A DNA stretch of 64,000 bases. Origin: Piromyces finnis finn. Its lineage: Eukaryota > Fungi > Neocallimastigomycota. The notes beneath the pieces are model-generated. The model made no database searches and had not been told where the DNA came from. It saw nothing but the letters and a program-made list of their open reading frames with translations. This document shows positions 1 to 64,000 of this stretch, piece after piece. Numbering within the stretch: the stretch's first letter is position 1; every line of letters begins with the position of its first letter. Position numbers and translations under genes: made by a program. The stretch covers positions 682,001 to 746,000 of the forward strand of contig MCFH01000020.1 in assembly GCA_002104945.1 (NCBI GenBank), given 5' to 3'.

Positions 1-518
1 TATTATATCTTAATAATATATTAAAATGTATTGTTATAAAAATACTTATGAATAAAGAATTATTCATTTCTATTATATATTATTATATATGAATTTTTTT
101 TCATTTATTATTAAATAAACTTTTATATTGTGATTATTCATTATTATTCTTAAATATAAATTTATCTTTTTAAAAGATTCTACTATTATATATATATTAA
201 TTTTTCCTTTTAAATAACTCGATTTAATATTAAATTATATAATTTTTAAATATTTTCATTATATTTATATATATATAAATTTTTTTTTTCTTCCATTATT
301 TATAATAATATATATACTAAAATATTTCTTTTTTTCAATTTAAATCTTTTTAAAAAAAGAAATTATTTTTGAATTTTTTTGAAAAAAATCTATAAAAAAT
401 AATTTTTGTAAATCTTAAATTTCAAGAAAAAGCTAGTTCTTTTTTATATATATATATATAATTAATAAAATCTATACAAAATAAAATTTATTGTATTTTA
501 TTTAGTTAACAATTAAAA

Positions 519-2608
519 ATGCGTATTTCAGCTATTTTCAATTCATTACTTCTTGTTTCAGGATCTTACGCCTGGAAATGGGCCAAAAAGGGAAAGGCTT
601 CAGTTACCAGATATGGTAGTATGGGTATTTTATCTTGTAATTGTAAAATTTCAGCAATGGAAGTTGGTCCAGCTTGTGCTATCAATGAAAATGCCTATGG
701 TGGTTATGATGGTTTAGGTTCAGGAGTTGCTTGTGGTGTAAATATTATTATATAAAATTTTATTATTGACAATGAAATTAAAATGTTTATTATCAAAGTT
801 AAATACTAAAAAGTAATACACTACAGTATATATAAAAAGAATACATTAAAAAAATTGACAATGAAATTAAAATATTTATTATCAGAGTTAAATACTAAAA
901 AGTAATACATTACAGTATATATAAAAAGAATACATTAAAAAAAAAAGTTTTTATAATTAGAACGAAATAACAATAGTAATACAGTAATATGATTATTATA
1001 CAATATAAATTGAAATTCCAATTGAAATAAAATATCCAAATATGCATTTAAGTTTATAAATAAAATTTAAAATAAATCAAATATGATAATTATTAATTGT
1101 AATTGTAAATGAAGCAAATGATAATTCAATATTAAAAAGTTAAAAGATTCAAAATAAGAAGCCAAAGTATAAAAAATCAAAATGAATGATTATTATATAA
1201 ATGTATGAAAAATCAAAATTAAGCCATTTTAACTGTTTTTAATACCTAAAACGTTTATTATAAAAAATAAATAAAATTAATTATACTTGTACAATTCATT
1301 TGAATAAAATAGATGTGTTACAAATTAACTCCATATGGTACTTCTGAAACTGACCAATGGCCAAAATCAGAAGCTGACCTTCCAGGACCAATGGTCTTCA
1401 AGGTTACTGGTAAATATTTAATTGGATAAAGTAGTAAATAATTGTAATTCAGTTATATTAATATTAATATAATCATTAAAAAAATATAAATTAAAATTTT
1501 TAGATATTTGTCCATACAATGCTAATCCAAAATGGTGTCCAAGTCAAGAATCTGCTCCAAAGAACAGTGTTGGTATGGAATATCACTTTGATGTAAGTAT
1601 TTTAATAAATAAATAAAACAATAATAAAAAATTTAAATTGGTATATATTTTCTAATTTTTTTTATATAAATAATGAATATTGATTTGATATATATGTAGA
1701 TTAATGTTGATTCTTGGCAACCAGAAACTCTTATCAAATGGTTCGGTAATGGTTCATTAGGTACAATGAATGTCGAATTCGAATTAGTTTCCTGTGAAGA
1801 ATGGCTCGGTTGGTCAAAGAAGGGAAAATTCGAAGGTCTTGGTGTAAGTAGTGTCAAGTGTTATAATTATTTTAATATTAAAAAATAGTTGAAAAATTAT
1901 TTAATTAAAAAAATGGCAACGCTTATATTATAACTATAACAGGATAATCCATGGTGGGGTTGTTGTCCAGCTAATCCAGTAAATATAATATTTATTAATA
2001 AATTTATCATTATATGTAATTTTAATTCATATTACACAAGATATTAATTTTAATTGCTATAATTTAATAATAATAATAATAATAATAGTCTGTCGAACAA
2101 GATACAATTTGTGGTTACCCAGCCGAAAATAAGCCACCAGCTCCACAAGAAACTGACAGAATCAAGCCAACTGATTTCCCATTTGTTGGTGCTAGTAGCA
2201 GTAATGATGTTCAAGTTACTACCTCAAGCTCTGTTAAGCCAACTTCTTCTTCATGCTGGTCTTTACCAGATTACCCATGTTGTTCTACTTGTGATGTTGT
2301 TTACACTGATGATCATAACTGGGGTGTTGAAAACGGTGAATGGTAAATAATAAAATATAAAATAATAAAATTGGTATAATTTTTATTATAAATCTAATTT
2401 GAAATTAAAAATATATGAAACTTTATTTTATAAAAATAGGTGTGGTATTGATGATGAAGCTTGTGGTACTAACTCTAGTGCTTCTGAATGTCCAGTCACT
2501 GCCATCGGTTATCCATGTTGTCAAAACACTTGTGAAGAAGTATACACTGATGAATACAGATGGGGTGTTGAAAATGATGATTGGTGTGGTCTTAAAGACT
2601 CTTGTTAA
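519..2608 (+). CDS. Secreted GH45 subfamily C / expansin-like (DPBB fold) endoglucanase with two C-terminal fungal dockerin (CBM10-type) domains; 7 exons, about 335 aa
   Basis: GT-AG exons 519-737, 1313-1409, 1504-1592, 1700-1843, 1943-1978, 2089-2342, 2440-2608 splice into one frame (1008 nt). Signal peptide MRISAIFNSLLLVSGSYA. Motifs GKASVTRY, ACAINENAYG..GLGSGVACGMCYKLT, FKVTDICPYNANPKWC...NSVGMEYHFDI and EFELVSCEEW resemble PcCel45A. Two YPCC...VYTD...WGVEN..WCG dockerins follow a Ser/Thr linker. Confidence 0.85.
765..942. repeat. Tandem duplication of an 89-bp unit inside intron 1 of the GH45-like gene
   Basis: attgacaatgaaattaaaat...aaagaatacattaaaaaaa starts at 765 and again at 854 with few mismatches. 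Confidence 0.9.
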
Positions 2609-4168
2609 ATTTGAGATGATTATACCAATTCTTAAAAGTAAAAAATAAAAATAATAACAGTAATTATAATAAAAATAAAAAAAAAAAAAAAATTAAAAAT
2701 AATCAAAATAAAAATAAAAAAAAATATTGATTATTCATTACATTTTATTTTACGGAAAAGAAAGAAATTATAATAAAAAAAAAGGTTTTTTTTATTATTA
2801 TTATTATTATTCTATATCTTTTATATGTATCATTCCTATTGTAATTATAACCTAGTAATTATTAATAATAATAATAAAATTATTTAAAAAATATAATTAT
2901 TTTATTATTCCTATTTTAATTTGGAAAGTTGAGTATTAAATATTGTATACACTTTAATTTCTATAAAAAAGAAAAGAAAAATTGTAAATATAAAAAAAAA
3001 TGAAAATTTATACTTTCGGAATACAATAGTACTAAATCTATTGAACGATTTTTAATTCCAATAATTTTAACATTTTTTTTAATTTATTGGTATGGTATTT
3101 TATTTGTTTATTACTTTACAAAAAATATATATATATATATTATTCTTTTTCTCTCTTTTTTTTTTTTTTTTTTTTTCAAAAATATATATATTATTATTAT
3201 TTATAAATAATTTATTGTTATTCACTAAAGTATTTCTATTATTAATTTACATTGTTTTAATTATAAATATGTTTTATATATATGTATGTATTTGCTCTAT
3301 AATAAACTATTAATTATAATAATATAATAAAAAAAATTTCTTTTTTTTTTTTTTTTTTTTGTAATTTTCTTTCTTTTATAAATTCTTTTTTTTTTTTTTA
3401 ATTTTTTTTATTTTCTTTTAATTTATGATACTTCTTTCGACTTTGTAGTATTATTAATCTAAAATATTGTAATATTGTATATAATTCAAAAATAAATATA
3501 TAAAAACTGAGGAATAGTAATGTAAAATAAAACTATGTAAATATTATTTTTCTTTTCTTTCATTTTGCTTATTTTTTTTATTCTTTTTTTTTGTTTGTTT
3601 GTTTTCTACTTTAATCTTTTTAAAATGTAATCTTGAAAAAAAAAAACTGATATAAAATGATATTGATATACATTCATTACTTTATATTTTTATCCATTTC
3701 TTGTTTGTTGTATTTTTTTTTTTTTTCTGTTTGCTTGTTTGTTTTTAAATAAAATAGGTATAGATTGGTAGAATTAAGTTAAATATATACACATTGTTTA
3801 TATATATTGAAATCTCTATTATTAACTTAATGTGACAATATTGTATTTTTATCTTTTTTTTTTAAATTTGTTATCTTTTTTCTTTTCATAAAAAGGTATA
3901 TAAATATAATTCTATTATTAATTTATATTTCAAAACTAAAAGTTGTTAATTCATCTTGAATTATTCTTGTAAAAATAATCATAATAATAATAAATAGGAT
4001 AACATTAATTATTATATTGTACTGTTGTTGTTGTTGTTGTTGTTGTTTTTTCCTTTACTTTATTATATTATATTTGCCTTAGAAAAGGAGAGGTTGAAAT
4101 AATTGACTTTTTTATTTTTTCTATAAATAATTATCTGATAAAGTATATGAAATTGTTATAGCATTTTA

Positions 4169-7100
4169 TTAATTACTACTTTGATTAAGAGATAAAGATG
4201 ACGATGTAGCAGAACTTGAATTTAATGAACCAGAACTAGAAAAGAGTTTCCATTTTTTTGATTCATTAGCCATGTCAGTATAAACAGCACATTCTGCTAA
4301 TAAATAGGCTTCCTTCATAATAAGTTCTTTATTTATTGGAGTACGCATTAAAAGAATAGAACGGTCAATACCTTGATATTGATTAGAAGCTTGTACAATT
4401 TCTCTTGCCTTGAGAAGTGCCTTTTGTTGTAAATCTTCAAAAGTTTCGGCAATTTCTTGTATGATACCCTTTTCTAATGCTTCTTCCATAGACATACCAT
4501 ATGAACCTGGTTGTAAATACATATCGAAACTGTTACCACGTTGAACGTAGGATTCCATATTAGCGGAAAGCATCATACCCGGACAAACACCTCTTGGTAA
4601 ATTACCAAAATCAATAGTAGAAGTTTTTAGAGCGACTCTCCAATCACAATTTAATGAAAGAGCTAAACCACCACCAACAATACGGCCGTTTAACATTCCA
4701 ATAACAGGTATCTTTAATTCAAGAATGGAAGCATAGTCACGATAAATTTCATAAACTTCTAATGCCATACGTAAATGTGTTTTTCCTTCAATATTGGCAA
4801 CCCAAGATGGATCAGCACCTGTACAAAAGTGTCTTCTATATCCACGTAAAATTACACATTTAATGTCCTTTCTATTTTTAAGGGTGTCTACGTGAGCATG
4901 AAGTTGACGAGAAACATCTAAATTCATACCATTATAATTTTGTGGAGAACAGATTTCAAGAACAGCAATACCTTCTTCAAGATCATAAAGCTTAACTAAT
5001 TCCTTACTATTATCCCAAGAAAGTTGATATTCTTCCATAGCACAACGAACCATAGTACTTTCCATCGATGGACTAGTTTCTTCTTCAGATTCACGAAGAT
5101 TTATAATATTAATTTGATTTGTAATAAATTTATCAAAAAGTATCTTAACTAAATTGTTGCATTGATCCTTAGTACTACAAACGAAATCTACTAAATTACA
5201 TTTCTTTGCTTCTTCTACTCGAATTGGTTCACCAAAAAGCATCATACGTTTAGCTGTAGTCTTAGAGAGCTTCTTTAAAGCTGCAACAGAAACTAAAGCA
5301 GGAATACCACCACGTCTAACTTCTGGAAAACCAAAACTAGCATCATCATAGGCAATAACATAGTCAGCCATTAATGGGAAAAGCATACTACCACCCCTAC
5401 AATTACCTTGGCATATAACAACAATTGGTTGAATAGCTTCTTCTAAACGTTTAACAAATTCACCATAATTCTTAATGGATTGTTCAAAAGCATCACTAGA
5501 AAAACCACCACTATTTAAATCCCATCCAGTAGAGAAATTCTTTCCATTACTTTCAATAAGAAGAATTTTGTTTGGATCATATGCCTTCATTAACTTTGTT
5601 AACATATCACCAGTAAAACTATTATTAGCTTCAGGACGGTTAAATACAACATGAACTACACGATCAGTACTTTCAATTATAATATCTGGTTTAGGAATAA
5701 TAGAAGATGGATCAACTGCTTTAGCTTTAGCAGCACTACTTGATGTAGCCTCAGAATCATTAGAATGGTGTGAATTTTTAGTCATTGGTACATTGACAAT
5801 TGGAGTTGGTGTCTTGACAACTGGAGTTGGTGTCTTGACAACTGGAGTTGGTGCCTTGACAATTGGAGTTGGTGTCTTGACAACTGGAGTTGGTGCCTTG
5901 ACAATTGGAGTTGGTGTCTTGACAACTGGAGTTGGTGCCTTGACAATTGGAGTTGGTGTCTTGACAACTGGAGTTGGTGCCTTGACAATTGGAGTTGGTG
6001 TCTTGACAATTGGAGTTGGTGCCTTGACAACTGGAGCTGGTGTCTTGACAATTGGGGTTGGTGCTTTGACAACTGGAGCTGGTGTCTTGACAACTGGGGT
6101 TGGTATCTTGACAACTGGGGTTGGTGTCTTGATAACTGGGGCTGGTGTCTTGACAACTGGAGTTGATACAAGTTTTTCTTCTAAATATGATTTAGCTATT
6201 GGAGTCTTAGTTCCAGATGAATCAAAGCTTAATTGAGCATTATTAACATTAATAACCTTTGGAACCTTCAAGACTTGATCTAATTTTTTATTCAAAACAT
6301 AATCTCCAGAGTCTAAATCTTTTATCTTGGGAGAAACAGTTACATTTTTCTTTGATGGTACTGGTTTTGGAGAAGGTGTGACCTTTCTTTCAACAGTTTC
6401 GGTAAGGTTTACTGGTGAGAAACTGACTGATGAATCTGAACTTCTTAAAGTAACATCTGCATCACTAGAAAGTTCAATTTCTTCTAATATTTTATCCTTT
6501 TCAAGACAAACCTTTCTTTCTGGATGAATACCAATCATATAAGTGTAGGTCTTACGAAGATCACGGTGATCCCATACATGTTTTGGCATTGGATAATCGA
6601 TACTACGAATCTTATCCAAAGTTTCACCATCAATACCATCCATGAAATCAATATAATATTGTCTCCAATTAAAGTTGTTGAAACATTTTTTAGCATACAT
6701 ATTTGCTATATTTCTACTTAAGCTATTATTATTATTTAACTTACGAGAAAGGGTATAGAAGATATTATCCTGATGGAAATCGTTACTCATATAGATACCT
6801 AAAACTGGTGTGGAACCAATTTCTAAAACTTTATCGATCTTTGAACGAGCAATCTTGGTTGCTTGGCTAAAGTTGACTGGACTAATGATATTTGTCCACC
6901 AATATTCTTCATCAAATGGACCTTGATATTCTCTGCCATAGGTAGAGGATATGAATGGAATCTTTGGTGCTTTAACTCTATTACCAATACCTTGGATACT
7001 TTGAAGGAATTTGTCCTTAGCTGTAATAATGTAGGAAGTATGGAAAGCCTTCTTTACCTTTAACATAACAGAAAAGACATTGTTCTTCCTGGCTTCAGCC

Positions 7101-10100
7101 ATAATTTCATTAAGTTGTTCAAGATCACCACCAAGAGTAATATCTTTTGGACTATTAATTGAAGCAATAAAAACCTTATCTTTACCCTTTAAGTAAATTG
7201 ATTGAGCTTCTTCAGAGCTACAACCAATAGCTAACATACCACTCTTTGCACCAGCATCAACTACATTTTCGCTTATTTGTCCATAGTTATAAAGTAAAAG
7301 AATAGCATCCTCAATAGTTAAAATACCAGCAGCATAAGCAGCAGCAACTTCACCCATACTATGACCAAAGACAAGAGCTGGTTCAACACCATAACGTTTC
7401 CATAGTTCAACTAGAGCTAATTCTATTATTCCAATAGCTGGGAATGAATACTGTGGATCTAAAAGTTTTTCTTCATTTACAGGACCCTTACCAAATAAGC
7501 CAGTCTCCTTTAAAAGATCTTTTTTAGAAATTTGGGTATGGATAGAATTGCAGTAATCAATAATACTTGCGAAATATGGGTTCATATTGTAAAGTTGAAG
7601 ACCCATTTCTGGATATTGAGTACCTTGACCTGAGAAGGTGAAGGCTACCTTTGGTTTAACAGAAATCTTATTATTATACTTGATAACATTGATATGATTA
7701 CGACCCTTTAAAATAATATCAACATAGTCATAGAATTTTGCTGGATCATCTAAAATAAAGGAAATACGATAATGACTGTCTTCTCTACAAGTATTTGAAA
7801 TATAAAGTTGTGGAAGAAGAGTTTCCATTGGAACCTTACGCCATTCTTCTAATTGTTGCATAACTAATTTTTCATTGTAACCAGAAATCTTGGCAACAAT
7901 TGGTTTGCCTTGAGAAATATTAAGTTGAATATCTTGTGGATTCAAATGTTTAACTTCTTCTAATAAAGCATTTGTGTTGGCACCACCAAAACCAAATGAG
8001 TTTACTGCAGCATGTAAGATATGAGGGGTATTCCAATCTTCTAATTTTTCACAAACTTTAATACCTAATTTTTCGGCATCAATAGCTTGATTAAGACGAT
8101 GATAGGCGGCCGTTGGTACTAATTTACGTTTATAAAGCATCATTGAAGTCTTAATAATGCTTACAATACCACTAGAATTTTCACCATGACCTGTATTACC
8201 CTTTACAGAACTAACTAATACAGGTGGGTCATTTGGACCACGAATACCCTTACCTCTACCATAAGCATCACCTATAGCATGGGATTCAATTGGATCACCA
8301 ACCTTTGTACCAGTACCATGGGCTTCAACATAATCAATTTGAGTTGGATTAATACCAGATTTCTCACAAACATGAGTTAATAACTTATATTGTGCTTCAT
8401 AGGAAGGCATAGTAAGAGATGGGGAACGACCGTCTTCATTACTACCACAACCAACAATTGCACAATAAATCTTATCACCATCACGAACAGCTTTCTCATA
8501 AGGTTTAACTAATATCATACCAGCACCTTCTAACTTTGCATAACCATCAGCTTTTTCATCAAATGGTTTACATGAACCATCTTTAGAAACAACACGAAGT
8601 TGAGAATAAGCTACAAAACTACCTGGGCAACTCATAAAGTTTGAACCAGCAACAATAGCCATTTCACAATCATCAGTAATCATAGCATTTAAACCGATGT
8701 TTAAAGCAGAGAATGCTGATGAACATGCAGTATTACAACTTATAGATGGTCCTTGGAAATCAAAGACATAAGACAAACGATTGGCTAAAATGGAAAGCTC
8801 AAAACCAGTAGGACTGTGTGAATTAATATCATTAGCATGAGAAATTTGGGTAACTAAGTAATCAATACCTGATGATCCAATAAAAACACCAGTACGAGAA
8901 CCCTTTAAAGTTTCTGGTTTGATATTTGCATCTTCAAGAGTTTCAACGGTTAACTCTAAGAGCCAGCGTTGTTCTGGTGACATTTCCTTAGCTTCTGGCA
9001 TGGAGATGTAAAAATATTTGTTATCGAAAAGATATGGATTCTCTAAGAAGGCACCACGTTTGGTTTGAATGGTTCCTTGAACAGGTTCTTTAGAATACCA
9101 TTCATCTTTATCCCATCTTTCCTTTGGAATATCTTTGGTAATGCATTTACCATCTTCCAACATTTTCCAGAAGGATTCCTTTGATTCAATACCTTCTGGG
9201 AAATGACAACCAATACCAATGACAGCAAATTTTGGTTGTTGATAACCAAAGTTTCTTTGATATTTCTTTTCATTGGTAGTGTTAGATAAATTAGAATTTT
9301 GTATTGGATTCTTCAATGGAGAATAATGTACCTTTGGTTGGTTTATTAATACTTCTGGGAATTGATAGATGGCTACACGACCGATAATTTTTAATGCACT
9401 ATCTATTTCATCTTTGGTTTTATTTGCTTGAACAGTGGTTAATATTTTATATTTATGTATAGCATCTCTTTCGCTAGATTCATATGATACATATAAACCT
9501 TGTTCCTGTAATGCTTTATGAAAAGCGATTCCTGCATCATCAGTTGGCATGAAAATTGGAATGGTTGCTGATTTTGAATGACTTGGAACGTCTAAACCTA
9601 TACCTTTTAAACCATTCTTCCATTGAAGAATATTTTTAAAAAGTTGATGGCGTCTAGTGATTCTACCAGAAGATAAATTCATTGGTTCTTCTAAACTACT
9701 ATAGCTAGCTAATAAAGCATTGGCAGTATTTGGTAAGATAACTTCTTTTTCATTTCTTTTAATAATACGATCCATAAATTCCTTTTGATTTTCACCATAT
9801 GCAATAAATCCACCATTTGATTCCATGATTCCTGAAAATGAACCTGTTATAAAATCAACTTGACCTTTTAATTTATAAAATTCAAGTATATTATTTGATG
9901 AACCATCAAAGAAACCACAACCAAATGTATCATCTATTACAACTATACATTGATAAGTTTGAGCTATTCTATTTATTTCTTTTAATTGACATATATCACC
10001 TTCGTTTACAAAAATACTTGATGAAGCAATGACTTTTTTACTTTTTGGGAATTTTTCATGAACTAATTTAACTTGTTTTTCTAAATTCTCTATAGCATTA

Positions 10101-10842
10101 GCGTGTGAATATGATAATGTTTTTGCTTTTGAAAATAAAACAGCATCTATTACATTTTTTGAACTTGAAGAATCATAAAATATATAATCCATTCTTGTTA
10201 CTAATGTGGTAAACAATGATATATTTGCAACATTGGCTATTGAATTAAAAACAATAAATTAAATTATTTCGTTGATTTTATGATAATGCCAATTATAATC
10301 ATGATAGTTTTTAAATATTATTTTATTATGTAAATATATATGATAGTTTTTAAATATTATTTTATTATAGTAAAACATAAGAAATATTAAAAATAAAGGA
10401 TAATCATGATAAATAAAGATATTATATATATATGTGTGTGTTGTGTGCGTGTGTGTATGTTATACAAATATAATAATATAAAAATACAATATAGTATTGT
10501 ATTTAATTATTGTTAATAAATAAAGGACTTTTTATTATTGGTATAAAAAATTTTATATTATATTACCGCCAGAAAATGTAGCAGCATATTGATATCCATA
10601 ATCTTTTGATAATTTTTGCTCCAATTGTATTTTTAATGGACATTGTATATCTGAATTTAAACCATATTTTTCAATAGCTTCTATAGCTGCTTTTTTAACT
10701 TTGTCAATTTTTCCAAATTCAAATGGTAAAGAAGAGCAAAAATTTAAAGTCTTCATATAATAAAAATTTTATTATTTGGTTATATATCTTTATATAAAAT
10801 ACTAATATATGATTGTTTATTAATACTTACTTTATTTGACAT
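4169..10842 (-). CDS. Type I PKS-like multidomain protein: degenerate PLP alpha-oxoamine synthase (AONS/SPT-like) - KS - AT - Pro/Thr repeat - crotonase - crotonase; about 2087 aa
   Basis: Exons 10842-10831 (MSNK; start less certain), 10750-10567 and 10236-4169, all GT-AG and in frame. AOS-like motifs: LNFCS, KAAIEAIEKYG, FSGANVAN, EGDICQL, DDTFG. KS at about 9230-7955 with NTACSS, EAHGTGT, GNTGHGE and NSFGFGG. AT at about 7650-6740 with FSGQG, GHSMG and AFH. Two crotonase folds: FNRPEANNSF...FSTGWDL...FGFPEV at about 5660-5180, and HFCTGAD...GGGLALSLNCDWR at about 4980-4280. Confidence 0.88.
5796..6164 (-). repeat. Coding minisatellite, 21-bp unit, 17 full copies plus a partial one, encoding K(T/A)P(T/A)P(V/I)V
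   Basis: acaa(c/t)tggagttggtg(t/c)cttg units on the plus strand, in frame within the PKS-like ORF. Confidence 0.97.
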
Positions 10843-12258
10843 GTTTGATATTTTCTATAGTAAAATCTATATTTCTCTTTAATTTATAATCTGATTCTTT
10901 TTATATCAAAATATAAGAATTTTATATGCAATAATGCAATAATAAATATACTTTAAATTATAAACAATATATATAAATTTTAATTATATTTTAAAATAAA
11001 ACTATTAAATTATTTCATATACAGAATATTATTACAACAATAATAATAATAATAATAATTTTTTAATTACCAGTAATATATTTAATTATAGTTATTTATA
11101 TAGTCTTTATGTATATGTATTTAATTCAAACAAAAAGACACAAATATCTATTTTTTCCTTATTAAAACAAGTTTTTATTGAAATTTGTTTTATATGTAAC
11201 AAATATATTCAATACAAGAAAATGTTTTTATTATAATAAAATAATATATGTTATTTCTTTTAATTTATGGTTTTGTATAATAAGATATAAAATATATTTT
11301 TTTTAAAAAAAAAAATATCAATTAAATTATGGAATCTATGACAAATTATTTATCTTTCCAAAAGAACTAAATTATGTATTAATATCTTTGAATTGATAAA
11401 AACAACCTATGTATGTTGTAATTATAATAAATAAGTTTTCTATTTCTACTTTTTTTGGAGGTATATGTAATTATGTAATTATTTATCTTATAAATAATAA
11501 TTTATCTTGTAAAAAAATAAAATCTATTTCCTGATAAATATTTTTTAACTTTTAAATAAAACAACATTCAAAATATTTTGAATTATAAATGTTTTGGAAA
11601 TATTTTATTTCTGAATGAACAGTTTATTCTTTGTTTTTATTTATTTATTTTGTTAATTTAATTATAATTTTTCCTTGATATAATAAATATATATTTTTTG
11701 TTTTTTGTTTTTTGTTTTTTTTTAATTTGATATTCAATGTCTGTTTTTATTTGTTTTTACTTATTTACTATTTTGTAGTTTAAAAATATATTCGTATTAC
11801 TCTCTTTTTATATTTTTTAATTTATTCCTTTATTTTTTTTTTTTTTTTTTTTTTTGTGAATATTCTTTAATACATTTTTATTATATAATTTTAATTAAAT
11901 TAATTATGAAATATATAGATTAAATATATGAGTTTTATATTAATGTATGAAGTATTTATGTTGAAAATTGTATATATTTTTTATTTTCATCATATATTAT
12001 TCAAGTAACTTTTAATATATATAATTATTTTATTTAGCATATATTATTTTGTATATAATTTATATTAAAAATTAAATAGTGAAGTTCAAAATAATTTTTA
12101 GTTTTTGGTTAAACAAAAAATATTAAAAAAAAAAAAATTTCCTTAAAATTTGAAATTATTACACTTAAATTTATTTGTTCATTCATTTAATTAATATATT
12201 AATTTATTTAGTTGTTTATTTATTTTTAGTAAACTATCATTAAATTAGTTATGTTTAC

Positions 12259-12551
12259 TGATTTATTGATTTATTTATTGATTTATTTATTGATTGATTT
12301 ATTGATTTATTTATTTATTTATTGATTTATTGATTTATTTATTTATTTATTGATTTATTTATTTATTTATTTATTTATTGATTTATTTATTTATTTATTT
12401 ATTTATTTATTTGTTTATTTATTGATTTATTTATTGATTTATTTATTGATTGATTTATTGATTTATTGATTTATTTATTTATTTATTGATTTATTGATTT
12501 ATTTATTTATTTACTTATTTATTTATTTATTTATTGATTTATTTATTTATT
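12259..12551. repeat. Compound (TTTA)/(TTGA) microsatellite
   Basis: About 290 bp made almost only of ttta and ttga tetramers. Confidence 0.95.
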
Positions 12552-13252
12552 CTACATTACTTTATTAAGTCTATAATTTTTAGAAATAATGATAACAATA
12601 ACAATAAAATAATATGCATTAAAATAAATAAAATTACCTTTAAAAAATTCGATTTGCAATATTGTATGTACAAATGTAGAAAAGAATGCACTGTTAAGTT
12701 GAATACTAATTATTACTATTAATTTTGGTTTTATTATATCAAAATAATTTATTAGTAAAAGTAAATTATGACAATGAGATATTAATCAGAAATTTTGCTC
12801 AGATACTTGATTGTAATACTATTTACTATTAGAAAAAATAATAATTACGTTTTTTGATAATTTTAATAGTTATATTGTATTTATGTATATATGTTTATTG
12901 TTTTCTAATAGTTTAATAAAAGTTATATATTTATTAAATGAAAAAAAAAAATATTTCTTTTAGTAATGGTAGAATTACAAAATATATATAACTAGGGAAA
13001 GGAAATTTACACTATTTTTAATTCAAATAACGATTGATAATGTTATTTTTACATTTATCTTTATTAAGAATTTGTAAACTTGATTTATTTTACTAATTTT
13101 TATTTTTTTTTATAATAGTTGAGTGTAAAAAGTAAAGTTTTAAAATTATATAAAATCAAAAAAAAAATTTTTTAAATGGAAAAAAATATATTAAAATAAA
13201 TTTAATTATTGTTTTTTAATAATTTAATTTTTTAAAAAAGTATCCCTTTTAG

Positions 13253-13255
<3 letters not shown>

Positions 13256-13339
<84 letters not shown>
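13256..13339. repeat. (TTA)n microsatellite
   Basis: About 28 perfect TTA units. Confidence 0.97.
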
Positions 13340-13340
<1 letters not shown>

Positions 13341-14172
13341 GATGATGCTGTTAAAGACGATTATTTTGCTATGGATTTATCAAAGTAAAATTTATTTGAA
13401 ATTAAATTTTGAATAGGAAAAAAAAAATTTTTTTTAATCTTTTAATATTTCTTAATTAAAAATATTTTATTATATTTCTATAATAATAGAAAGAAAGAAG
13501 AATTAAAAGTAAGATATTCTTATATATTAAATGACTAAAGATTAAAATAAAATGAAAAAGAAAAAGAATAGAATGAGAAAAAGTATTAATTTTTTTTTTT
13601 TTTAATTTGTAATTGAAAATAAAAAAAAATTATAAATTTTAAAATTTAATTATATTTAATAAAAATTTAAAAATTAATTATTTTTAATATGAATTAAATT
13701 AATAATTATACTTTAATTATCTCTATATTTGATTATATTTCTATACAAATAAAATAGTATAACTAAAACTTCATTTATATTCAAATTTCATTAAATTATC
13801 AATTATCATCATAAAATAAAGATTTTTAAACTATTTTTTATAATTAATAGGATTATAATTCATTTGAAAATTCCTCTTTTTTTCAATTATTCTATATATA
13901 ATTAAATTCTACTTTAATTTCTTCTAATACTTAATTTTTGATTGTACTACATTTTGAAAAAAAAAAATATCTTTCAAGTTTAGTTAATACTTTACCTAAA
14001 CCTTTTTTTTATAAGAAAGCTCAAAAAATATTTATATATTCTTTCTATAATCAATCAAGTTTTCATAATATACTATCTATCCAAAGATTTATAAAATAAT
14101 TGTTTTTTAAATATACACATTCTAATTAATAATTATATAAATATTTTTACTTTTTATTATATTATTATACTC

Positions 14173-14338
14173 TTTTTATAGTAATGACAATAAGGATAAG
14201 AATGATAAAGTATTTTTATAGTAATGACAATAAGAATAAGAATGATAAACTATTTTTATGGTAATGACAATAAGGATAGGAATGATAGAGTATTTTTATG
14301 GTAATGACAATAAGGATAGGTATGATAAAGTATTTTTA
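14173..14338. repeat. 40-bp minisatellite, 4 copies
   Basis: gtaatgacaataaggataagaatgataaagtatttttata repeats at 14181, 14221, 14261 and 14301 with small variants and no spacers. Confidence 0.95.
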
Positions 14339-15266
14339 GTAATTGATTAATATATAAGATCTTTACTTAATTAAGCTTAACTTTATTAACATTTTTGTTT
14401 ATTCATATAAACCTATTTGATAATATATGTAATAATTTATTCACTATATATTATTAATTGGTAATTAAATAAGAATAAATATAATTATATATTTAAATTT
14501 TTATCTATTAATTTTAATTTTAATTTTATTTTTTTTTTGTATACAAAATACATATGTTAAAATAATGTAATAATTGTCAGTACATTATTAAATATTAAAT
14601 ATATTTTTATCATCAGTATTTTAACTTTACTATGTTACTCATCCACCTAATTATTTCATTTAAAATTAAAAAAATGTATATTACATAAAACTATATTTTT
14701 ATTAATAAACATTAATATTATATAATATTGTTTATAATAAAATAAGCATTAGTTAATTATAAAAATTTATCTTTTTTTAAAAAAATATTGCTTCTTCTTA
14801 CTAAATGTTGGTTATTCCTTACAATAGTGGTCTGATTATTGTAGAGAATAAACATTTAAAAAAAGTTGAGTATCATAATCTTTTTCTTCGTAAAGTAACG
14901 TTACTTCTAAAGATGTCCCATTACTATTATCTTTATTATCTTCATCTCATTTTTCATTATCACTGTTATCATTTTCTTCCCTTTCTTCATTAAATGATAT
15001 TATTCTATCATTAATTTTTTTTTTTTTTTTTTTTGTAACGGCATCAAATATTTTTAAACTTTACTATTAATTTAATTAAAATAATAATACATGTAATTAA
15101 AAATTAAAATAAAAATAAAACATTTTTAAATAAACACAAATGAATAAAAATTGGATATAATGTATTCTAGTAATTTTAATTAATGTAAGAAAGCCACTAT
15201 TATACTAAAGTATAATAATTGTATTTGACTTCCAATGGGACACCGAGTCAAAGATCAAAATTTTGA

Positions 15267-15563
15267 ATGTTGAGGTTAAAATTGTGTTTATTGTAGTTCT
15301 GGAATATTTTCATGTTGAAAATCTTGTTGAAGATCTTGTTGAGGTTGAATTTGATTAGATTGATGATATGAATATTGATGAGATTGTTGAATTGATTGTT
15401 GATATTTATTAGAAAATAAAAATTTAAGTCTGAGTGAGGAAAAGGTGTATTTATGATTCCTTTTACTACAAGCTGAAAAAGAAATTGAAGCAATGGAAGT
15501 CCCTTGAGAAACTTCATTTATTAAAATAAATAAAGGCATGTTCCCAAGGGGGGTTATCATCAA
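15267..15563 (-). mobile_element. Degenerate, internally deleted 5' fragment of the same LINE family as the element at 36.4-41.3 kb
   Basis: Minus strand 15563-15500 matches the leader at 36435-36495 (ttgatga..ccc.cttggg.ac.tgcctt.atttattt.aataaatg.agtttctcaaggg). 15499-15267 encodes SISFSACSKRNHKYTFSSLRLKFLFSNKYQQSIQQ...QQDLQQDFQHENIP, versus SISFSARSRRNHKYTFSTLKRKILVSNKHQHSIQQ...QQDLQQVSHHENIP in the full ORF. Confidence 0.85.
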
Positions 15564-16262
15564 TTTTATCTTATTTCCCATCTTCATTAAATGAGGATTC
15601 TTCTAAAAATATGTCATTATTTTTATTTTCTTCTTTAGTAATTTTTTACCGAGAAAGGTAATTATTTTAAGGTTTACTAAAATTATAATCTAATTCAATC
15701 AATTTTTCCACATAATAATTCTTTTTTTTTTTTTTTTCTAAAATTTTAAGAATTTAAATCTATAATGTATATAATATTAATATAAGTAAAATGTAAGCAG
15801 TAGAAAAAAGATTATAAAATTTATTTATTAATAGTGAATTTAAAAAATAAAAAATAAAAAAGTTATAAAGTATATATAATTTTGAACATTTATTATTTAT
15901 TACTAATGATAATTAAATAAATCATTTTTTTCTTGTTTAACTGATAATATCAAATAAGAATATTTAATATGATTTGTTTATTATTTTTGAAAAAAAATAA
16001 AATAAACATATTAGAAACACAAGATTAAAAAAATTAAAAAATAATAATTTTTTATATATATTTTTGATTTTTATTTATTTTATTTACAAGTCTTTTATAA
16101 TTATTAAAGCAATGAATATATAGTTAAATTTATAATGCATAAATTGATAGTATAATTGATATATATTAAAATTAATTTAATAATGGTAATCGAAAAATAC
16201 ATGAATAAATAATAGGAATAATTTATTTATTCAATATAATAAACATGGTTTAATTAAAAAAT

Positions 16263-16925
16263 TTATTGAATTTGAATAAAACGAGTTTGATTTTTTTGAG
16301 TTTTAATTTTATTAATAATTATTTCTAGAACACCATTTTCCATTTTTGCTTGAATATTATCGATATTACCATCTTCTGGAATAGTAAATGATCTAGAAAA
16401 ACTACCATAGCAACATTCCATCATACTATATTTGTGATTATTATTACGATCATTAATTTCAGCTTCCATTCCATCATTTGTTGTTGTTGTTGTTGAAGCT
16501 TGTTCTTTTTCATTTTCTTGTCTTTCTTTTTTAGATTTTTCATCAGCATTATTTTTATAGATATTTTCTCTTTCTCCTGAAATTGTTAAAGTTCTTTCTT
16601 CATCAATTTCCATCTTAATTTTATCCTTAGTCATCCCTGGTAAATCGGCATGAATATAATAATTATTTTCATCTTCACTAAGATTCATTTTAGGTTCAAA
16701 ATCAGTTAAAAATTTAGTGTCATCATTAAATATTTTATTCAATTGTTTTTCTAAAGTATCATAGCCAAATGAATTTCTATATCTACGATGTCCACTACGA
16801 GTATAAAATGGTGTATTATAAGAAGAAACAGGAATCAAAGAGTCAAAGAAAGCATCATTATCGAAAGCATCGAATAATGAATTTTCAAATGAATGAATTG
16901 GTTGAGAATAAATATATAAAGACAT
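16263..16925 (-). CDS. hsp20: Small heat-shock protein (Hsp20 / alpha-crystallin domain), 220 aa
   Basis: FEPKMNLSEDENNYYIHADLPGMTKDKIKMEIDEERTLTISGER...YGSFSRSFTIPE...IQAKMENGVLEI; single exon. Confidence 0.95.
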   Translation of the reverse strand: MSLYIYSQPIHSFENSLFDAFDNDAFFDSLIPVSSYNTPFYTRSGHRRYRNSFGYDTLEKQLNKIFNDDTKFLTDFEPKMNLSEDENNYYIHADLPGMTKDKIKMEIDEERTLTISGERENIYKNNADEKSKKERQENEKEQASTTTTTNDGMEAEINDRNNNHKYSMMECCYGSFSRSFTIPEDGNIDNIQAKMENGVLEIIINKIKTQKNQTRFIQIQ

Positions 16926-17240
16926 TTTTAAAATTTTCTTTTAATATTAATTTATGAATTTATGAATTTATTAATAGTATTTGATTGAATTTAACTTTTG
17001 TAATTATTTAGTTGTTATTTTATAGATTTATTTCTTTTATAGAAATTTATAATTTATTTATTAATAAAGGTTAATATAATATATGATAAAAAAAAGTTTT
17101 TAAAGAATATTTAGGCCTATATATAGTTTTTTTTATTATTATATATTATTGAACTATATTATCTATATAGACAAAGATTGTGATTTCCCTTTGCATAAAG
17201 CCAACTTTAATAATTATTAATAATAATAAAACATAATTAA

Positions 17241-17340
17241 TGTAGAGTTATATAGAATAATGTAGAATATTGTAGAATAATGTAGAACAATATTGAATTG
17301 GAAATATTAATGTAGAAAAATATAGAAAAATGTAGCAAAA
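17241..17340. promoter_or_regulatory. Putative step-type heat-shock element array (GAA at 10-bp periodicity) upstream of hsp20
   Basis: GAA at 17255, 17265, 17275, 17285, 17295, 17315 and 17325 within a tgtagaa-based decamer repeat. A TATATATA element lies at about 17118-17125, between the array and the ATG. Confidence 0.55.
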
Positions 17341-18196
17341 TTTAAATTATTTAGAATTGAATCTGATACTTGCAAAGTTCTTTCCATTCTCTTGAATAGT
17401 AATTGATATTGTTAAAACCTCTTCCTTAAAAAAAAAAAAATAAAAAAAATAAAGGAAAATTGAAGGTGATTGTTATAACAAAGGAAACATTTAGAATATT
17501 CATGATAACGTTAAATACTAAAACTATCAAATAATCTGTTTCATAAATGATAGGAATAAATTTAATAACAGAAGTTATAAAACCTTCTGAATAAAGCGTA
17601 ATATCATTATAATATCTGTGTTCCGTCTTATTAATTACTTAGATTTAATTATAAATTAAAATTCTATCAAAAAGAAACATAAAATCATAACATCACTTTT
17701 TCAAAAGGTTAAGTGATATAAAAAAATCTATATTATTTGTTTTGCTTTTAACCCTTATATCATTATAAATATAATAAAAATACCAAAAAATCATTATGTT
17801 TGCTAACAGTACTGATAATCTCTAATTAATTTAATACTTAGTATGAGATTTAATAATTATCCTAAATGGGTTAGCACTTTTAAAATTTTTCTCATCTTTA
17901 CCTTTTTTATCATTATTGAATTAATTTTATTTTGCAATACGTTCTATTAAAATAAAAATAATATTATTAAAAATACACCCATATTAAAATTTTATTTATA
18001 AACGCATTATATATTGATTTTTTTTATATTCTTTTTTATTATTTTTTGATTTATTTATTTTTTATTATTTCTGAATTTTTTTAACTTTTTTTTTTTTTTT
18101 AAAAAATAAATACAATTTTTTTTACGATAAAATCATATATTATTTAATGTTTTTTTTTTAAATGTATAATACAAGAACTTTGTCAATTTATTCAAA

Positions 18197-19201
18197 TTAA
18201 CCAGTCATTCTTAAGACCTTATCTAAAACAACATCATGAGATGTTTCAGATAAATCAGTACATTGAATTTCAGTGAAGATACCATCTAACTTCTTACGAA
18301 TGTATTCCTTACTAGCAGCAAACATCATCTTATCCTTGATTCTGGCATTATCTGGAGACCAAATGTAGAAAAGAATCTTGTCACGCATACCTTCATTTGG
18401 AATTTCATATTCGAAATCGTAAACAGCGAAACGGCACTTGTCAGCTGGAAGACTAGCAACAAAGTCATCATAATCTTTACTTTCAGAGAATTTATCAACT
18501 ATAATTTCAGTAAGATCATCAGAGATTCTGAAAGTGATGAACTTGTACTTCTTTCTAAGCTTTAATTCTTGATATGTATCATAGCATTGACTGTTAACAC
18601 TTACACCTGTGGCCTACAATTTTCAAAATAAAGAATTTATTATTAATTTAGATTATTATTTCTTTTCCTTTTTATTTAATAGATAATTCAATTTAATTAT
18701 ATACAAAATCCCAAAACTAAAGCTTATTATATTTATATTCATTTACTTTAAATACTACTACTTTGTTCCATATAAAATAAAATGTTTAATTATCTAATAT
18801 TTATATAAGTATTTCTGTTTATATTTCTTTTTTTTCTTTTATAATGTTATTTTTAGTTTTATTATGATTAAATGGATTATTTTTTTTTTTACATTTTACC
18901 ACTTAATTTTTCTTTAATTATGTTTATTCTCTATTAAAGTATTCTTTTTTTTTAGTTATATTTTTTTAATTTTTATTTTTATTATTTATATGTTTTACGT
19001 TTTACATATTATTATAATTCTAATTATCCTAATTATTATACAATGTTTCTTTTATATATATGTATATATATTAAAATCTTTTTAAAGTTAATTATTTATG
19101 TCACTATTTTGCTGTTGTATATATTGTTTTCTTATTCAATATAATTTTTGTTTTCTTTATTTGAATTATTTCTTCCTTTTTATCTATTAAAAACTTACCA
19201 T
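18197..19201 (-). CDS. cof1: Cofilin / actin-depolymerizing factor, 139 aa
   Basis: Exon 1 is ATG only (19201-19199, followed by gtaagt). Exon 2 (18613-18197) reads ATGVSVNSQCYDTYQELKLRKKYKFITFRIS...CRFAVYDFEY...KILFYIWSPDNARIKDKMMFAASKEYIRKKLDGI. Confidence 0.93.
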
Positions 19202-21698
19202 TTTTTATTTTTTTCTTTTTTTAAAAAAAAAAATATAAATTAAAAAATAAAAATATTACATTTTTTTTTCTTTTTAAAGGATTTTTTTAATTTATATAAT
19301 TTTAATTAAAGATATTAGGAAATTAATATGACTATACAAATTTAAAATAATAAAATTATTAAAATTAAAATGAAAAAAAATATGTTTTAAAATCTAGCTA
19401 TATTTATAAAAAGCATTAAACTAAATATATTGAAAAAAGTTAAATAACTAAAAAAAAAAAAAAAAAAAAGACTAGTATAGTATTTATTTTAAAAAGTTTA
19501 TAGTATATAATGATATAGAAAATATATAAATCAAAGTTAAGATATAAATTATATATTTAAGTTTGTATTATTATACAAATATATAAACAACTCTTTTGTA
19601 TTATTAAAAATAGCTAAAATTTATTTTTGAAAAAATTCTATTTTAAGATTATGTTAAGAATAAAGAAAAAAGGTTTAGATTACATTGTCATCTTAGTATA
19701 TAAAATATAATATAATATAAAAAATATGTGATAAAATATTTAAGACATGTAAAACTTTCTTATTTCTTTTTTTTTTTTTTTTTAATTATATAAATAAATG
19801 TTTATATTTATATTAATAGCAAAAAAAAGATAAAGATTTATATTAATTTAAAATTTAAAACTATTTTTTAATTATAAATATTAAAATTTATTTAAAAGAA
19901 ATAAACTTCAATTTAATATATATTAGCAGTATAATATAATAAATATAAAAATTAAAAATAAAGAATATGTCAATTAATTAAAAAAAAAGATTAATTAATT
20001 AAATTTTTATATAAATAAGGAAATAATTAAATAATATATTTATATATTTTATTTTAGGTATATTTCATTATATTTGATAATATAATAGGAAATAAAAATT
20101 CAAAAAAGATCTTTATTTAGTTAAAATGAAGAAAAGTTATAAAAAAAGAGTATGTTAAAATATAATTATAATATATATACTTATTTATTATGCTTATAAT
20201 AAAATGAAAAAAATAAGTAATATGATATTGAAAACAGATAATAATAAAAAGAGATTATAAATAAACAAAGCAATTTATTTATTTACTTTATAATAAAAAA
20301 AATGCTCTAGCATTTTTCTTTCCTTTTTGATATTAATAATGAGAAAAATTAAAAAAAAAAAGGAATATGTTCTTAAATAATTAATAATATGAAATTATTT
20401 TTAAAACATTAAAATCATTCATTCTAGCTTTTTATAGTACTATTAAAAATAAAAATAATGAATCTATAGCAACAGAATAAAAATAGTAATAATAGAAATT
20501 TTATAATGCTACTAAAAAATAATAATCTTATTTAATTATAAATCTTATTTAAATATTTTTTTTTTTAATGAAAACAAAGGTATATATGTATATATTGCAT
20601 GTAATGTTTATTTAAAATTTTTTAAAATGTAAAATAATAATTTTATTATATAATATTATTATATATAAATTATTATTTTCAAGCCTTTTTTTTTTCCATT
20701 CTAATTTTCATAAAAGATTCTACAATAATATATAAGCATGTTTTCAATAAAACTTTATATATTATTTGATACTTTTTTAAAATTATTAAATTTGACAATA
20801 TGATCATCTATGATTATTTTTATTTCCAATATAGTTATTATTATTAATATAATTACAACATTGTGTTATATATATTTAAATAATGTAAAGTTTTAACACT
20901 AGTAAGTCCAGTTAAAGCATTATAGATATTCAAATATATTAAAAGTTATAATAATAAAATTAAAAAAAAGTTTGGTAAAATTCAGCCATAATATGATTCA
21001 AATTCACTATTCTTCTGGTGCTATTTTTATTATTTAATAGTAATATACATAAATTGTGGCATAACATATTGTTTTATTATTATTTTAATTTATAATAATT
21101 TACAATTTAATATATGTTTTTTTTTTTATTTATTATAAAAAGTTATTTTATATATAAATTTTTTTTCCCTATCTTTCTAATTAAACAGACATAATTGTTA
21201 TCGAATATTATAATTAATAAAGTATATATTTAATAAAGAAAAAAAAAGAAAAAAAAAAAGAAAATCGTCCAAAAAATAAATATATTAAATACAAAAAATA
21301 TAATAATATCCAATTCTTAAAATGTTAATATTATTGAAATACTTTTTTATCAGTTTCATCAATAATAAATAATTTTATTAAAATGTATTTTCATATACTT
21401 TATAAATACATTAATAATACATAATGTAATAGAACATCTTTACCATAGTTGTAATTATTAAAATATTTTTTTTTAATTTCATAGATAAGATGAAAGTAAT
21501 TAATCGCATTATATCTTTCAACTTTTTAAAATAATAAATTACCTTTGTTTATGTTTTTTTATTTTCATTCTTTATCTCGTTGTTGAAAAATAAATATTAA
21601 ATTATTTATAATTATAATCACCGTTGATACATTAATATGTATAAAATGAAAATTCTTTACATGAATAAAATATATATTGTTTTTATTAAATATGAATA

Positions 21699-21700
<2 letters not shown>

Positions 21701-21762
<62 letters not shown>

Positions 21763-21867
21763 GTAATAGTAATAGTAGTAATAGTAATAGTAATAATAGT
21801 AGTAATAGTAATAGTAATAATAGTAATATTAATAGTAGTAGTAGTAATAGTAATAATAGTAGTAGTA
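21701..21867. repeat. (TAA)n microsatellite grading into mixed TAG/TAA
   Basis: Pure TAA at 21701-21760, then tagtaa/tagtag units. Confidence 0.95.
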
Positions 21868-23639
21868 AATATTGTTATAATCCTTATAAATATAATAAAT
21901 AAAATATATATTAATTAAAATTGTAAAGATATAATCCCTATCATATTATAAAATAAATTTGTTATCTGACATAAAATAATGAGTTATTTAATTGTATTAA
22001 ATGTCATTGGTGAAATATAAAACAGCAAATATATTTAAAGTTTGTATGTTTTCTGTGTTTTCTTTCAAGATTATGGGTAGTAGGTGTTGATTATTAGAAA
22101 GATTTATCCAATAGTGATTATACTATTTAAGTATTATATCACAATATGAATATTTCAAATGAGTAATATATATTTTGAATAATGTATTAGATAAATTATT
22201 AATTAATTTTACTTCTTTTCTAATAAATCGATAATTAATAAATTTTAAATGAGTATAAATTAACATAATTTTAATTATTATACTTTTTTTTTTTATTTTT
22301 ATATATTCCTATTCAACTCTAAATACTAATGAATTGATTATAAATTTTATTATAATTTCGTTTTTTTTTTTTTTTTGTTATTTTGTTTTTTTTTTTTAAA
22401 TGTAAGACTTTTTTTCTGTTCATTCATATATTATATTTAGTATTGTATTTAGTTTTATATATTAAGATTATATGATTTAACTAAGGTAGAACCTATCATC
22501 CATTTTCAATAATTATATATTACATTTAATTAGTGAAATTATTAATAAAAATAATGGATAATTAACAGCCATTTATTTATTTATTTAAAAAGTCAAGGAC
22601 CTATAATTAATATCGTATTAATTATACTATTGTATTATGAATTTCATTTAATATCTATATTATTAATTTATTTTATTTATTTAGTATATATATATATAGG
22701 CTTCATTTTCTTTTTTTTTTTTTTTTTTTATATCTTTTAAAAATCGTTTTTTTTTAATAAAATAATAAACCATTAGTGTAAGATTACAGGATACTATTAA
22801 AATATTTAAAAAAAACAGTAATACTATTAAACTTTTTTTTTCTTTGATAATTGTATAATATATGTTTTTTTTTTTTACATTGTGATATATATTTAAAAGG
22901 AAGGATTTAAATACATCAACAAAAATAGAAATAAGAATTTTGGTCATTTAAAATATAATTTACAGAAATATTAATATTAATACTCGAGAAGTGAAAATAA
23001 AAATTGTATATTAACTAATTATATCCAATAAAATATATCAATTAATGTATATTACAAAGTAAAAAGTATAAAAGTAATTATCGATAATTGATAATATACA
23101 GTATTAATAATATTTACAATATACAAACTAGAGAATCAAAATATACAAAGAGATAAAAGAGCTATAAAAGTTAATAAATATTAAACACACTAAAATTTTT
23201 AATAATAATAAACAAAAAAAATTAAAACCTAATACATACATTTTCAATAACTCTTTTTTTTTCTTTAGTATTTTTTTATTTTAATATTAGCTTTTTTTTT
23301 AAAAAAAAAAAATAAATAACAATATTAAGATAATATAGTTTATTCAAATTAATATTTTTTAAAATGTATATTAAAAAAATATTAATAAATATATTAAATA
23401 TGCAAAATTCTTTATAAATATAAAAGGATATATTTAAAATTATATTAAAATTATATTAAATAAAATTTTATTTATTGTTTCTGTTTTTTTTTTTTTTTTT
23501 TTTTTTTTGTTATTTTTTTTTATATTATTATAATTATACTTTTATATTTTACTAATAACAAAATTATTAACAATTACCAAATATCATATATTAGTATAAA
23601 TTTATATCTCTTATTCAATATTTATAACTCCTTATAACA

Positions 23640-24780
23640 ATGGCAAGACAAACTAATAAGGTAAAAATCATAATACAAAATATATGTTTTTTGAGTTCAA
23701 CTAATGAATCTTTAATTTCAATTCAATTTTAACATAATAATATAATAAAATTGGAAACTAATTAAAAAAAAAAACATTATTGTCTTTTATTATAAAATGA
23801 AAATGTAGAAATCCAAAAACAGCAAAAGAAAGGGTTCTAATTCCAATTTAAAGGTATTCCACACATAACCCAAACTATTTTTTATTTATATAAGTAAATC
23901 AGGAAGTTCAAAATTAACAGTAAAATTATTTATAAATGTCACAGCAAAAAATTATTTCACCAACCCAATCCACTGAAAATGTTGTTTCTTCATCTGTACA
24001 ATCTAACGTATAATATTATTGTTTTATTATTAATTTTAAGCTATTTTTAATTGTTAATTAATTTTAAATAAAAAATAAACTCTTTTACATTTTATTAAAA
24101 ATAACATTTTATTATTATATTTTAACAAAACAAAATAAAACAAAAAAAAAAAAAACATTATTAAAGTCTATTGAAAATGTCCAAGTAAGTTTATTTTTTC
24201 TTTTTCTTTTAAAAAATATAAGTAAAATAAAATCAATTTATTTTTTTAAAATAATTAAACATTTATGCATTAATTATTAGAAAACAAAGAAATTAATATT
24301 TTATATATTATATATATATATGTATAATTTTTATGATATAGAATTTAGGTAAAAATAATGATAATAAATTGAACTGATGAAATTTTAAAAAAGGTTTATT
24401 AATATATATTTATTACCAAAATTTATGTATATATAGACAGTAGTATAATCAATCCAGAAACTCTTGATATAATCAATCCAGAAACTCTTGATAATTTTGA
24501 CAATTTAACTAAATTAAATACAATGCCTCAAAACGATAAACCAGCATCATATGAAATTACCACAACTTATAAAACTGAGATTATTGAAAGTTCTATTGAC
24601 CCAGAAACCGGTGATATTATTGAAGTAATTACCGAAGTTTATGTTACTGACACCATGGTTTTATCTAAACAAGAAGAAGAATTTACTCTTATTAGTCCTT
24701 CAACACAAGATTTAGCATTAGAAGAAGTTCTTAAACAATTAAATATGGGAACTGAAATATGTAAAGAATTATTAGGATAA
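23640..24780 (+). CDS. Small multi-exon hypothetical protein (about 165 aa; one internal junction uncertain)
   Basis: Phase-compatible GT-AG exons 23640-23660 (MARQTNK), 23809-23853, 23945-24007, 24167-24184 and 24437-24780 (last exon includes ORF 24523-24780). The link into the last exon needs phase 1, either a 7-nt microexon at 24342-24348 or an alternative donor at 24189. No recognisable domain. Confidence 0.55.
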
Positions 24781-25377
24781 AAAATTTTTAACAAACAAAG
24801 CATTATTAATGAACCACACGAATATCACCATTAATTCATTATAATTAATTTATTATAATACTCATTTTAAAAATATTAAAAAATATAATCCTATATTATA
24901 TTTTTATTCATATACTATATTATTGTTAAAAAAAAAAGATACCTCTTTAAAAATATTTATTTTAATATTACTTTCTAAATTATTTAATTATATTTATATA
25001 TATATTTATTAAAACTATACACCTGTTTATATCATAATTTTTAAAGAATGTTTATCTTTTTAATATATTATTAATATTATTATTCATATTTTTCATCTTT
25101 TTTTTTATATAATAATAAAATAAAAGATAATTATAAATTTCTAATTGTTCTAATATTTTATTTCTTTTTTTTTTAAAAAAAAATATATTGGATATGCACT
25201 TCATTTTTATGATAATATATATAGAATATATCAAATAAAAAGTCATATTATAAATCATTAATTCTTTAGTGTTGCTTTGATAACTGTAAAAAAGTTTAAA
25301 TTATCGAAAAATATTAATATCAAAATAAACTTTTTTTTTTTGATGTTTTGATTATATTTAGGTATTATGTTTTGTTG

Positions 25378-25623
<246 letters not shown>

Positions 25624-25939
25624 TAAGGATAAGGATAAAGAAGGTATGACAGTTATTAATAAAATAATTAAAATATTTTAATAATAAAGCGTTTTTGTTT
25701 AAAGTTTAAAGAGGCCACTTTCAACCTTCCATATTAAGAAAAAAAAAATTTTTTTCCCCGATTAAGTGGTAATTCCATTTTTGTAATACATTATGTGACG
25801 TACATTTTAAGCTCGTATACATTAATATTATTGATAAAATATTTTCTGCCATTAAACCAATATATATAATTAAAAAAAAAAAGTAAAAGTAACAATAATT
25901 TTATTATATAATATTAATAAAAATGAATAAGCTATATAT

Positions 25940-26054
25940 GTGCAATATGCGTTCAAAGATTCGATGATTCACGTATTCTGCAATTCACACTACTTATCGT
26001 ATTTTGCTGCGTTCTTCATCGTTGCGAGAACCAAGAGATCCATTGTCAAAAGTT
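25940..26054 (-). rRNA. 5.8S rRNA: 5.8S rRNA, 3'-truncated dispersed copy (pseudogene)
   Basis: Reverse complement reads aacttttgacaatggatctcttggttctcgcaacgatgaagaacgcagcaaaatacgataagtagtgtgaattgcagaatacgtgaatcatcgaatctttgaacgcatattgcac, the fungal 5.8S core. It stops after 115 nt, and no 18S or 28S sequence flanks it. Confidence 0.95.
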
Positions 26055-26244
26055 GTTTTTATATTATAAAAATAATTTTTAGACAAATGAATACAAAAAG
26101 TTTAATTTTAAAAAAATGTCTTTTTAAAAAAATTACTGACTATCCCTTTAGTGTTTTCAAATTCTTTTACAAACCCAAAAACAACTAAAGGAAAGACTCA
26201 ATAATTTTTTAAAAAAAATTATTCAAACAAACAAAATTCACAAA
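26055..26244 (-). other. ITS1 spacer fragment contiguous with the orphan 5.8S copy
   Basis: Minus strand has tttgtgaattttgttt...aataattttttt, a cctttagt..gtttt / aaaacactaaaggg stem, aaagacatttttttaaaattaaac and tttttgtattcatttgtctaaaa...aaaaac directly before the 5.8S start. These match Neocallimastigales ITS1 motifs as remembered. Confidence 0.75.
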
Positions 26245-26892
26245 TTTTATTTTAAAATTGAATGGAAGCAAAGCATAATTAAATGAAAAACATAAATTTT
26301 AAAAATATCAAATAACTTTTTTATATATATGTAACATTCACTTGTTTCACAAAATTAGGGTGTTAAATATAAAGTTATACCTTTAATTAAAAAAGCATAA
26401 AATACTTTTTTTTTTTTATAATATTATTAGAAATTGAAAATTAATAAAAAGTAGTAATAAAAATAATAAACATTTCTAATCTATACTTTTTTGAATGGAA
26501 AATTAATTAGAAAATTATTAAAATATTTGTTATTTACATCATAGGGATATAATAAATCTATTTAATTAAAACTCAGTTGTATTAAATTTGCTATGATGTA
26601 AAAAACTTAATATGTGTTATTTATTTATACTTTTTTTTTTCATTAAACATAGATTTATTATAATTAGTATATATTTATAATATATATTCAATTAAATATT
26701 AATATACGTATACATATATGCTTTTTTTTTTTTTTAAATTATAATAAGATTTAATTAAATAAAAAGTTTTAAGAACCTTCATTTAAGAAAAAATATATTT
26801 AAATTTTAATTGTATTTTTTGTCATATGTTTAATATAGTTAATTTATATAAAATATAATATAATAATTATAATTATTATTTATGAAAATGTG

Positions 26893-26971
26893 AAAATTGG
26901 ATAAAGCAACAATTAAATATAATAATAATAATTATATTTTTTATAAATTAATTGTTGCTTTATCCAATTTT
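26893..26971. repeat. Perfect 24-bp inverted repeat with a 31-nt spacer
   Basis: aaaattggataaagcaacaattaa (26893-26916) and ttaattgttgctttatccaatttt (26948-26971) are exact reverse complements. Confidence 0.95.
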
Positions 26972-26993
26972 TATATTTATTAATTATTTTTAC

Positions 26994-27051
<58 letters not shown>

Positions 27052-28406
27052 TAATTTATTTAATTTAATTAAAAAGTGATATAAAATATAAATTATAAAC
27101 CTTAATTATTATAAATTGGTAAATTTATAATAATTACATAAAATCTATAAATTTATTTATTACAAGAGTCTTATGCTCTAGTTTTGGTATATTTAAATGA
27201 CGATTATCACGAGAATTTTTTACATAAATAAATGTTATTTCTTATTTTATTAATGTTTCTATATTTATTTTATATAGTGTTATTAATTCTATTATATCTA
27301 TACATTATTACTAGTTCTAAATAAAGTTTCATATTAATTACTCTTAAAATATATTAGAAAAATGAATTATTAAAAAAACATTGTAATTTAATAAAGTATT
27401 TAATCCTAAAACCCCTTAAAAACAAAATTGTATTGAACCGAGTTATATCAAAAGTTTAAAAGTTTTTTTTTTTTTATAATACCTCCAACAAATAAATAAA
27501 AATAAACAAAGCCAAGTGGACAATAAAAATTAAAACTTTAAAAGTCTAAATTTTTTTTAATTTTAAATAAAAAAAATATAATCCTTTTTTTATATATGTA
27601 ATTATTAGGAATAGTAATTATTACTTAAAAAAAAAAACAAAAAAACATTTTATAAAAATAATGAATAAAATAATTATTTAAAAAGTCAACATTTTTCTTT
27701 TTTTATTTTTTTATTATTAAATTCATTCATACTATAATCTGTCATTACATTTACATTAAGCATATGCATTATGTATATTACATTAAAAATGATATATTAT
27801 AGAATTTAATAATTAAAAAATATTAATATTTAAAGTTCATAAACATTCTATTATTTAAGCCACATTGATGGATTATATATTGTAATAAATCTATTTGTCA
27901 TATTATCATTATATTAAAAAATTATATTATGTTTAATATTAAATAAGTCTATTTTATTTAATAAAACAATATATTAATATAAATATATTATATATCATAT
28001 AATATATTATATAAAATTAAAAAAAAAGTTTTTTTTTTTAAAAAAATTTATTAAAAATTTGTATGTCAATTAAGTTTTCCTTTTTTTTTTTTTTCATTTT
28101 TTTATTTAATTTTTTATTTTTTAGCATCCGTTAAGAAAACGTTTTTTTTTAAAAAAAAAAGTACATAAAAAAATAATTATGGAATTATTTTTAAAAATAA
28201 ATACTAAGCATTTCATTAAAGTATTATTTTTTAAGAAATAATAATTCTAACAATAGATATATAATAATAATAATAATAAAAATTAATTGATAAAATATTT
28301 TCATAACATATAGAAAATCGCAAATTTTGATATTGTATTGTAATTTAACAACCTTTTTTTTTTTTAAAGTATTTTTTTTTTTATTATAAAAAAAAATAAC
28401 AATTAT

Positions 28407-28439
<33 letters not shown>

Positions 28440-28665
28440 TACACATTCAAAATAATAATACCATCTTTGTAAATATAAAAAAAAATCATCAATATTTGTA
28501 TATATTTCACATTTTAAAGATCATATGTATATAGATATTTAAACCTATTTTTAATTCCTTTGTTTAAGATTTTATCTCTGAAAAGAAAATAATAAGAAAA
28601 TAAATTATAATTTATATACCAATTTTTTGATAATTATTTAAAAACAAAGTATAAGATTATTCAAC

Positions 28666-30816
28666 ATGTATAATGGAAATATTACACATTCATTAGATAG
28701 AAATCATTCTCTATCACTTTTTTATTCAAGGAGAACACCTAGTAAAGCAAAGCCTATTAAAAAACAATCAAAATTTTTACTTCCTACTGGTGAAAATTTA
28801 TCACCAATAAAAGATAATGTTATTACACCATATAATTCAACGACAACACCAATACTAGTTCATTCATTAAGTGATATGTCATTAAAAAATGATACCAATC
28901 ATTTAGAACCAGATGATTCACCAACACCAGCAAGTCGTTATTCTATAATTAAACCAAATGTTGGAAAACAAAATATAAATAATAATAATCTTCAAGAAAA
29001 ATCCTTGCCTTTATATCCAAATAGTATTTCCCAAAAATTAAATAATAAATCAAATATAAACAATAAAGATGAAGATTTCCAAAATATGTTAACTCTACCA
29101 AAATTTCAAAGAAGAACAGCACGTATGGCAGTAGTAGTATCAGAGAGAAAACCAGTAAATCTATTTACTAACCAGTTAAAAGAGGAAAAAAATAAAATAA
29201 ATAATACATTAGAATTAAAAAATGAAATTTCTAATAATGAAAAGAGTAAAATGAATTTAGATGAACAAAATACAAATTTAGATAATTGTCCTCATTCAGA
29301 AGGTTTTTTAAATAGTGATGGTATATGGGAAGATCCCACACTTTCTCAAAGTGAATCAAGGTGCCTTCAAACAACTATGGTAGACAATATTATGAAAACA
29401 AATGAAAATTATGAATCAGTAATAGACAAAAATAATAATGATAAAATGTTGATGTGGGATTTTGAAGAAGACAATAAATTCAATGATAAGGAAAATATTA
29501 TACCCGACGATTATAAAGGTGGAATATTAGCAGAACGTGAATGGTGTGACCTTGGAAATGATGATGATTCCATAATGGAAGAGTACGATGATCTTTCAAA
29601 ATCAACATTACAAAAAGGTAAAAAACAAAGTAATGGTATGATTAAAAAAAGTGAAAATCAGCATGTGAGATATGCATTTCAAGAGATATCTATTAATTCC
29701 ATGCCAGAATATCAAATGAACTCTACAGATTGTTATAGTGTATACTCTAACAGTAGTTTTGGAAGTGCCTGTGATTCTCAATTCATGAATACTCCAAAGA
29801 AATATTTTGGTAGTTATAAAATGAACAATTCCTTCTCAAATAGTTTAACCAATAATAGTAATATAGATAATAATGATTCTACTCCATCATTCTTCAATAC
29901 ATTACCTCTCAAAACAATGAAAGTTAACGCTTCATCATCTTCTACAAACCCAAAAAAAATAATGAATACAAAAAAAATAGTGTATCAACTTTGTGGAGTA
30001 CCTGACATAAATGCGGTTCATAAGCGCTCTATAGCAAAATCAAAAGGAAACATTAAAATAGAAAAAAAAGGTTTAGAAATTGATAATCCATCCTTTATGA
30101 ATTCTTCACCAATAATATCAAAATCTTCTATACTATCACCATCACTTTTACTATCTTCACCTTTCGTAAGAAATGGTTTTTCATCGCCATTGGTTCAAAC
30201 GAATACTAATTATTATATTAACCCCCCAAGAAGAAAAAAAATACATTTAGGAGATAATCAGAATAATGAACTAATTACCGAAAAAGATACCATAAGTACT
30301 TTAGTGCATCAAGATATTGAAGATGATACAACCCCAAAACCACCTAAAGTTAAATCCTTATTATCTTCTTCATTTGATAATAATAATTTATCTTCTTCAG
30401 AATGTAAGTCAGTACCTGTAGCTGAAAAAATAGCATCAAAGGAAAATTTAAAAATTTTAGAGTCCTCACAAACAAATGAAAAAGAAGAAGAAACTGTATT
30501 TTTCCCTCACTATCATTCAAAATATCATAACCAAGCAAATGATAAGAAGTTAGATATTGAAGAAAAGATAATTGCAGATGAGACTTTTCTTTCTCAAACC
30601 AGTAGTATGATGAGTATTAGTCCTTCAACACTTTCAAAAATTAATGAAACTCATCAAAGTTTCCTTCAATTGAACCAAAATCTTGATATTGTAGCAGAGG
30701 AAGCTTCAGCCAATACTTCTATCAATCTACCCAGAAGAAATAGAATATCCGTTGAAGACAAAAAGAAAGAATTATTAAGTAGAAGAAAATCAAGAATAAA
30801 GAAATACGTTTTTTAA
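28666..30816 (+). CDS. Hypothetical low-complexity (N/S/K/E-rich), probably disordered protein, 716 aa
   Basis: Uninterrupted 2.15-kb ORF with coding-like GC in AT-only surroundings; basic C-terminus KKKELLSRRKSRIKK; no recognised domain. Confidence 0.8.
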   Translation: MYNGNITHSLDRNHSLSLFYSRRTPSKAKPIKKQSKFLLPTGENLSPIKDNVITPYNSTTTPILVHSLSDMSLKNDTNHLEPDDSPTPASRYSIIKPNVGKQNINNNNLQEKSLPLYPNSISQKLNNKSNINNKDEDFQNMLTLPKFQRRTARMAVVVSERKPVNLFTNQLKEEKNKINNTLELKNEISNNEKSKMNLDEQNTNLDNCPHSEGFLNSDGIWEDPTLSQSESRCLQTTMVDNIMKTNENYESVIDKNNNDKMLMWDFEEDNKFNDKENIIPDDYKGGILAEREWCDLGNDDDSIMEEYDDLSKSTLQKGKKQSNGMIKKSENQHVRYAFQEISINSMPEYQMNSTDCYSVYSNSSFGSACDSQFMNTPKKYFGSYKMNNSFSNSLTNNSNIDNNDSTPSFFNTLPLKTMKVNASSSSTNPKKIMNTKKIVYQLCGVPDINAVHKRSIAKSKGNIKIEKKGLEIDNPSFMNSSPIISKSSILSPSLLLSSPFVRNGFSSPLVQTNTNYYINPPRRKKIHLGDNQNNELITEKDTISTLVHQDIEDDTTPKPPKVKSLLSSSFDNNNLSSSECKSVPVAEKIASKENLKILESSQTNEKEEETVFFPHYHSKYHNQANDKKLDIEEKIIADETFLSQTSSMMSISPSTLSKINETHQSFLQLNQNLDIVAEEASANTSINLPRRNRISVEDKKKELLSRRKSRIKKYVF

Positions 30817-32122
30817 ATACTCTTTTTATTTTAATAAGCGGAAAAGAGTTATACATTTTTATGTTTATTTATGTTATGTGAAAAGAAAAAAATCACATGA
30901 AATAAATAAATAATTAAAAAAAAAAAAAAGTAACTCTTGTATATTTATAGAAATTTCATTTCATTTCTACAAAAAATGAAATAAAATTTCAATAGACTTT
31001 TTTTCACACCCTTTAAAATTTTGTATATTAATTTAATTTAATAATATATATATAATATATATATAATTTTATAATTGCTTTTTTTTTTTTTTTTTCACAT
31101 TTTATTATTGTTTTATTAGAATGTTTTTTAAAGAAAAAAAAAAACCATACCATCTTAATCATTAATTTATTATTGTTTTTTTTTTTTTTTTAGTTTTATA
31201 ATTTATTAATTTTATTTTTTATAAAAAAAAACATTTTATCATCATTTAATTAATCACCTAAAAAGATAAATTATAAATAGTTATATAAGCTATTTTTAAA
31301 TTAATTATTACAATTGTTTTTATTCAACTCCTTCTACCAAACCAAATTTTAATATACCATTATTTTTTTTTTTTTATTTTATTTCATTTCATCTTTTAAT
31401 TCACAAAGAATCAAATAAATATTAAATTAAAAATTAGCTAAAAAAAAAAATGTATATTTTAATTAAAGCTTATTTTTTTTTTTAATACCAAAAAGAAAAA
31501 ATATTTAAAATAAACTATTCATGATGATTATTAAATTTTAGATTAATAATAATTATAAATTTAGCCAAATTTATGTCATATAATTAAATAATATTTCTTC
31601 ATAAACATTCTTTTTTAATAAAGGTATTCATTACATAGTTTTCATAGTTATGAAAAAAAAAGGTTTGAATAATAATAATAATAATAATAATAATTCCATT
31701 TTACCATTAAATTTTTTTTTTTTTAATGATTTTAAAAAGTAAAAATATTTATAAAATTATTATCCATGAATAATAAAATGGTTACATTATGAATTGTCCA
31801 AGTGTTTTTTTTTTTATTTCTCTAACCTATTAATAAAAATTTCATTTAATAAAAACTTATTTAGAAATAAACATTTTAAAGTTTGAATTAATTAATTAAT
31901 TTAAAAAAAAAATTTAAACTTTAATAAAAAAAGTTTTATATGGATGGTATAGTTATTGTTTGAACAATAATATAAATATTTTATAAAGTATTATGATAAT
32001 ATCAAGAATATAGTATAATAATTATAATTGTATTTAACTAAGATAATATCAAAATGATAATATATAAGTTAAAAAAAAACTTTTTTTATATAAAGTGAAA
32101 AAGCCTATTTAAAGATAAACTG

Positions 32123-32153
<31 letters not shown>

Positions 32154-34516
32154 GTTTTCATTTAAATGATTTTGTTTCACATTCATATATAATTTACTAT
32201 AAATAGAAAAAAAAATTTTATGTGACGATTAAAATTTAATATATTTCTATTACATTGAAGAAACATAATAAAACATGCTTAGCATGGTCATATTAATGGA
32301 GAATTATTTTAATTTAATGCAATACCTCTACCAGAATAAAGCTTTTTATAGTATTAAAAATAAGAAAATAAATATTAATATGCCATTAATTTATAGTATT
32401 ATATCAATAATATCACTTTTTTTATTATTATTATTATTATGATTGTAAAAAGTGTTTAATTTTATTATTTATTGTCTTTTTTTTTTTTCCTTTCATTTGA
32501 AGCAATAAATCAATACTACCGTACTAGATAACTAATATATACAAGATTTTTAATAAAAAATATATTAATTTCCGGTTGATAATATATTATTTTATATATA
32601 TTTTTAAATATAAAATCAATTCTTTAATCCCTATTTTTTTTATTATTCATCTAGTAATTACTAGTAATTTTTTTTTACTTTAAAAACTTTTTTAAATATT
32701 TTGTCTCTTATTTAAAATGCTATAAAAATATTATTTTAATAGGAAAAACAAATTAATTTTTATCAATCCTTTTTATACACAAAAAATATATAAATAATGG
32801 TATTTATAAATCTTATTTATTTTGTATAATAATTAAGGTTTAATGAAACAAGGTACTAAGAAATAAAATTTTGAAACAAAATACTCTGCAAATAAAATTA
32901 AAAAAATATAAATTGTAATGATTATTAATTTAAATTAATGTTACACCGTTACACCATGAAAGACATTTTTTTTTCTACAGCAAATTTGTTAAGTTGTCTT
33001 GATATATTAATAATAAAGCAGAGTAAAAGTATTTAATAGATAATGTATAATAAAGTTAACTATTATCTTATTATTTTATAATTATTAAGGATATAATCCT
33101 TTCGATAAAATTATTTATTTATATTATAATATAAATATAAAAAAAGCGACATTTCATTTGTATTTTTTTAAATTCCTTTTCTCTTTTATAACATATTTGA
33201 TGGTTCAATTTTTATCACTTTTTTATTAATAATCCGTGTGGTCTATCACCCCTGAACTTTTTACTTAAATATAATATTTGATATGATATAATTTTAATAT
33301 AAAAAAATTTTTTATTTCTAATTTCAATTATTTTTTTTTTAATTAATATTTGTTTTACTATTATTATCAAAATAAAAAAATAAGAATAACAGTAAGTTAT
33401 TATTTAACTATTTCTCCTTATATTTAAATATAACAAAATAGGAAGAACATATATTAACATCAATAGCATAAAAATATAAATAATATAGTAAAATAAGAAA
33501 ATAATATTAGCTTTATTATAATGTAAAAGTTTTTTAAATTCGTGATAAGGATAGTTTTATTTATTATATTACTTTTAATTAATAAATGTTTTAATTTACA
33601 TTTTTTAAATTTTATATTTATTTTTTTTTTAAATAAAAAAAAAATAGTCAACCTTTATAAACTTTAATTGATATAGTTTTAAGTATTATAATTAATAGTA
33701 TTATATTAAAAAAAAAAGAAAATTTTTAAATTAATTTTTTTTCCTTTAAAAGTGACATTTTAATATGAATTAAATATTTGGAGTTTTAGAAAATAGGTTT
33801 GTGTTACATTCATGAAAACAAGAACCAGTAATATTTATTAATTTTAAAACTTTATATTAAACTTTATTACTAAATAAAATTTTGGTGTGACTAATAGAAA
33901 TTTAAAGTATTAATTGACTTAACTTTATTGGTAATATATAGATTTAAATGAAAATATACAAATTTATATTATTTTAATATATATTTTAAAATTAATATTA
34001 ATATATAATAATTAAAGTTTAGCATATAAAATGTTTGAGAATTAAATTTAGTTTAATATATGATTTGAGATATAAAAGTTTATTTATATTAAATTTTTTA
34101 TCCATAAATCATTTTTAATATTAATTTTTCTATTCAATATATTAGAATTGTTTTATATTTAATATTTTTCTATTTTATATTAGTATTTAATAGAAAATAA
34201 AATATATTATTTATATAATCTTTTTTTTTTTTTATATAAATATTGTTATTTTCGACTTTCATTTTAAACAACTAAATATAATTTCTTTTTTAGTTATTAA
34301 CTAAATAAAAAAAAATTATTTGATTATAATTTTTTTACCTTTTCAAATAATAAAAAAGCAAGAAGTAAAAAAAAAATTCACTGGCTGAATTTTTATAAAC
34401 AACAAAAAAGGATTTATTTTTAAAAAAAAATACACAATAAAGAACAATCTACATTAAAACTATAAACATTATTATAATAATATTTTAGTTTAATATAATA
34501 AAAATAAAAAATCAAA

Positions 34517-35908
34517 ATGAAATTTAGTACTGTTTTAGCTTCTTCTATTTTAGCTGCAGGAGCTTTAGCCTCCTCTTGTCACCCAAGTTACCCATGTTGT
34601 AACGGTTGTGATGTTACCTACGTTGATAACGAAGGTGAATGGGGTGTTCAAAACAACAACTGGTGTTTCATCGACAGTGGTAAGTGTCATCCATCTAGTT
34701 GTAAATTCGAAGCTCTTGGTTACAGTTGCTGTTCCAACTGTGGACCAGTTTACTTCACTGATTCTGATGGTAAGTGGGGTGTTGAAAACGGTAACTGGTG
34801 TGGTATTCCAGATAACTGTGGTAACAGTGGTTCTAGAACCACTACTAGAACTACCACTAGAACCACCACCACTAGAACCACTACTACCAGAAAGACTTAC
34901 CCAACTGTTACTCCATCTTTCTTCAGTAGTGGTAACATTTACAGTAATGGTCAATACCAAAATGAAGTCCAATCATCTGTCAATAAATTAAGTGGTAATT
35001 TACAACAACAAGCTTCTAGAGTTAAGTACACTCCAACTGCTGTTTGGTTAGCTTGGTACGGTGCTCCAGGAGAAGTTAGTGGTCACCTTGGTGCTGCTGG
35101 TGGTAACACTGCAGTCTTCATGATGTACTGGATTCCAACTCGTGATTGTAACAGTAACGCTTCTCAAGGTGGTGCTAGTGACTTAAACGCTTACAAGAAC
35201 TACGTTGACAGTGTTTACAATTCCTTCAGATCTCACTCCAACAGCAAGATTGTTGTTGTTGTTGAACCAGATACTCTTGGTAACATGGTTACTTCTCAAG
35301 GTAACGAAAACTGCAGAAGAACTGCTGTTATTCACAAGGAAGCTCTTGCTTACTGTATTAACAAGTTCGGTAGTCTTAACAATGTCCAAGTTTACCTCGA
35401 TGCTGGTCACAGTGCTTGGTTAACTGGTTACGAAGATGAAACTGCCGAAATCATTAAGGAAATCTTAGATATGGCTCCACAAGGTAAGATTCGTGGTTTC
35501 TCTACCAACGTTTCTAACTTCCAACCAATTGAAAAGGAATATGCTTACCATACTAGACTTTACGATGCTCTTGAAAAGGTCGGTGTTAAGAACATGAGAT
35601 TCATTATGGATACTTCTCGTAATGGTGTTGATATTAGTGAAGCTTTTGCTAAGACTAAGACTTGGTGTAACCTTGTTGGTACTGGTTTTGGTGAACGTCC
35701 AAAGGGTAACCCAGATACCGTTAACATGCCATTATTAGATGCTTACATGTGGTTAAAGCCACCAGCAGAATCTGATGGTTCTTCTCAAGGTTCTCGTGCT
35801 GATCCAGTTTGTGCTCGTTCCGACTCTCTTCCAGGTGCTCCAGAAGCTGGTTCCTGGTTCCACGATTACTTTGTTCAATTATTAAAGAACGCTAACCCAC
35901 AATTTTAA
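34517..35908 (+). CDS. celA: Cellulosomal GH6 cellulase (CelA-like): signal peptide, two N-terminal dockerins, Thr/Arg linker, GH6 domain; 463 aa, intronless
   Basis: Two YPCC/YSCC...WGV.N.NWC dockerins; RTTTRTTT linker; GH6 motifs IPTRDC, VEPDTLGNMVT, YLDAGH, GFSTNVSN, DTSRNG, WCN, DAYMWLKPPAESDG and APEAGSWFHDYFVQLLKNANP. Confidence 0.95.
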   Translation: MKFSTVLASSILAAGALASSCHPSYPCCNGCDVTYVDNEGEWGVQNNNWCFIDSGKCHPSSCKFEALGYSCCSNCGPVYFTDSDGKWGVENGNWCGIPDNCGNSGSRTTTRTTTRTTTTRTTTTRKTYPTVTPSFFSSGNIYSNGQYQNEVQSSVNKLSGNLQQQASRVKYTPTAVWLAWYGAPGEVSGHLGAAGGNTAVFMMYWIPTRDCNSNASQGGASDLNAYKNYVDSVYNSFRSHSNSKIVVVVEPDTLGNMVTSQGNENCRRTAVIHKEALAYCINKFGSLNNVQVYLDAGHSAWLTGYEDETAEIIKEILDMAPQGKIRGFSTNVSNFQPIEKEYAYHTRLYDALEKVGVKNMRFIMDTSRNGVDISEAFAKTKTWCNLVGTGFGERPKGNPDTVNMPLLDAYMWLKPPAESDGSSQGSRADPVCARSDSLPGAPEAGSWFHDYFVQLLKNANPQF

Positions 35909-37207
35909 GTAGTTTATTGATTATTTACTTGTATTTATTTAATTTTTAATATATATAATAGAAATGTAGAATTTTAATTGTGTTTTTTTTTTTATTTTAA
36001 TAAATAGTAAATTAAATAAAATAATAAAAAAAAAATATTTAAAAAAAATTAAACTATATTTTAATTTATAATAAGAATTAAATAAAGTTAAAATGTATAA
36101 GAAGAAGATGTAAATAGGGAAAATACAATATAAATTATGTATTTTTTAAAATATTAAAAAAAAAAAAATAAAATAAAAAATTTTAAAATATTAAAATTTA
36201 TGGTTAAAATTTTCTTTTTTATTCATTATTGAAATACAAAAATATAAAAGAAATTTGTTTTAAAATTTTACCAAAACCAGAATTTCTTTATTTATCAACG
36301 AAATTTAATCTTTACTTTTTTTTAATTTTTATTGAAAATGTCAGATAATTTACATTTATAATACACTTTTTTTTTTTTTTTTTTTGAAATATAAAACATG
36401 ATTGACAATTAAATTGTTGTTTCACTTCCTATGCTTGATGAATCCCTCTTGGGTACGTGCCTTCATTTATTTAATAAATGTAGTTTCTCAAGGGGTCTAC
36501 TCATGCTCATGGTACTGAGAGAGTAGAAAGAATTAAATCCAAGTATTGCGCAATGGATGCTTGGTTAGTCTTTAAGGGAAAATTATTAGGACTAAGCTCA
36601 TGGTACTGAGCGATTAAAAAACATTTTATTCATCGAATTTAAGTATTTGATGAATAAGTGAATGTTTGATTTTCAGGTAAGTTTGTATAGTATTTAATTA
36701 GAAGAGTAATACATTTTGTTGCTGTATTTTTTCTTTTATTCATGTATTCCTGTAGTACTACTCTTCTCTTGTAAGAATCCAATGTAGTCAACTTTAGCAT
36801 TTGCATTGTATTTTTATATTCATGTAGCTATTGTTGTATTGTTTCTTGTAAGAGACTGGTTCACTCTACATCATGTAAAAATACTATTCACAAGCTTTCT
36901 GGTGTCGGCATTCTTGATTCAAATTTTTTACCAATTTAAATATTTAATGAAAAGTAAAGTCAAACAATTTTAGTGTCAAAAAGCGAATCGAATTTACTAA
37001 CAACAAACCAAAACTAGAATTTTTAAAGAAAATTTACAACTAGAATTCAAAAAAAGAAACTTTAAACAAAGCATCGTAACAATTTTTGTACTATCCAGTA
37101 CTTTTAAGAAGAGAGAGAGAGACAGATTTTTTTCCATATACGTTATATTTATAATTTTTATTAGTATTTATTTTATATTCAATATTTTTTAATTAGAATT
37201 AATTATC

Positions 37208-40200
37208 ATGTCAGTCCTTTATATTAAAGATAAGAATTATATCAGACGTGGTACCCGGTCTTATGGTATCCCCTTAGATGATATTCGCTCCTTCTTTATC
37301 CGTGGTATTCGATCATGGTCAGTAAATATGCTATGGGAAAAACTCGAGGTTATTCTAGAAGATAAATTTAATTCAGTTATTAGTGTTAAATATTTTCAGA
37401 CTTTCAATGATCACTTTTTCTTAGTCAAGGTTCATGGTTCATCAAAAGATTGTATTAAAATCTTACACATGTTAAAGAAGAAACTTTCAGTTACCTCAAT
37501 TTCCTTTTCAGCTCGTAGTAGAAGGAATCACAAATACACTTTTTCCACACTCAAACGTAAAATTTTAGTTTCTAATAAACATCAACATTCTATTCAACAA
37601 TCATTTCAACAATCAGTTCAACAATCTCATCAACAATCCGATCTTCAACAAGATCTTCAACAAGATCTTCAACAAGTTTCCCATCATGAAAATATTCCAG
37701 ATCTACAGCAAACACAATTTCAATCTCAACATTCAACAATTAATTCTAATAGTTCTATCAACTCTGATAACAGTTCAATAGTTGATAGTTCTTCAGTTTC
37801 ACAGCCATCTAGTAATAGTTCTACTTATTCCTCTGATGCATCATCCATTAATAATGATGACTTTAATAATAATAATAATAGCAACGATTCTTCCTCATCC
37901 TCATCCAACAAGCCTGATAACTTTTCTTTTTGTCTTAGTTGGAACACCAATGGGTGGAATCACGAAAAGAGAGATAGTATTAGCTATTTCACAGCTATTT
38001 TCAAACCATTATTTTTATGTTTCCAAGAAACTGGTAATGGTTCTGGATCGAATACAGATTATCCTTGTCGTGTTACTTTGCGAAACTATAGACACTTTTT
38101 CAAGAAAGCTGACGAATCAGTTCCTGGAATGAGAGGTTTATATTTAGGTTTTCACAATTCGTGTCAAGCCTCACTTGAAAACTTCTCTGGAAAGTATATT
38201 ATTTCTATTTATACTTTTAGTCTTTGGAATAGATTCAAATGCTCGATTGGAAATGTTTATATGTCTCATAGTCATCACAACATCTATGTTGATCATGCAA
38301 AGTTAGAAGTTCGCTTGTGGTTACAAACTCATTCATCCCATCCATCGATTCTTGTTGGTGATTTTAATATGTCTAAAGTTAAATTATTCAACTGGTTATC
38401 AACTAATGGATTAGGAGATTGGGAAATTCTTCCGCTTAGAGGGTCGACTATCTCTTGGACTCGAGGTGATCAATCTTCCGACATTGACCATGTTCTTATC
38501 AATTTGAAGATGAAAGATCTTATTCACTCAGGATCATTTATAAATAATTTTTATCCTGTATCAGACCATAAGCCACTTCTTATTAATGGTAAAATTATTC
38601 CTATGGAAGATTTTTCTAATGACTTTAATGTTCCTAAGAAAATTCTGAAATGGAATAGATTAAAATGTATTGAGGAAAAGGAATCTATTCTCAGTCATAA
38701 TAAATTCCAAATACTTTCAGCCAAATTCAACGATCCTAATGTTTCTACAGATGAACTTTCCAAAGAGTTTACTTCAACTGCTTTTTCAATTGCAGACGAG
38801 CTCAGTATTACTTCAGCAAATAATGTTATAAAGTCTTCATTTCATATTTCACAACAAATTTTTAATCTTCAAAAAATCAAAATGAAGTTGTATAAGAGAT
38901 TTAAAAAAGAAAGAATTTATGATATAGATGAATTTATTAAAAGAATTAAAATCTACCGTAAGCTCATTGATTACATCCACAAAAGATGTAATGAATTTAG
39001 GAAGCAAGAATATCTTCATTGGATTAAATCAGGATGTGAGTATATGAAGAGTCATAATCCTAAGAAGGCCTGGAAATGGATCAAGAAAACTGCAAAAATT
39101 GGAAAAGATTCTTTCTTTATTGCTCAACCAATTAAAAATAAAAATGGAGAATTAGTTGTTGCTACGGAAGAACAACTTGAAGTGTGGCATGATCATTTCG
39201 AAAACCTTGCATCAGATCCAAGTGGTGTAAGTCTTGATTTGGAGCATTGGTATGAAGAACCAACGAATAAACGTTTTTCACTTCCTATGCTTGATGAGTG
39301 GGATATCAACCAAGATATTAGTATTGATGAAGTCAAGTCAGCTATCCTCTCTACTCCAAATTATAAAGCATCAGGTCCGGATGGTATTCCAATTGAATTT
39401 TACAAAGCATTAATTCCATCAAGTAATGATTCTAATAATGCTACAGGTAATAATTCTTCCGGTAATACCACTTCAGATAATGATGCTCATGGTTTAAATT
39501 TTATTCTTAAATTATTCAACCGTATTTGGGATGGAGACTTCCCCAACTCATGGAATGAATCCAGTATTGTTTCTATTCCTAAGAAGGGAGATTTGACAGA
39601 TTGTGATAACTATCGAGGTATATCACTTATCAATAATGGTATTAAGTTGATTTCCAAAATTGTCACCACTAGAATCTCAGAATATGGTCTAAAGAATAAT
39701 TTCATTAGACCTGAACAATTTGGTTTTCGAAAAAAGGAAGAAAGTATCAGTCTTTTCATTTCAATCCAAGAAATATGCCGTAGACGTCAATTAGATAATA
39801 AAGAGACATATTTGGCCTTTTTAGATCTCAGGAAAGCATACGATTCAGTCCCAATCGGTAATATTCTCCATAAATTAGATTGTTTAGGAATCCGAGGTAA
39901 GAGTTTACAATTCATCAAAAATTTATATTTAACATCTAAGGCTAATGTCAAATTAGATGGACAATTCTCGAAATCTTTTGATGTGAAGAAAGGAGTCCGT
40001 CAAGGTTGCCCTCTTTCTCCTATTCTCTTTAATCTCTTTATTAATGATATTTTTAAAGAGTGCGAAGATCTTGGAGTCAGTTTAGGTGACACTCGATGCT
40101 GTGGTGGACTTTTTGCAGATGATATAGTTATTTGTGCTCCAACAAGAGGATGCTTAAAAAAGATGCTAAGAAGAGTTAATGAATGGGCCTTGTATAATGA

Positions 40201-41230
40201 AATGGAATTTGGTATCCAGAAATGTTCAACGATGGTGATTCGTCCTGAATCAATAGAAAATCAGATCAAGAGAGATCCAACATTTTACTTAGCAGGACAA
40301 CCCATTCCAACTACTGATTGTTATACTTATCTTGGTGTTCCATTTGATAAGAATCTGTCCCTTAAACCAGTAATTAAAGCTCTTAATAACAAGGTTTTGA
40401 AAGGACTTTTTTCAGTCAGTAAATTCTTAAGAAATCCTAATATTCCTATTCCCTTCAAAAAGCTAGTACTTAACTCACAAGTGATTAGCAGAGTTTCATA
40501 CTTTGCACCATTACTTGGATCCAACAAAGCTAGGTCTAGAATTGCTCAGAAGCATGTTAACAAAGGAATACGATGGGTTGCCGGAGTTCATAAAGTTATA
40601 TCGTTTATATCTTTATACTCTATCTCAAAAGATTTGAATATTCCTCCATTGTCAGCCAAATGTGCGTTAGCTCAGGTTAGATGTTTTAACAAATGGAAAA
40701 ACTCAAATTGTATTATCTCATACCTTGTCAATTACATTCCTAAATTTAGAAAATACACGTGGTGCAAATCAAGTAGGACACTTGATAAAAAACTAAAGAA
40801 GCATGGAGATGTTAAAGCAGTTAAAAACTTTTATTGGAAAGATCTCAAAAGGAATTCAATCAAAGCGCAATATTATGATGATAATAAATTTATTGAAACT
40901 AAAGATTTTATTAAATTATGTTATGAGTACCCAGAGTTTGCCTATGGCTTCTACTGGCTCTTGAAAGCAAGAAGCGGATACAAGTTGGATGCTAGAGTTG
41001 CCAAAGCTGCTAAATTTGTTGATCCAGTTTGTCCTAACTACTGTCCATGTTGTGAGAGTGGAGATCAAAGAATAATAATGAAAATGTTAATATCAGTAGA
41101 GATAGCAATAACATTAACAGTAATAGTAACAATAATAATAATAACAATAGTAGTAGTAGAAATAGTAATAATAATAATAGTAATAATATTAGTAATATTA
41201 GCATTAGTGAAGATAATAATTCTAATTTAG
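37208..41230 (+). CDS. LINE ORF: N-terminal extension, APE endonuclease, reverse transcriptase; frameshifted or deleted near the C-terminal zinc knuckle
   Basis: APE motifs SWNTNG, FQETG, GDFN, DIDHVL and SDHKP. RT motifs KASGPDGIP, PKKGD...NYRGISL, QFGFR, FLDLRKAYDSV, GVRQGCPLSPILF, LFADD and YTYLGV. CPNYCPCC is followed by out-of-frame low-complexity sequence. Confidence 0.95.
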   Translation: MSVLYIKDKNYIRRGTRSYGIPLDDIRSFFIRGIRSWSVNMLWEKLEVILEDKFNSVISVKYFQTFNDHFFLVKVHGSSKDCIKILHMLKKKLSVTSISFSARSRRNHKYTFSTLKRKILVSNKHQHSIQQSFQQSVQQSHQQSDLQQDLQQDLQQVSHHENIPDLQQTQFQSQHSTINSNSSINSDNSSIVDSSSVSQPSSNSSTYSSDASSINNDDFNNNNNSNDSSSSSSNKPDNFSFCLSWNTNGWNHEKRDSISYFTAIFKPLFLCFQETGNGSGSNTDYPCRVTLRNYRHFFKKADESVPGMRGLYLGFHNSCQASLENFSGKYIISIYTFSLWNRFKCSIGNVYMSHSHHNIYVDHAKLEVRLWLQTHSSHPSILVGDFNMSKVKLFNWLSTNGLGDWEILPLRGSTISWTRGDQSSDIDHVLINLKMKDLIHSGSFINNFYPVSDHKPLLINGKIIPMEDFSNDFNVPKKILKWNRLKCIEEKESILSHNKFQILSAKFNDPNVSTDELSKEFTSTAFSIADELSITSANNVIKSSFHISQQIFNLQKIKMKLYKRFKKERIYDIDEFIKRIKIYRKLIDYIHKRCNEFRKQEYLHWIKSGCEYMKSHNPKKAWKWIKKTAKIGKDSFFIAQPIKNKNGELVVATEEQLEVWHDHFENLASDPSGVSLDLEHWYEEPTNKRFSLPMLDEWDINQDISIDEVKSAILSTPNYKASGPDGIPIEFYKALIPSSNDSNNATGNNSSGNTTSDNDAHGLNFILKLFNRIWDGDFPNSWNESSIVSIPKKGDLTDCDNYRGISLINNGIKLISKIVTTRISEYGLKNNFIRPEQFGFRKKEESISLFISIQEICRRRQLDNKETYLAFLDLRKAYDSVPIGNILHKLDCLGIRGKSLQFIKNLYLTSKANVKLDGQFSKSFDVKKGVRQGCPLSPILFNLFINDIFKECEDLGVSLGDTRCCGGLFADDIVICAPTRGCLKKMLRRVNEWALYNEMEFGIQKCSTMVIRPESIENQIKRDPTFYLAGQPIPTTDCYTYLGVPFDKNLSLKPVIKALNNKVLKGLFSVSKFLRNPNIPIPFKKLVLNSQVISRVSYFAPLLGSNKARSRIAQKHVNKGIRWVAGVHKVISFISLYSISKDLNIPPLSAKCALAQVRCFNKWKNSNCIISYLVNYIPKFRKYTWCKSSRTLDKKLKKHGDVKAVKNFYWKDLKRNSIKAQYYDDNKFIETKDFIKLCYEYPEFAYGFYWLLKARSGYKLDARVAKAAKFVDPVCPNYCPCCESGDQRIIMKMLISVEIAITLTVIVTIIIITIVVVEIVIIIIVIILVILALVKIIILI

Positions 41231-41377
41231 ATAGTAATTTAGTTAATGATAGTAATAGTTCTAATAATCTGGTGAATATTAATGTGTATGATTATTCTAG
41301 TGTGTGCAGTAAAATATTTAAAAAAGTTGTTGGTTTAAAATGATTTTAATTCAAAAAACATTACTAATATTAAATAT

Positions 41378-41620
41378 GAATAAGAATAAGAATAAGAATA
41401 AGAATAAGAATAAGAATAAGAATAAGAATAAGAATAAGAATAAGAATAAGAATAAGAATAAGAATAAGAATAAGAATAAGAATAAGAATAAGAATAAGAA
41501 TAAGAATAAGAATAAGAATAAGAATAAGAATTAAAAATAAGAATAAGAATAAGAATAAGAATTAAGAATAAGAATAAGAATTAAAAATAAGAATAAGAAT
41601 TAAAAATAAGAATAAGAATA
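41378..41620. repeat. (GAATAA)n hexanucleotide array at the 3' end of the LINE
   Basis: About 25 perfect units at 41378-41527, then degenerate units to about 41620. Confidence 0.96.
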
Positions 41621-41886
41621 ATAATTTTTTTAATTTTATGACAATAATTAAAATCTTTGTAGATAATATTCACGAATCTATAAAAGTATATTCATTATGT
41701 TCCTACATAAAAATAGAAAAAAATTGGTATCATTAACACCAAAAGTTAAACTTTATTATTTGGTATTAAAAGTTTTACATCCTTAATTTTTAATCAATAA
41801 TTTTTTTTTTTTTTTTCTAATATATTTTTTTATTTTATTTATATATATTTATTTTCTTTTTCTTTCTTTTTTTTTTTTTTTTTTTT

Positions 41887-43904
41887 TTAAATAATATCAT
41901 TAACATTAGCAAAATCTTGATCTTCATCCTGTCCTTCTTTTTCTTCCCAGGTATTTCTTAAATATCTTTCTTGAACTTCTTTAATATCTTCTAATGAACC
42001 AAGACCACCAACTCTAGCTGCCGTTATCATAATACTTTCATTGGCTTCTTCTAAACCACCATAAATATAACCATTAGCTTTATCAATGACACGTACTAAA
42101 TTAATCATACTATCTTTATCTTCAACACAAAGGGTATAAAATCCAACTAAATTATAATCTTCAATAAGATCGACTAAGGCTTCATTTAATCTTTGATATC
42201 TGGCAGTTTGATTATCTGAATTAAGTTGCTCTAATAAATAATGTAAATCTTGTACTTCCGTATAGAAATCCAAATTAAATGCTAATATTTCATAATAAAT
42301 ATTGAAATTTTTTTTAATATTTTATTTATTTATTTATTTATTTATTATTCATGTATTTATTATTTTCTAGTTTCATTTCATTAATGATAATGTATTTACC
42401 TAGTTTTCCATAGGATTCCATAAGATCTACTTTAGAAAGTACATTTACATGGGGTAAACCCAATTGAAGCATAATTTGTAAAGATAATAATAATACAGAA
42501 ATATATTTACTAGGGTCAGTACAATGATGGGCATCAACTAAATGAACGACACATAACTTTGGAAGGAGAACAAAAAAAAAAAAAAAAAAGGGCAAAAATA
42601 AATTTTAATATTTGAAAAATCCTTATTTTTTTTTTTTTTTTTCTTCATCATATTATATTTACTACTTACTCTATAATCACGTTTTTCTAATATACTAATG
42701 ATATTTTTAATGGCATTATTATGGGTATATAATTCAACTTGACCAGGACAATCAAAAATAATATATTTATCTATATAAAAATTACATATATATATATATA
42801 TATTAAATTAAATAATAAATAAGTAACTTTTTATAATAACTATATTTGTTAAAATAATAGATTTTATCGTAATACTACCTTTTATTTTATCAAGTTGTTC
42901 TAAAAGCCAATCTATGTTCTTTTCTAAATATTCTAAACAATAAATCATTCCTAAAAATTTGTTCATATACACCTTATTAAATAATAATAATAATAATAAT
43001 AATATAATAATAATAATAATAAAATTATATAAAAATTTACCTCCATTTGGACCTAATCCAAAAGTATCGATAGCATCTTCAAGAGTAATTAGTGATGAAA
43101 TATCAATATCACATTTATATCTACAAATTATACGTAATAAGATAATAAAATTTAAAAAAAAAAAAAAATCATTTAATTTTTAATAAAAAAAAATTCATTA
43201 ATGGATTAGTTAAATAAAGTTTTATTATTACTAACGGTATATTTTCATTTGCTGGGTCAAGATTGACAATAGCACACTCTCTATTGAAATATAGAAATTT
43301 TATTTATATTCATAAATTATAAATATATATTATTAATTTTATCTTTATTCTTATTTTAGAAATTTATAAATTATAAATTTATATATACCTTTTAGTTTGT
43401 GAAAATAATTGAAATAAACCATGACAATAAGTGGTTTTACCAGATCCCGGTGGACCTACAACTATCTATAATAATTAAAAAGGAAGCAAATGCCATTAAT
43501 ATCATTACTATATTATAATAAAATAAATTTGAAAAAATTTTTCTTTTTTTTTTTTTTTATCTTAATTAAATTAAATAATTTTTGATGAATATAAAAAGAG
43601 ATTTTAATAAATATTAATTATTAATATGAACATAAAAAATATTATCTCAATATTAATAATATATACAGTGTGCAAATTTTGACTCAATCAAAATATTTAA
43701 ATATAAATGTGTAGTTCTATATATATGAATTTTTCTCCTTTATTGACTTTTAATGATGTTATTTCATTAAATTTTGTAAAGAATTGTCTTTTTTCTTTAA
43801 TAAAAATTAATTACTCCAATATTTTTTCTTTTCTTTCTTATAAAAAAGAGAATGAAAATGAAGAAAGAATAAAATCAATAGAAAATTACTTGAGCGAATG
43901 GCAT
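41887..43904 (-). CDS. GPN2: GPN-loop GTPase 2, 8 exons, 313 aa
   Basis: Exons 43904-43890, 43465-43389, 43280-43236, 43120-43041, 42950-42879, 42770-42670, 42556-42400 and 42281-41887 splice in frame: [19 protein letters not shown]...VNLDPANE...LGPNGG...FDCPGQVEL...[16 protein letters not shown]...[12 protein letters not shown]...[13 protein letters not shown]...IDKANGY. Confidence 0.93.
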
Positions 43905-44653
43905 CTTTAAATTATATAAATGTAAATATATATTATTGTAAAATAATATTGTAATTATTTGAATTTCACAGTATTCAGAGCTTAAATAATTTCTGAATTT
44001 ATTTTTTTTTTTTTTAATTTCTGTTTGTTTATTTATTTATTTAATAATGTTCCTGTTTTAAACTGATAAATTGATATTTTTATTTATTTATAATATAATC
44101 CACTATATTAATTTATATATATACATATATAAAGTATAATGAAAAATTAGTAAATTATTTTTAAATTATTTATTATAATAAATGTCAATAAAGAATAATA
44201 ATATTGAAAATAATAGATTGTATGCAAGATTAAATAAAAATCATTTTCATTAATAATATATTACATTTCTAATTAATGAATTTCAAATTTTAAATTGTTC
44301 TTAATTATTTTAAAACATAAAAATTATTCCAATTTAATTTTAAGTATAAAGTTGTTTATAAAAATACTAAAATGAATTTTATTAAATTCAAAATCATTAA
44401 TTCTTTTCTACTTTTCAAAAATTTACCTTTATTAATTCTGGACTATACAAATAAAAAATATATACCACTTCTAAGGTATCTTCTTTTGGAATATGTTTTA
44501 TCCAAATTTTTTTAAAAAAAAAATGAAATTAATACTATAAATTTATTGGTTGTTTAGCTACACATTTACATTTCAAAAAATGAAGATTTAAATTTTAAAT
44601 TTTTATATTAAATAATGAAAAAAAATAAATTATTATTACTCACATATTACTGC

Positions 44654-44777
<124 letters not shown>

Positions 44778-47700
44778 ATAGAAATATATATACTACTTAT
44801 CTTAATAAATAATATAGTAGTAATAAATATTATATTATAATATATCCTTTTCTCTCTATTTTAATATTGTATTAACCTTTTTACAAATATATTGTAAAGA
44901 AACTTTTATTCATTAAAATTTTCATATAGGCACGTGATGTACTCATAGAATTATTCATACTATTTTTTTAATTACATTAATTAAATATTTGTATACATAA
45001 ATACATTGAAATAAAAGTAAAAACTTTTTTATATACATTATAAATAATTGTTTTTAGTTTTTGAAATCCTTAATAAATAGTAAGTTTAATAAATTTTTCA
45101 ATTATCATATTTTACTTATATAATTATATTTTCTAATGTTATTGCTTAAAATAGGCTCACTTCATTATTTTATACATATGTAATGCTTTAAATGTCAATT
45201 GTCATATTAAAAATTCATAATATAATTATCCTATCCATTCATTAATTAAAGTATCCAGTAATTTAAATTTATTTCTATAAAATATATATATCATGTTTTA
45301 TCATAAGTAATAAACCTTTTCTATACCAATATAAATAAATATAATTATTAATATATGTTAACCAAAAGAAATATAAATTTCTATATAATATAATCACTTT
45401 ATTTTATACTATTTTGTTTCGACTTCTATAAATATAAAATATTCGAAAAAAAAAAAAAAAAAAAAAATATCGAACTAATCATACATTTCATACGTATTTA
45501 ATCAAGCGACACCGATGTATAATGTATATATATTGCTAACCGAATTTATGTTTCAATAATAAAATTAAATTTTTCATTACTTCATTATTATATAAAAATA
45601 AACTAATAATAAAATAAAAATAAATTATTCATTATATGTAATATAAAAAAAATAAAATAAGACTTTTTTTATTTATCATTATTAATATATATACAGGATG
45701 ATGTTTTAATATCATTTAAAAAAAAATAAAAAGTTTTCTAAAAAGTTCTTCTACCCATTTTTTTTCTTTTTTTAAAAAAAAAATAAAAAAAGACAATGAA
45801 AATTAATATATTTATTTATTAATATATTACCACAATTAAAAATTTAATTAAAAAGTTAACAAAAAGACATCATTGTCAATATTTAATATTTAATAAAAGA
45901 CATCATGGTCAAAAATTAAAAATAATAAAGAGACATCATAATCAATATTTACGATATAGTAAAAGTGGTATAGGCAAAAATAAAAGATAATTGATTATTT
46001 TTTAACTTAATATTGCATAAGAGTTACTCTCGAAAATAAAACTTTTAATATTTTTAATATTGAATATATGAAAACTCTTAATTTTCATTAATATTACGCT
46101 TTATTAATAAAATATTGAATATACAATTACACTTTTATATTTTATATTGAAAAGAAAAAAAAGGAATATTAAATATGTGTTTTATGCTGTTGTTAAGCTG
46201 CTAAAGTTGATAATTTGATTTTTATACTATAATAAATAATTATAATAATAGTATAATAATAACTATTATTATTAGAATTTTAGAATTATAATCATTTTTA
46301 TCTTAAAGAAATGTTTTATAGTCTTTCAAAATTTGTTATAAAATAATAAAATAATAATCCATAATATTAAATAATAAATAATAATAATAATAAATAATGA
46401 AAAAATAATTAAAATAATATACATTATATGTATTATTTTTCCTTTTTCTTTAGGAAATAAAGATTATTCTTCATTTAACTGCCATAAATTATACAGGGTT
46501 AGGTTCTATATTAGGGTTAAAACGCTACAAGCAATATAGAAAAGTCAATAATAAATATTTCTAAAACAAAATATCAAATTCAATTCTTGTATTAAATAAT
46601 TTTTTTCTTCAAAATTAATCATTATGTTTTTAGATTCTTTAAAATATTAAAATAGAATTTATAAATTTTTGCTCTAAAGATAATGATCATTATTTTAACT
46701 AAAATGCTATCGTTTAACAATTATTTAAAAATAGATAATACACTTTTTTTTTATTATTTACCTATATTAGACAAACAAGCATCTTACTCAACAAATGAAT
46801 TATCTAATTTATCATAAAAGCAACTTTAATTATTAAATGTTTTATTATTTCATAATAAAAAAAAAGGTTTTTTTTTTTTTTTCAATATATTAGCCTTTTT
46901 TTTTTTTTTTCCACTCAAATGAAATAAATTAAATTTTAATTAATAAGCTTATATTTTCATAATTCAAAGTTTTTATATAGTTTTAGACATGATTTTATAA
47001 AAAAAAAATAATCATAAAAATAAAAAGGTCTAGAAGCAACAAAATTTATTGGAAAAACATATATTATTATTTAGTTATATATCTTTATTTTTTAATTTAA
47101 GGTCCTTTTTTTTTTTTTCATATAGAATTAGTCATCTTTTTTTTGTTTGTTATTTTAAATAAGCCCCCATTAATAGTAAAAATATTGTTATCTTTTCTTT
47201 TTATATGATATATTATATTATTATATATTGTTCAAAAATCTTAGTTTTTATTATAAAATATATATAAAAAATCCTTTTTAAAATATTTTAAAAGTGTACT
47301 TGGACTTTTTTATATAGTTTCTTTTTCATACTGATCCTTTCTTTTCTTTTAATGTTATATACTATCAAAACAATATCCACTATTCAATATTTTTTGGATG
47401 GAGTGATAAAGATCTGTTTTTTAATATATTAAAATTTATTAATTTAATAAAAAAAAGAAGGTAAAATTTTATATATTAAAAAATGCCGAATCATATTATA
47501 AAATTTTATTCTATTGGTTAATATATATTATTATTTTTTAATTTAATAGCAAAGTTTAATTTATAAAAAATAATAAATAATCCTTTTAAAAAAAATGATA
47601 GAGTTTTATTTATATTAAAATACGGTTAATTAAATTCTTTATACACTGAAAATTCAATTATTAGATATTAATAATTTTGTTTTATCAAATTACTTAACAT

Positions 47701-49316
47701 GAAAAAAAAAACTTTTAAATATATAAATAAAAATAATATATAATAAAGACATTTTCTTTTTTTTTTTTATTTTTTTTTTTATTTTTTTTATTATCATTTA
47801 AAGCTATTTTCATAAGGATATAGTAATAAAAAAATATAAAAAAAATATTGATTTCTAAATAAATAAAAAACATTTAATTTTTTAATATTTTATAAATGAT
47901 AATTGCATCTGTATGCAATTGAAGTATAATAACAAGTAATTTTCAAATTTTTAATGAATATAAAATTATGCATATTATAAAATATCTATATCTTCATCAT
48001 TCACCTACACCATCAATAATAATTTTTTTTACAATACAATACAATACAAATGCATACAACATTTTTATATGTAATACATTACGTTTGTAATATTTGAAGT
48101 TTATTGGTAAATATATAATGTAACTTACAAATACAATTTATAATTATAATTTATTATGGAAAATTGAATTAAGGTAGTATAAAATTTAAATTTGTATTAT
48201 ATTTGAATTTACATTTTAAAAATAAAAAAAATATGGAAAAATAGATAAAAATTATGAATTTTTTAAAATGGTTCATTCTAATATGCATATAAAATTGACA
48301 ATAGATTTTCACAATAGATTGCAAATTTTATTGAAAACAATGCTTTATTATGTTTTTCCATATTAATAAATAAAAATTATATAATAGAGTAGGATTATGT
48401 GAAAAGCCATATCTCATATCTTTTAATAAAGAATAACAACTCTATATTAATAATATCAATGATTTATTGTAGCAATAGTAAAATTTAAATTATCATGAAA
48501 GTAGTATCATCAATTGATTATCCATAGTTTTACATTATTTATTTTTAAGAATTTATAGATATCAAGGTAAGTACAATAAGTTTCTTTTAGTAATAAAAAA
48601 TTATTGATTTAAAAATTCCATTTTTCAACAACTACATCCTCCTACATATTGTTTACAACATTATTACAATTTCTACAATTGTATTTAATTTTTTTTTTTT
48701 TTTGGATAGTTCAATAAAAATATTAGTATATAAACTCTATTATTATACAATACATCAAAGTATATTAAAATATATCTAATAATAATTTATAATTACATAA
48801 ATAATTTATAGATAAATTAATTTATATAAAAAATAGTATGATTTTATATTGAAATTTATTTAAAGAAAAATTATATTTAATAAATGAATGTAATGAATAA
48901 ATAAATATTTAAATAAATAATTAATGATAATTAATGAAAGAATACAATTAAAATACAATTTAAAGTATATATTTAAAGAGGCTTAAAAAAGAATTATTTA
49001 ATTGTAATAAAATTATTAATAATTAAAACAAGATATAAATTAATAATAATGTATAAAATTACATTTATTGATATAAAACAATTATAAGTAGCTTTGAATT
49101 AAAAAAAAAAAAGAGAATAATTTCCCGAATAATTAATGAATAAAAATTAAAGTGAAAAAAAATATTAAAAATTGAGTAATTTTCCAAGCATTATTATATA
49201 TTTTTAAAATGAAATAAGTTGTATTCTTTTTTGAAAAAGAAGATTTAACAAACTATAAAATATAAAATTGAAATATAAAGACAAACATGTTAAATAATAA
49301 TAATAATAATAACAGC

Positions 49317-49349
<33 letters not shown>

Positions 49350-52300
49350 AATAATAATAATAAGATTTTGAAATTTCCAATTATTTTTTATTTTTTTATT
49401 TTTTTTTTATTTTAAATTTAAATAACCATGATTTTGTTCTATAATGATATAACTTCTCTATATCATTCAACAGCAATAATAAAAAAAAAACCTTTTGTAA
49501 AAAGGGACTGAATTTAAGATTAAATGACATTTCAAAAATTATTAACGATTAAAAAAATTTCTGAATTAATCAATAAATTAATTAATAAAAAATTTTAAAA
49601 CAATTTGTAAAACCTAACCAATTTTTAATCCAATAAAAATCAAGTCATCTGCAATTTTGTTACAATGGAATAAATGGTTCAAAACCTTATTATTTCATAA
49701 TAATTATAATATATTGAAGATTGAAAATAAATTTATTCACTACATACTACAATAATAATTCTAAAAAAAGAGTAAATTCTTTTAAATTCTATTATTATCA
49801 TATAATAAAAAGTTGATAAATAATTAAAAGCAATTCGTTTTAATCAAAGGAATCTTTAATTTATATATTTATATTTATAATTAGAAATGAATTTTGCAAT
49901 TACTATTTCTTATTTTAATCTATGAAATCTTTTTTTTCTAAAAAGAAAATTAAGAGACCTTTTTGTCTCTAATTTTTAATTAAATTGTCATTCTAATTTT
50001 TATCTTTATTTTTTAAAATTCAATCATGAAAAATATGATAAATTTATATAGAAATAAATTATTATTTTAGTAGTAATGTTTGTATTTGTTTTCTTATTTA
50101 CATTATAATATTATAATACTAAATTTATTTAATAATATTCATAATAATTATAATAATAATAATAATAATTATAAAAAAAACATTTTTTCCTATAAACTTT
50201 TTGAAGAAAAAAAAAAAGGAAAAGAATTAGGTTAAACTCTCTGATTCCCCTTTTATTTTTCATTTTTATTTACATTTTTTCTTATTACATTGTTTCATTT
50301 TTTTTGTATTATTAAAATAAAAACATTCCGTTTTTATAGTAAATGGAAAAATTTTTTTTATGTTTAAATTAAAAAAAATAATTAAAATACCAATTGAAAA
50401 AGTAGCTTTTAAATAATCATTTTATAGTGGTAGAATAGTTAAAATACAAAAAGTATTTAAAAATGGACAGTATTATAAATTTAAAGGTTTAATTATTATA
50501 TATAAGTAAAACACTTTTAATCTGTAAAATTCATATCTATTTATTTTAACCATTTAATGTCTTACGTCTTACAATATATTTTTAATAATCTAAATTTCTT
50601 GTTTATTAATATGTCAAATTTTCATAGTAAAGAATAAAATAAAAATTAAATTTTATCAAACTAAATTTTACTCTTTTTTTCGACAGATAGGTAATACATG
50701 AAAAATGATATATTTTATTTTGAAGAATATTTCTAATAATTATTAATAACAAAAAAGAAAATATTAGTCATAATAAATAAAAAAAGCTTTCTAGCAAGGT
50801 TTTATGGTAAATAAATTTATTATAAATACTCCTTAAGTGATTAGAAAAAACAAAAGCGTTATAAAAGATAACTATTTATCAATAAAAAAATCAACATTCA
50901 TAAATTACAATTTATATCCATATATTTAAATATTATATTTGTTAAGCAAGTTAAGCAATATCAAAAGAAAATACATCAATAATAAAATAAAGTTTTTATA
51001 ATGAATTTAATTATTTTTTGGTAATATATAAATATATATATTAATGTTCCCACTCTGTACAAATATATATTATTTTTAAAAATTTATATATTGAAATATA
51101 TTGTAATATATTATACTTTTATATGATATATCTGATTTTCTATTGTAGAAATTTTATTAAAAGAAATGCTATATATTATATTTAATTATAATATATATAA
51201 AGTAATGTCTGGAAAATCTATTAATTAAAATTTCAAAATAAGGTGTATGGTATAAAAAAATTTTTTAAATTATAAAATTTGAATCATGAGGAAAGAAAAA
51301 AAAGAGTAAATATTATCTAACATCAATAATACAATTATGTTAAAATAATTCATTCATTTAGGTATCAATACTTTATATATAGTAATAAGTGAAGAGAAAG
51401 AAGATGATATATAATGATATAATTTAATTAAAAGTCATTTATATGAAAGAGCTAGCAATATAAACTATAAATATTTTCTACTTACTATCAACAATAATAA
51501 ATAATTAAAGAATAGTGTAAATAAATATTATGCTATAAATTGTCTAGCAACCAATATGCAAGTAAAAGATTTTTTTTTATTATATTGTAGTTGTTTGAAG
51601 TCTGATGCTATTTTTCTATATTTACTAAAATATTTTATTTAATATAAGTGATTGTTGGTATTATTATTTTTAAACAGTTATTCGTACCAAGTCGGAAAAA
51701 AAGAGAAAATATATATTTTTTTTTTTTTTACATTGATTGTTGTTACAATTACATTTACATTTACATCACAGATGACTGAAACAATTCTATATATATATTA
51801 TTTAATAAATAAAAATTAATTTTTTTATATTACTTTATTTCAATTATTCAATATATGAACCAATATATTACATTCAATTAAAAGTAACTCAATATTATAA
51901 TATAAATAAAAAGAAATTTATATTGATTAAAAATTCAATATACAATATTTAACATAGGATATATTAAACTCTATTTATATTAAATTTTATATGTAACATC
52001 TTTTCGTTCTATTTAAAAATTGAATAAATATGGTTAAATTAAATTAAATAAACAAAATTAAGGTTTAATTTATTCTTATTGAAATTAAACTTAAATCTTT
52101 AATTTTATTTTGCTTAGTGTATCCTTAAAAAAAAAGATAAACCATTAGTACATTATTAAGATCAAATGAAAAAATATTCATTTGTTGTAACAAAATATAA
52201 AAAAAAGAAAAAGTTTCTATGGTATTATAGGGTAATAAACTATAAACTTTTAATTTTTATTCTTTTGTTAAATAACTATGCATTTCTCTCTCATTTTATG

Positions 52301-54790
52301 TTATTATTTATTAAACAACAATATAATTTTTGAAACAATGATATTATTATTTTTTTAAATAATATTTCATTTTCTTTTCTATAATTTTGAAAATAAACTT
52401 TATTTTCTTTATTAAAGTTGATAACACAATTTTAATTTAATATAATTATTTTTCCACAGATACATCCATTTTTAAAAATATGACAATGCAATTTAAGGTT
52501 TTTTTTTATGTAAGACACTTACAAAGGCAAAAATAATAATAACTAGAAGGAACTTTATTAATTTTAAATAATATCCAAAATACTACCTTTTTTCATATAA
52601 ATAATAATAGTATATAGTAACATTATAATAAAAAATCTTTGTACCTAGAAGTGGTTTATAGTGTTGATTTTTTTTTATTAAAGGGTGTTTTATTTATATA
52701 TATTTTTTTATATTAATAATCATTTTGTAAATAATTTTATTTTATTCCACTTTACTTTTTTAATAAAGCCAATTGGAATAATAGTTAATATTATTTTATT
52801 AATAAATTTATTAAAGTTTTTAAGGTTAATTTAAGGTTAATCAATGGTTAAATTATAGTTAATTAAAATTTCAGTAACTATATATATATCATTTTTAATA
52901 TAAAATTATTTAATATTCAAATGATACAATAATATTAAGAATCAACATTATAATATTAATAATTTATGGTGAAAAATTTGTTCTTTGTCTATTTTCTATT
53001 TTTGGTGATTTATTAGATGAATTTATCATTTGGTACAATCTATCCAGATAGTTTTTTTTTAATCTTATCTTTCTGTTTTTTTTATAAATGATCATTGGTT
53101 ATTCAATTGTATCAAAAAATGTCAACTTAACTAATAATAACTATTATTTTTTTTAAAAAAGTTAGAGAATTTCAAAATTCTATTCTTAAATAAGTAATAA
53201 TAGCTATTTTTTTTTAAAAAATAGTTAAAGAAATTTCAAAAAAGTCTATGCTATTTCTATTTATTAAATTCATGGTGGGATAAAAAGTTATTGAAATAAT
53301 AATGATTAAAAAATAATTTGATCTAATTTTTTAAAGGTTATATAAAAAAAAAGATATTCATATAAAAGAAATTACAAAATTTAAAAATATAAATACATTA
53401 TATATTGTAATAAATGTATATGTATTTTTTTTACTTTTTTTATAATATAAATAATGTATGGTATATATACTTTGAAAATATAATAAAATAGAAATCAATA
53501 CAAAAGTATTGTAGTAGGAATTAATATACAAATATAATTTTTTAATTAAAATTTTAATGACTTTAAAGAAGTATAATAAATAGAAAAACTTTGATTTATT
53601 TTATTTATTACACAATTAATTTTTAATATATTATCAAAATACTTTTATACAATTATTTGTATTACAATAAGAAATATAGTTTGAATTCAATATAATCTAC
53701 TATTATATAATATTATATAATACATTTCATAATATATTAAAAACAAATTTTATTTTATAGTGATATATTGTGATTTAATATTACTATTATATTAAGATAA
53801 TATTTTATTTTCTTTACCACATATATACTAATAAAATAGATCATTTTAATTTAATATGTTGATAATTATAATATATTATACCATATTTATTTTTTATTTA
53901 GAAAAAATATTATATGTAACCAAATTAACAACATATTTTAAAATATAATATATAATAAAATATATTGATAATATTAAATAAGTATAAATCTACTAATATT
54001 ATAAGTAAATCTTTTTTCTACTATTAATTAATTAATTAATTGAATTACATTTAATTTATTTTCTTTTTTTTCAATAGCGACTATATATTAGGAAAAGAAT
54101 TAATTACGATGATTTACAATTCTAATAATATTATTATATTGATTTTAGAATTGAAAATATAAAAACTTATAACCATCATATATTATTATATAGAATAAAA
54201 AAATATTGAATTGAATTGTAATTTATAGTGAATTTTAGTATTAATAAAAATTTAAAAAAAAAAATTTAAATTGTACAATTGAAATAATCTGAATAATCAT
54301 GAAAAAAAAGTTTGAAAATTAAAATTAAAAAATTAATAATTAAAAAAAAAAAAAAGTGAACTTTCAACCAAATTATTTCTTTAAATCCTTTTTTTTTATT
54401 TATTTTCTTTCTTTATAAATTGGAAGTTTTTTTATTAATTATTTTAATTTGTTTAATCATTAACATTTCATTATATTAATTTAATATTAATATTTACATA
54501 TATTATTATTTTTAATATAATATATGTAATAAAGAAATAATTATTATTATAAAATAGTGAAATTATAAATTTAAAAATAAAAAAAAAATTGAAATTGTTA
54601 TTTTAGAATTAAAAGTAATAATTAATCATTACCAATAATCAATCATTAATACCAGAATACAAGGATTATTTTATTAATAGCAATATATAATTCAATACTC
54701 AAAATAATACTTGTTGTTAATATTTAATATTATAAATTATTATAATAGAGTACTTTTAAAACTTTTAAAAGGAATACTTTCTATTCATTT

Positions 54791-54838
<48 letters not shown>

Positions 54839-55753
54839 TAAGCAAATAATATTTTATTAAATATTTAATAAGAAAAAGAAAATTTGAAAATCATTAATAT
54901 TGATCTTAATATAATATTATATCTTAATATATTCTGAAACATTGTTAATGCAATTCCTATAAATGTAAAGTATATTCCTTTTTATATATATATAGAAAAA
55001 TTAAAAAAGATCTAAAGAGAAAAAAAGTGATTATTGTATTTGTATTGTAACAATTGAAAGTTCATAACAATTTGAAATCTAATAAAAAAATACACATAAT
55101 AATAATGAATCAAAAAAAATATAATTTTTATTCCAAAAAAAAAAAAAAAAGCTTTATTTGTTAAAGGTTAAAAAGTACTTAATTTAATCGCACTTAAGTA
55201 TACTAAAAGTTAATTATTATACTTATTTAAACTGATCACCATTTAATTTATATAATAATGTTAATATATAATTATTTTTGTATAATTAAAACCAATTGTC
55301 TATAATATATTTCAATTAATTATATTACAGTAATGACCTTTCATTCTTTTATTGAAAGATAGAAATTTAAATTTTGTAAAATAAAGTTCATAATATAGTA
55401 TACTTTATTCACATGTCTACGTTATATTTAATATATAAATAATTTTCACATAAATAAAAAACGATAATAACAAATGATTTATATTGATAATTGGAATATA
55501 AATTTTTCAATTAAAAAAAATTTAAGGAATAAAAGAGAAATTTATTTTTTTCTAAAAAATAAATTTAATCGTTTAATAAATCAATAGTACTAACGTTTTT
55601 ATTAATATAAAGTTTTTAAAATAGATTAACTTTGCTTCCTTTCCCATTCTTTTCTTTTTATTAAATTGATTATTTAATAAAAAACAATTTAATTTTAAGA
55701 AAATAGAAATTATTAAAGAATTTATTTTTGATTGATACATTTCTGTCTTAAAA

Positions 55754-58700
55754 ATGTTGGGATTTTCCAATAATCAACAACAAAATATCCAGGATAGAAA
55801 TAATATGCAACAAATGCCCATGCTTCCAGTACCAATGAATCAACAAATGCCAATGAACAATATGCAACGAAATGGTCCTATTCCACAAAATAATATGAAT
55901 GTTATGTTAAATCAATCTGGAGCTAACAATAACAACAATACTATTTCAAATAACAATAATAATATGAGTATGGGAACCCCAATGAATGCTAATACCAATA
56001 ATAATATTAATCCATCTTCTTTAGATGTTAATAATATGAATACCTCAACGAATCATCAAAATCAAAACATGGGAAATGATGGTTTATATGGTAATGGTGG
56101 TGGCATATATTCTTACCCTGTATCTATGATGAATTCTAATTCAAACAATAATTATTATCAATACAATAATATGAATAATTTTTCTATCTATCAACAACAA
56201 CCACCTCTGCAATCACAAACACAACAAATTCCACAACAAGCACTATCACAACAAAATCAACCTTATTTTATGCCGCAACTATCTCAACAAAATTCTTCTG
56301 AATCACAAACTTCTTCACAAAATGCTTCCCAATCTCAACCTAATCATCAAGGAAATATAATTCAAACAGGGATTTCAAATCAACAATCATCTATGATAAA
56401 TTCTGGTATTTCTATTCCATCAGATTCTTCTCTACAACAACAGTCACAACCTTCATTCTATTCTAATCCATCTTCCTTTTTAATGAATATATCCAATAAT
56501 CATTCTAATAGCCAAAGTATTAGTAATCAACATCAAAATAACTTAATAGGAAATAATAATGGTAATTTTGTTTCAGGAAACTCTGGTAATTCACTATCTT
56601 GTAATAATAGCAATATGAATATGAATTATAATTCAACAAATGGTTACTCTCCATTTAATACAAATTTATATGCAAATTTTAATGGTGGTTTTAATAGTAC
56701 TAATTCTTCTTTAAACAATTCAAATTCCTATACAGTAAATAATATTAATAATACAAATGATATGTCAACCACAGTTGTTAATAATAACAACACTGCTGTT
56801 AATTCAACAGTGATTGGCTCTAATACAAATAATAATACTCCATCAAATATGATAAATACAAATAACACAAATAATATAACAGATAATAACAATGGTAATC
56901 TTAATACTAATTTATTTAATGGCTATCATCCAATCAATACAAACCATCCAATGAATATGAATAATAGTAATATGAATGTAAATACCCATAATAATATGAA
57001 CAATAATGGCAGTAACCAAATTAATAGCAATTCCATTAATACTCCATTTGTGAATTCTATTAATTCTCAATTGAATCCAAATGCTGCTGCATTTACGCTT
57101 TCTACTCCATCTAATAATGAACGTAATATTAGTGAGATCACCAAAGAATCTCTTCTCACTAAAAAAGCAAGTGTTACTTTTTCGCAAACTTCTGTTGAAG
57201 CTTCTCTTTCCCAAAATAACGAATTAAAAAATCTTAGAGATGTTAATATTCAAGGTCAAAACCAAACCAAACCTGAAATATCTGAATTAAAAGATAATGT
57301 CACAAATGAAGCAAAAGAGATTAAAGATACACCATCCTTAAATGACCTTTCTGAATCTATTTCTAGAAAGGATAGTATTAGTGTCGGATCAAGTATTAGT
57401 GAAAATATTTCTTCACATGATACACCAACAGTTTCTTCGATTGATAGTAAACACTATACTTCATCAAACTTTATTGGTAATTCGAGCTATGGAGGATTAA
57501 CCACAACAAATTCTATAGGAAATAACAATGGATCTATTAATACTTCAAATATGTTAACTTCACATTCATCATTTAGTAATTTTAATATTTCCATGAATAA
57601 TGGTCGTAACAGTATGCAAAACTCTACTCATAATAATTTCAATATAAGTGGAAATAATAGTAATAATAGAAATAATAGTAATATGTCTTGTTTTAATGGT
57701 ATGATGTCTATGCCAATTATACCTCCTAATGGAGGCAACAGTATGATAAATAATAGCCATCTTATAGGAACAGGGTCTGTATTTTCTAGTAATAATCAAT
57801 GGTCGAATACTATGGATAATTCTAATCGTATGAATTTACCAATGAATTCAGCAGGAGGAAACAATAATGGAAACAATAATGGCTTAAATTCTGGTCTTGG
57901 AAGCAATAATATGAAACTTATGATGAATGGAAATGGCATAAGTAGTAATATAAATTCATTTTCCATGACATCTGGTCCAAATGGTATAGGAAGTTGGGAC
58001 TGGAATAGTAACTTTTCTTATAATAATGGATTTTATGATGGAGGAAATGGCTTAAGCAAATTTAATAGTAATAATAATGACTTTTATCATAGCGGGGACA
58101 ATCGTAATTTAAAGAATGGTCAACAAAATAATATTAATTTAATATCTAGTCTTACAAATGGAATTAATAATATGAATTTAAATACTGGTTCTGGTTTCAA
58201 TATACTCTCCAACAATAATAACAACTTACTATCGAATACTCTTGGTAAGGGTCGTATTAATAATGGCCTTGGAATTACTACCAACCCTATAACTATCAAC
58301 ACCAACAATACTCATCATGTTATAGGCCCAACGTCAGCAAAGAGTCAAGATAACGGGTTAGATTCGGTTCTTACGGGAAAGAAAATTGAAGTAGAAAATG
58401 AAGAATTATACGATATAAAGGAAAGCAATAGTACAATTATAAATGGAAATAATGTATCTAATACCCTCCCAACTTCTGCATCAAATGGAAGTTTGTTAAG
58501 TGTTAAGATGAGTAAAGAAGACTTAATATTGAATAGTAAAGAGTTTGTGCCAAGTATAAAACATGATTTAATACTAACAAAAGATTTATCTACATTAGCA
58601 TTAGGTCGTGATAAGATTTTTAGTAGTAATACATCATCCTTGAAACCATCACCAAATCTTACGAGTGTTAATAATGAAGCAAGAATGGGTTTTGGTATTA

Positions 58701-61684
58701 ATGGAGCAGTAAATAGTTTCAATCCAAGTAATAGTAACAGTAGTATTAATACCTTAGTAAACTTTAATATGAATAGTAGTATGGGTTCAATAGCAACTAC
58801 AGGTGCTAATAATGGTACAGATTTAGCTTTAAAAAGAAAAAAATCTGTTGCTATTCCATTCACAACACGTCCAGGCTTTGGTCAAGCTGGTAGAAAAATT
58901 AAATTAAAGGCTAACTTTTATGCTATAAAAAACCTTCTTATTGAAAATGTTCATCAATATGAATTTGTGATTGTTCAAAAGTCTCCAAGAAAGGATACTA
59001 ATATCTCACCAGAACTTCTTCGTCTTCTTTATCAGCGTTGGTGGGAAATCTTTAAGAAAGAAAACCATAAACCTCTTTATCCTGTATTTGATGGTCGTCA
59101 TTATATTTTTAGTGCTACTCGACTTCCATTCCAAAATGATAAAGCTGTATATACTATTAATTTAGTACGTGATGGTAACGTAAGTTCAGAAAGAGTTTTT
59201 GAAATTACCCTTCGTAAAGTTCAAGAGATTAGTATGGAAGGCCTTCATAAATTCTTAGCCGGCCAAAACTTGGAGGTTCCTACAGAAGCATTATCTGTTA
59301 TTGATACTATTTTCCGTCATTTCCCATCATTTTTGGATAATCAATTTAGTATTGTAGGACGTTCCTTCTTCACTAATGATGATATAGAAGAAATCAGTAA
59401 TGGTGTTCAACTTTGGCGTGGTCATCATCAAAGTTTAAAAGCTTCTCGTGATCGTCTTTTGATTAATATTGATATCTCTGCAACTGCTTTTTATAAACCT
59501 GGTCCATTAAAAAATGTTATTCAAAACTTTTTTGGTAAAGATGATTTAAAAATACTCTTAAATGATACTGAAAGACAGCATATCGAAAGTTTCTTAAAGG
59601 GTATTAAAATTAAGATTAACTACAGAGATAATTCTCGTCGTACTTATAAAATATTGCGTTTTTCTAATCTTCCAGCTAATCAGCAAATGATTACCAATAT
59701 TCAAACTAAAAATGAACAAAGTGTTTCTGAGTACTTTAAAGAAGCTTATAATATTACTTTGAAATATCCACATATTCCTTGCATTGATGTTGGAAAGGTT
59801 AGTCAACCTATCTATATACCTATTGAACTTTGTGAAGTTCCAGATGGCCAAAAGTATTTAAAGAAGTTGAATGAAAAACAGACCACTGAAATGATTAAAT
59901 TTACATGTCAATTACCAAATCTTAGAGAAGGAAAAATTAACTCTGGTAGAAAGCGTCTTCAACCTGATAATAATGAATGCTTTAACTCTCTTAACCTTCT
60001 TATATCTAATCAAATGGAGGTTGTAGATGCAAGAATTTTACCAGCGCCAACAATTGTATTTAACAAAGAATCACAAGAACCAAAGATTCGTCCAAATGGT
60101 GGTATATGGAGTTTAAAAAATAAAAAGTTAGCCTTAGGTTCAACACTTTCTTCTTGGTCAATTTTAGCATTTGGTAAAGAAACAGATTATCCACGTGAAA
60201 CAATTAATAACTTTTTAGTAGAATTAGTGAAGACATTGAAGGAAAATGGTGTTAATGTTCGTAATCCAAATCCACCAATTTGTTACGGTAATAAGAATGA
60301 AATTGAGGAGTCACTGTATAAAGCCTACCATGAAGCATGCAGTTGTGATATCCCAATTATGGGTGATGAAGATGAAGATCATTTAACTAGCATTAGTCCT
60401 GGTATTAATCGTAAATTGATTCTTTGCATTTTACCATGCCGTGTCAACAATACTACACCATACTATGCTGAAATTAAGCGTATTGCAGATACTGTTATTG
60501 GTGTAGTTACTCAATGTATTCAAGGTCGTCATATCACTGCTCCAATCAAATCTTATTGTGGTAATCTTTCATTGAAGATTAATGTTAAATTGGGAGGTTA
60601 TAATAATTTTATTCTTCCAGAGCAAATTCGTTTTATTATGGAAGAGCCAACAATTGTATTTGGTGGTAATGTTACAAACCCTGGACCAGGCGACCGTATT
60701 CATCCGTCTATCGTTGCATTAGTTGGATCTATGGATTGCCAATGTTCTCATTATATCGCAACTACCCGTATTCAAGAACGCAAAAAAGAATGCATCATTA
60801 AGCTATCTGAAATGATTGTTATTTTATTCAATAAGTTTTATAAAATTAATGAACTCATGCCAAAACGAATTCTTTTTTATCGTGATTGTATCTCAGAAAG
60901 TCAATATCAATCTGTTATGCAATATGAATTAAATGAAATTCGTGAAGCGTGTAAAATGATTGACCCAAGTTATCAACCAACAATTACATATATTGTAGTA
61001 CAAAAACGTCATCACGCTCGTTTCTTCCCAATGCGTAAGGAAGAATCAGATTCCAAGGGTAATATTTTAGCAGGTACCGTTATTGAAAGTTTAATTACAC
61101 ATCCTTCTCAGTTTGATTTCTATTTATGTAGTCATCCAGGTCTTCAAGGTACCTCTAGACCAACACACTATCACGTTCTTTATGATGAACATAACTTTAC
61201 AGCTGATGAATTGGAAGAATTAACCTATCATATGTGCTTCCTTTATTCAAGATCTACTCGTGCAGTTAGTATTGTACCACCTGCTTACTATGCTCATTTA
61301 GCTGCAGCTCGTGTTAAATATCATGCCCATGAAGCCTGGAATGAGCAAGAACAACAACAACAAACTAATTATATAAATAATGGAAATTCAACTAGTTCTG
61401 TTACAACAGCAGCAATTACTGACGTTACTAATGCCAACCTAGTTGGAAATGAATCCTCACCAATGTTAGATTCAAATGAATCCTTAGTGGGTAGTGGTAG
61501 CAATAGTACATTAGGATCTTCAGCATCATCGCCTTCTCTAGACAAATCAAACATTTCTACATCAGGTAACACAACATTAACATCATCACCATCTACTTCT
61601 TCGTTAAAGAACACTCAACCTGTACGTAGAGTATTGTATGAATCAGTTAAAGAAGAGTTACAAGAAATTATGTACTTTATGTAA
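55754..61684 (+). CDS. ago: Eukaryotic Argonaute (N, PAZ, MID, PIWI) with about 1030 aa of N/Q/S/G-rich N-terminal extension; 1976 aa, intronless
   Basis: Core begins RPGFGQAGRKIKLKANFY at about 58870. PAZ: YFKEAYNITLKYPHIPCI...YIPIELC. MID: YAEIKR, TQCIQ, KINVKLGG. PIWI: FYRD, VVQKRHHARFF, GTSRPTHYHVL, VSIVPPAYYAH, ending MYFM. Confidence 0.97.
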   Translation: MLGFSNNQQQNIQDRNNMQQMPMLPVPMNQQMPMNNMQRNGPIPQNNMNVMLNQSGANNNNNTISNNNNNMSMGTPMNANTNNNINPSSLDVNNMNTSTNHQNQNMGNDGLYGNGGGIYSYPVSMMNSNSNNNYYQYNNMNNFSIYQQQPPLQSQTQQIPQQALSQQNQPYFMPQLSQQNSSESQTSSQNASQSQPNHQGNIIQTGISNQQSSMINSGISIPSDSSLQQQSQPSFYSNPSSFLMNISNNHSNSQSISNQHQNNLIGNNNGNFVSGNSGNSLSCNNSNMNMNYNSTNGYSPFNTNLYANFNGGFNSTNSSLNNSNSYTVNNINNTNDMSTTVVNNNNTAVNSTVIGSNTNNNTPSNMINTNNTNNITDNNNGNLNTNLFNGYHPINTNHPMNMNNSNMNVNTHNNMNNNGSNQINSNSINTPFVNSINSQLNPNAAAFTLSTPSNNERNISEITKESLLTKKASVTFSQTSVEASLSQNNELKNLRDVNIQGQNQTKPEISELKDNVTNEAKEIKDTPSLNDLSESISRKDSISVGSSISENISSHDTPTVSSIDSKHYTSSNFIGNSSYGGLTTTNSIGNNNGSINTSNMLTSHSSFSNFNISMNNGRNSMQNSTHNNFNISGNNSNNRNNSNMSCFNGMMSMPIIPPNGGNSMINNSHLIGTGSVFSSNNQWSNTMDNSNRMNLPMNSAGGNNNGNNNGLNSGLGSNNMKLMMNGNGISSNINSFSMTSGPNGIGSWDWNSNFSYNNGFYDGGNGLSKFNSNNNDFYHSGDNRNLKNGQQNNINLISSLTNGINNMNLNTGSGFNILSNNNNNLLSNTLGKGRINNGLGITTNPITINTNNTHHVIGPTSAKSQDNGLDSVLTGKKIEVENEELYDIKESNSTIINGNNVSNTLPTSASNGSLLSVKMSKEDLILNSKEFVPSIKHDLILTKDLSTLALGRDKIFSSNTSSLKPSPNLTSVNNEARMGFGINGAVNSFNPSNSNSSINTLVNFNMNSSMGSIATTGANNGTDLALKRKKSVAIPFTTRPGFGQAGRKIKLKANFYAIKNLLIENVHQYEFVIVQKSPRKDTNISPELLRLLYQRWWEIFKKENHKPLYPVFDGRHYIFSATRLPFQNDKAVYTINLVRDGNVSSERVFEITLRKVQEISMEGLHKFLAGQNLEVPTEALSVIDTIFRHFPSFLDNQFSIVGRSFFTNDDIEEISNGVQLWRGHHQSLKASRDRLLINIDISATAFYKPGPLKNVIQNFFGKDDLKILLNDTERQHIESFLKGIKIKINYRDNSRRTYKILRFSNLPANQQMITNIQTKNEQSVSEYFKEAYNITLKYPHIPCIDVGKVSQPIYIPIELCEVPDGQKYLKKLNEKQTTEMIKFTCQLPNLREGKINSGRKRLQPDNNECFNSLNLLISNQMEVVDARILPAPTIVFNKESQEPKIRPNGGIWSLKNKKLALGSTLSSWSILAFGKETDYPRETINNFLVELVKTLKENGVNVRNPNPPICYGNKNEIEESLYKAYHEACSCDIPIMGDEDEDHLTSISPGINRKLILCILPCRVNNTTPYYAEIKRIADTVIGVVTQCIQGRHITAPIKSYCGNLSLKINVKLGGYNNFILPEQIRFIMEEPTIVFGGNVTNPGPGDRIHPSIVALVGSMDCQCSHYIATTRIQERKKECIIKLSEMIVILFNKFYKINELMPKRILFYRDCISESQYQSVMQYELNEIREACKMIDPSYQPTITYIVVQKRHHARFFPMRKEESDSKGNILAGTVIESLITHPSQFDFYLCSHPGLQGTSRPTHYHVLYDEHNFTADELEELTYHMCFLYSRSTRAVSIVPPAYYAHLAAARVKYHAHEAWNEQEQQQQTNYINNGNSTSSVTTAAITDVTNANLVGNESSPMLDSNESLVGSGSNSTLGSSASSPSLDKSNISTSGNTTLTSSPSTSSLKNTQPVRRVLYESVKEELQEIMYFM

Positions 61685-63207
61685 TATGTTATTCATTTTA
61701 TTTGAATGAATAGATATGAAAAGACACATAAATACAAATCATTGATAATTTATTCAAAATTGCTACCATCTTTTTGTAAAATCATTTTCGTCATCATAAA
61801 AGTAGTTTTATATTTATTTATTTTTTATTAATATATATCATCAATGCAATTTTTATTATAATTTAATATTATTAATATGTAAAAATAATGAAAGAACCAT
61901 ATATATTGGGTTAATTATAGTTAAAAAAACAGTTAATATAATTTGTATTAAAATTTAAAACCTTTTTTTTTTTTTCTTTTCCATTAAATTCAATAATTAC
62001 GTCATTATATTAAACAAAAACATTAATTTTCTAAAGAAAATGAGAAAACATAAAGTATTTTATTGTATTTTATTTTTAAAATGATAATAATTTAGATAAT
62101 TAACAATTATTATTTATGTTTTATTTTATAAATTTCAATTTTTTATTTTATATATTATAAATTTAAAACATCTTTTTTTTAATATAAAAGGAAATATTTT
62201 ATTCAAATTTTAAGTATTTCATGCTTCATGAATTAATAATAATAAAAAAAAAAAAAACAAAAAAAAAAAAAACAATATTATAAATTGAGAGAAAGAAAAG
62301 TTTTAAAAGATAAATTATTGTGTAGTAGTTAAAATAATTATATTTTCATTATTTTTTTATTTTGTTAATTATAGATAAATAAAAACTTTAATTTATAATA
62401 AAATTTACCATAAAGAATATAAATCTGTATAATAATTTAATTAATATTTTTATTATATTTTTAAATTTTTTAAAAAACTTTTTTTTTCATTATTAAAATT
62501 TAATTTAAATTTTTTCTTTTTTCTTTTTGAAAAGATATACCATTAAAAATAACAAAAACTGTTCAAATTCAAATTCAAATTCAAATTCTAAAAAAAAAAG
62601 TGAAATAAATTTAGTATTTTCAACTTATTATTATGTTGAGTTAAATATTATTATTATTATTATTATTTTTCTATAGAGAAATAATTTTATTTAAATAAAA
62701 GAAAAGTTTTCTTGATATTTCATTTCTGTTCTTTTAACTGATAAATTAAAATAATTTTGAGAAAACATTGAAAAAACGCTACTATTTTATTACTATTAAT
62801 ACAACAACAACAACATTAAAATTAAAAATAAAATTCAAATGATTATTATAAACAATAATATATAAAAAAAAATAACATTTTAAGTTGATAATTTGAATTA
62901 TACCAAATAACCACTTTTTCTTCTTCTTCTTCTTCTTCTTATTTTTTATCTTCTTCAATAAATTATATAAAATTCTCAAAATATAATTACCTATATTTAC
63001 AGGAATACTCATAAAAAGTCATATACTAGTATATTATTAATTTAATTTTTCATTTATCATTAGTTTTGAATTGAATTTAAATACGTAATTGAAATTATTT
63101 TGAAAATTAGTTTTTTTTTCTTTTCTTTCTTTCTTTCTTTCTTTTTTTTTTTTTTTTTTTTTTTTAATTTATTTGCTTATTATTAAAAAAAAAAAAACAA
63201 ATAAAAT

Positions 63208-64000
63208 ATGGATGTGGATGTCAAAAAATCTGATATTATTATAAGAAATTTTTTTTCAAAATTTTCACAAATTGTTATACAGTCAAGATTTCAATTTCAA
63301 GAAAATGAACCAAAAAAAGAAAGCAAATGGGTATAATTTTTTTTTTATAAATTTTCAGTGAAATATAAAGAACTGATGCGTTTATTACGAATATAGTTAA
63401 ATTCTAACAATTTTATATTATTTTTTTTATTAATATATAGTTTAATATAAGATTACATGATATACAGAGACTAGAAGAAGATTCTATTATAAATAATTAT
63501 AAAAAAATACCTATACCAGAATTTTTGCCTTTAATTATTGATATTTATTTGGATATATCACCTTGTCTTCTTAATAAGAAAGTATATATACGAGATGAAG
63601 AGAATAAAAACAACATAGAAAATTTAGTTGAAATCGATACCACATCATCACGTCAAAAAAAAAAAATTATTTTATTAGAACGATGGCGTCTTTCATTAAC
63701 GTAAATAATTTTTCAAACTTAATATTAATTAATTTATCATATTATTATATGTCTATGTATATAAATGAGAGTAAAAATAATAGATAAATAATAAAGATAA
63801 TTATTCATTAAATATTTATTATTATATGGTGAAATACTATTATTTTAACTCTTCCCCCCTCTATTTCCTTTTCTTTCCCTAAATTAGGTCAAATGAAGTT
63901 AAAAATAAAATAGAATCTTCACTTACCTATAAAAAAGCTATTATTTTTTTTAGATCATTATTCATGCAAATTCGTATGATGCCTACTTATAAACTATTAA
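63208..64000 (+). CDS. ATG13: Autophagy protein Atg13, N-terminal HORMA domain (partial; continues beyond the window)
   Basis: Exons 63208-63330, 63441-63700 and 63888-end: IIRNFFSKFSQIVIQSR...KW|FNI...PLIIDIYLD...ILLERWRLSL|...YKKAIIFFRSLFMQIRMMPTYKL, matching the fungal Atg13 motifs S.F.K...I..SR, WFN, LERW and YKK.I..FRSL...R..P..KL. Confidence 0.85.

What the first reader, a model, noticed from the sequence alone, without database searches (positions are those of the whole stretch)
4169..10842. ACP-less PKS-like megaenzyme with an unusual AOS*-KS-AT-ECH-ECH architecture
Seen: one ORF joins an N-terminal alpha-oxoamine-synthase-like domain, a KS with an intact Cys-His-His triad (NTACSS, EAHGTGT, GNTGHGE), an AT with GHSMG and a malonyl-type AFH motif, a long Pro/Thr rod and two crotonase domains. 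I see no ACP, KR, DH, ER or TE. Known: fungal iterative PKSs carry their own ACP, and AOS domains in PKS-like proteins (SxtA, RedL, PigH) sit after an ACP as offloading modules, not at the N-terminus. Inference: this is one subunit of a split assembly line that must recruit a carrier protein and partner in trans, possibly making an amino-lipid/sphingoid-like or branched acyl product. No ACP, PPTase or tailoring gene is recognisable nearby.
Basis: partly seen in the sequence, partly recalled or inferred. Interest (0 to 1): 0.85.

Follow-up and report, generated by a model that had tools for sequence, protein, structure and literature searches.

The report
Carrier-less polyketide synthase with branching domains
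An anaerobic gut fungus carries a well-conserved giant enzyme gene derived from a chain-building (polyketide) synthase that has lost its own carrier arm and several other parts, so it must work with outside partners or on free CoA compounds; what it makes is unknown.

Summary
One minus-strand gene (three exons, 10842-4169, 2087 aa) encodes a dead oxoamine-synthase fold, KS, AT, a disordered Pro/Thr spacer and two crotonase domains. No ACP, KR, DH, ER or TE is detectable in it or in orthologs from Piromyces sp. E2, Neocallimastix and a third gut-fungal source.

- **Crotonase pair.** It is homologous as a unit (30-35% identity, E down to 1e-76) to ECH-ECH didomains that sit as ACP(n)-ECH-ECH-HMG-synthase in PKSs of Burkholderia, Dyella and metagenomes.
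- **KS.** It forms a clade with the KS of those PKSs (support 100/96). The gene therefore looks like a cut-down relative of a KS-AT-DH-ER-KR-ACP-ECH-ECH-HMGS synthase, with a dead AOS fold at its N-terminus.
- **AT.** It is not a normal malonyl AT. The carboxylate-binding Arg is Tyr in all orthologs, against Arg in 121 other ATs.
- **ECH domains.** ECH-A keeps the PksH-type Asp/Glu pair. ECH-B lacks the canonical decarboxylase His.
- **Selection.** All domains are under purifying selection (dN/dS 0.05-0.22).

The amino-lipid idea is unsupported.

The scan had already noted both sub-features of this stretch, and related ACP-less PKS paralogs elsewhere in this genome.

The parts
4169..10842 (-). 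Whole gene: exon 1 10831-10842, intron 10751-10830, exon 2 10567-10750, intron 10237-10566, exon 3 4169-10236 (stop at 4169-4171). Product 2087 aa.
   Evidence: The N-terminus matches intron-free ortholog P0003 across both junctions.
9317..10842 (-). Degenerate alpha-oxoamine synthase (AOS*) fold. The PLP-Lys position is Gly129 (codon 9830-9832). The His that stacks on PLP is Ser, and the His of the DxxH motif is Phe.
   Evidence: Pfam PF00155. NCBIfam serine palmitoyltransferase 1.5e-34, below cut-off. Alignment to SPT 3a2b. The Lys position is Gly or Asn in the orthologs. dN/dS 0.22.
7823..9226 (-). Ketosynthase with intact Cys498 (8723-8725), His633 (8318-8320) and His677 (8186-8188).
   Evidence: Pfam PF00109/PF02801/PF16197. 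Translation. dN/dS 0.08. Clade with the KS of ECH-ECH-HMGS PKSs, support 100/96.
6647..7642 (-). Acyltransferase. Ser953 (7358-7360) and His1059 (7040-7042) are present, but the carboxylate-binding Arg is Tyr978 (7283-7285).
   Evidence: Pfam PF00698. Alignments to CurL and DEBS ATs. Tyr occurs only in this ortholog group, against Arg in 121 other ATs. dN/dS 0.11.
6482..6646 (-). Conserved post-AT linker that ends the KS-AT didomain.
   Evidence: Many invariant columns, residues 1197-1245. dN/dS 0.13.
5702..6481 (-). Non-conserved, probably disordered Ser/Pro/Thr/Val/Lys spacer. It includes a 21-bp tandem repeat x17.8 (5793-6165) that encodes TPxPVVK heptads.
   Evidence: dN/dS 0.34. The repeat block is absent from the Piromyces sp. 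E2 ortholog.
5072..5701 (-). ECH-A, a crotonase domain of ECH1 (PksH) type. Asp1566 (5519-5521) follows the oxyanion-hole residue. Glu1632 (5321-5323) lies 23 residues after Gly1609.
   Evidence: Pfam. Alignment A2. PksH catalytic residues Asp68/Glu137 from PMC7501309. dN/dS 0.08.
4247..5014 (-). ECH-B, the second crotonase domain. Both classical Glu residues are absent, with Arg1875 at the second Glu site. The position of the canonical ECH2 His is Tyr1979 (4280-4282), which varies among orthologs.
   Evidence: The most constrained domain, dN/dS 0.05.

Best explanation
This is a functional PKS derivative specific to gut fungi, with the order dead-AOS fold, KS, AT, flexible spacer, ECH-A, ECH-B.

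Origin. It shares ancestry with a PKS type built as KS-AT-DH-ER-KR-ACP(n)-ECH-ECH-HMG-synthase, which carries a built-in beta-branching unit. The gut-fungal protein lacks the reducing loop, the ACPs and the HMG-synthase of that type, and it has an inactivated oxoamine-synthase fold at its N-terminus.

Most likely mechanism (inferred). It works as a trans-acting subunit on acyl chains held by an outside phosphopantetheine carrier, either a discrete ACP or the ACP of another synthase. The Arg-less AT would load a non-carboxylated acyl group. The intact KS would condense. ECH-A would dehydrate a 3-hydroxy-3-(carboxymethyl)acyl (HMG-type) intermediate made by an HMG-synthase encoded elsewhere. ECH-B would then process the glutaconyl-type product by decarboxylation or isomerisation, using a non-canonical active site.

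The AOS* fold is non-catalytic. It probably serves in dimerisation, docking or ligand binding.

Shown: the domain content, the absence of an ACP, the residue states, the homology, the phylogeny and the selection. Inferred: the carrier, the substrates, the order of steps and the product.
For: - Domains and absence of ACP.
- Conservation in Piromyces sp. E2, Neocallimastix and a third source.
- Purifying selection on every enzymatic domain (dN/dS 0.05-0.11) and on AOS* (0.22).
- Exhaustive search with the ECH-ECH didomain: the best hits outside gut fungi span both ECH domains in one stretch (E 1e-76 to 1e-50, 30-35% identity). They sit directly after ACPs and next to an HMGS in PKSs of Burkholderia ubonensis, Dyella jejuensis and metagenomes.
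- The KS tree joins the gut-fungal KS with the KS of three such PKSs at 100/96 support.
- ECH-A keeps the PksH Asp/Glu pair at the same spacing.
- KS triad intact.
- AT Arg replaced by Tyr only in this group. The Arg's role in binding malonyl is described in PMC12199272.
- Ortholog contig L006 looks like a polyadenylated transcript: one ORF, short UTRs and a terminal A-run.
Against: - No carrier, PPTase or HMGS partner was identified. None lies in the window, and the rest of the genome could not be searched.
- ECH-B lacks the His that PMC7501309 calls universal in beta-branching decarboxylases.
- Neither ECH domain reaches the NCBIfam cut-offs for the PksH or PksI families.
- An AT that cannot bind malonyl leaves the KS without an obvious extender supply.
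- The tree used 62 KS sequences chosen from hits and is unrooted, so the direction of transfer is open.
- P0126 carries a carnitine-acyltransferase domain, and its source organism is unknown.
Confidence: 0.5

Rival explanations
1. Carrier-independent CoA chemistry. The ECH pair would act on free HMG-CoA from the mevalonate pathway, or on a related 3-hydroxy-3-alkylglutaryl-CoA. Dehydration and decarboxylation would give a branched enoyl-CoA of the 3-methylcrotonyl type. The Arg-less AT would take this non-carboxylated acyl group as a starter and pass it to the KS. All steps would run without a dedicated ACP.
For: - Crotonases natively use CoA esters.
- PksH and PksI turn over HMG-CoA in vitro, better than the SNAC analogue (PMC7501309).
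- Piromyces has a working HMG-CoA synthase (PMC8468974).
- The AT lacks the malonyl-binding Arg.
- No ACP is present in any ortholog.
- The scan's notes report further ACP-less PKS paralogs in this genome (unverified).
Against: - To my knowledge (not checked here), type I KS domains normally need a phosphopantetheine-bound extender, and no CoA-only type I KS-AT has been described.
- All homologous ECH-ECH didomains sit next to ACPs.
- ECH-B lacks the canonical decarboxylase His.
- The extender source is still unexplained.
Confidence: 0.25
2. A largely non-catalytic relic. The protein would be kept for a structural, regulatory or scaffolding role, for example as a partner of paralogous synthases. 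Some or all of its domains would be pseudo-enzymes, like the AOS fold.
For: - The AOS fold is dead yet constrained.
- The AT lacks Arg.
- ECH-B lacks both Glu residues and the ECH2 His.
- ACP and HMGS are missing.
Against: - The KS triad, the AT Ser-His pair and the ECH-A Asp/Glu pair are all intact.
- dN/dS of 0.05-0.11 in these domains is as low as expected for working enzymes.
- KS identity is 84-93% across genera.
Confidence: 0.08
3. The enzyme would condense an acyl chain with an amino acid through its AOS domain to give a sphingoid-like product.
For: The complete AOS/SPT-like fold is retained. According to the scan's notes, paralogs elsewhere in the genome keep an active AOS (unverified).
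Against: The PLP-binding Lys and two PLP-contacting His are replaced in all four orthologs. Without the Schiff-base Lys, the known AOS mechanism cannot run.
Confidence: 0.03
4. Incomplete gene model. An ACP or other domains would be encoded by exons that were missed.
For: The gene has two 5' introns. RNA evidence for this locus could not be obtained.
Against: - Start and stop match the intron-free, transcript-like ortholog L006/P0003 and the full-length Neocallimastix proteins.
- Flanks of 5.4 kb upstream and 1.5 kb downstream have 10-18% GC and hold only low-complexity ORFs.
- tblastn with ACP and HMGS queries finds nothing.
Confidence: 0.03

Closest known systems
Uncharacterised single-gene PKSs of the type KS-AT-DH-ER-KR-ACP(1-3)-ECH-ECH-HMGS. 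Examples: Burkholderia ubonensis WP_080424809 (P0122), metagenomic P0126 and P0127, and the related Dyella jejuensis P0124/P0273.
   Same: The KS groups with the KS of P0122, P0126 and P0127 (support 100/96). The ECH-ECH didomain, including its inter-domain linker, aligns end to end at 30-35% identity. Shared motifs include CRGG.M.FP, FGFPE.R, HFC.G..P and GN.PRG..P.
   Different: The gut-fungal protein has no DH, ER, KR, ACP or HMGS. It has a dead AOS fold in front, a Tyr in place of the AT Arg that P0122 keeps, and a disordered spacer where the reducing loop and ACPs would be.
HMG-synthase (HCS) beta-branching cassettes of bacterial PKSs: PksF/G/H/I with AcpK in bacillaene, and CurD/E/F in curacin.
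   Same: A tandem of a dehydratase-type and a second crotonase, in the order ECH1 then ECH2. ECH-A has the PksH Asp/Glu pair. The best NCBIfam family for ECH-B is the PksI-like NF005496. A KS and an AT accompany the pair, as in the cassette.
   Different: - There is no HMGS and no donor ACP.
- By recollection (not checked here), the cassette KS carries Ser at the active site, whereas this KS keeps its Cys.
- The AT cannot bind malonyl in the usual way.
- ECH-B lacks the His230/His240 equivalent and scores 83 bits against a cut-off of 215. True ECH2 domains score 274-287 bits.
PKS or acyl-chain systems that end in an active alpha-oxoamine synthase. Bacterial PKS-AOS fusion clusters appear in the Atlas search. 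A PKS plus AOS makes sphingolipids in Pseudomonas (title of PMC12134224).
   Same: An AOS/SPT-like fold is fused to PKS domains.
   Different: Here the fold is N-terminal and has lost the PLP Lys and two His, so it cannot offload chains by the known mechanism.

Membership tests
Type I polyketide synthase module | KS with the Cys-His-His triad | tested here: met
   Cys498, His633 and His677 are present in the translation and invariant in the orthologs. Pfam KS 5.5e-70.
Type I polyketide synthase module | AT with the Ser-His dyad and the Arg that binds the extender carboxylate | tested here: not met
   Ser953 and His1059 are present. The Arg at Ser+25 is Tyr978 in all gut-fungal orthologs, against Arg in 121 other AT domains of the hit set.
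Type I polyketide synthase module | Acyl carrier protein domain in cis with a DSL-type phosphopantetheine site | tested here: not met
   No PF00550 hit at E<=1 in this protein or in three full-length orthologs. No DS[LIVM] motif in 2087 aa. The linker is not conserved and is predicted to be coil.
HCS beta-branching cassette (ECH1/ECH2 with HMGS) | ECH1 dehydratase with the catalytic Asp next to the oxyanion hole and a Glu 23 residues after the second oxyanion Gly (PksH Asp68/Glu137) | tested here: met
   Asp1566 in GWD and Glu1632 in FPE, with Gly1609 to Glu1632 spanning 23 residues. These are conserved across the didomain family. Reference residues come from PMC7501309.
HCS beta-branching cassette (ECH1/ECH2 with HMGS) | ECH2 decarboxylase with the conserved catalytic His (PksI His230, CurF His240) | tested here: not met
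   In alignment A4 the His of the canonical ECH2 P0235 aligns with Tyr1979. That position is Tyr, Phe, Tyr and Ser in the orthologs and Arg, His or Gln in the related didomains. NF005496 scores 83 bits against a cut-off of 215.
HCS beta-branching cassette (ECH1/ECH2 with HMGS) | An associated HMG-synthase homolog and a carrier protein | tested here: not met
   Neither is in the protein nor in the 64-kb window by tblastn. The rest of the genome could not be searched with these tools.
ACP-ECH-ECH-HMGS didomain family (uncharacterised) | Collinear homology over both ECH domains and the linker between them | tested here: met
   Single alignment stretches cover query residues 5-479 of 516. Alignments A2 and A3. 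BLASTP against P0122 gives 33% identity over 520 residues, E 2e-75.
Alpha-oxoamine synthase (PLP fold type I; SPT/KBL/BioF) | Overall fold and sequence homology | tested here: met
   PF00155. PDB SPT 3a2b at E 8.7e-23. All NCBIfam SPT, KBL and BioF models score below their cut-offs.
Alpha-oxoamine synthase (PLP fold type I; SPT/KBL/BioF) | Schiff-base Lys and the PLP-contacting His residues | tested here: not met
   Against 3a2b, the Lys is Gly129 (Asn in P0003), the His of the D..H motif is Ser, and the His of DDAH is Phe.

The most novel reading that the evidence does not exclude
A type I PKS-derived enzyme that has done away with the acyl carrier altogether. Its KS, AT and crotonase chemistry would run directly on CoA thioesters. 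For example, it could divert mevalonate-pathway HMG-CoA into a branched C5 enoyl starter and extend it. Together with the other ACP-less paralogs noted in this genome, this would define a carrier-free branch of polyketide-type biosynthesis in anaerobic gut fungi.
Probability: 0.2. Interest if true: 0.85.

Novelty: new variant of a known kind. Interest (0 to 1): 0.6.

Why it matters
Gut-fungal secondary metabolism is almost unexplored. The one survey I read (PMC8106346) groups their PKSs into families. Its main text, and the supplementary files the tool holds as text, do not contain the terms ECH, crotonase or aminotransferase.

This gene is conserved across genera and strongly constrained. Yet it lacks the parts that normally make a PKS self-sufficient: a carrier, a malonyl-competent AT and an HMG-synthase for its branching domains.

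Its function would show one of two things. Either these fungi run split, trans-acting assembly lines, or they run carrier-free CoA chemistry. It would also characterise a PKS type with a built-in beta-branching unit, KS-AT-DH-ER-KR-ACP-ECH-ECH-HMGS. I know of no description of that type, and I ran no literature search aimed at it.

The shared ancestry of the KS and the ECH pair adds a candidate case of PKS gene exchange between bacteria and gut fungi. The published KS trees did not support such exchange for gut-fungal PKSs in general.

Tried and rejected
- **AOS region searches.** Word-based homolog searches found only the three orthologs among long proteins and nothing among short ones. I could not test the scan note that the dead AOS descends from active sister enzymes.
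- **Structure search.** Foldseek of the AlphaFold ECH-ECH model against the PDB returned only generic crotonases. It confirms the fold but does not separate ECH1/ECH2 types.
- **PDB sequence searches.** Both ECH domains likewise hit generic hydratases first.
- **Linker model.** The AlphaFold model has low confidence throughout, so it is only weak support for disorder.
- **Protein Atlas.** The search gave leads below the reliable score.
- **P0143.** I first took this KS-AT-ER-KR-ECH-ECH-HMGS protein for the gut-fungal paralog named in the scan notes. Its contig has 40% GC and a neighbouring tRNA-synthetase gene, so it comes from another eukaryote.
- **Rejected readings.** An ACP hidden in the rod, missed exons, and an active AOS.
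Full report
**Gene and observation**

The window is extremely AT-rich. Flanking DNA has 10-18% GC and coding DNA 30-38%. The finding lies on the minus strand. One 2015-codon ORF (4169-10216) is preceded by two short exons.

The spliced N-terminus aligns across both junctions with ortholog P0003, which is encoded without introns on a 6.3-kb contig. That contig has short AT-rich UTRs and a terminal A-run, so it is probably a transcript assembly.

No coding-like ORFs lie in the 5.4 kb upstream or the 1.5 kb downstream. Residue numbers below refer to the 2015-aa ORF.

**Domains**

Pfam finds Aminotran_1_2 (6-276), KS (331-705 plus the C-extension to 798), AT (859-1148) and two ECH domains (1518-1691 and 1751-1881+). 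There is no PP-binding, KR, DH, ER or TE even at E<=1.

Three full-length orthologs give the same seven families and nothing else. They include the Neocallimastix californiae-type protein P0279 and a Piromyces sp. E2-cluster protein.

Several lines argue against a hidden ACP:
- The whole 2087-aa protein has no DS[LIVM] motif.
- The stretch between the conserved post-AT linker and ECH-A (1246-1505) is not conserved among orthologs.
- In this species that stretch is dominated by a 21-bp repeat x17.8 encoding TPxPVVK.
- AlphaFold predicts no secondary structure for it, at low confidence.

**Residue states**

- **AOS fold.** It is dead. Against Sphingobacterium SPT (3a2b, E 8.7e-23), the Schiff-base Lys is Gly129 (Asn in P0003), and the two PLP-contacting His are Ser and Phe.
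- **KS.** It keeps Cys498, His633 and His677.
- **AT.** It keeps Ser953 and His1059. The Arg at Ser+25, which pairs with the malonyl carboxylate (PMC12199272), is Tyr978. Alignments to the CurL and DEBS ATs show this. Among all AT motifs in the proteins fetched, 121 have Arg, and only the gut-fungal orthologs have Tyr.
- **ECH-A.** It has Asp1566 after the oxyanion-hole residue, and Glu1632 lies 23 residues after Gly1609. This is the pattern of the dehydratase PksH (Asp68, Gly114, Glu137; PMC7501309).
- **ECH-B.** It has neither classical Glu, with Arg1875 at the second Glu site. It also lacks the His that the same paper calls universal in beta-branching decarboxylases. The aligned residue is Tyr, Phe, Tyr and Ser in the four orthologs.

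**Relatives**

Among long proteins, only three clusters share the full architecture. Their members carry names from Piromyces sp. E2 and several Neocallimastix species.

I ran an exhaustive HMMER search with the ECH-ECH didomain against 1.84 billion representatives. After the orthologs, the best hits match both ECH domains in one stretch (E 1e-76 to 1e-50, 30-35% identity).

These hits are PKSs in which the didomain directly follows ACPs and adjoins an HMG-synthase domain:
- Burkholderia ubonensis P0122 and the metagenomic P0127 are KS-AT-DH-ER-KR-ACP(n)-ECH-ECH-HMGS.
- Metagenomic P0126 has the same order plus a C-terminal carnitine acyltransferase domain.
- Dyella P0124 and P0125 end in ACP-ECH-ECH-HMGS.

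In the Burkholderia and Dyella loci the PKS stands alone beside a reductase or a hydrolase gene, without a separate HCS cassette.

A maximum-likelihood tree of 62 KS domains places the four gut-fungal KS sequences with the KS of P0122, P0126 and P0127 at 100/96 support. Two separate parts of the protein thus point to the same PKS type. The simplest reading is shared ancestry of the whole gene, with loss of DH-ER-KR-ACP and HMGS in the gut-fungal lineage.

The tree is unrooted and the sources of P0126 and P0127 are unknown, so the direction of transfer is open.

By the NCBIfam models the didomain family is not canonical. ECH-B scores 83 bits and P0122's ECH-B scores 87 bits on the PksI-like model (cut-off 215), whereas true ECH2 domains of P0235 score 274-287.

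**Is it functional?**

I compared the window gene with the Piromyces sp. E2 ortholog (L001 9143-14986). dN/dS by region:

| Region | dN/dS |
|---|---|
| KS | 0.08 |
| AT | 0.11 |
| ECH-A | 0.08 |
| ECH-B | 0.05 |
| AOS* | 0.22 |
| Spacer | 0.34 |

The enzyme domains are as constrained as working enzymes. The dead AOS fold is also kept, which implies a non-catalytic role.

**Surroundings**

tblastn with HMGS and ACP domains of the relatives finds only noise in the 64 kb. The larger ORFs nearby are:
- a small HSP (16263-16925)
- an ORF with no Pfam family (28666-30816)
- a GH6-dockerin enzyme (34517-35908)
- a LINE-type element (37208-41230)
- an Argonaute (55754-61684)

According to a scan note, the gene at 519-2608 is a GH45-type dockerin enzyme. 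I did not scan it, but the Piromyces sp. E2 locus has a dockerin-bearing EXPB1_D1/CBM_10 gene in the same downstream position. PPTases were not searched.

**Mechanism**

What is shown is a conserved protein that lacks an ACP. It has an intact KS, an Arg-less AT, a PksH-type dehydratase and a second, atypical crotonase.

I judge a trans-acting role on an outside carrier most likely (about 0.5). Every relative of the didomain and of the KS works beside ACPs, and trans-acting KS, AT and ECH enzymes are standard in beta-branching. The HMG-synthase step would come from another gene.

The main rival (about 0.25) is chemistry on CoA esters. In its favour:
- PksH and PksI accept HMG-CoA.
- Piromyces makes HMG-CoA (PMC8468974).
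- An AT without the Arg suits a non-carboxylated starter.

**Earlier notes of the scan**

The same stretch had been noted for the lost PLP Lys (s1-173774) and for the ECH1/ECH2-like pair (s1-174011). I tested both. The first holds. The second holds for ECH-A and for the didomain's context, but not for the canonical ECH2 signature.

Notes on other DNA of this genome describe related PKSs: s1-078633, s1-185374, s1-185395, s1-185803 and s1-078652. They cover an active AOS, a full branching cassette, and further proteins without an ACP. I could not fetch those loci, and my searches did not recover them, so they remain leads.

The species name Piromyces finnis comes from those notes. The nearest named ortholog here is from Piromyces sp. 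E2 (84% identity over the aligned residues).

**Novelty**

The survey of gut-fungal natural products (PMC8106346) does not contain the terms ECH, crotonase or aminotransferase in its text or in the supplements held. A search combining Neocallimastigomycota, ketosynthase and enoyl-CoA hydratase found no paper.

I rate the gene a new variant of a known kind, a type I PKS with beta-branching domains. Interest is moderate to high, limited by the lack of any functional or partner evidence.

Noticed in passing
window 5793-6165: A 21-bp tandem repeat x17.8 (88% matches) encodes the TPxPVVK heptads of the spacer. It also creates spurious long ORFs on both strands (5782-6171 minus, 5793-6236 plus). The repeat block is absent from the Piromyces sp. 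E2 ortholog, so it is a recent expansion.
   Followed up: partly
L003 10001-19867 (Burkholderia ubonensis) and L005 10001-18961 (Dyella jejuensis): These are single-gene bacterial PKSs with a complete in-cis beta-branching unit (ACP(n)-ECH-ECH-HMGS). A thioester-reductase-like or hydrolase gene lies next door, and there is no separate HCS cassette. I know of no characterised member.
   Followed up: partly
L002 2620-11277 (P0143, Logan ERR13954852): An intron-bearing gene in a 40%-GC eukaryote, not a gut fungus. Its order is KS-AT-ER-KR-ECH-ECH-HMGS, and Pfam finds no ACP at E<=1e-5. This is a second eukaryotic lineage with this PKS type. The region between KR and ECH was not examined further.
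   Followed up: partly
P0126 residues 3077-3621: One ECH-ECH-HMGS PKS ends in a carnitine O-acyltransferase domain. By recollection (not checked here), this release domain is otherwise known from fungal highly reducing PKSs. The source organism of this high-GC protein is unknown.
   Followed up: no
P0123, P0129, P0133 (ENA metagenomes): These proteins start with the ECH-ECH didomain. About 1100 residues further on they carry a third ECH and an ACP, followed in P0129 by an FSH1 serine hydrolase and in P0123 by an AT and an FSH1. No KS is detected.
   Followed up: no
window 37208-41230: An intact 1340-aa ORF with endonuclease/exonuclease/phosphatase and reverse-transcriptase domains (LINE-type retroelement).
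   Followed up: no
window 55754-61684: A 1976-aa Argonaute ORF with the full N/L1/PAZ/L2/Mid/Piwi set. It is preceded by about 1000 residues with no Pfam match.
   Followed up: no
window 28666-30816: A 716-aa ORF with no Pfam family at E<=0.001.
   Followed up: no
window 519-2608 and L001 17439-19558: The dockerin-bearing gene downstream of the PKS seems to be syntenic between this genome and Piromyces sp. E2. The E2 gene carries EXPB1_D1 and CBM_10. A scan note calls the window gene GH45-type. It is not a biosynthetic partner.
   Followed up: partly

Follow-up and report, generated by a model that had tools for sequence, protein, structure and literature searches.

The N-terminal head of a polyketide synthase (PKS)-like protein of an anaerobic gut fungus, encoded in the 64 kb window (the whole stretch of DNA analysed here) appears, from its sequence, to be a true pseudo-enzyme domain: a homologue of the bacterial serine palmitoyltransferase (SPT) and KBL-type alpha-oxoamine synthases (AONS) that would no longer be capable of PLP chemistry. 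Its Schiff-base Lys is read as having been lost anciently, in a loss shared by two paralogous gut-fungal families, and the head is maintained by purifying selection, probably as a non-catalytic dimerising or docking element. PLP-fold-derived pseudo-enzymes are rare, LCB1 being the textbook case, and the head would represent a second, independent loss within the enzyme family of LCB1, placed N-terminally on polyketide machinery where catalytic AONS domains are normally C-terminal.

Gene structure and fold of the head

The gene consists of three exons (10842-4169, minus strand) and encodes a protein with the order AONS-like head (~360 residues)-KS-AT-ECH-ECH, the AONS fold lying at its N-terminal start (Table 1). 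Both exon joints (10236|10567 and 10750|10831) were seen in the transcript-like spliced contigs X1-X3 from three runs of two studies, which confirms the exon structure that follows from the coordinates of an earlier sequence-only reading. These contigs match at 100% identity and cover 8966-10236 with zero mismatched letters; the gene is thus expressed and spliced. The orthologue P0243, which has no introns, begins with the same residues as exon 1. Upstream of the 5' UTR there is probably a 120-nt 5'-UTR intron (about 10951-11070, minus strand), because the loose end of contig X1 matches about 11072-11101, beside a GT donor. Apparent frameshifts in L002 and L003 were rejected, as the prokaryote-style gene calls begin at the first Met past the intron.

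Table 1. Features of the gene in window coordinates, in the direction of transcription
Feature	Position	Strand	Remarks
5' UTR	10843..10951	-	at least 109 nt; contig X1 extends to 10951
Exon 1	10831..10842	-	ATG 10842-10840; Met-Ser-Asn-Lys (sequence)
Intron 1	10751..10830	-	80 nt; GT..AG on gene strand, CT..AC on plus strand
Exon 2	10567..10750	-	first 61 residues of AONS-like domain (translation)
Intron 2	10237..10566	-	330 nt; GT..AG; phase 1
Exon 3	10236-4169	-	rest of coding region
Exon 3, AONS-like portion	9335..10236	-	~300 residues; large and C-terminal domains of a fold-type I PLP fold (Pfam, phmmer vs PDB, AF2/Foldseek of orthologues)
Ser for PLP-stacking, carboxylate-anchoring His (SmSPT His138)	10160..10162	-	codon TCA within YDSSSSKNVIDA
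Asp-Asp-Thr-Phe	9923..9934	-	N1-binding Asp retained (9934-9932); Phe for O3' His (9925-9923)
Gly for Schiff-base Lys (SmSPT Lys244)	9830..9832	-	codon GGA within GSFSGIMESNGG
Leu for family-conserved Arg binding the amino-acid carboxylate	9440..9442	-	codon TTA
AONS-like to KS linker	9227..9334	-	predicted disordered; short conserved motifs FPEVL, NP (AF2, alignments)
KS domain	8102..9226	-	Cys/His/His motifs present (Pfam, translation)
AT domain	6773..7642	-	GHSMGE (Pfam, translation)
Tandem repeat	5793..6165	-	21-bp unit, 17.8 copies; encodes Pro-rich TPxPVVK linker (TRF)
Two crotonase (ECH) domains	4265..5665	-	Pfam and NCBIfam
Stop codon	4171-4169	-	end of exon 3

Homology of the head to alpha-oxoamine synthases is, by profile and sequence scores, far above chance. 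Pfam PF00155 matched residues 3-282 of exon 3 alone (E 8.5e-13) and the NCBIfam SPT, KBL and BioF models matched at E 1e-35 to 1e-27, although the equivalog cut-offs were missed (121 bits vs 640 for SPT of the CFB type; 112 vs 460 for KBL). Among solved structures, phmmer matched Sphingobacterium SPT (3a2b, E 2.8e-23, 86 bits, full length) and, at 77 bits, KBL. The complete domain of the orthologue P0003 (residues 1-385) was modelled by AF2 with a pLDDT of 88.6 and a pTM of 0.86, and Foldseek superposed this model on SPT and KBL structures with TM scores of 0.81-0.83 (0.81 to 3a2b, 0.82 to KBL 3tqx). In a model of residues 1-860 of P0243, the AONS-like and KS domains each reached a pLDDT of ~90, residues 369-397 fell below 50 and the pTM was 0.56, so that the head is predicted to be tied to the KS by a flexible, disordered linker of ~30 residues.

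The closest relatives by both sequence and fold are thus the bacterial SPT/KBL enzymes (Sphingobacterium multivorum SPT, PDB 3a2b/8guh, and Bacteroidota SPTs; 25-30% identity), with which the head has in common a three-domain fold-type I architecture, the N1 Asp and the GG turn. These enzymes are stand-alone homodimers, whereas the head is fused ahead of a KS. In a domain tree, the stems leading to the two fungal families are very long (6.3 and 8.9 changes per site), and both families fall to one side of a branch supported at SH-aLRT 85, but long-branch attraction and biased bacterial sampling mean that this tree cannot place the donor lineage.

Lost catalytic residues and selection

The sequence-only reading had proposed that the Lys is replaced by Gly, that DEAH reads DDTF, that the NHAS His motif reads SSKN and that HND reads HAN, and each of these changes was found in its place. 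phmmer sets the window motifs opposite GTFSKSLASLGG, DDAHS and DERDHASIIDG of Sphingobacterium SPT, which hold Lys244, Asp210/His213 and His138, respectively (PMC10196870), and the head reads SHANA where relatives read HND. When seven catalytic columns were read from a 47-row alignment, the bacterial relatives carried K, H, D, H, T, S and R in 41 of 41 cases and the window G, S, D, F, S, S and L (for the roles of the stacking His, the O3' His and the carboxylate Arg, see PMC10196870 and PMC6148460). The damage extends to exon 2, where SSLPFEF stands as a degenerate form of SNxYLGL and a 6-7-residue deletion falls exactly where relatives carry the AGSRFLN substrate loop (Ala79-Asn85). The 45-80-residue N-terminal arm of the bacterial enzymes is also absent, the protein beginning four residues ahead of the LNFCSS strand. 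With the Lys and four more elements gone (both His, the Arg and the substrate loop) through an ancient shared loss, the proposal that the head is a pseudo-enzyme stands.

None of the orthologues, which come from Piromyces and Neocallimastix lineages and from one 49%-identical lineage, has the Lys: the position is G, G, G and N in four orthologous lineages. It is Tyr in a paralogous family with the order AONS*-KS-AT-DH-ER-KR-ECH-ECH-HMGS. Private decay was therefore rejected, as was sequencing error, the three runs being letter-identical and the Lys absent from every orthologue. The alignments thus point to an ancient loss common to the orthologues and the paralogous family, which within the searches made was seen only in anaerobic gut fungi.

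Selection on the Lys-less orthologues, a check that the earlier reading had called for, proved to be purifying, with omega of ~0.2. The dN/dS of the head was 0.17-0.23, the upper bound of the confidence interval was at most 0.35 and an omega of 1 was reached in 0 of 1000 bootstraps, so that neutral decay was rejected. Elsewhere in the protein, dN/dS was 0.02-0.06 for the KS, 0.11-0.18 for the AT and 0.49-0.78 for the low-complexity linker; the head thus lies above the KS, near the AT and far under the low-complexity linker. Exon 2 gave 0.19-0.33 and the AONS-to-KS linker 0.17-0.46. Conservation is strongest in elements of the former cofactor pocket (DFITGSFS, ESNGGFI, IDD and NTA).

Possible roles of the head

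An intact fold that is held by selection indicates that the head serves a non-catalytic purpose, and with moderate confidence we take this to be dimerisation or docking. AONS enzymes are obligate dimers with an interface built from all three domains (PMC6148460). Together with the loss of catalytic residues, the confident fold, purifying selection, expression and the flexible tether, this is consistent with an autonomous head that would dimerise or dock in the manner of AONS folds and, flexibly linked to the KS-AT-ECH-ECH body, would help assemble or organise a homodimeric megaenzyme. The earlier suggestion of a retained scaffold likewise gains support from the shared ancient loss and from purifying selection. 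Nevertheless, about half of the N-terminal domain is gone, a domain that aids dimerisation in bacterial SPT, and the KS dimerises unaided, so that an additional dimerising head is not obviously required. Rigid packing of the head on the KS is also disfavoured by the low pTM obtained when the two domains were modelled as a monomer.

Conservation of the pocket elements could also point to continued ligand binding instead of mere scaffolding. Under this alternative, possible but on balance unlikely, the head would use its dead pocket, or the former acyl-thioester tunnel, to bind a ligand that bears a phosphate, be it acyl-CoA, a trans ACP through its phosphopantetheine arm or PLP without a covalent bond, and would present or gate the starter for an ACP-less megaenzyme. 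Consistent with this, Pfam detected no PP-binding domain in either the window family or the paralogue. In the window protein the search was carried to E up to 10 and included the AT-to-ECH stretch, where a hidden ACP was thereby rejected. The N1 Asp is present in all fungal sequences, the window retains Ser at the Thr241 and Ser243 positions, and DFITGSFS and ESNGGFI do not vary between orthologues of 50% overall identity; moreover, an invariant Thr-Ala falls on Ser273*/Ala274* in the HMMER alignment, so that the Ser/Thr phosphate cup may survive (PMC10196870). Solved relatives among the Foldseek matches bind acyl-CoA or acyl-ACP (including 8dle, BioF-ACP, and 7u7h). However, in the paralogous family the Ser243 position is Glu and the trans segment differs, and the cup is therefore not conserved family-wide; MAFFT places the NTA motif differently; and the conserved motifs double as core strands of the fold. 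A bolder form, which we rate somewhat lower again, is that the head supplies the carrier interface which an ACP-less, PKS-like beta-branching machine otherwise lacks, having kept the SPT phosphate cup and thioester tunnel, and that it feeds the KS from a bound acyl-CoA or from a trans-ACP held by its phosphopantetheine arm. If so, a PLP enzyme would have turned into a substrate-delivery domain in the KS-AT-ECH-ECH and KS-AT-DH-ER-KR-ECH-ECH-HMGS families of gut fungi.

The head had also been called LCB1-like and proposed to dock the KS-AT chain onto a partner with the active half-site. As an analogy the comparison is apt: LCB1/SPTLC1 and the head are both AONS-family members that have been retained despite losing the Schiff-base Lys together with further catalytic residues. 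As kinship it fails, since LCB1 and LCB2 scored ~40 bits at best against the 86 bits of bacterial SPT, the LCB1/SPTLC1 chains (26-40 bits) aligning only over query residues 8-145, and LCB1 orthology was rejected on this ranking. LCB1 is a separate protein with an N-terminal membrane anchor and an obligate LCB2 partner, whereas the head is soluble and PKS-fused, and no hydrophobic N-terminal segment was found in the window protein. The N1 Asp kept in the head is absent from LCB1 (PMC6148460). Conversely, LCB1 keeps the interface loop of the Cys133 region that completes its partner's site, the Ala79-Asn85 loop corresponding to the SPTLC1 Cys133 position and reaching into the partner's active site (PMC10196870), and this loop is deleted in the head. 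Being only distantly similar, soluble, PKS-fused, with the Asp and without the loop, the head would have lost its Lys independently of LCB1.

A composite active site, formed by the head with a separate Lys-bearing AONS protein and docked to the KS-AT chain, is accordingly improbable. It could call on the LCB1 precedent, Lys-less and functional only with LCB2 (PMC6148460), on selection acting on the head and on the possible retention of the trans Thr-Ala. Yet the deleted loop is what a pseudo-subunit would lend its partner, the membrane anchor is absent and the head is no relative of LCB1. Furthermore, no Lys-bearing AONS partner gene occurs within the 64 kb window, where the neighbouring genes (HSP20, GH6-CBM10, a LINE element, Argonaute and GH45) include no partner, ACP or HMGS gene. 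In a PKS that dimerises via its KS, two copies of the head would moreover be held together side by side, which favours a homodimer; with no partner found, docking onto an active half-site is thus unsupported.

Equally doubtful is a functionless relic, for which selection would merely keep the head foldable and spare a needed enzyme from N-terminal aggregation. The head omega is indeed ~4 times that of the KS, the tree stems are very long and the former Lys site varies freely (G, N, Y). However, two paralogous families, spanning several genera, have kept the full-length head with an omega of ~0.2, while the linker of this protein drifts at 0.5-0.8 and is free to vary in length, and an N-terminal position would have made deletion easy. 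Some remaining or unorthodox catalysis, in which PLP would bind non-covalently or through another Lys such as Lys26 beside the old His site, is highly improbable. In its favour, the Asp and the Ser residues on the phosphate side persist, a Lys lies one residue past the lost His in three of four orthologues, and in the paralogue the His itself is replaced by Lys. However, the Lys26 position is Ala in the 49% orthologue, none of the Schiff-base Lys, the two His and the Arg survives, the protein lacks both the substrate loop and the N-terminal arm, and scores lie ~5-fold under every NCBIfam equivalog cut-off.

In other systems, among them PKS-derived sphingolipid systems (PMC12134224), AONS folds are covalently attached to polyketide machinery or work with it. 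The AONS domains of the SxtA and RedL/PigH type in PKS/NRPS lines are catalytic, retain the Lys, lie C-terminally after an ACP and release the chain through a Claisen condensation, whereas the head is N-terminal and Lys-less in a protein without an ACP. The pseudo-KR and pseudo-methyltransferase of animal FAS are, like the head, ex-enzyme folds kept in a synthase as structural elements; they are non-catalytic, internal, rigidly packed and of unrelated folds, whereas the head is a flexibly tethered PLP fold at the terminus. In full-text literature searches, no PKS with a Lys-less AONS domain at its N-terminus came up, and the main text and 18 supplements of Swift et al. 2021 (PMC8106346) mention no aminotransferase, ECH or oxoamine for these PKSs. 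Knowing the head to be non-catalytic would keep such genes from being mis-annotated as amino-acid-incorporating PKSs and directs attention to the assembly or loading of an ACP-less PKS-like enzyme. In public genomes, the orthologues are annotated merely as 'ketoacyl-synt-domain-containing protein'.

Loss of catalytic residues in the AONS-like domain

The N-terminal alpha-oxoamine synthase (AONS)-like domain of the PKS-like gene was compared with known enzymes by fold and by alignment. Folds were predicted on the intronless orthologues P0003 and P0243, used as proxies for the complete domain. AlphaFold2 modelled the orthologous domain (P0003:1-385, 47-row alignment) with a mean pLDDT of 88.6 and a pTM of 0.86, and Foldseek matched it to SPT, KBL, BioF and ALAS at TM 0.78-0.83 (SPTLC1, 0.78). 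In a two-domain model (P0243:1-860), both domains are near pLDDT 90, with linker 369-397 under 50 and a pTM of 0.56, suggesting that, in the monomer model at least, the head is a folded unit held by a flexible tether rather than packed rigidly against the KS. When all solved structures were searched with phmmer, bacterial SPT came top (3a2b/8guh, E 2.8e-23), followed by KBL, BioF and ALAS; LCB2 and LCB1 scored only ~40 bits, LCB1 over residues 8-145 only.

The alignment with S. multivorum SPT pairs GSFSG with GTFSK, DDTF with DDAH and DSSSSKN with DERDHAS. In that enzyme, Lys244 forms the internal aldimine, His138 provides ring stacking and carboxylate anchoring, Asp210 binds N1, His213 binds O3', and Thr241 and Ser243, plus Ser273* and Ala274* from the other subunit, hold the phosphate (PMC10196870). 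The window has Gly, Ser and Phe at the Lys244, His138 and His213 positions, keeps the Asp, and reads Ser, Ser at Thr241 and Ser243, and possibly Thr-Ala at Ser273*-Ala274* (HMMER alignment only). Seven catalytic columns of the 47-row alignment are K, H, D, H, T, S, R in 41/41 bacterial relatives and G, S, D, F, S, S, L in the window. Exon 2 encodes SSLPFEF in place of SNxYLGL; ~45 residues found ahead of this strand in stand-alone enzymes are missing, and a 6-7-residue deletion has removed AGSRFLN, the Ala79-Asn85 loop that extends into the neighbouring subunit's site in S. multivorum SPT (PMC10196870). Lys26, the only candidate substitute by alignment, is not conserved in the most distant orthologue (49% identical). 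PLP-dependent Claisen chemistry by this domain is excluded with high confidence, and residual catalysis of any kind is hardly credible.

Gene model and domain architecture

Transcript contigs from three public runs (two studies) match the extremely AT-rich window (G+C 14-34%) with zero mismatched letters and splice 10236 to 10567 and 10750 to 10831; read on the minus strand, both introns have GT..AG ends. This establishes transcription and splicing as modelled and rules out an assembly error behind the Gly codon. One contig reaches 10951, then jumps to ~11072 (its loose end matches about 11072-11101), pointing to a likely 5'-UTR intron. The full-length, intronless relative P0243 is 86% identical to exon 3 across its first 860 residues and shares the start Met-Ser-Asn-Lys-Thr-Leu-Asn-Phe-Cys.

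Features of the PKS-like gene and its surroundings
Feature	Position	Strand	Basis or detail
Coding exon 1	10842-10831	minus	translation, spliced contigs
Coding exon 2 (phase 1)	10750-10567	minus	translation, spliced contigs
Coding exon 3	10236-4169	minus	translation, spliced contigs
Likely 5'-UTR intron, 120 nt	about 10951-11070		contig jump; GT 11070-11069, AG 10952-10951
Aminotran_1_2	exon-3 residues 3-282		Pfam
KS	exon-3 residues 337-711		Pfam
AT	exon-3 residues 865-1154		Pfam
Two crotonase (ECH) domains	exon-3 residues 1524-1697, 1757-1887		Pfam
21-bp tandem repeat	5793-6165		17.8 copies, 88% matches
ORF, repeat by-product	5782-6171	minus	
ORF, repeat by-product	5793-6236	plus	
HSP20 small heat-shock protein	16263-16925	minus	
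716-aa ORF	28666-30816	plus	no Pfam match at E 0.001
GH6 cellulase	34517-35908	plus	two CBM10/dockerin modules
LINE-type retrotransposon ORF	37208-41230	plus	1340 aa, intact-looking; endonuclease, reverse transcriptase
Argonaute, single 1976-aa ORF	55754-61684	plus	ArgoN, PAZ, Mid, Piwi; ~1000 residues ahead of first Pfam domain

With the exons searched separately, the KS Cys/His/His and AT GHSMGE motifs were present in the translation, and Pfam gave no PP-binding match in the protein even at E up to 10. The tandem repeat encodes Pro-rich TPxPVVK heptads in the AT-ECH linker, where orthologues carry unrelated low-complexity sequence (Ser-rich repeats in orthologue DNA L003, for example), and turnover of this linker is therefore rapid. 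The AONS-KS linker (9227-9334 and orthologues) is predicted disordered, yet holds short motifs, FPEVL..QP and N-Y-x-P-x-x-N-P-I-K, conserved even in a paralogous family, which may act as a short linear docking motif. Elsewhere the window carries dockerin/CBM10 cellulases, a LINE element and an Argonaute gene, and it holds no biosynthetic neighbours of the PKS-like gene.

Orthologues, selection and possible role

A search restricted to the region yielded three full-length relatives of the same architecture: two share the window's exon structure and the third is an intronless transcript-like contig. The nearest protein cluster includes a Piromyces sp. E2 fragment and the next cluster proteins of Neocallimastix californiae, N. 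lanati and N. 'constans', in keeping with an anaerobic gut-fungal origin of the window; orthologues are deposited under generic names only. In all three relatives the Lys is missing (Gly, Gly, Asn), as are the stacking and O3' His residues; none has the intact Lys that private decay or sequencing error in the window would predict. Between the three closer lineages (Nei-Gojobori with bootstrap, dS 0.45-0.85), dN/dS was 0.17-0.23 in the AONS-like domain (upper 95% bound 0.35; 0/1000 replicates reach 1), 0.02-0.055 in KS, 0.11-0.18 in AT, 0.04-0.14 in the ECH domains and 0.49-0.78 in the low-complexity linker. The Lys-less domain is clearly under purifying selection, though relaxed; that it is a functionless relic is highly improbable.

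AONS folds dimerise obligately, and dimerisation through KS would keep two heads together; the best-supported reading, which we consider moderately probable, is therefore a non-catalytic head, homodimeric or docking. Binding of acyl-CoA or a trans carrier by the head is unlikely, if conceivable; in its favour, the pocket-side motifs DFITGSFS, ESNGGFI, IDD and NTA are invariant, phosphate-side Ser/Thr residues survive and the protein has no ACP. The sequence-only reading had proposed an LCB1-like pseudo-enzyme, possibly docking onto a partner with the active half-site or retained as a scaffold. Every motif change it named, Lys to Gly included, is confirmed, and further losses include the loop and the N-terminal arm. 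The likeness to LCB1 holds as analogy and fails as kinship: besides the low phmmer scores, LCB1 lacks the N1 Asp (PMC6148460) whereas the window domain keeps it, has no membrane anchor and has lost the loop that a pseudo-subunit would lend to its partner. With that loop deleted, and no Lys-bearing partner in the 64-kb window, such a heterodimer is very doubtful. The window contains no ACP or HMGS either.

Full-text literature searches returned no PKS with a Lys-less AONS domain at its N-terminus, and the domain goes unmentioned in the principal paper on natural-product genes of gut fungi (PMC8106346). Both AONS pseudo-enzymes and megasynthase pseudo-domains are known kinds; the dead head varies on both and is of moderate significance, for specialists.

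A paralogous megaenzyme family

A KS-AT search retrieved gut-fungal proteins of 3460-3600 residues (P0138, P0143, P0257; L004:2331-12779; L005:6001-15711) that carry AONS-like, KS, AT, DH, ER, KR, ECH, ECH and HMG-CoA synthase domains in one chain, again with no PP-binding match. The order resembles an entire beta-branching cassette joined to a reducing PKS. In the N-terminal domain, the Lys position is occupied by Tyr and the stacking-His position by Lys, and DESH and HSYLGL are retained; across the two fungal families the former Lys site drifts between G, N and Y. KS-AT identity is 46% between these families vs ~32% to bacterial PKSs, and both carry a Lys-less AONS-like domain (only 24-26% identical), so the fusion ahead of KS predates their split, as the loss of Lys probably does. 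In the tree, both families have very long stems and fall to one side of the bacterial SPTs sampled, a placement from which the donor is not resolvable. The Neocallimastix 'constans' annotation breaks the paralogue into two gene models.
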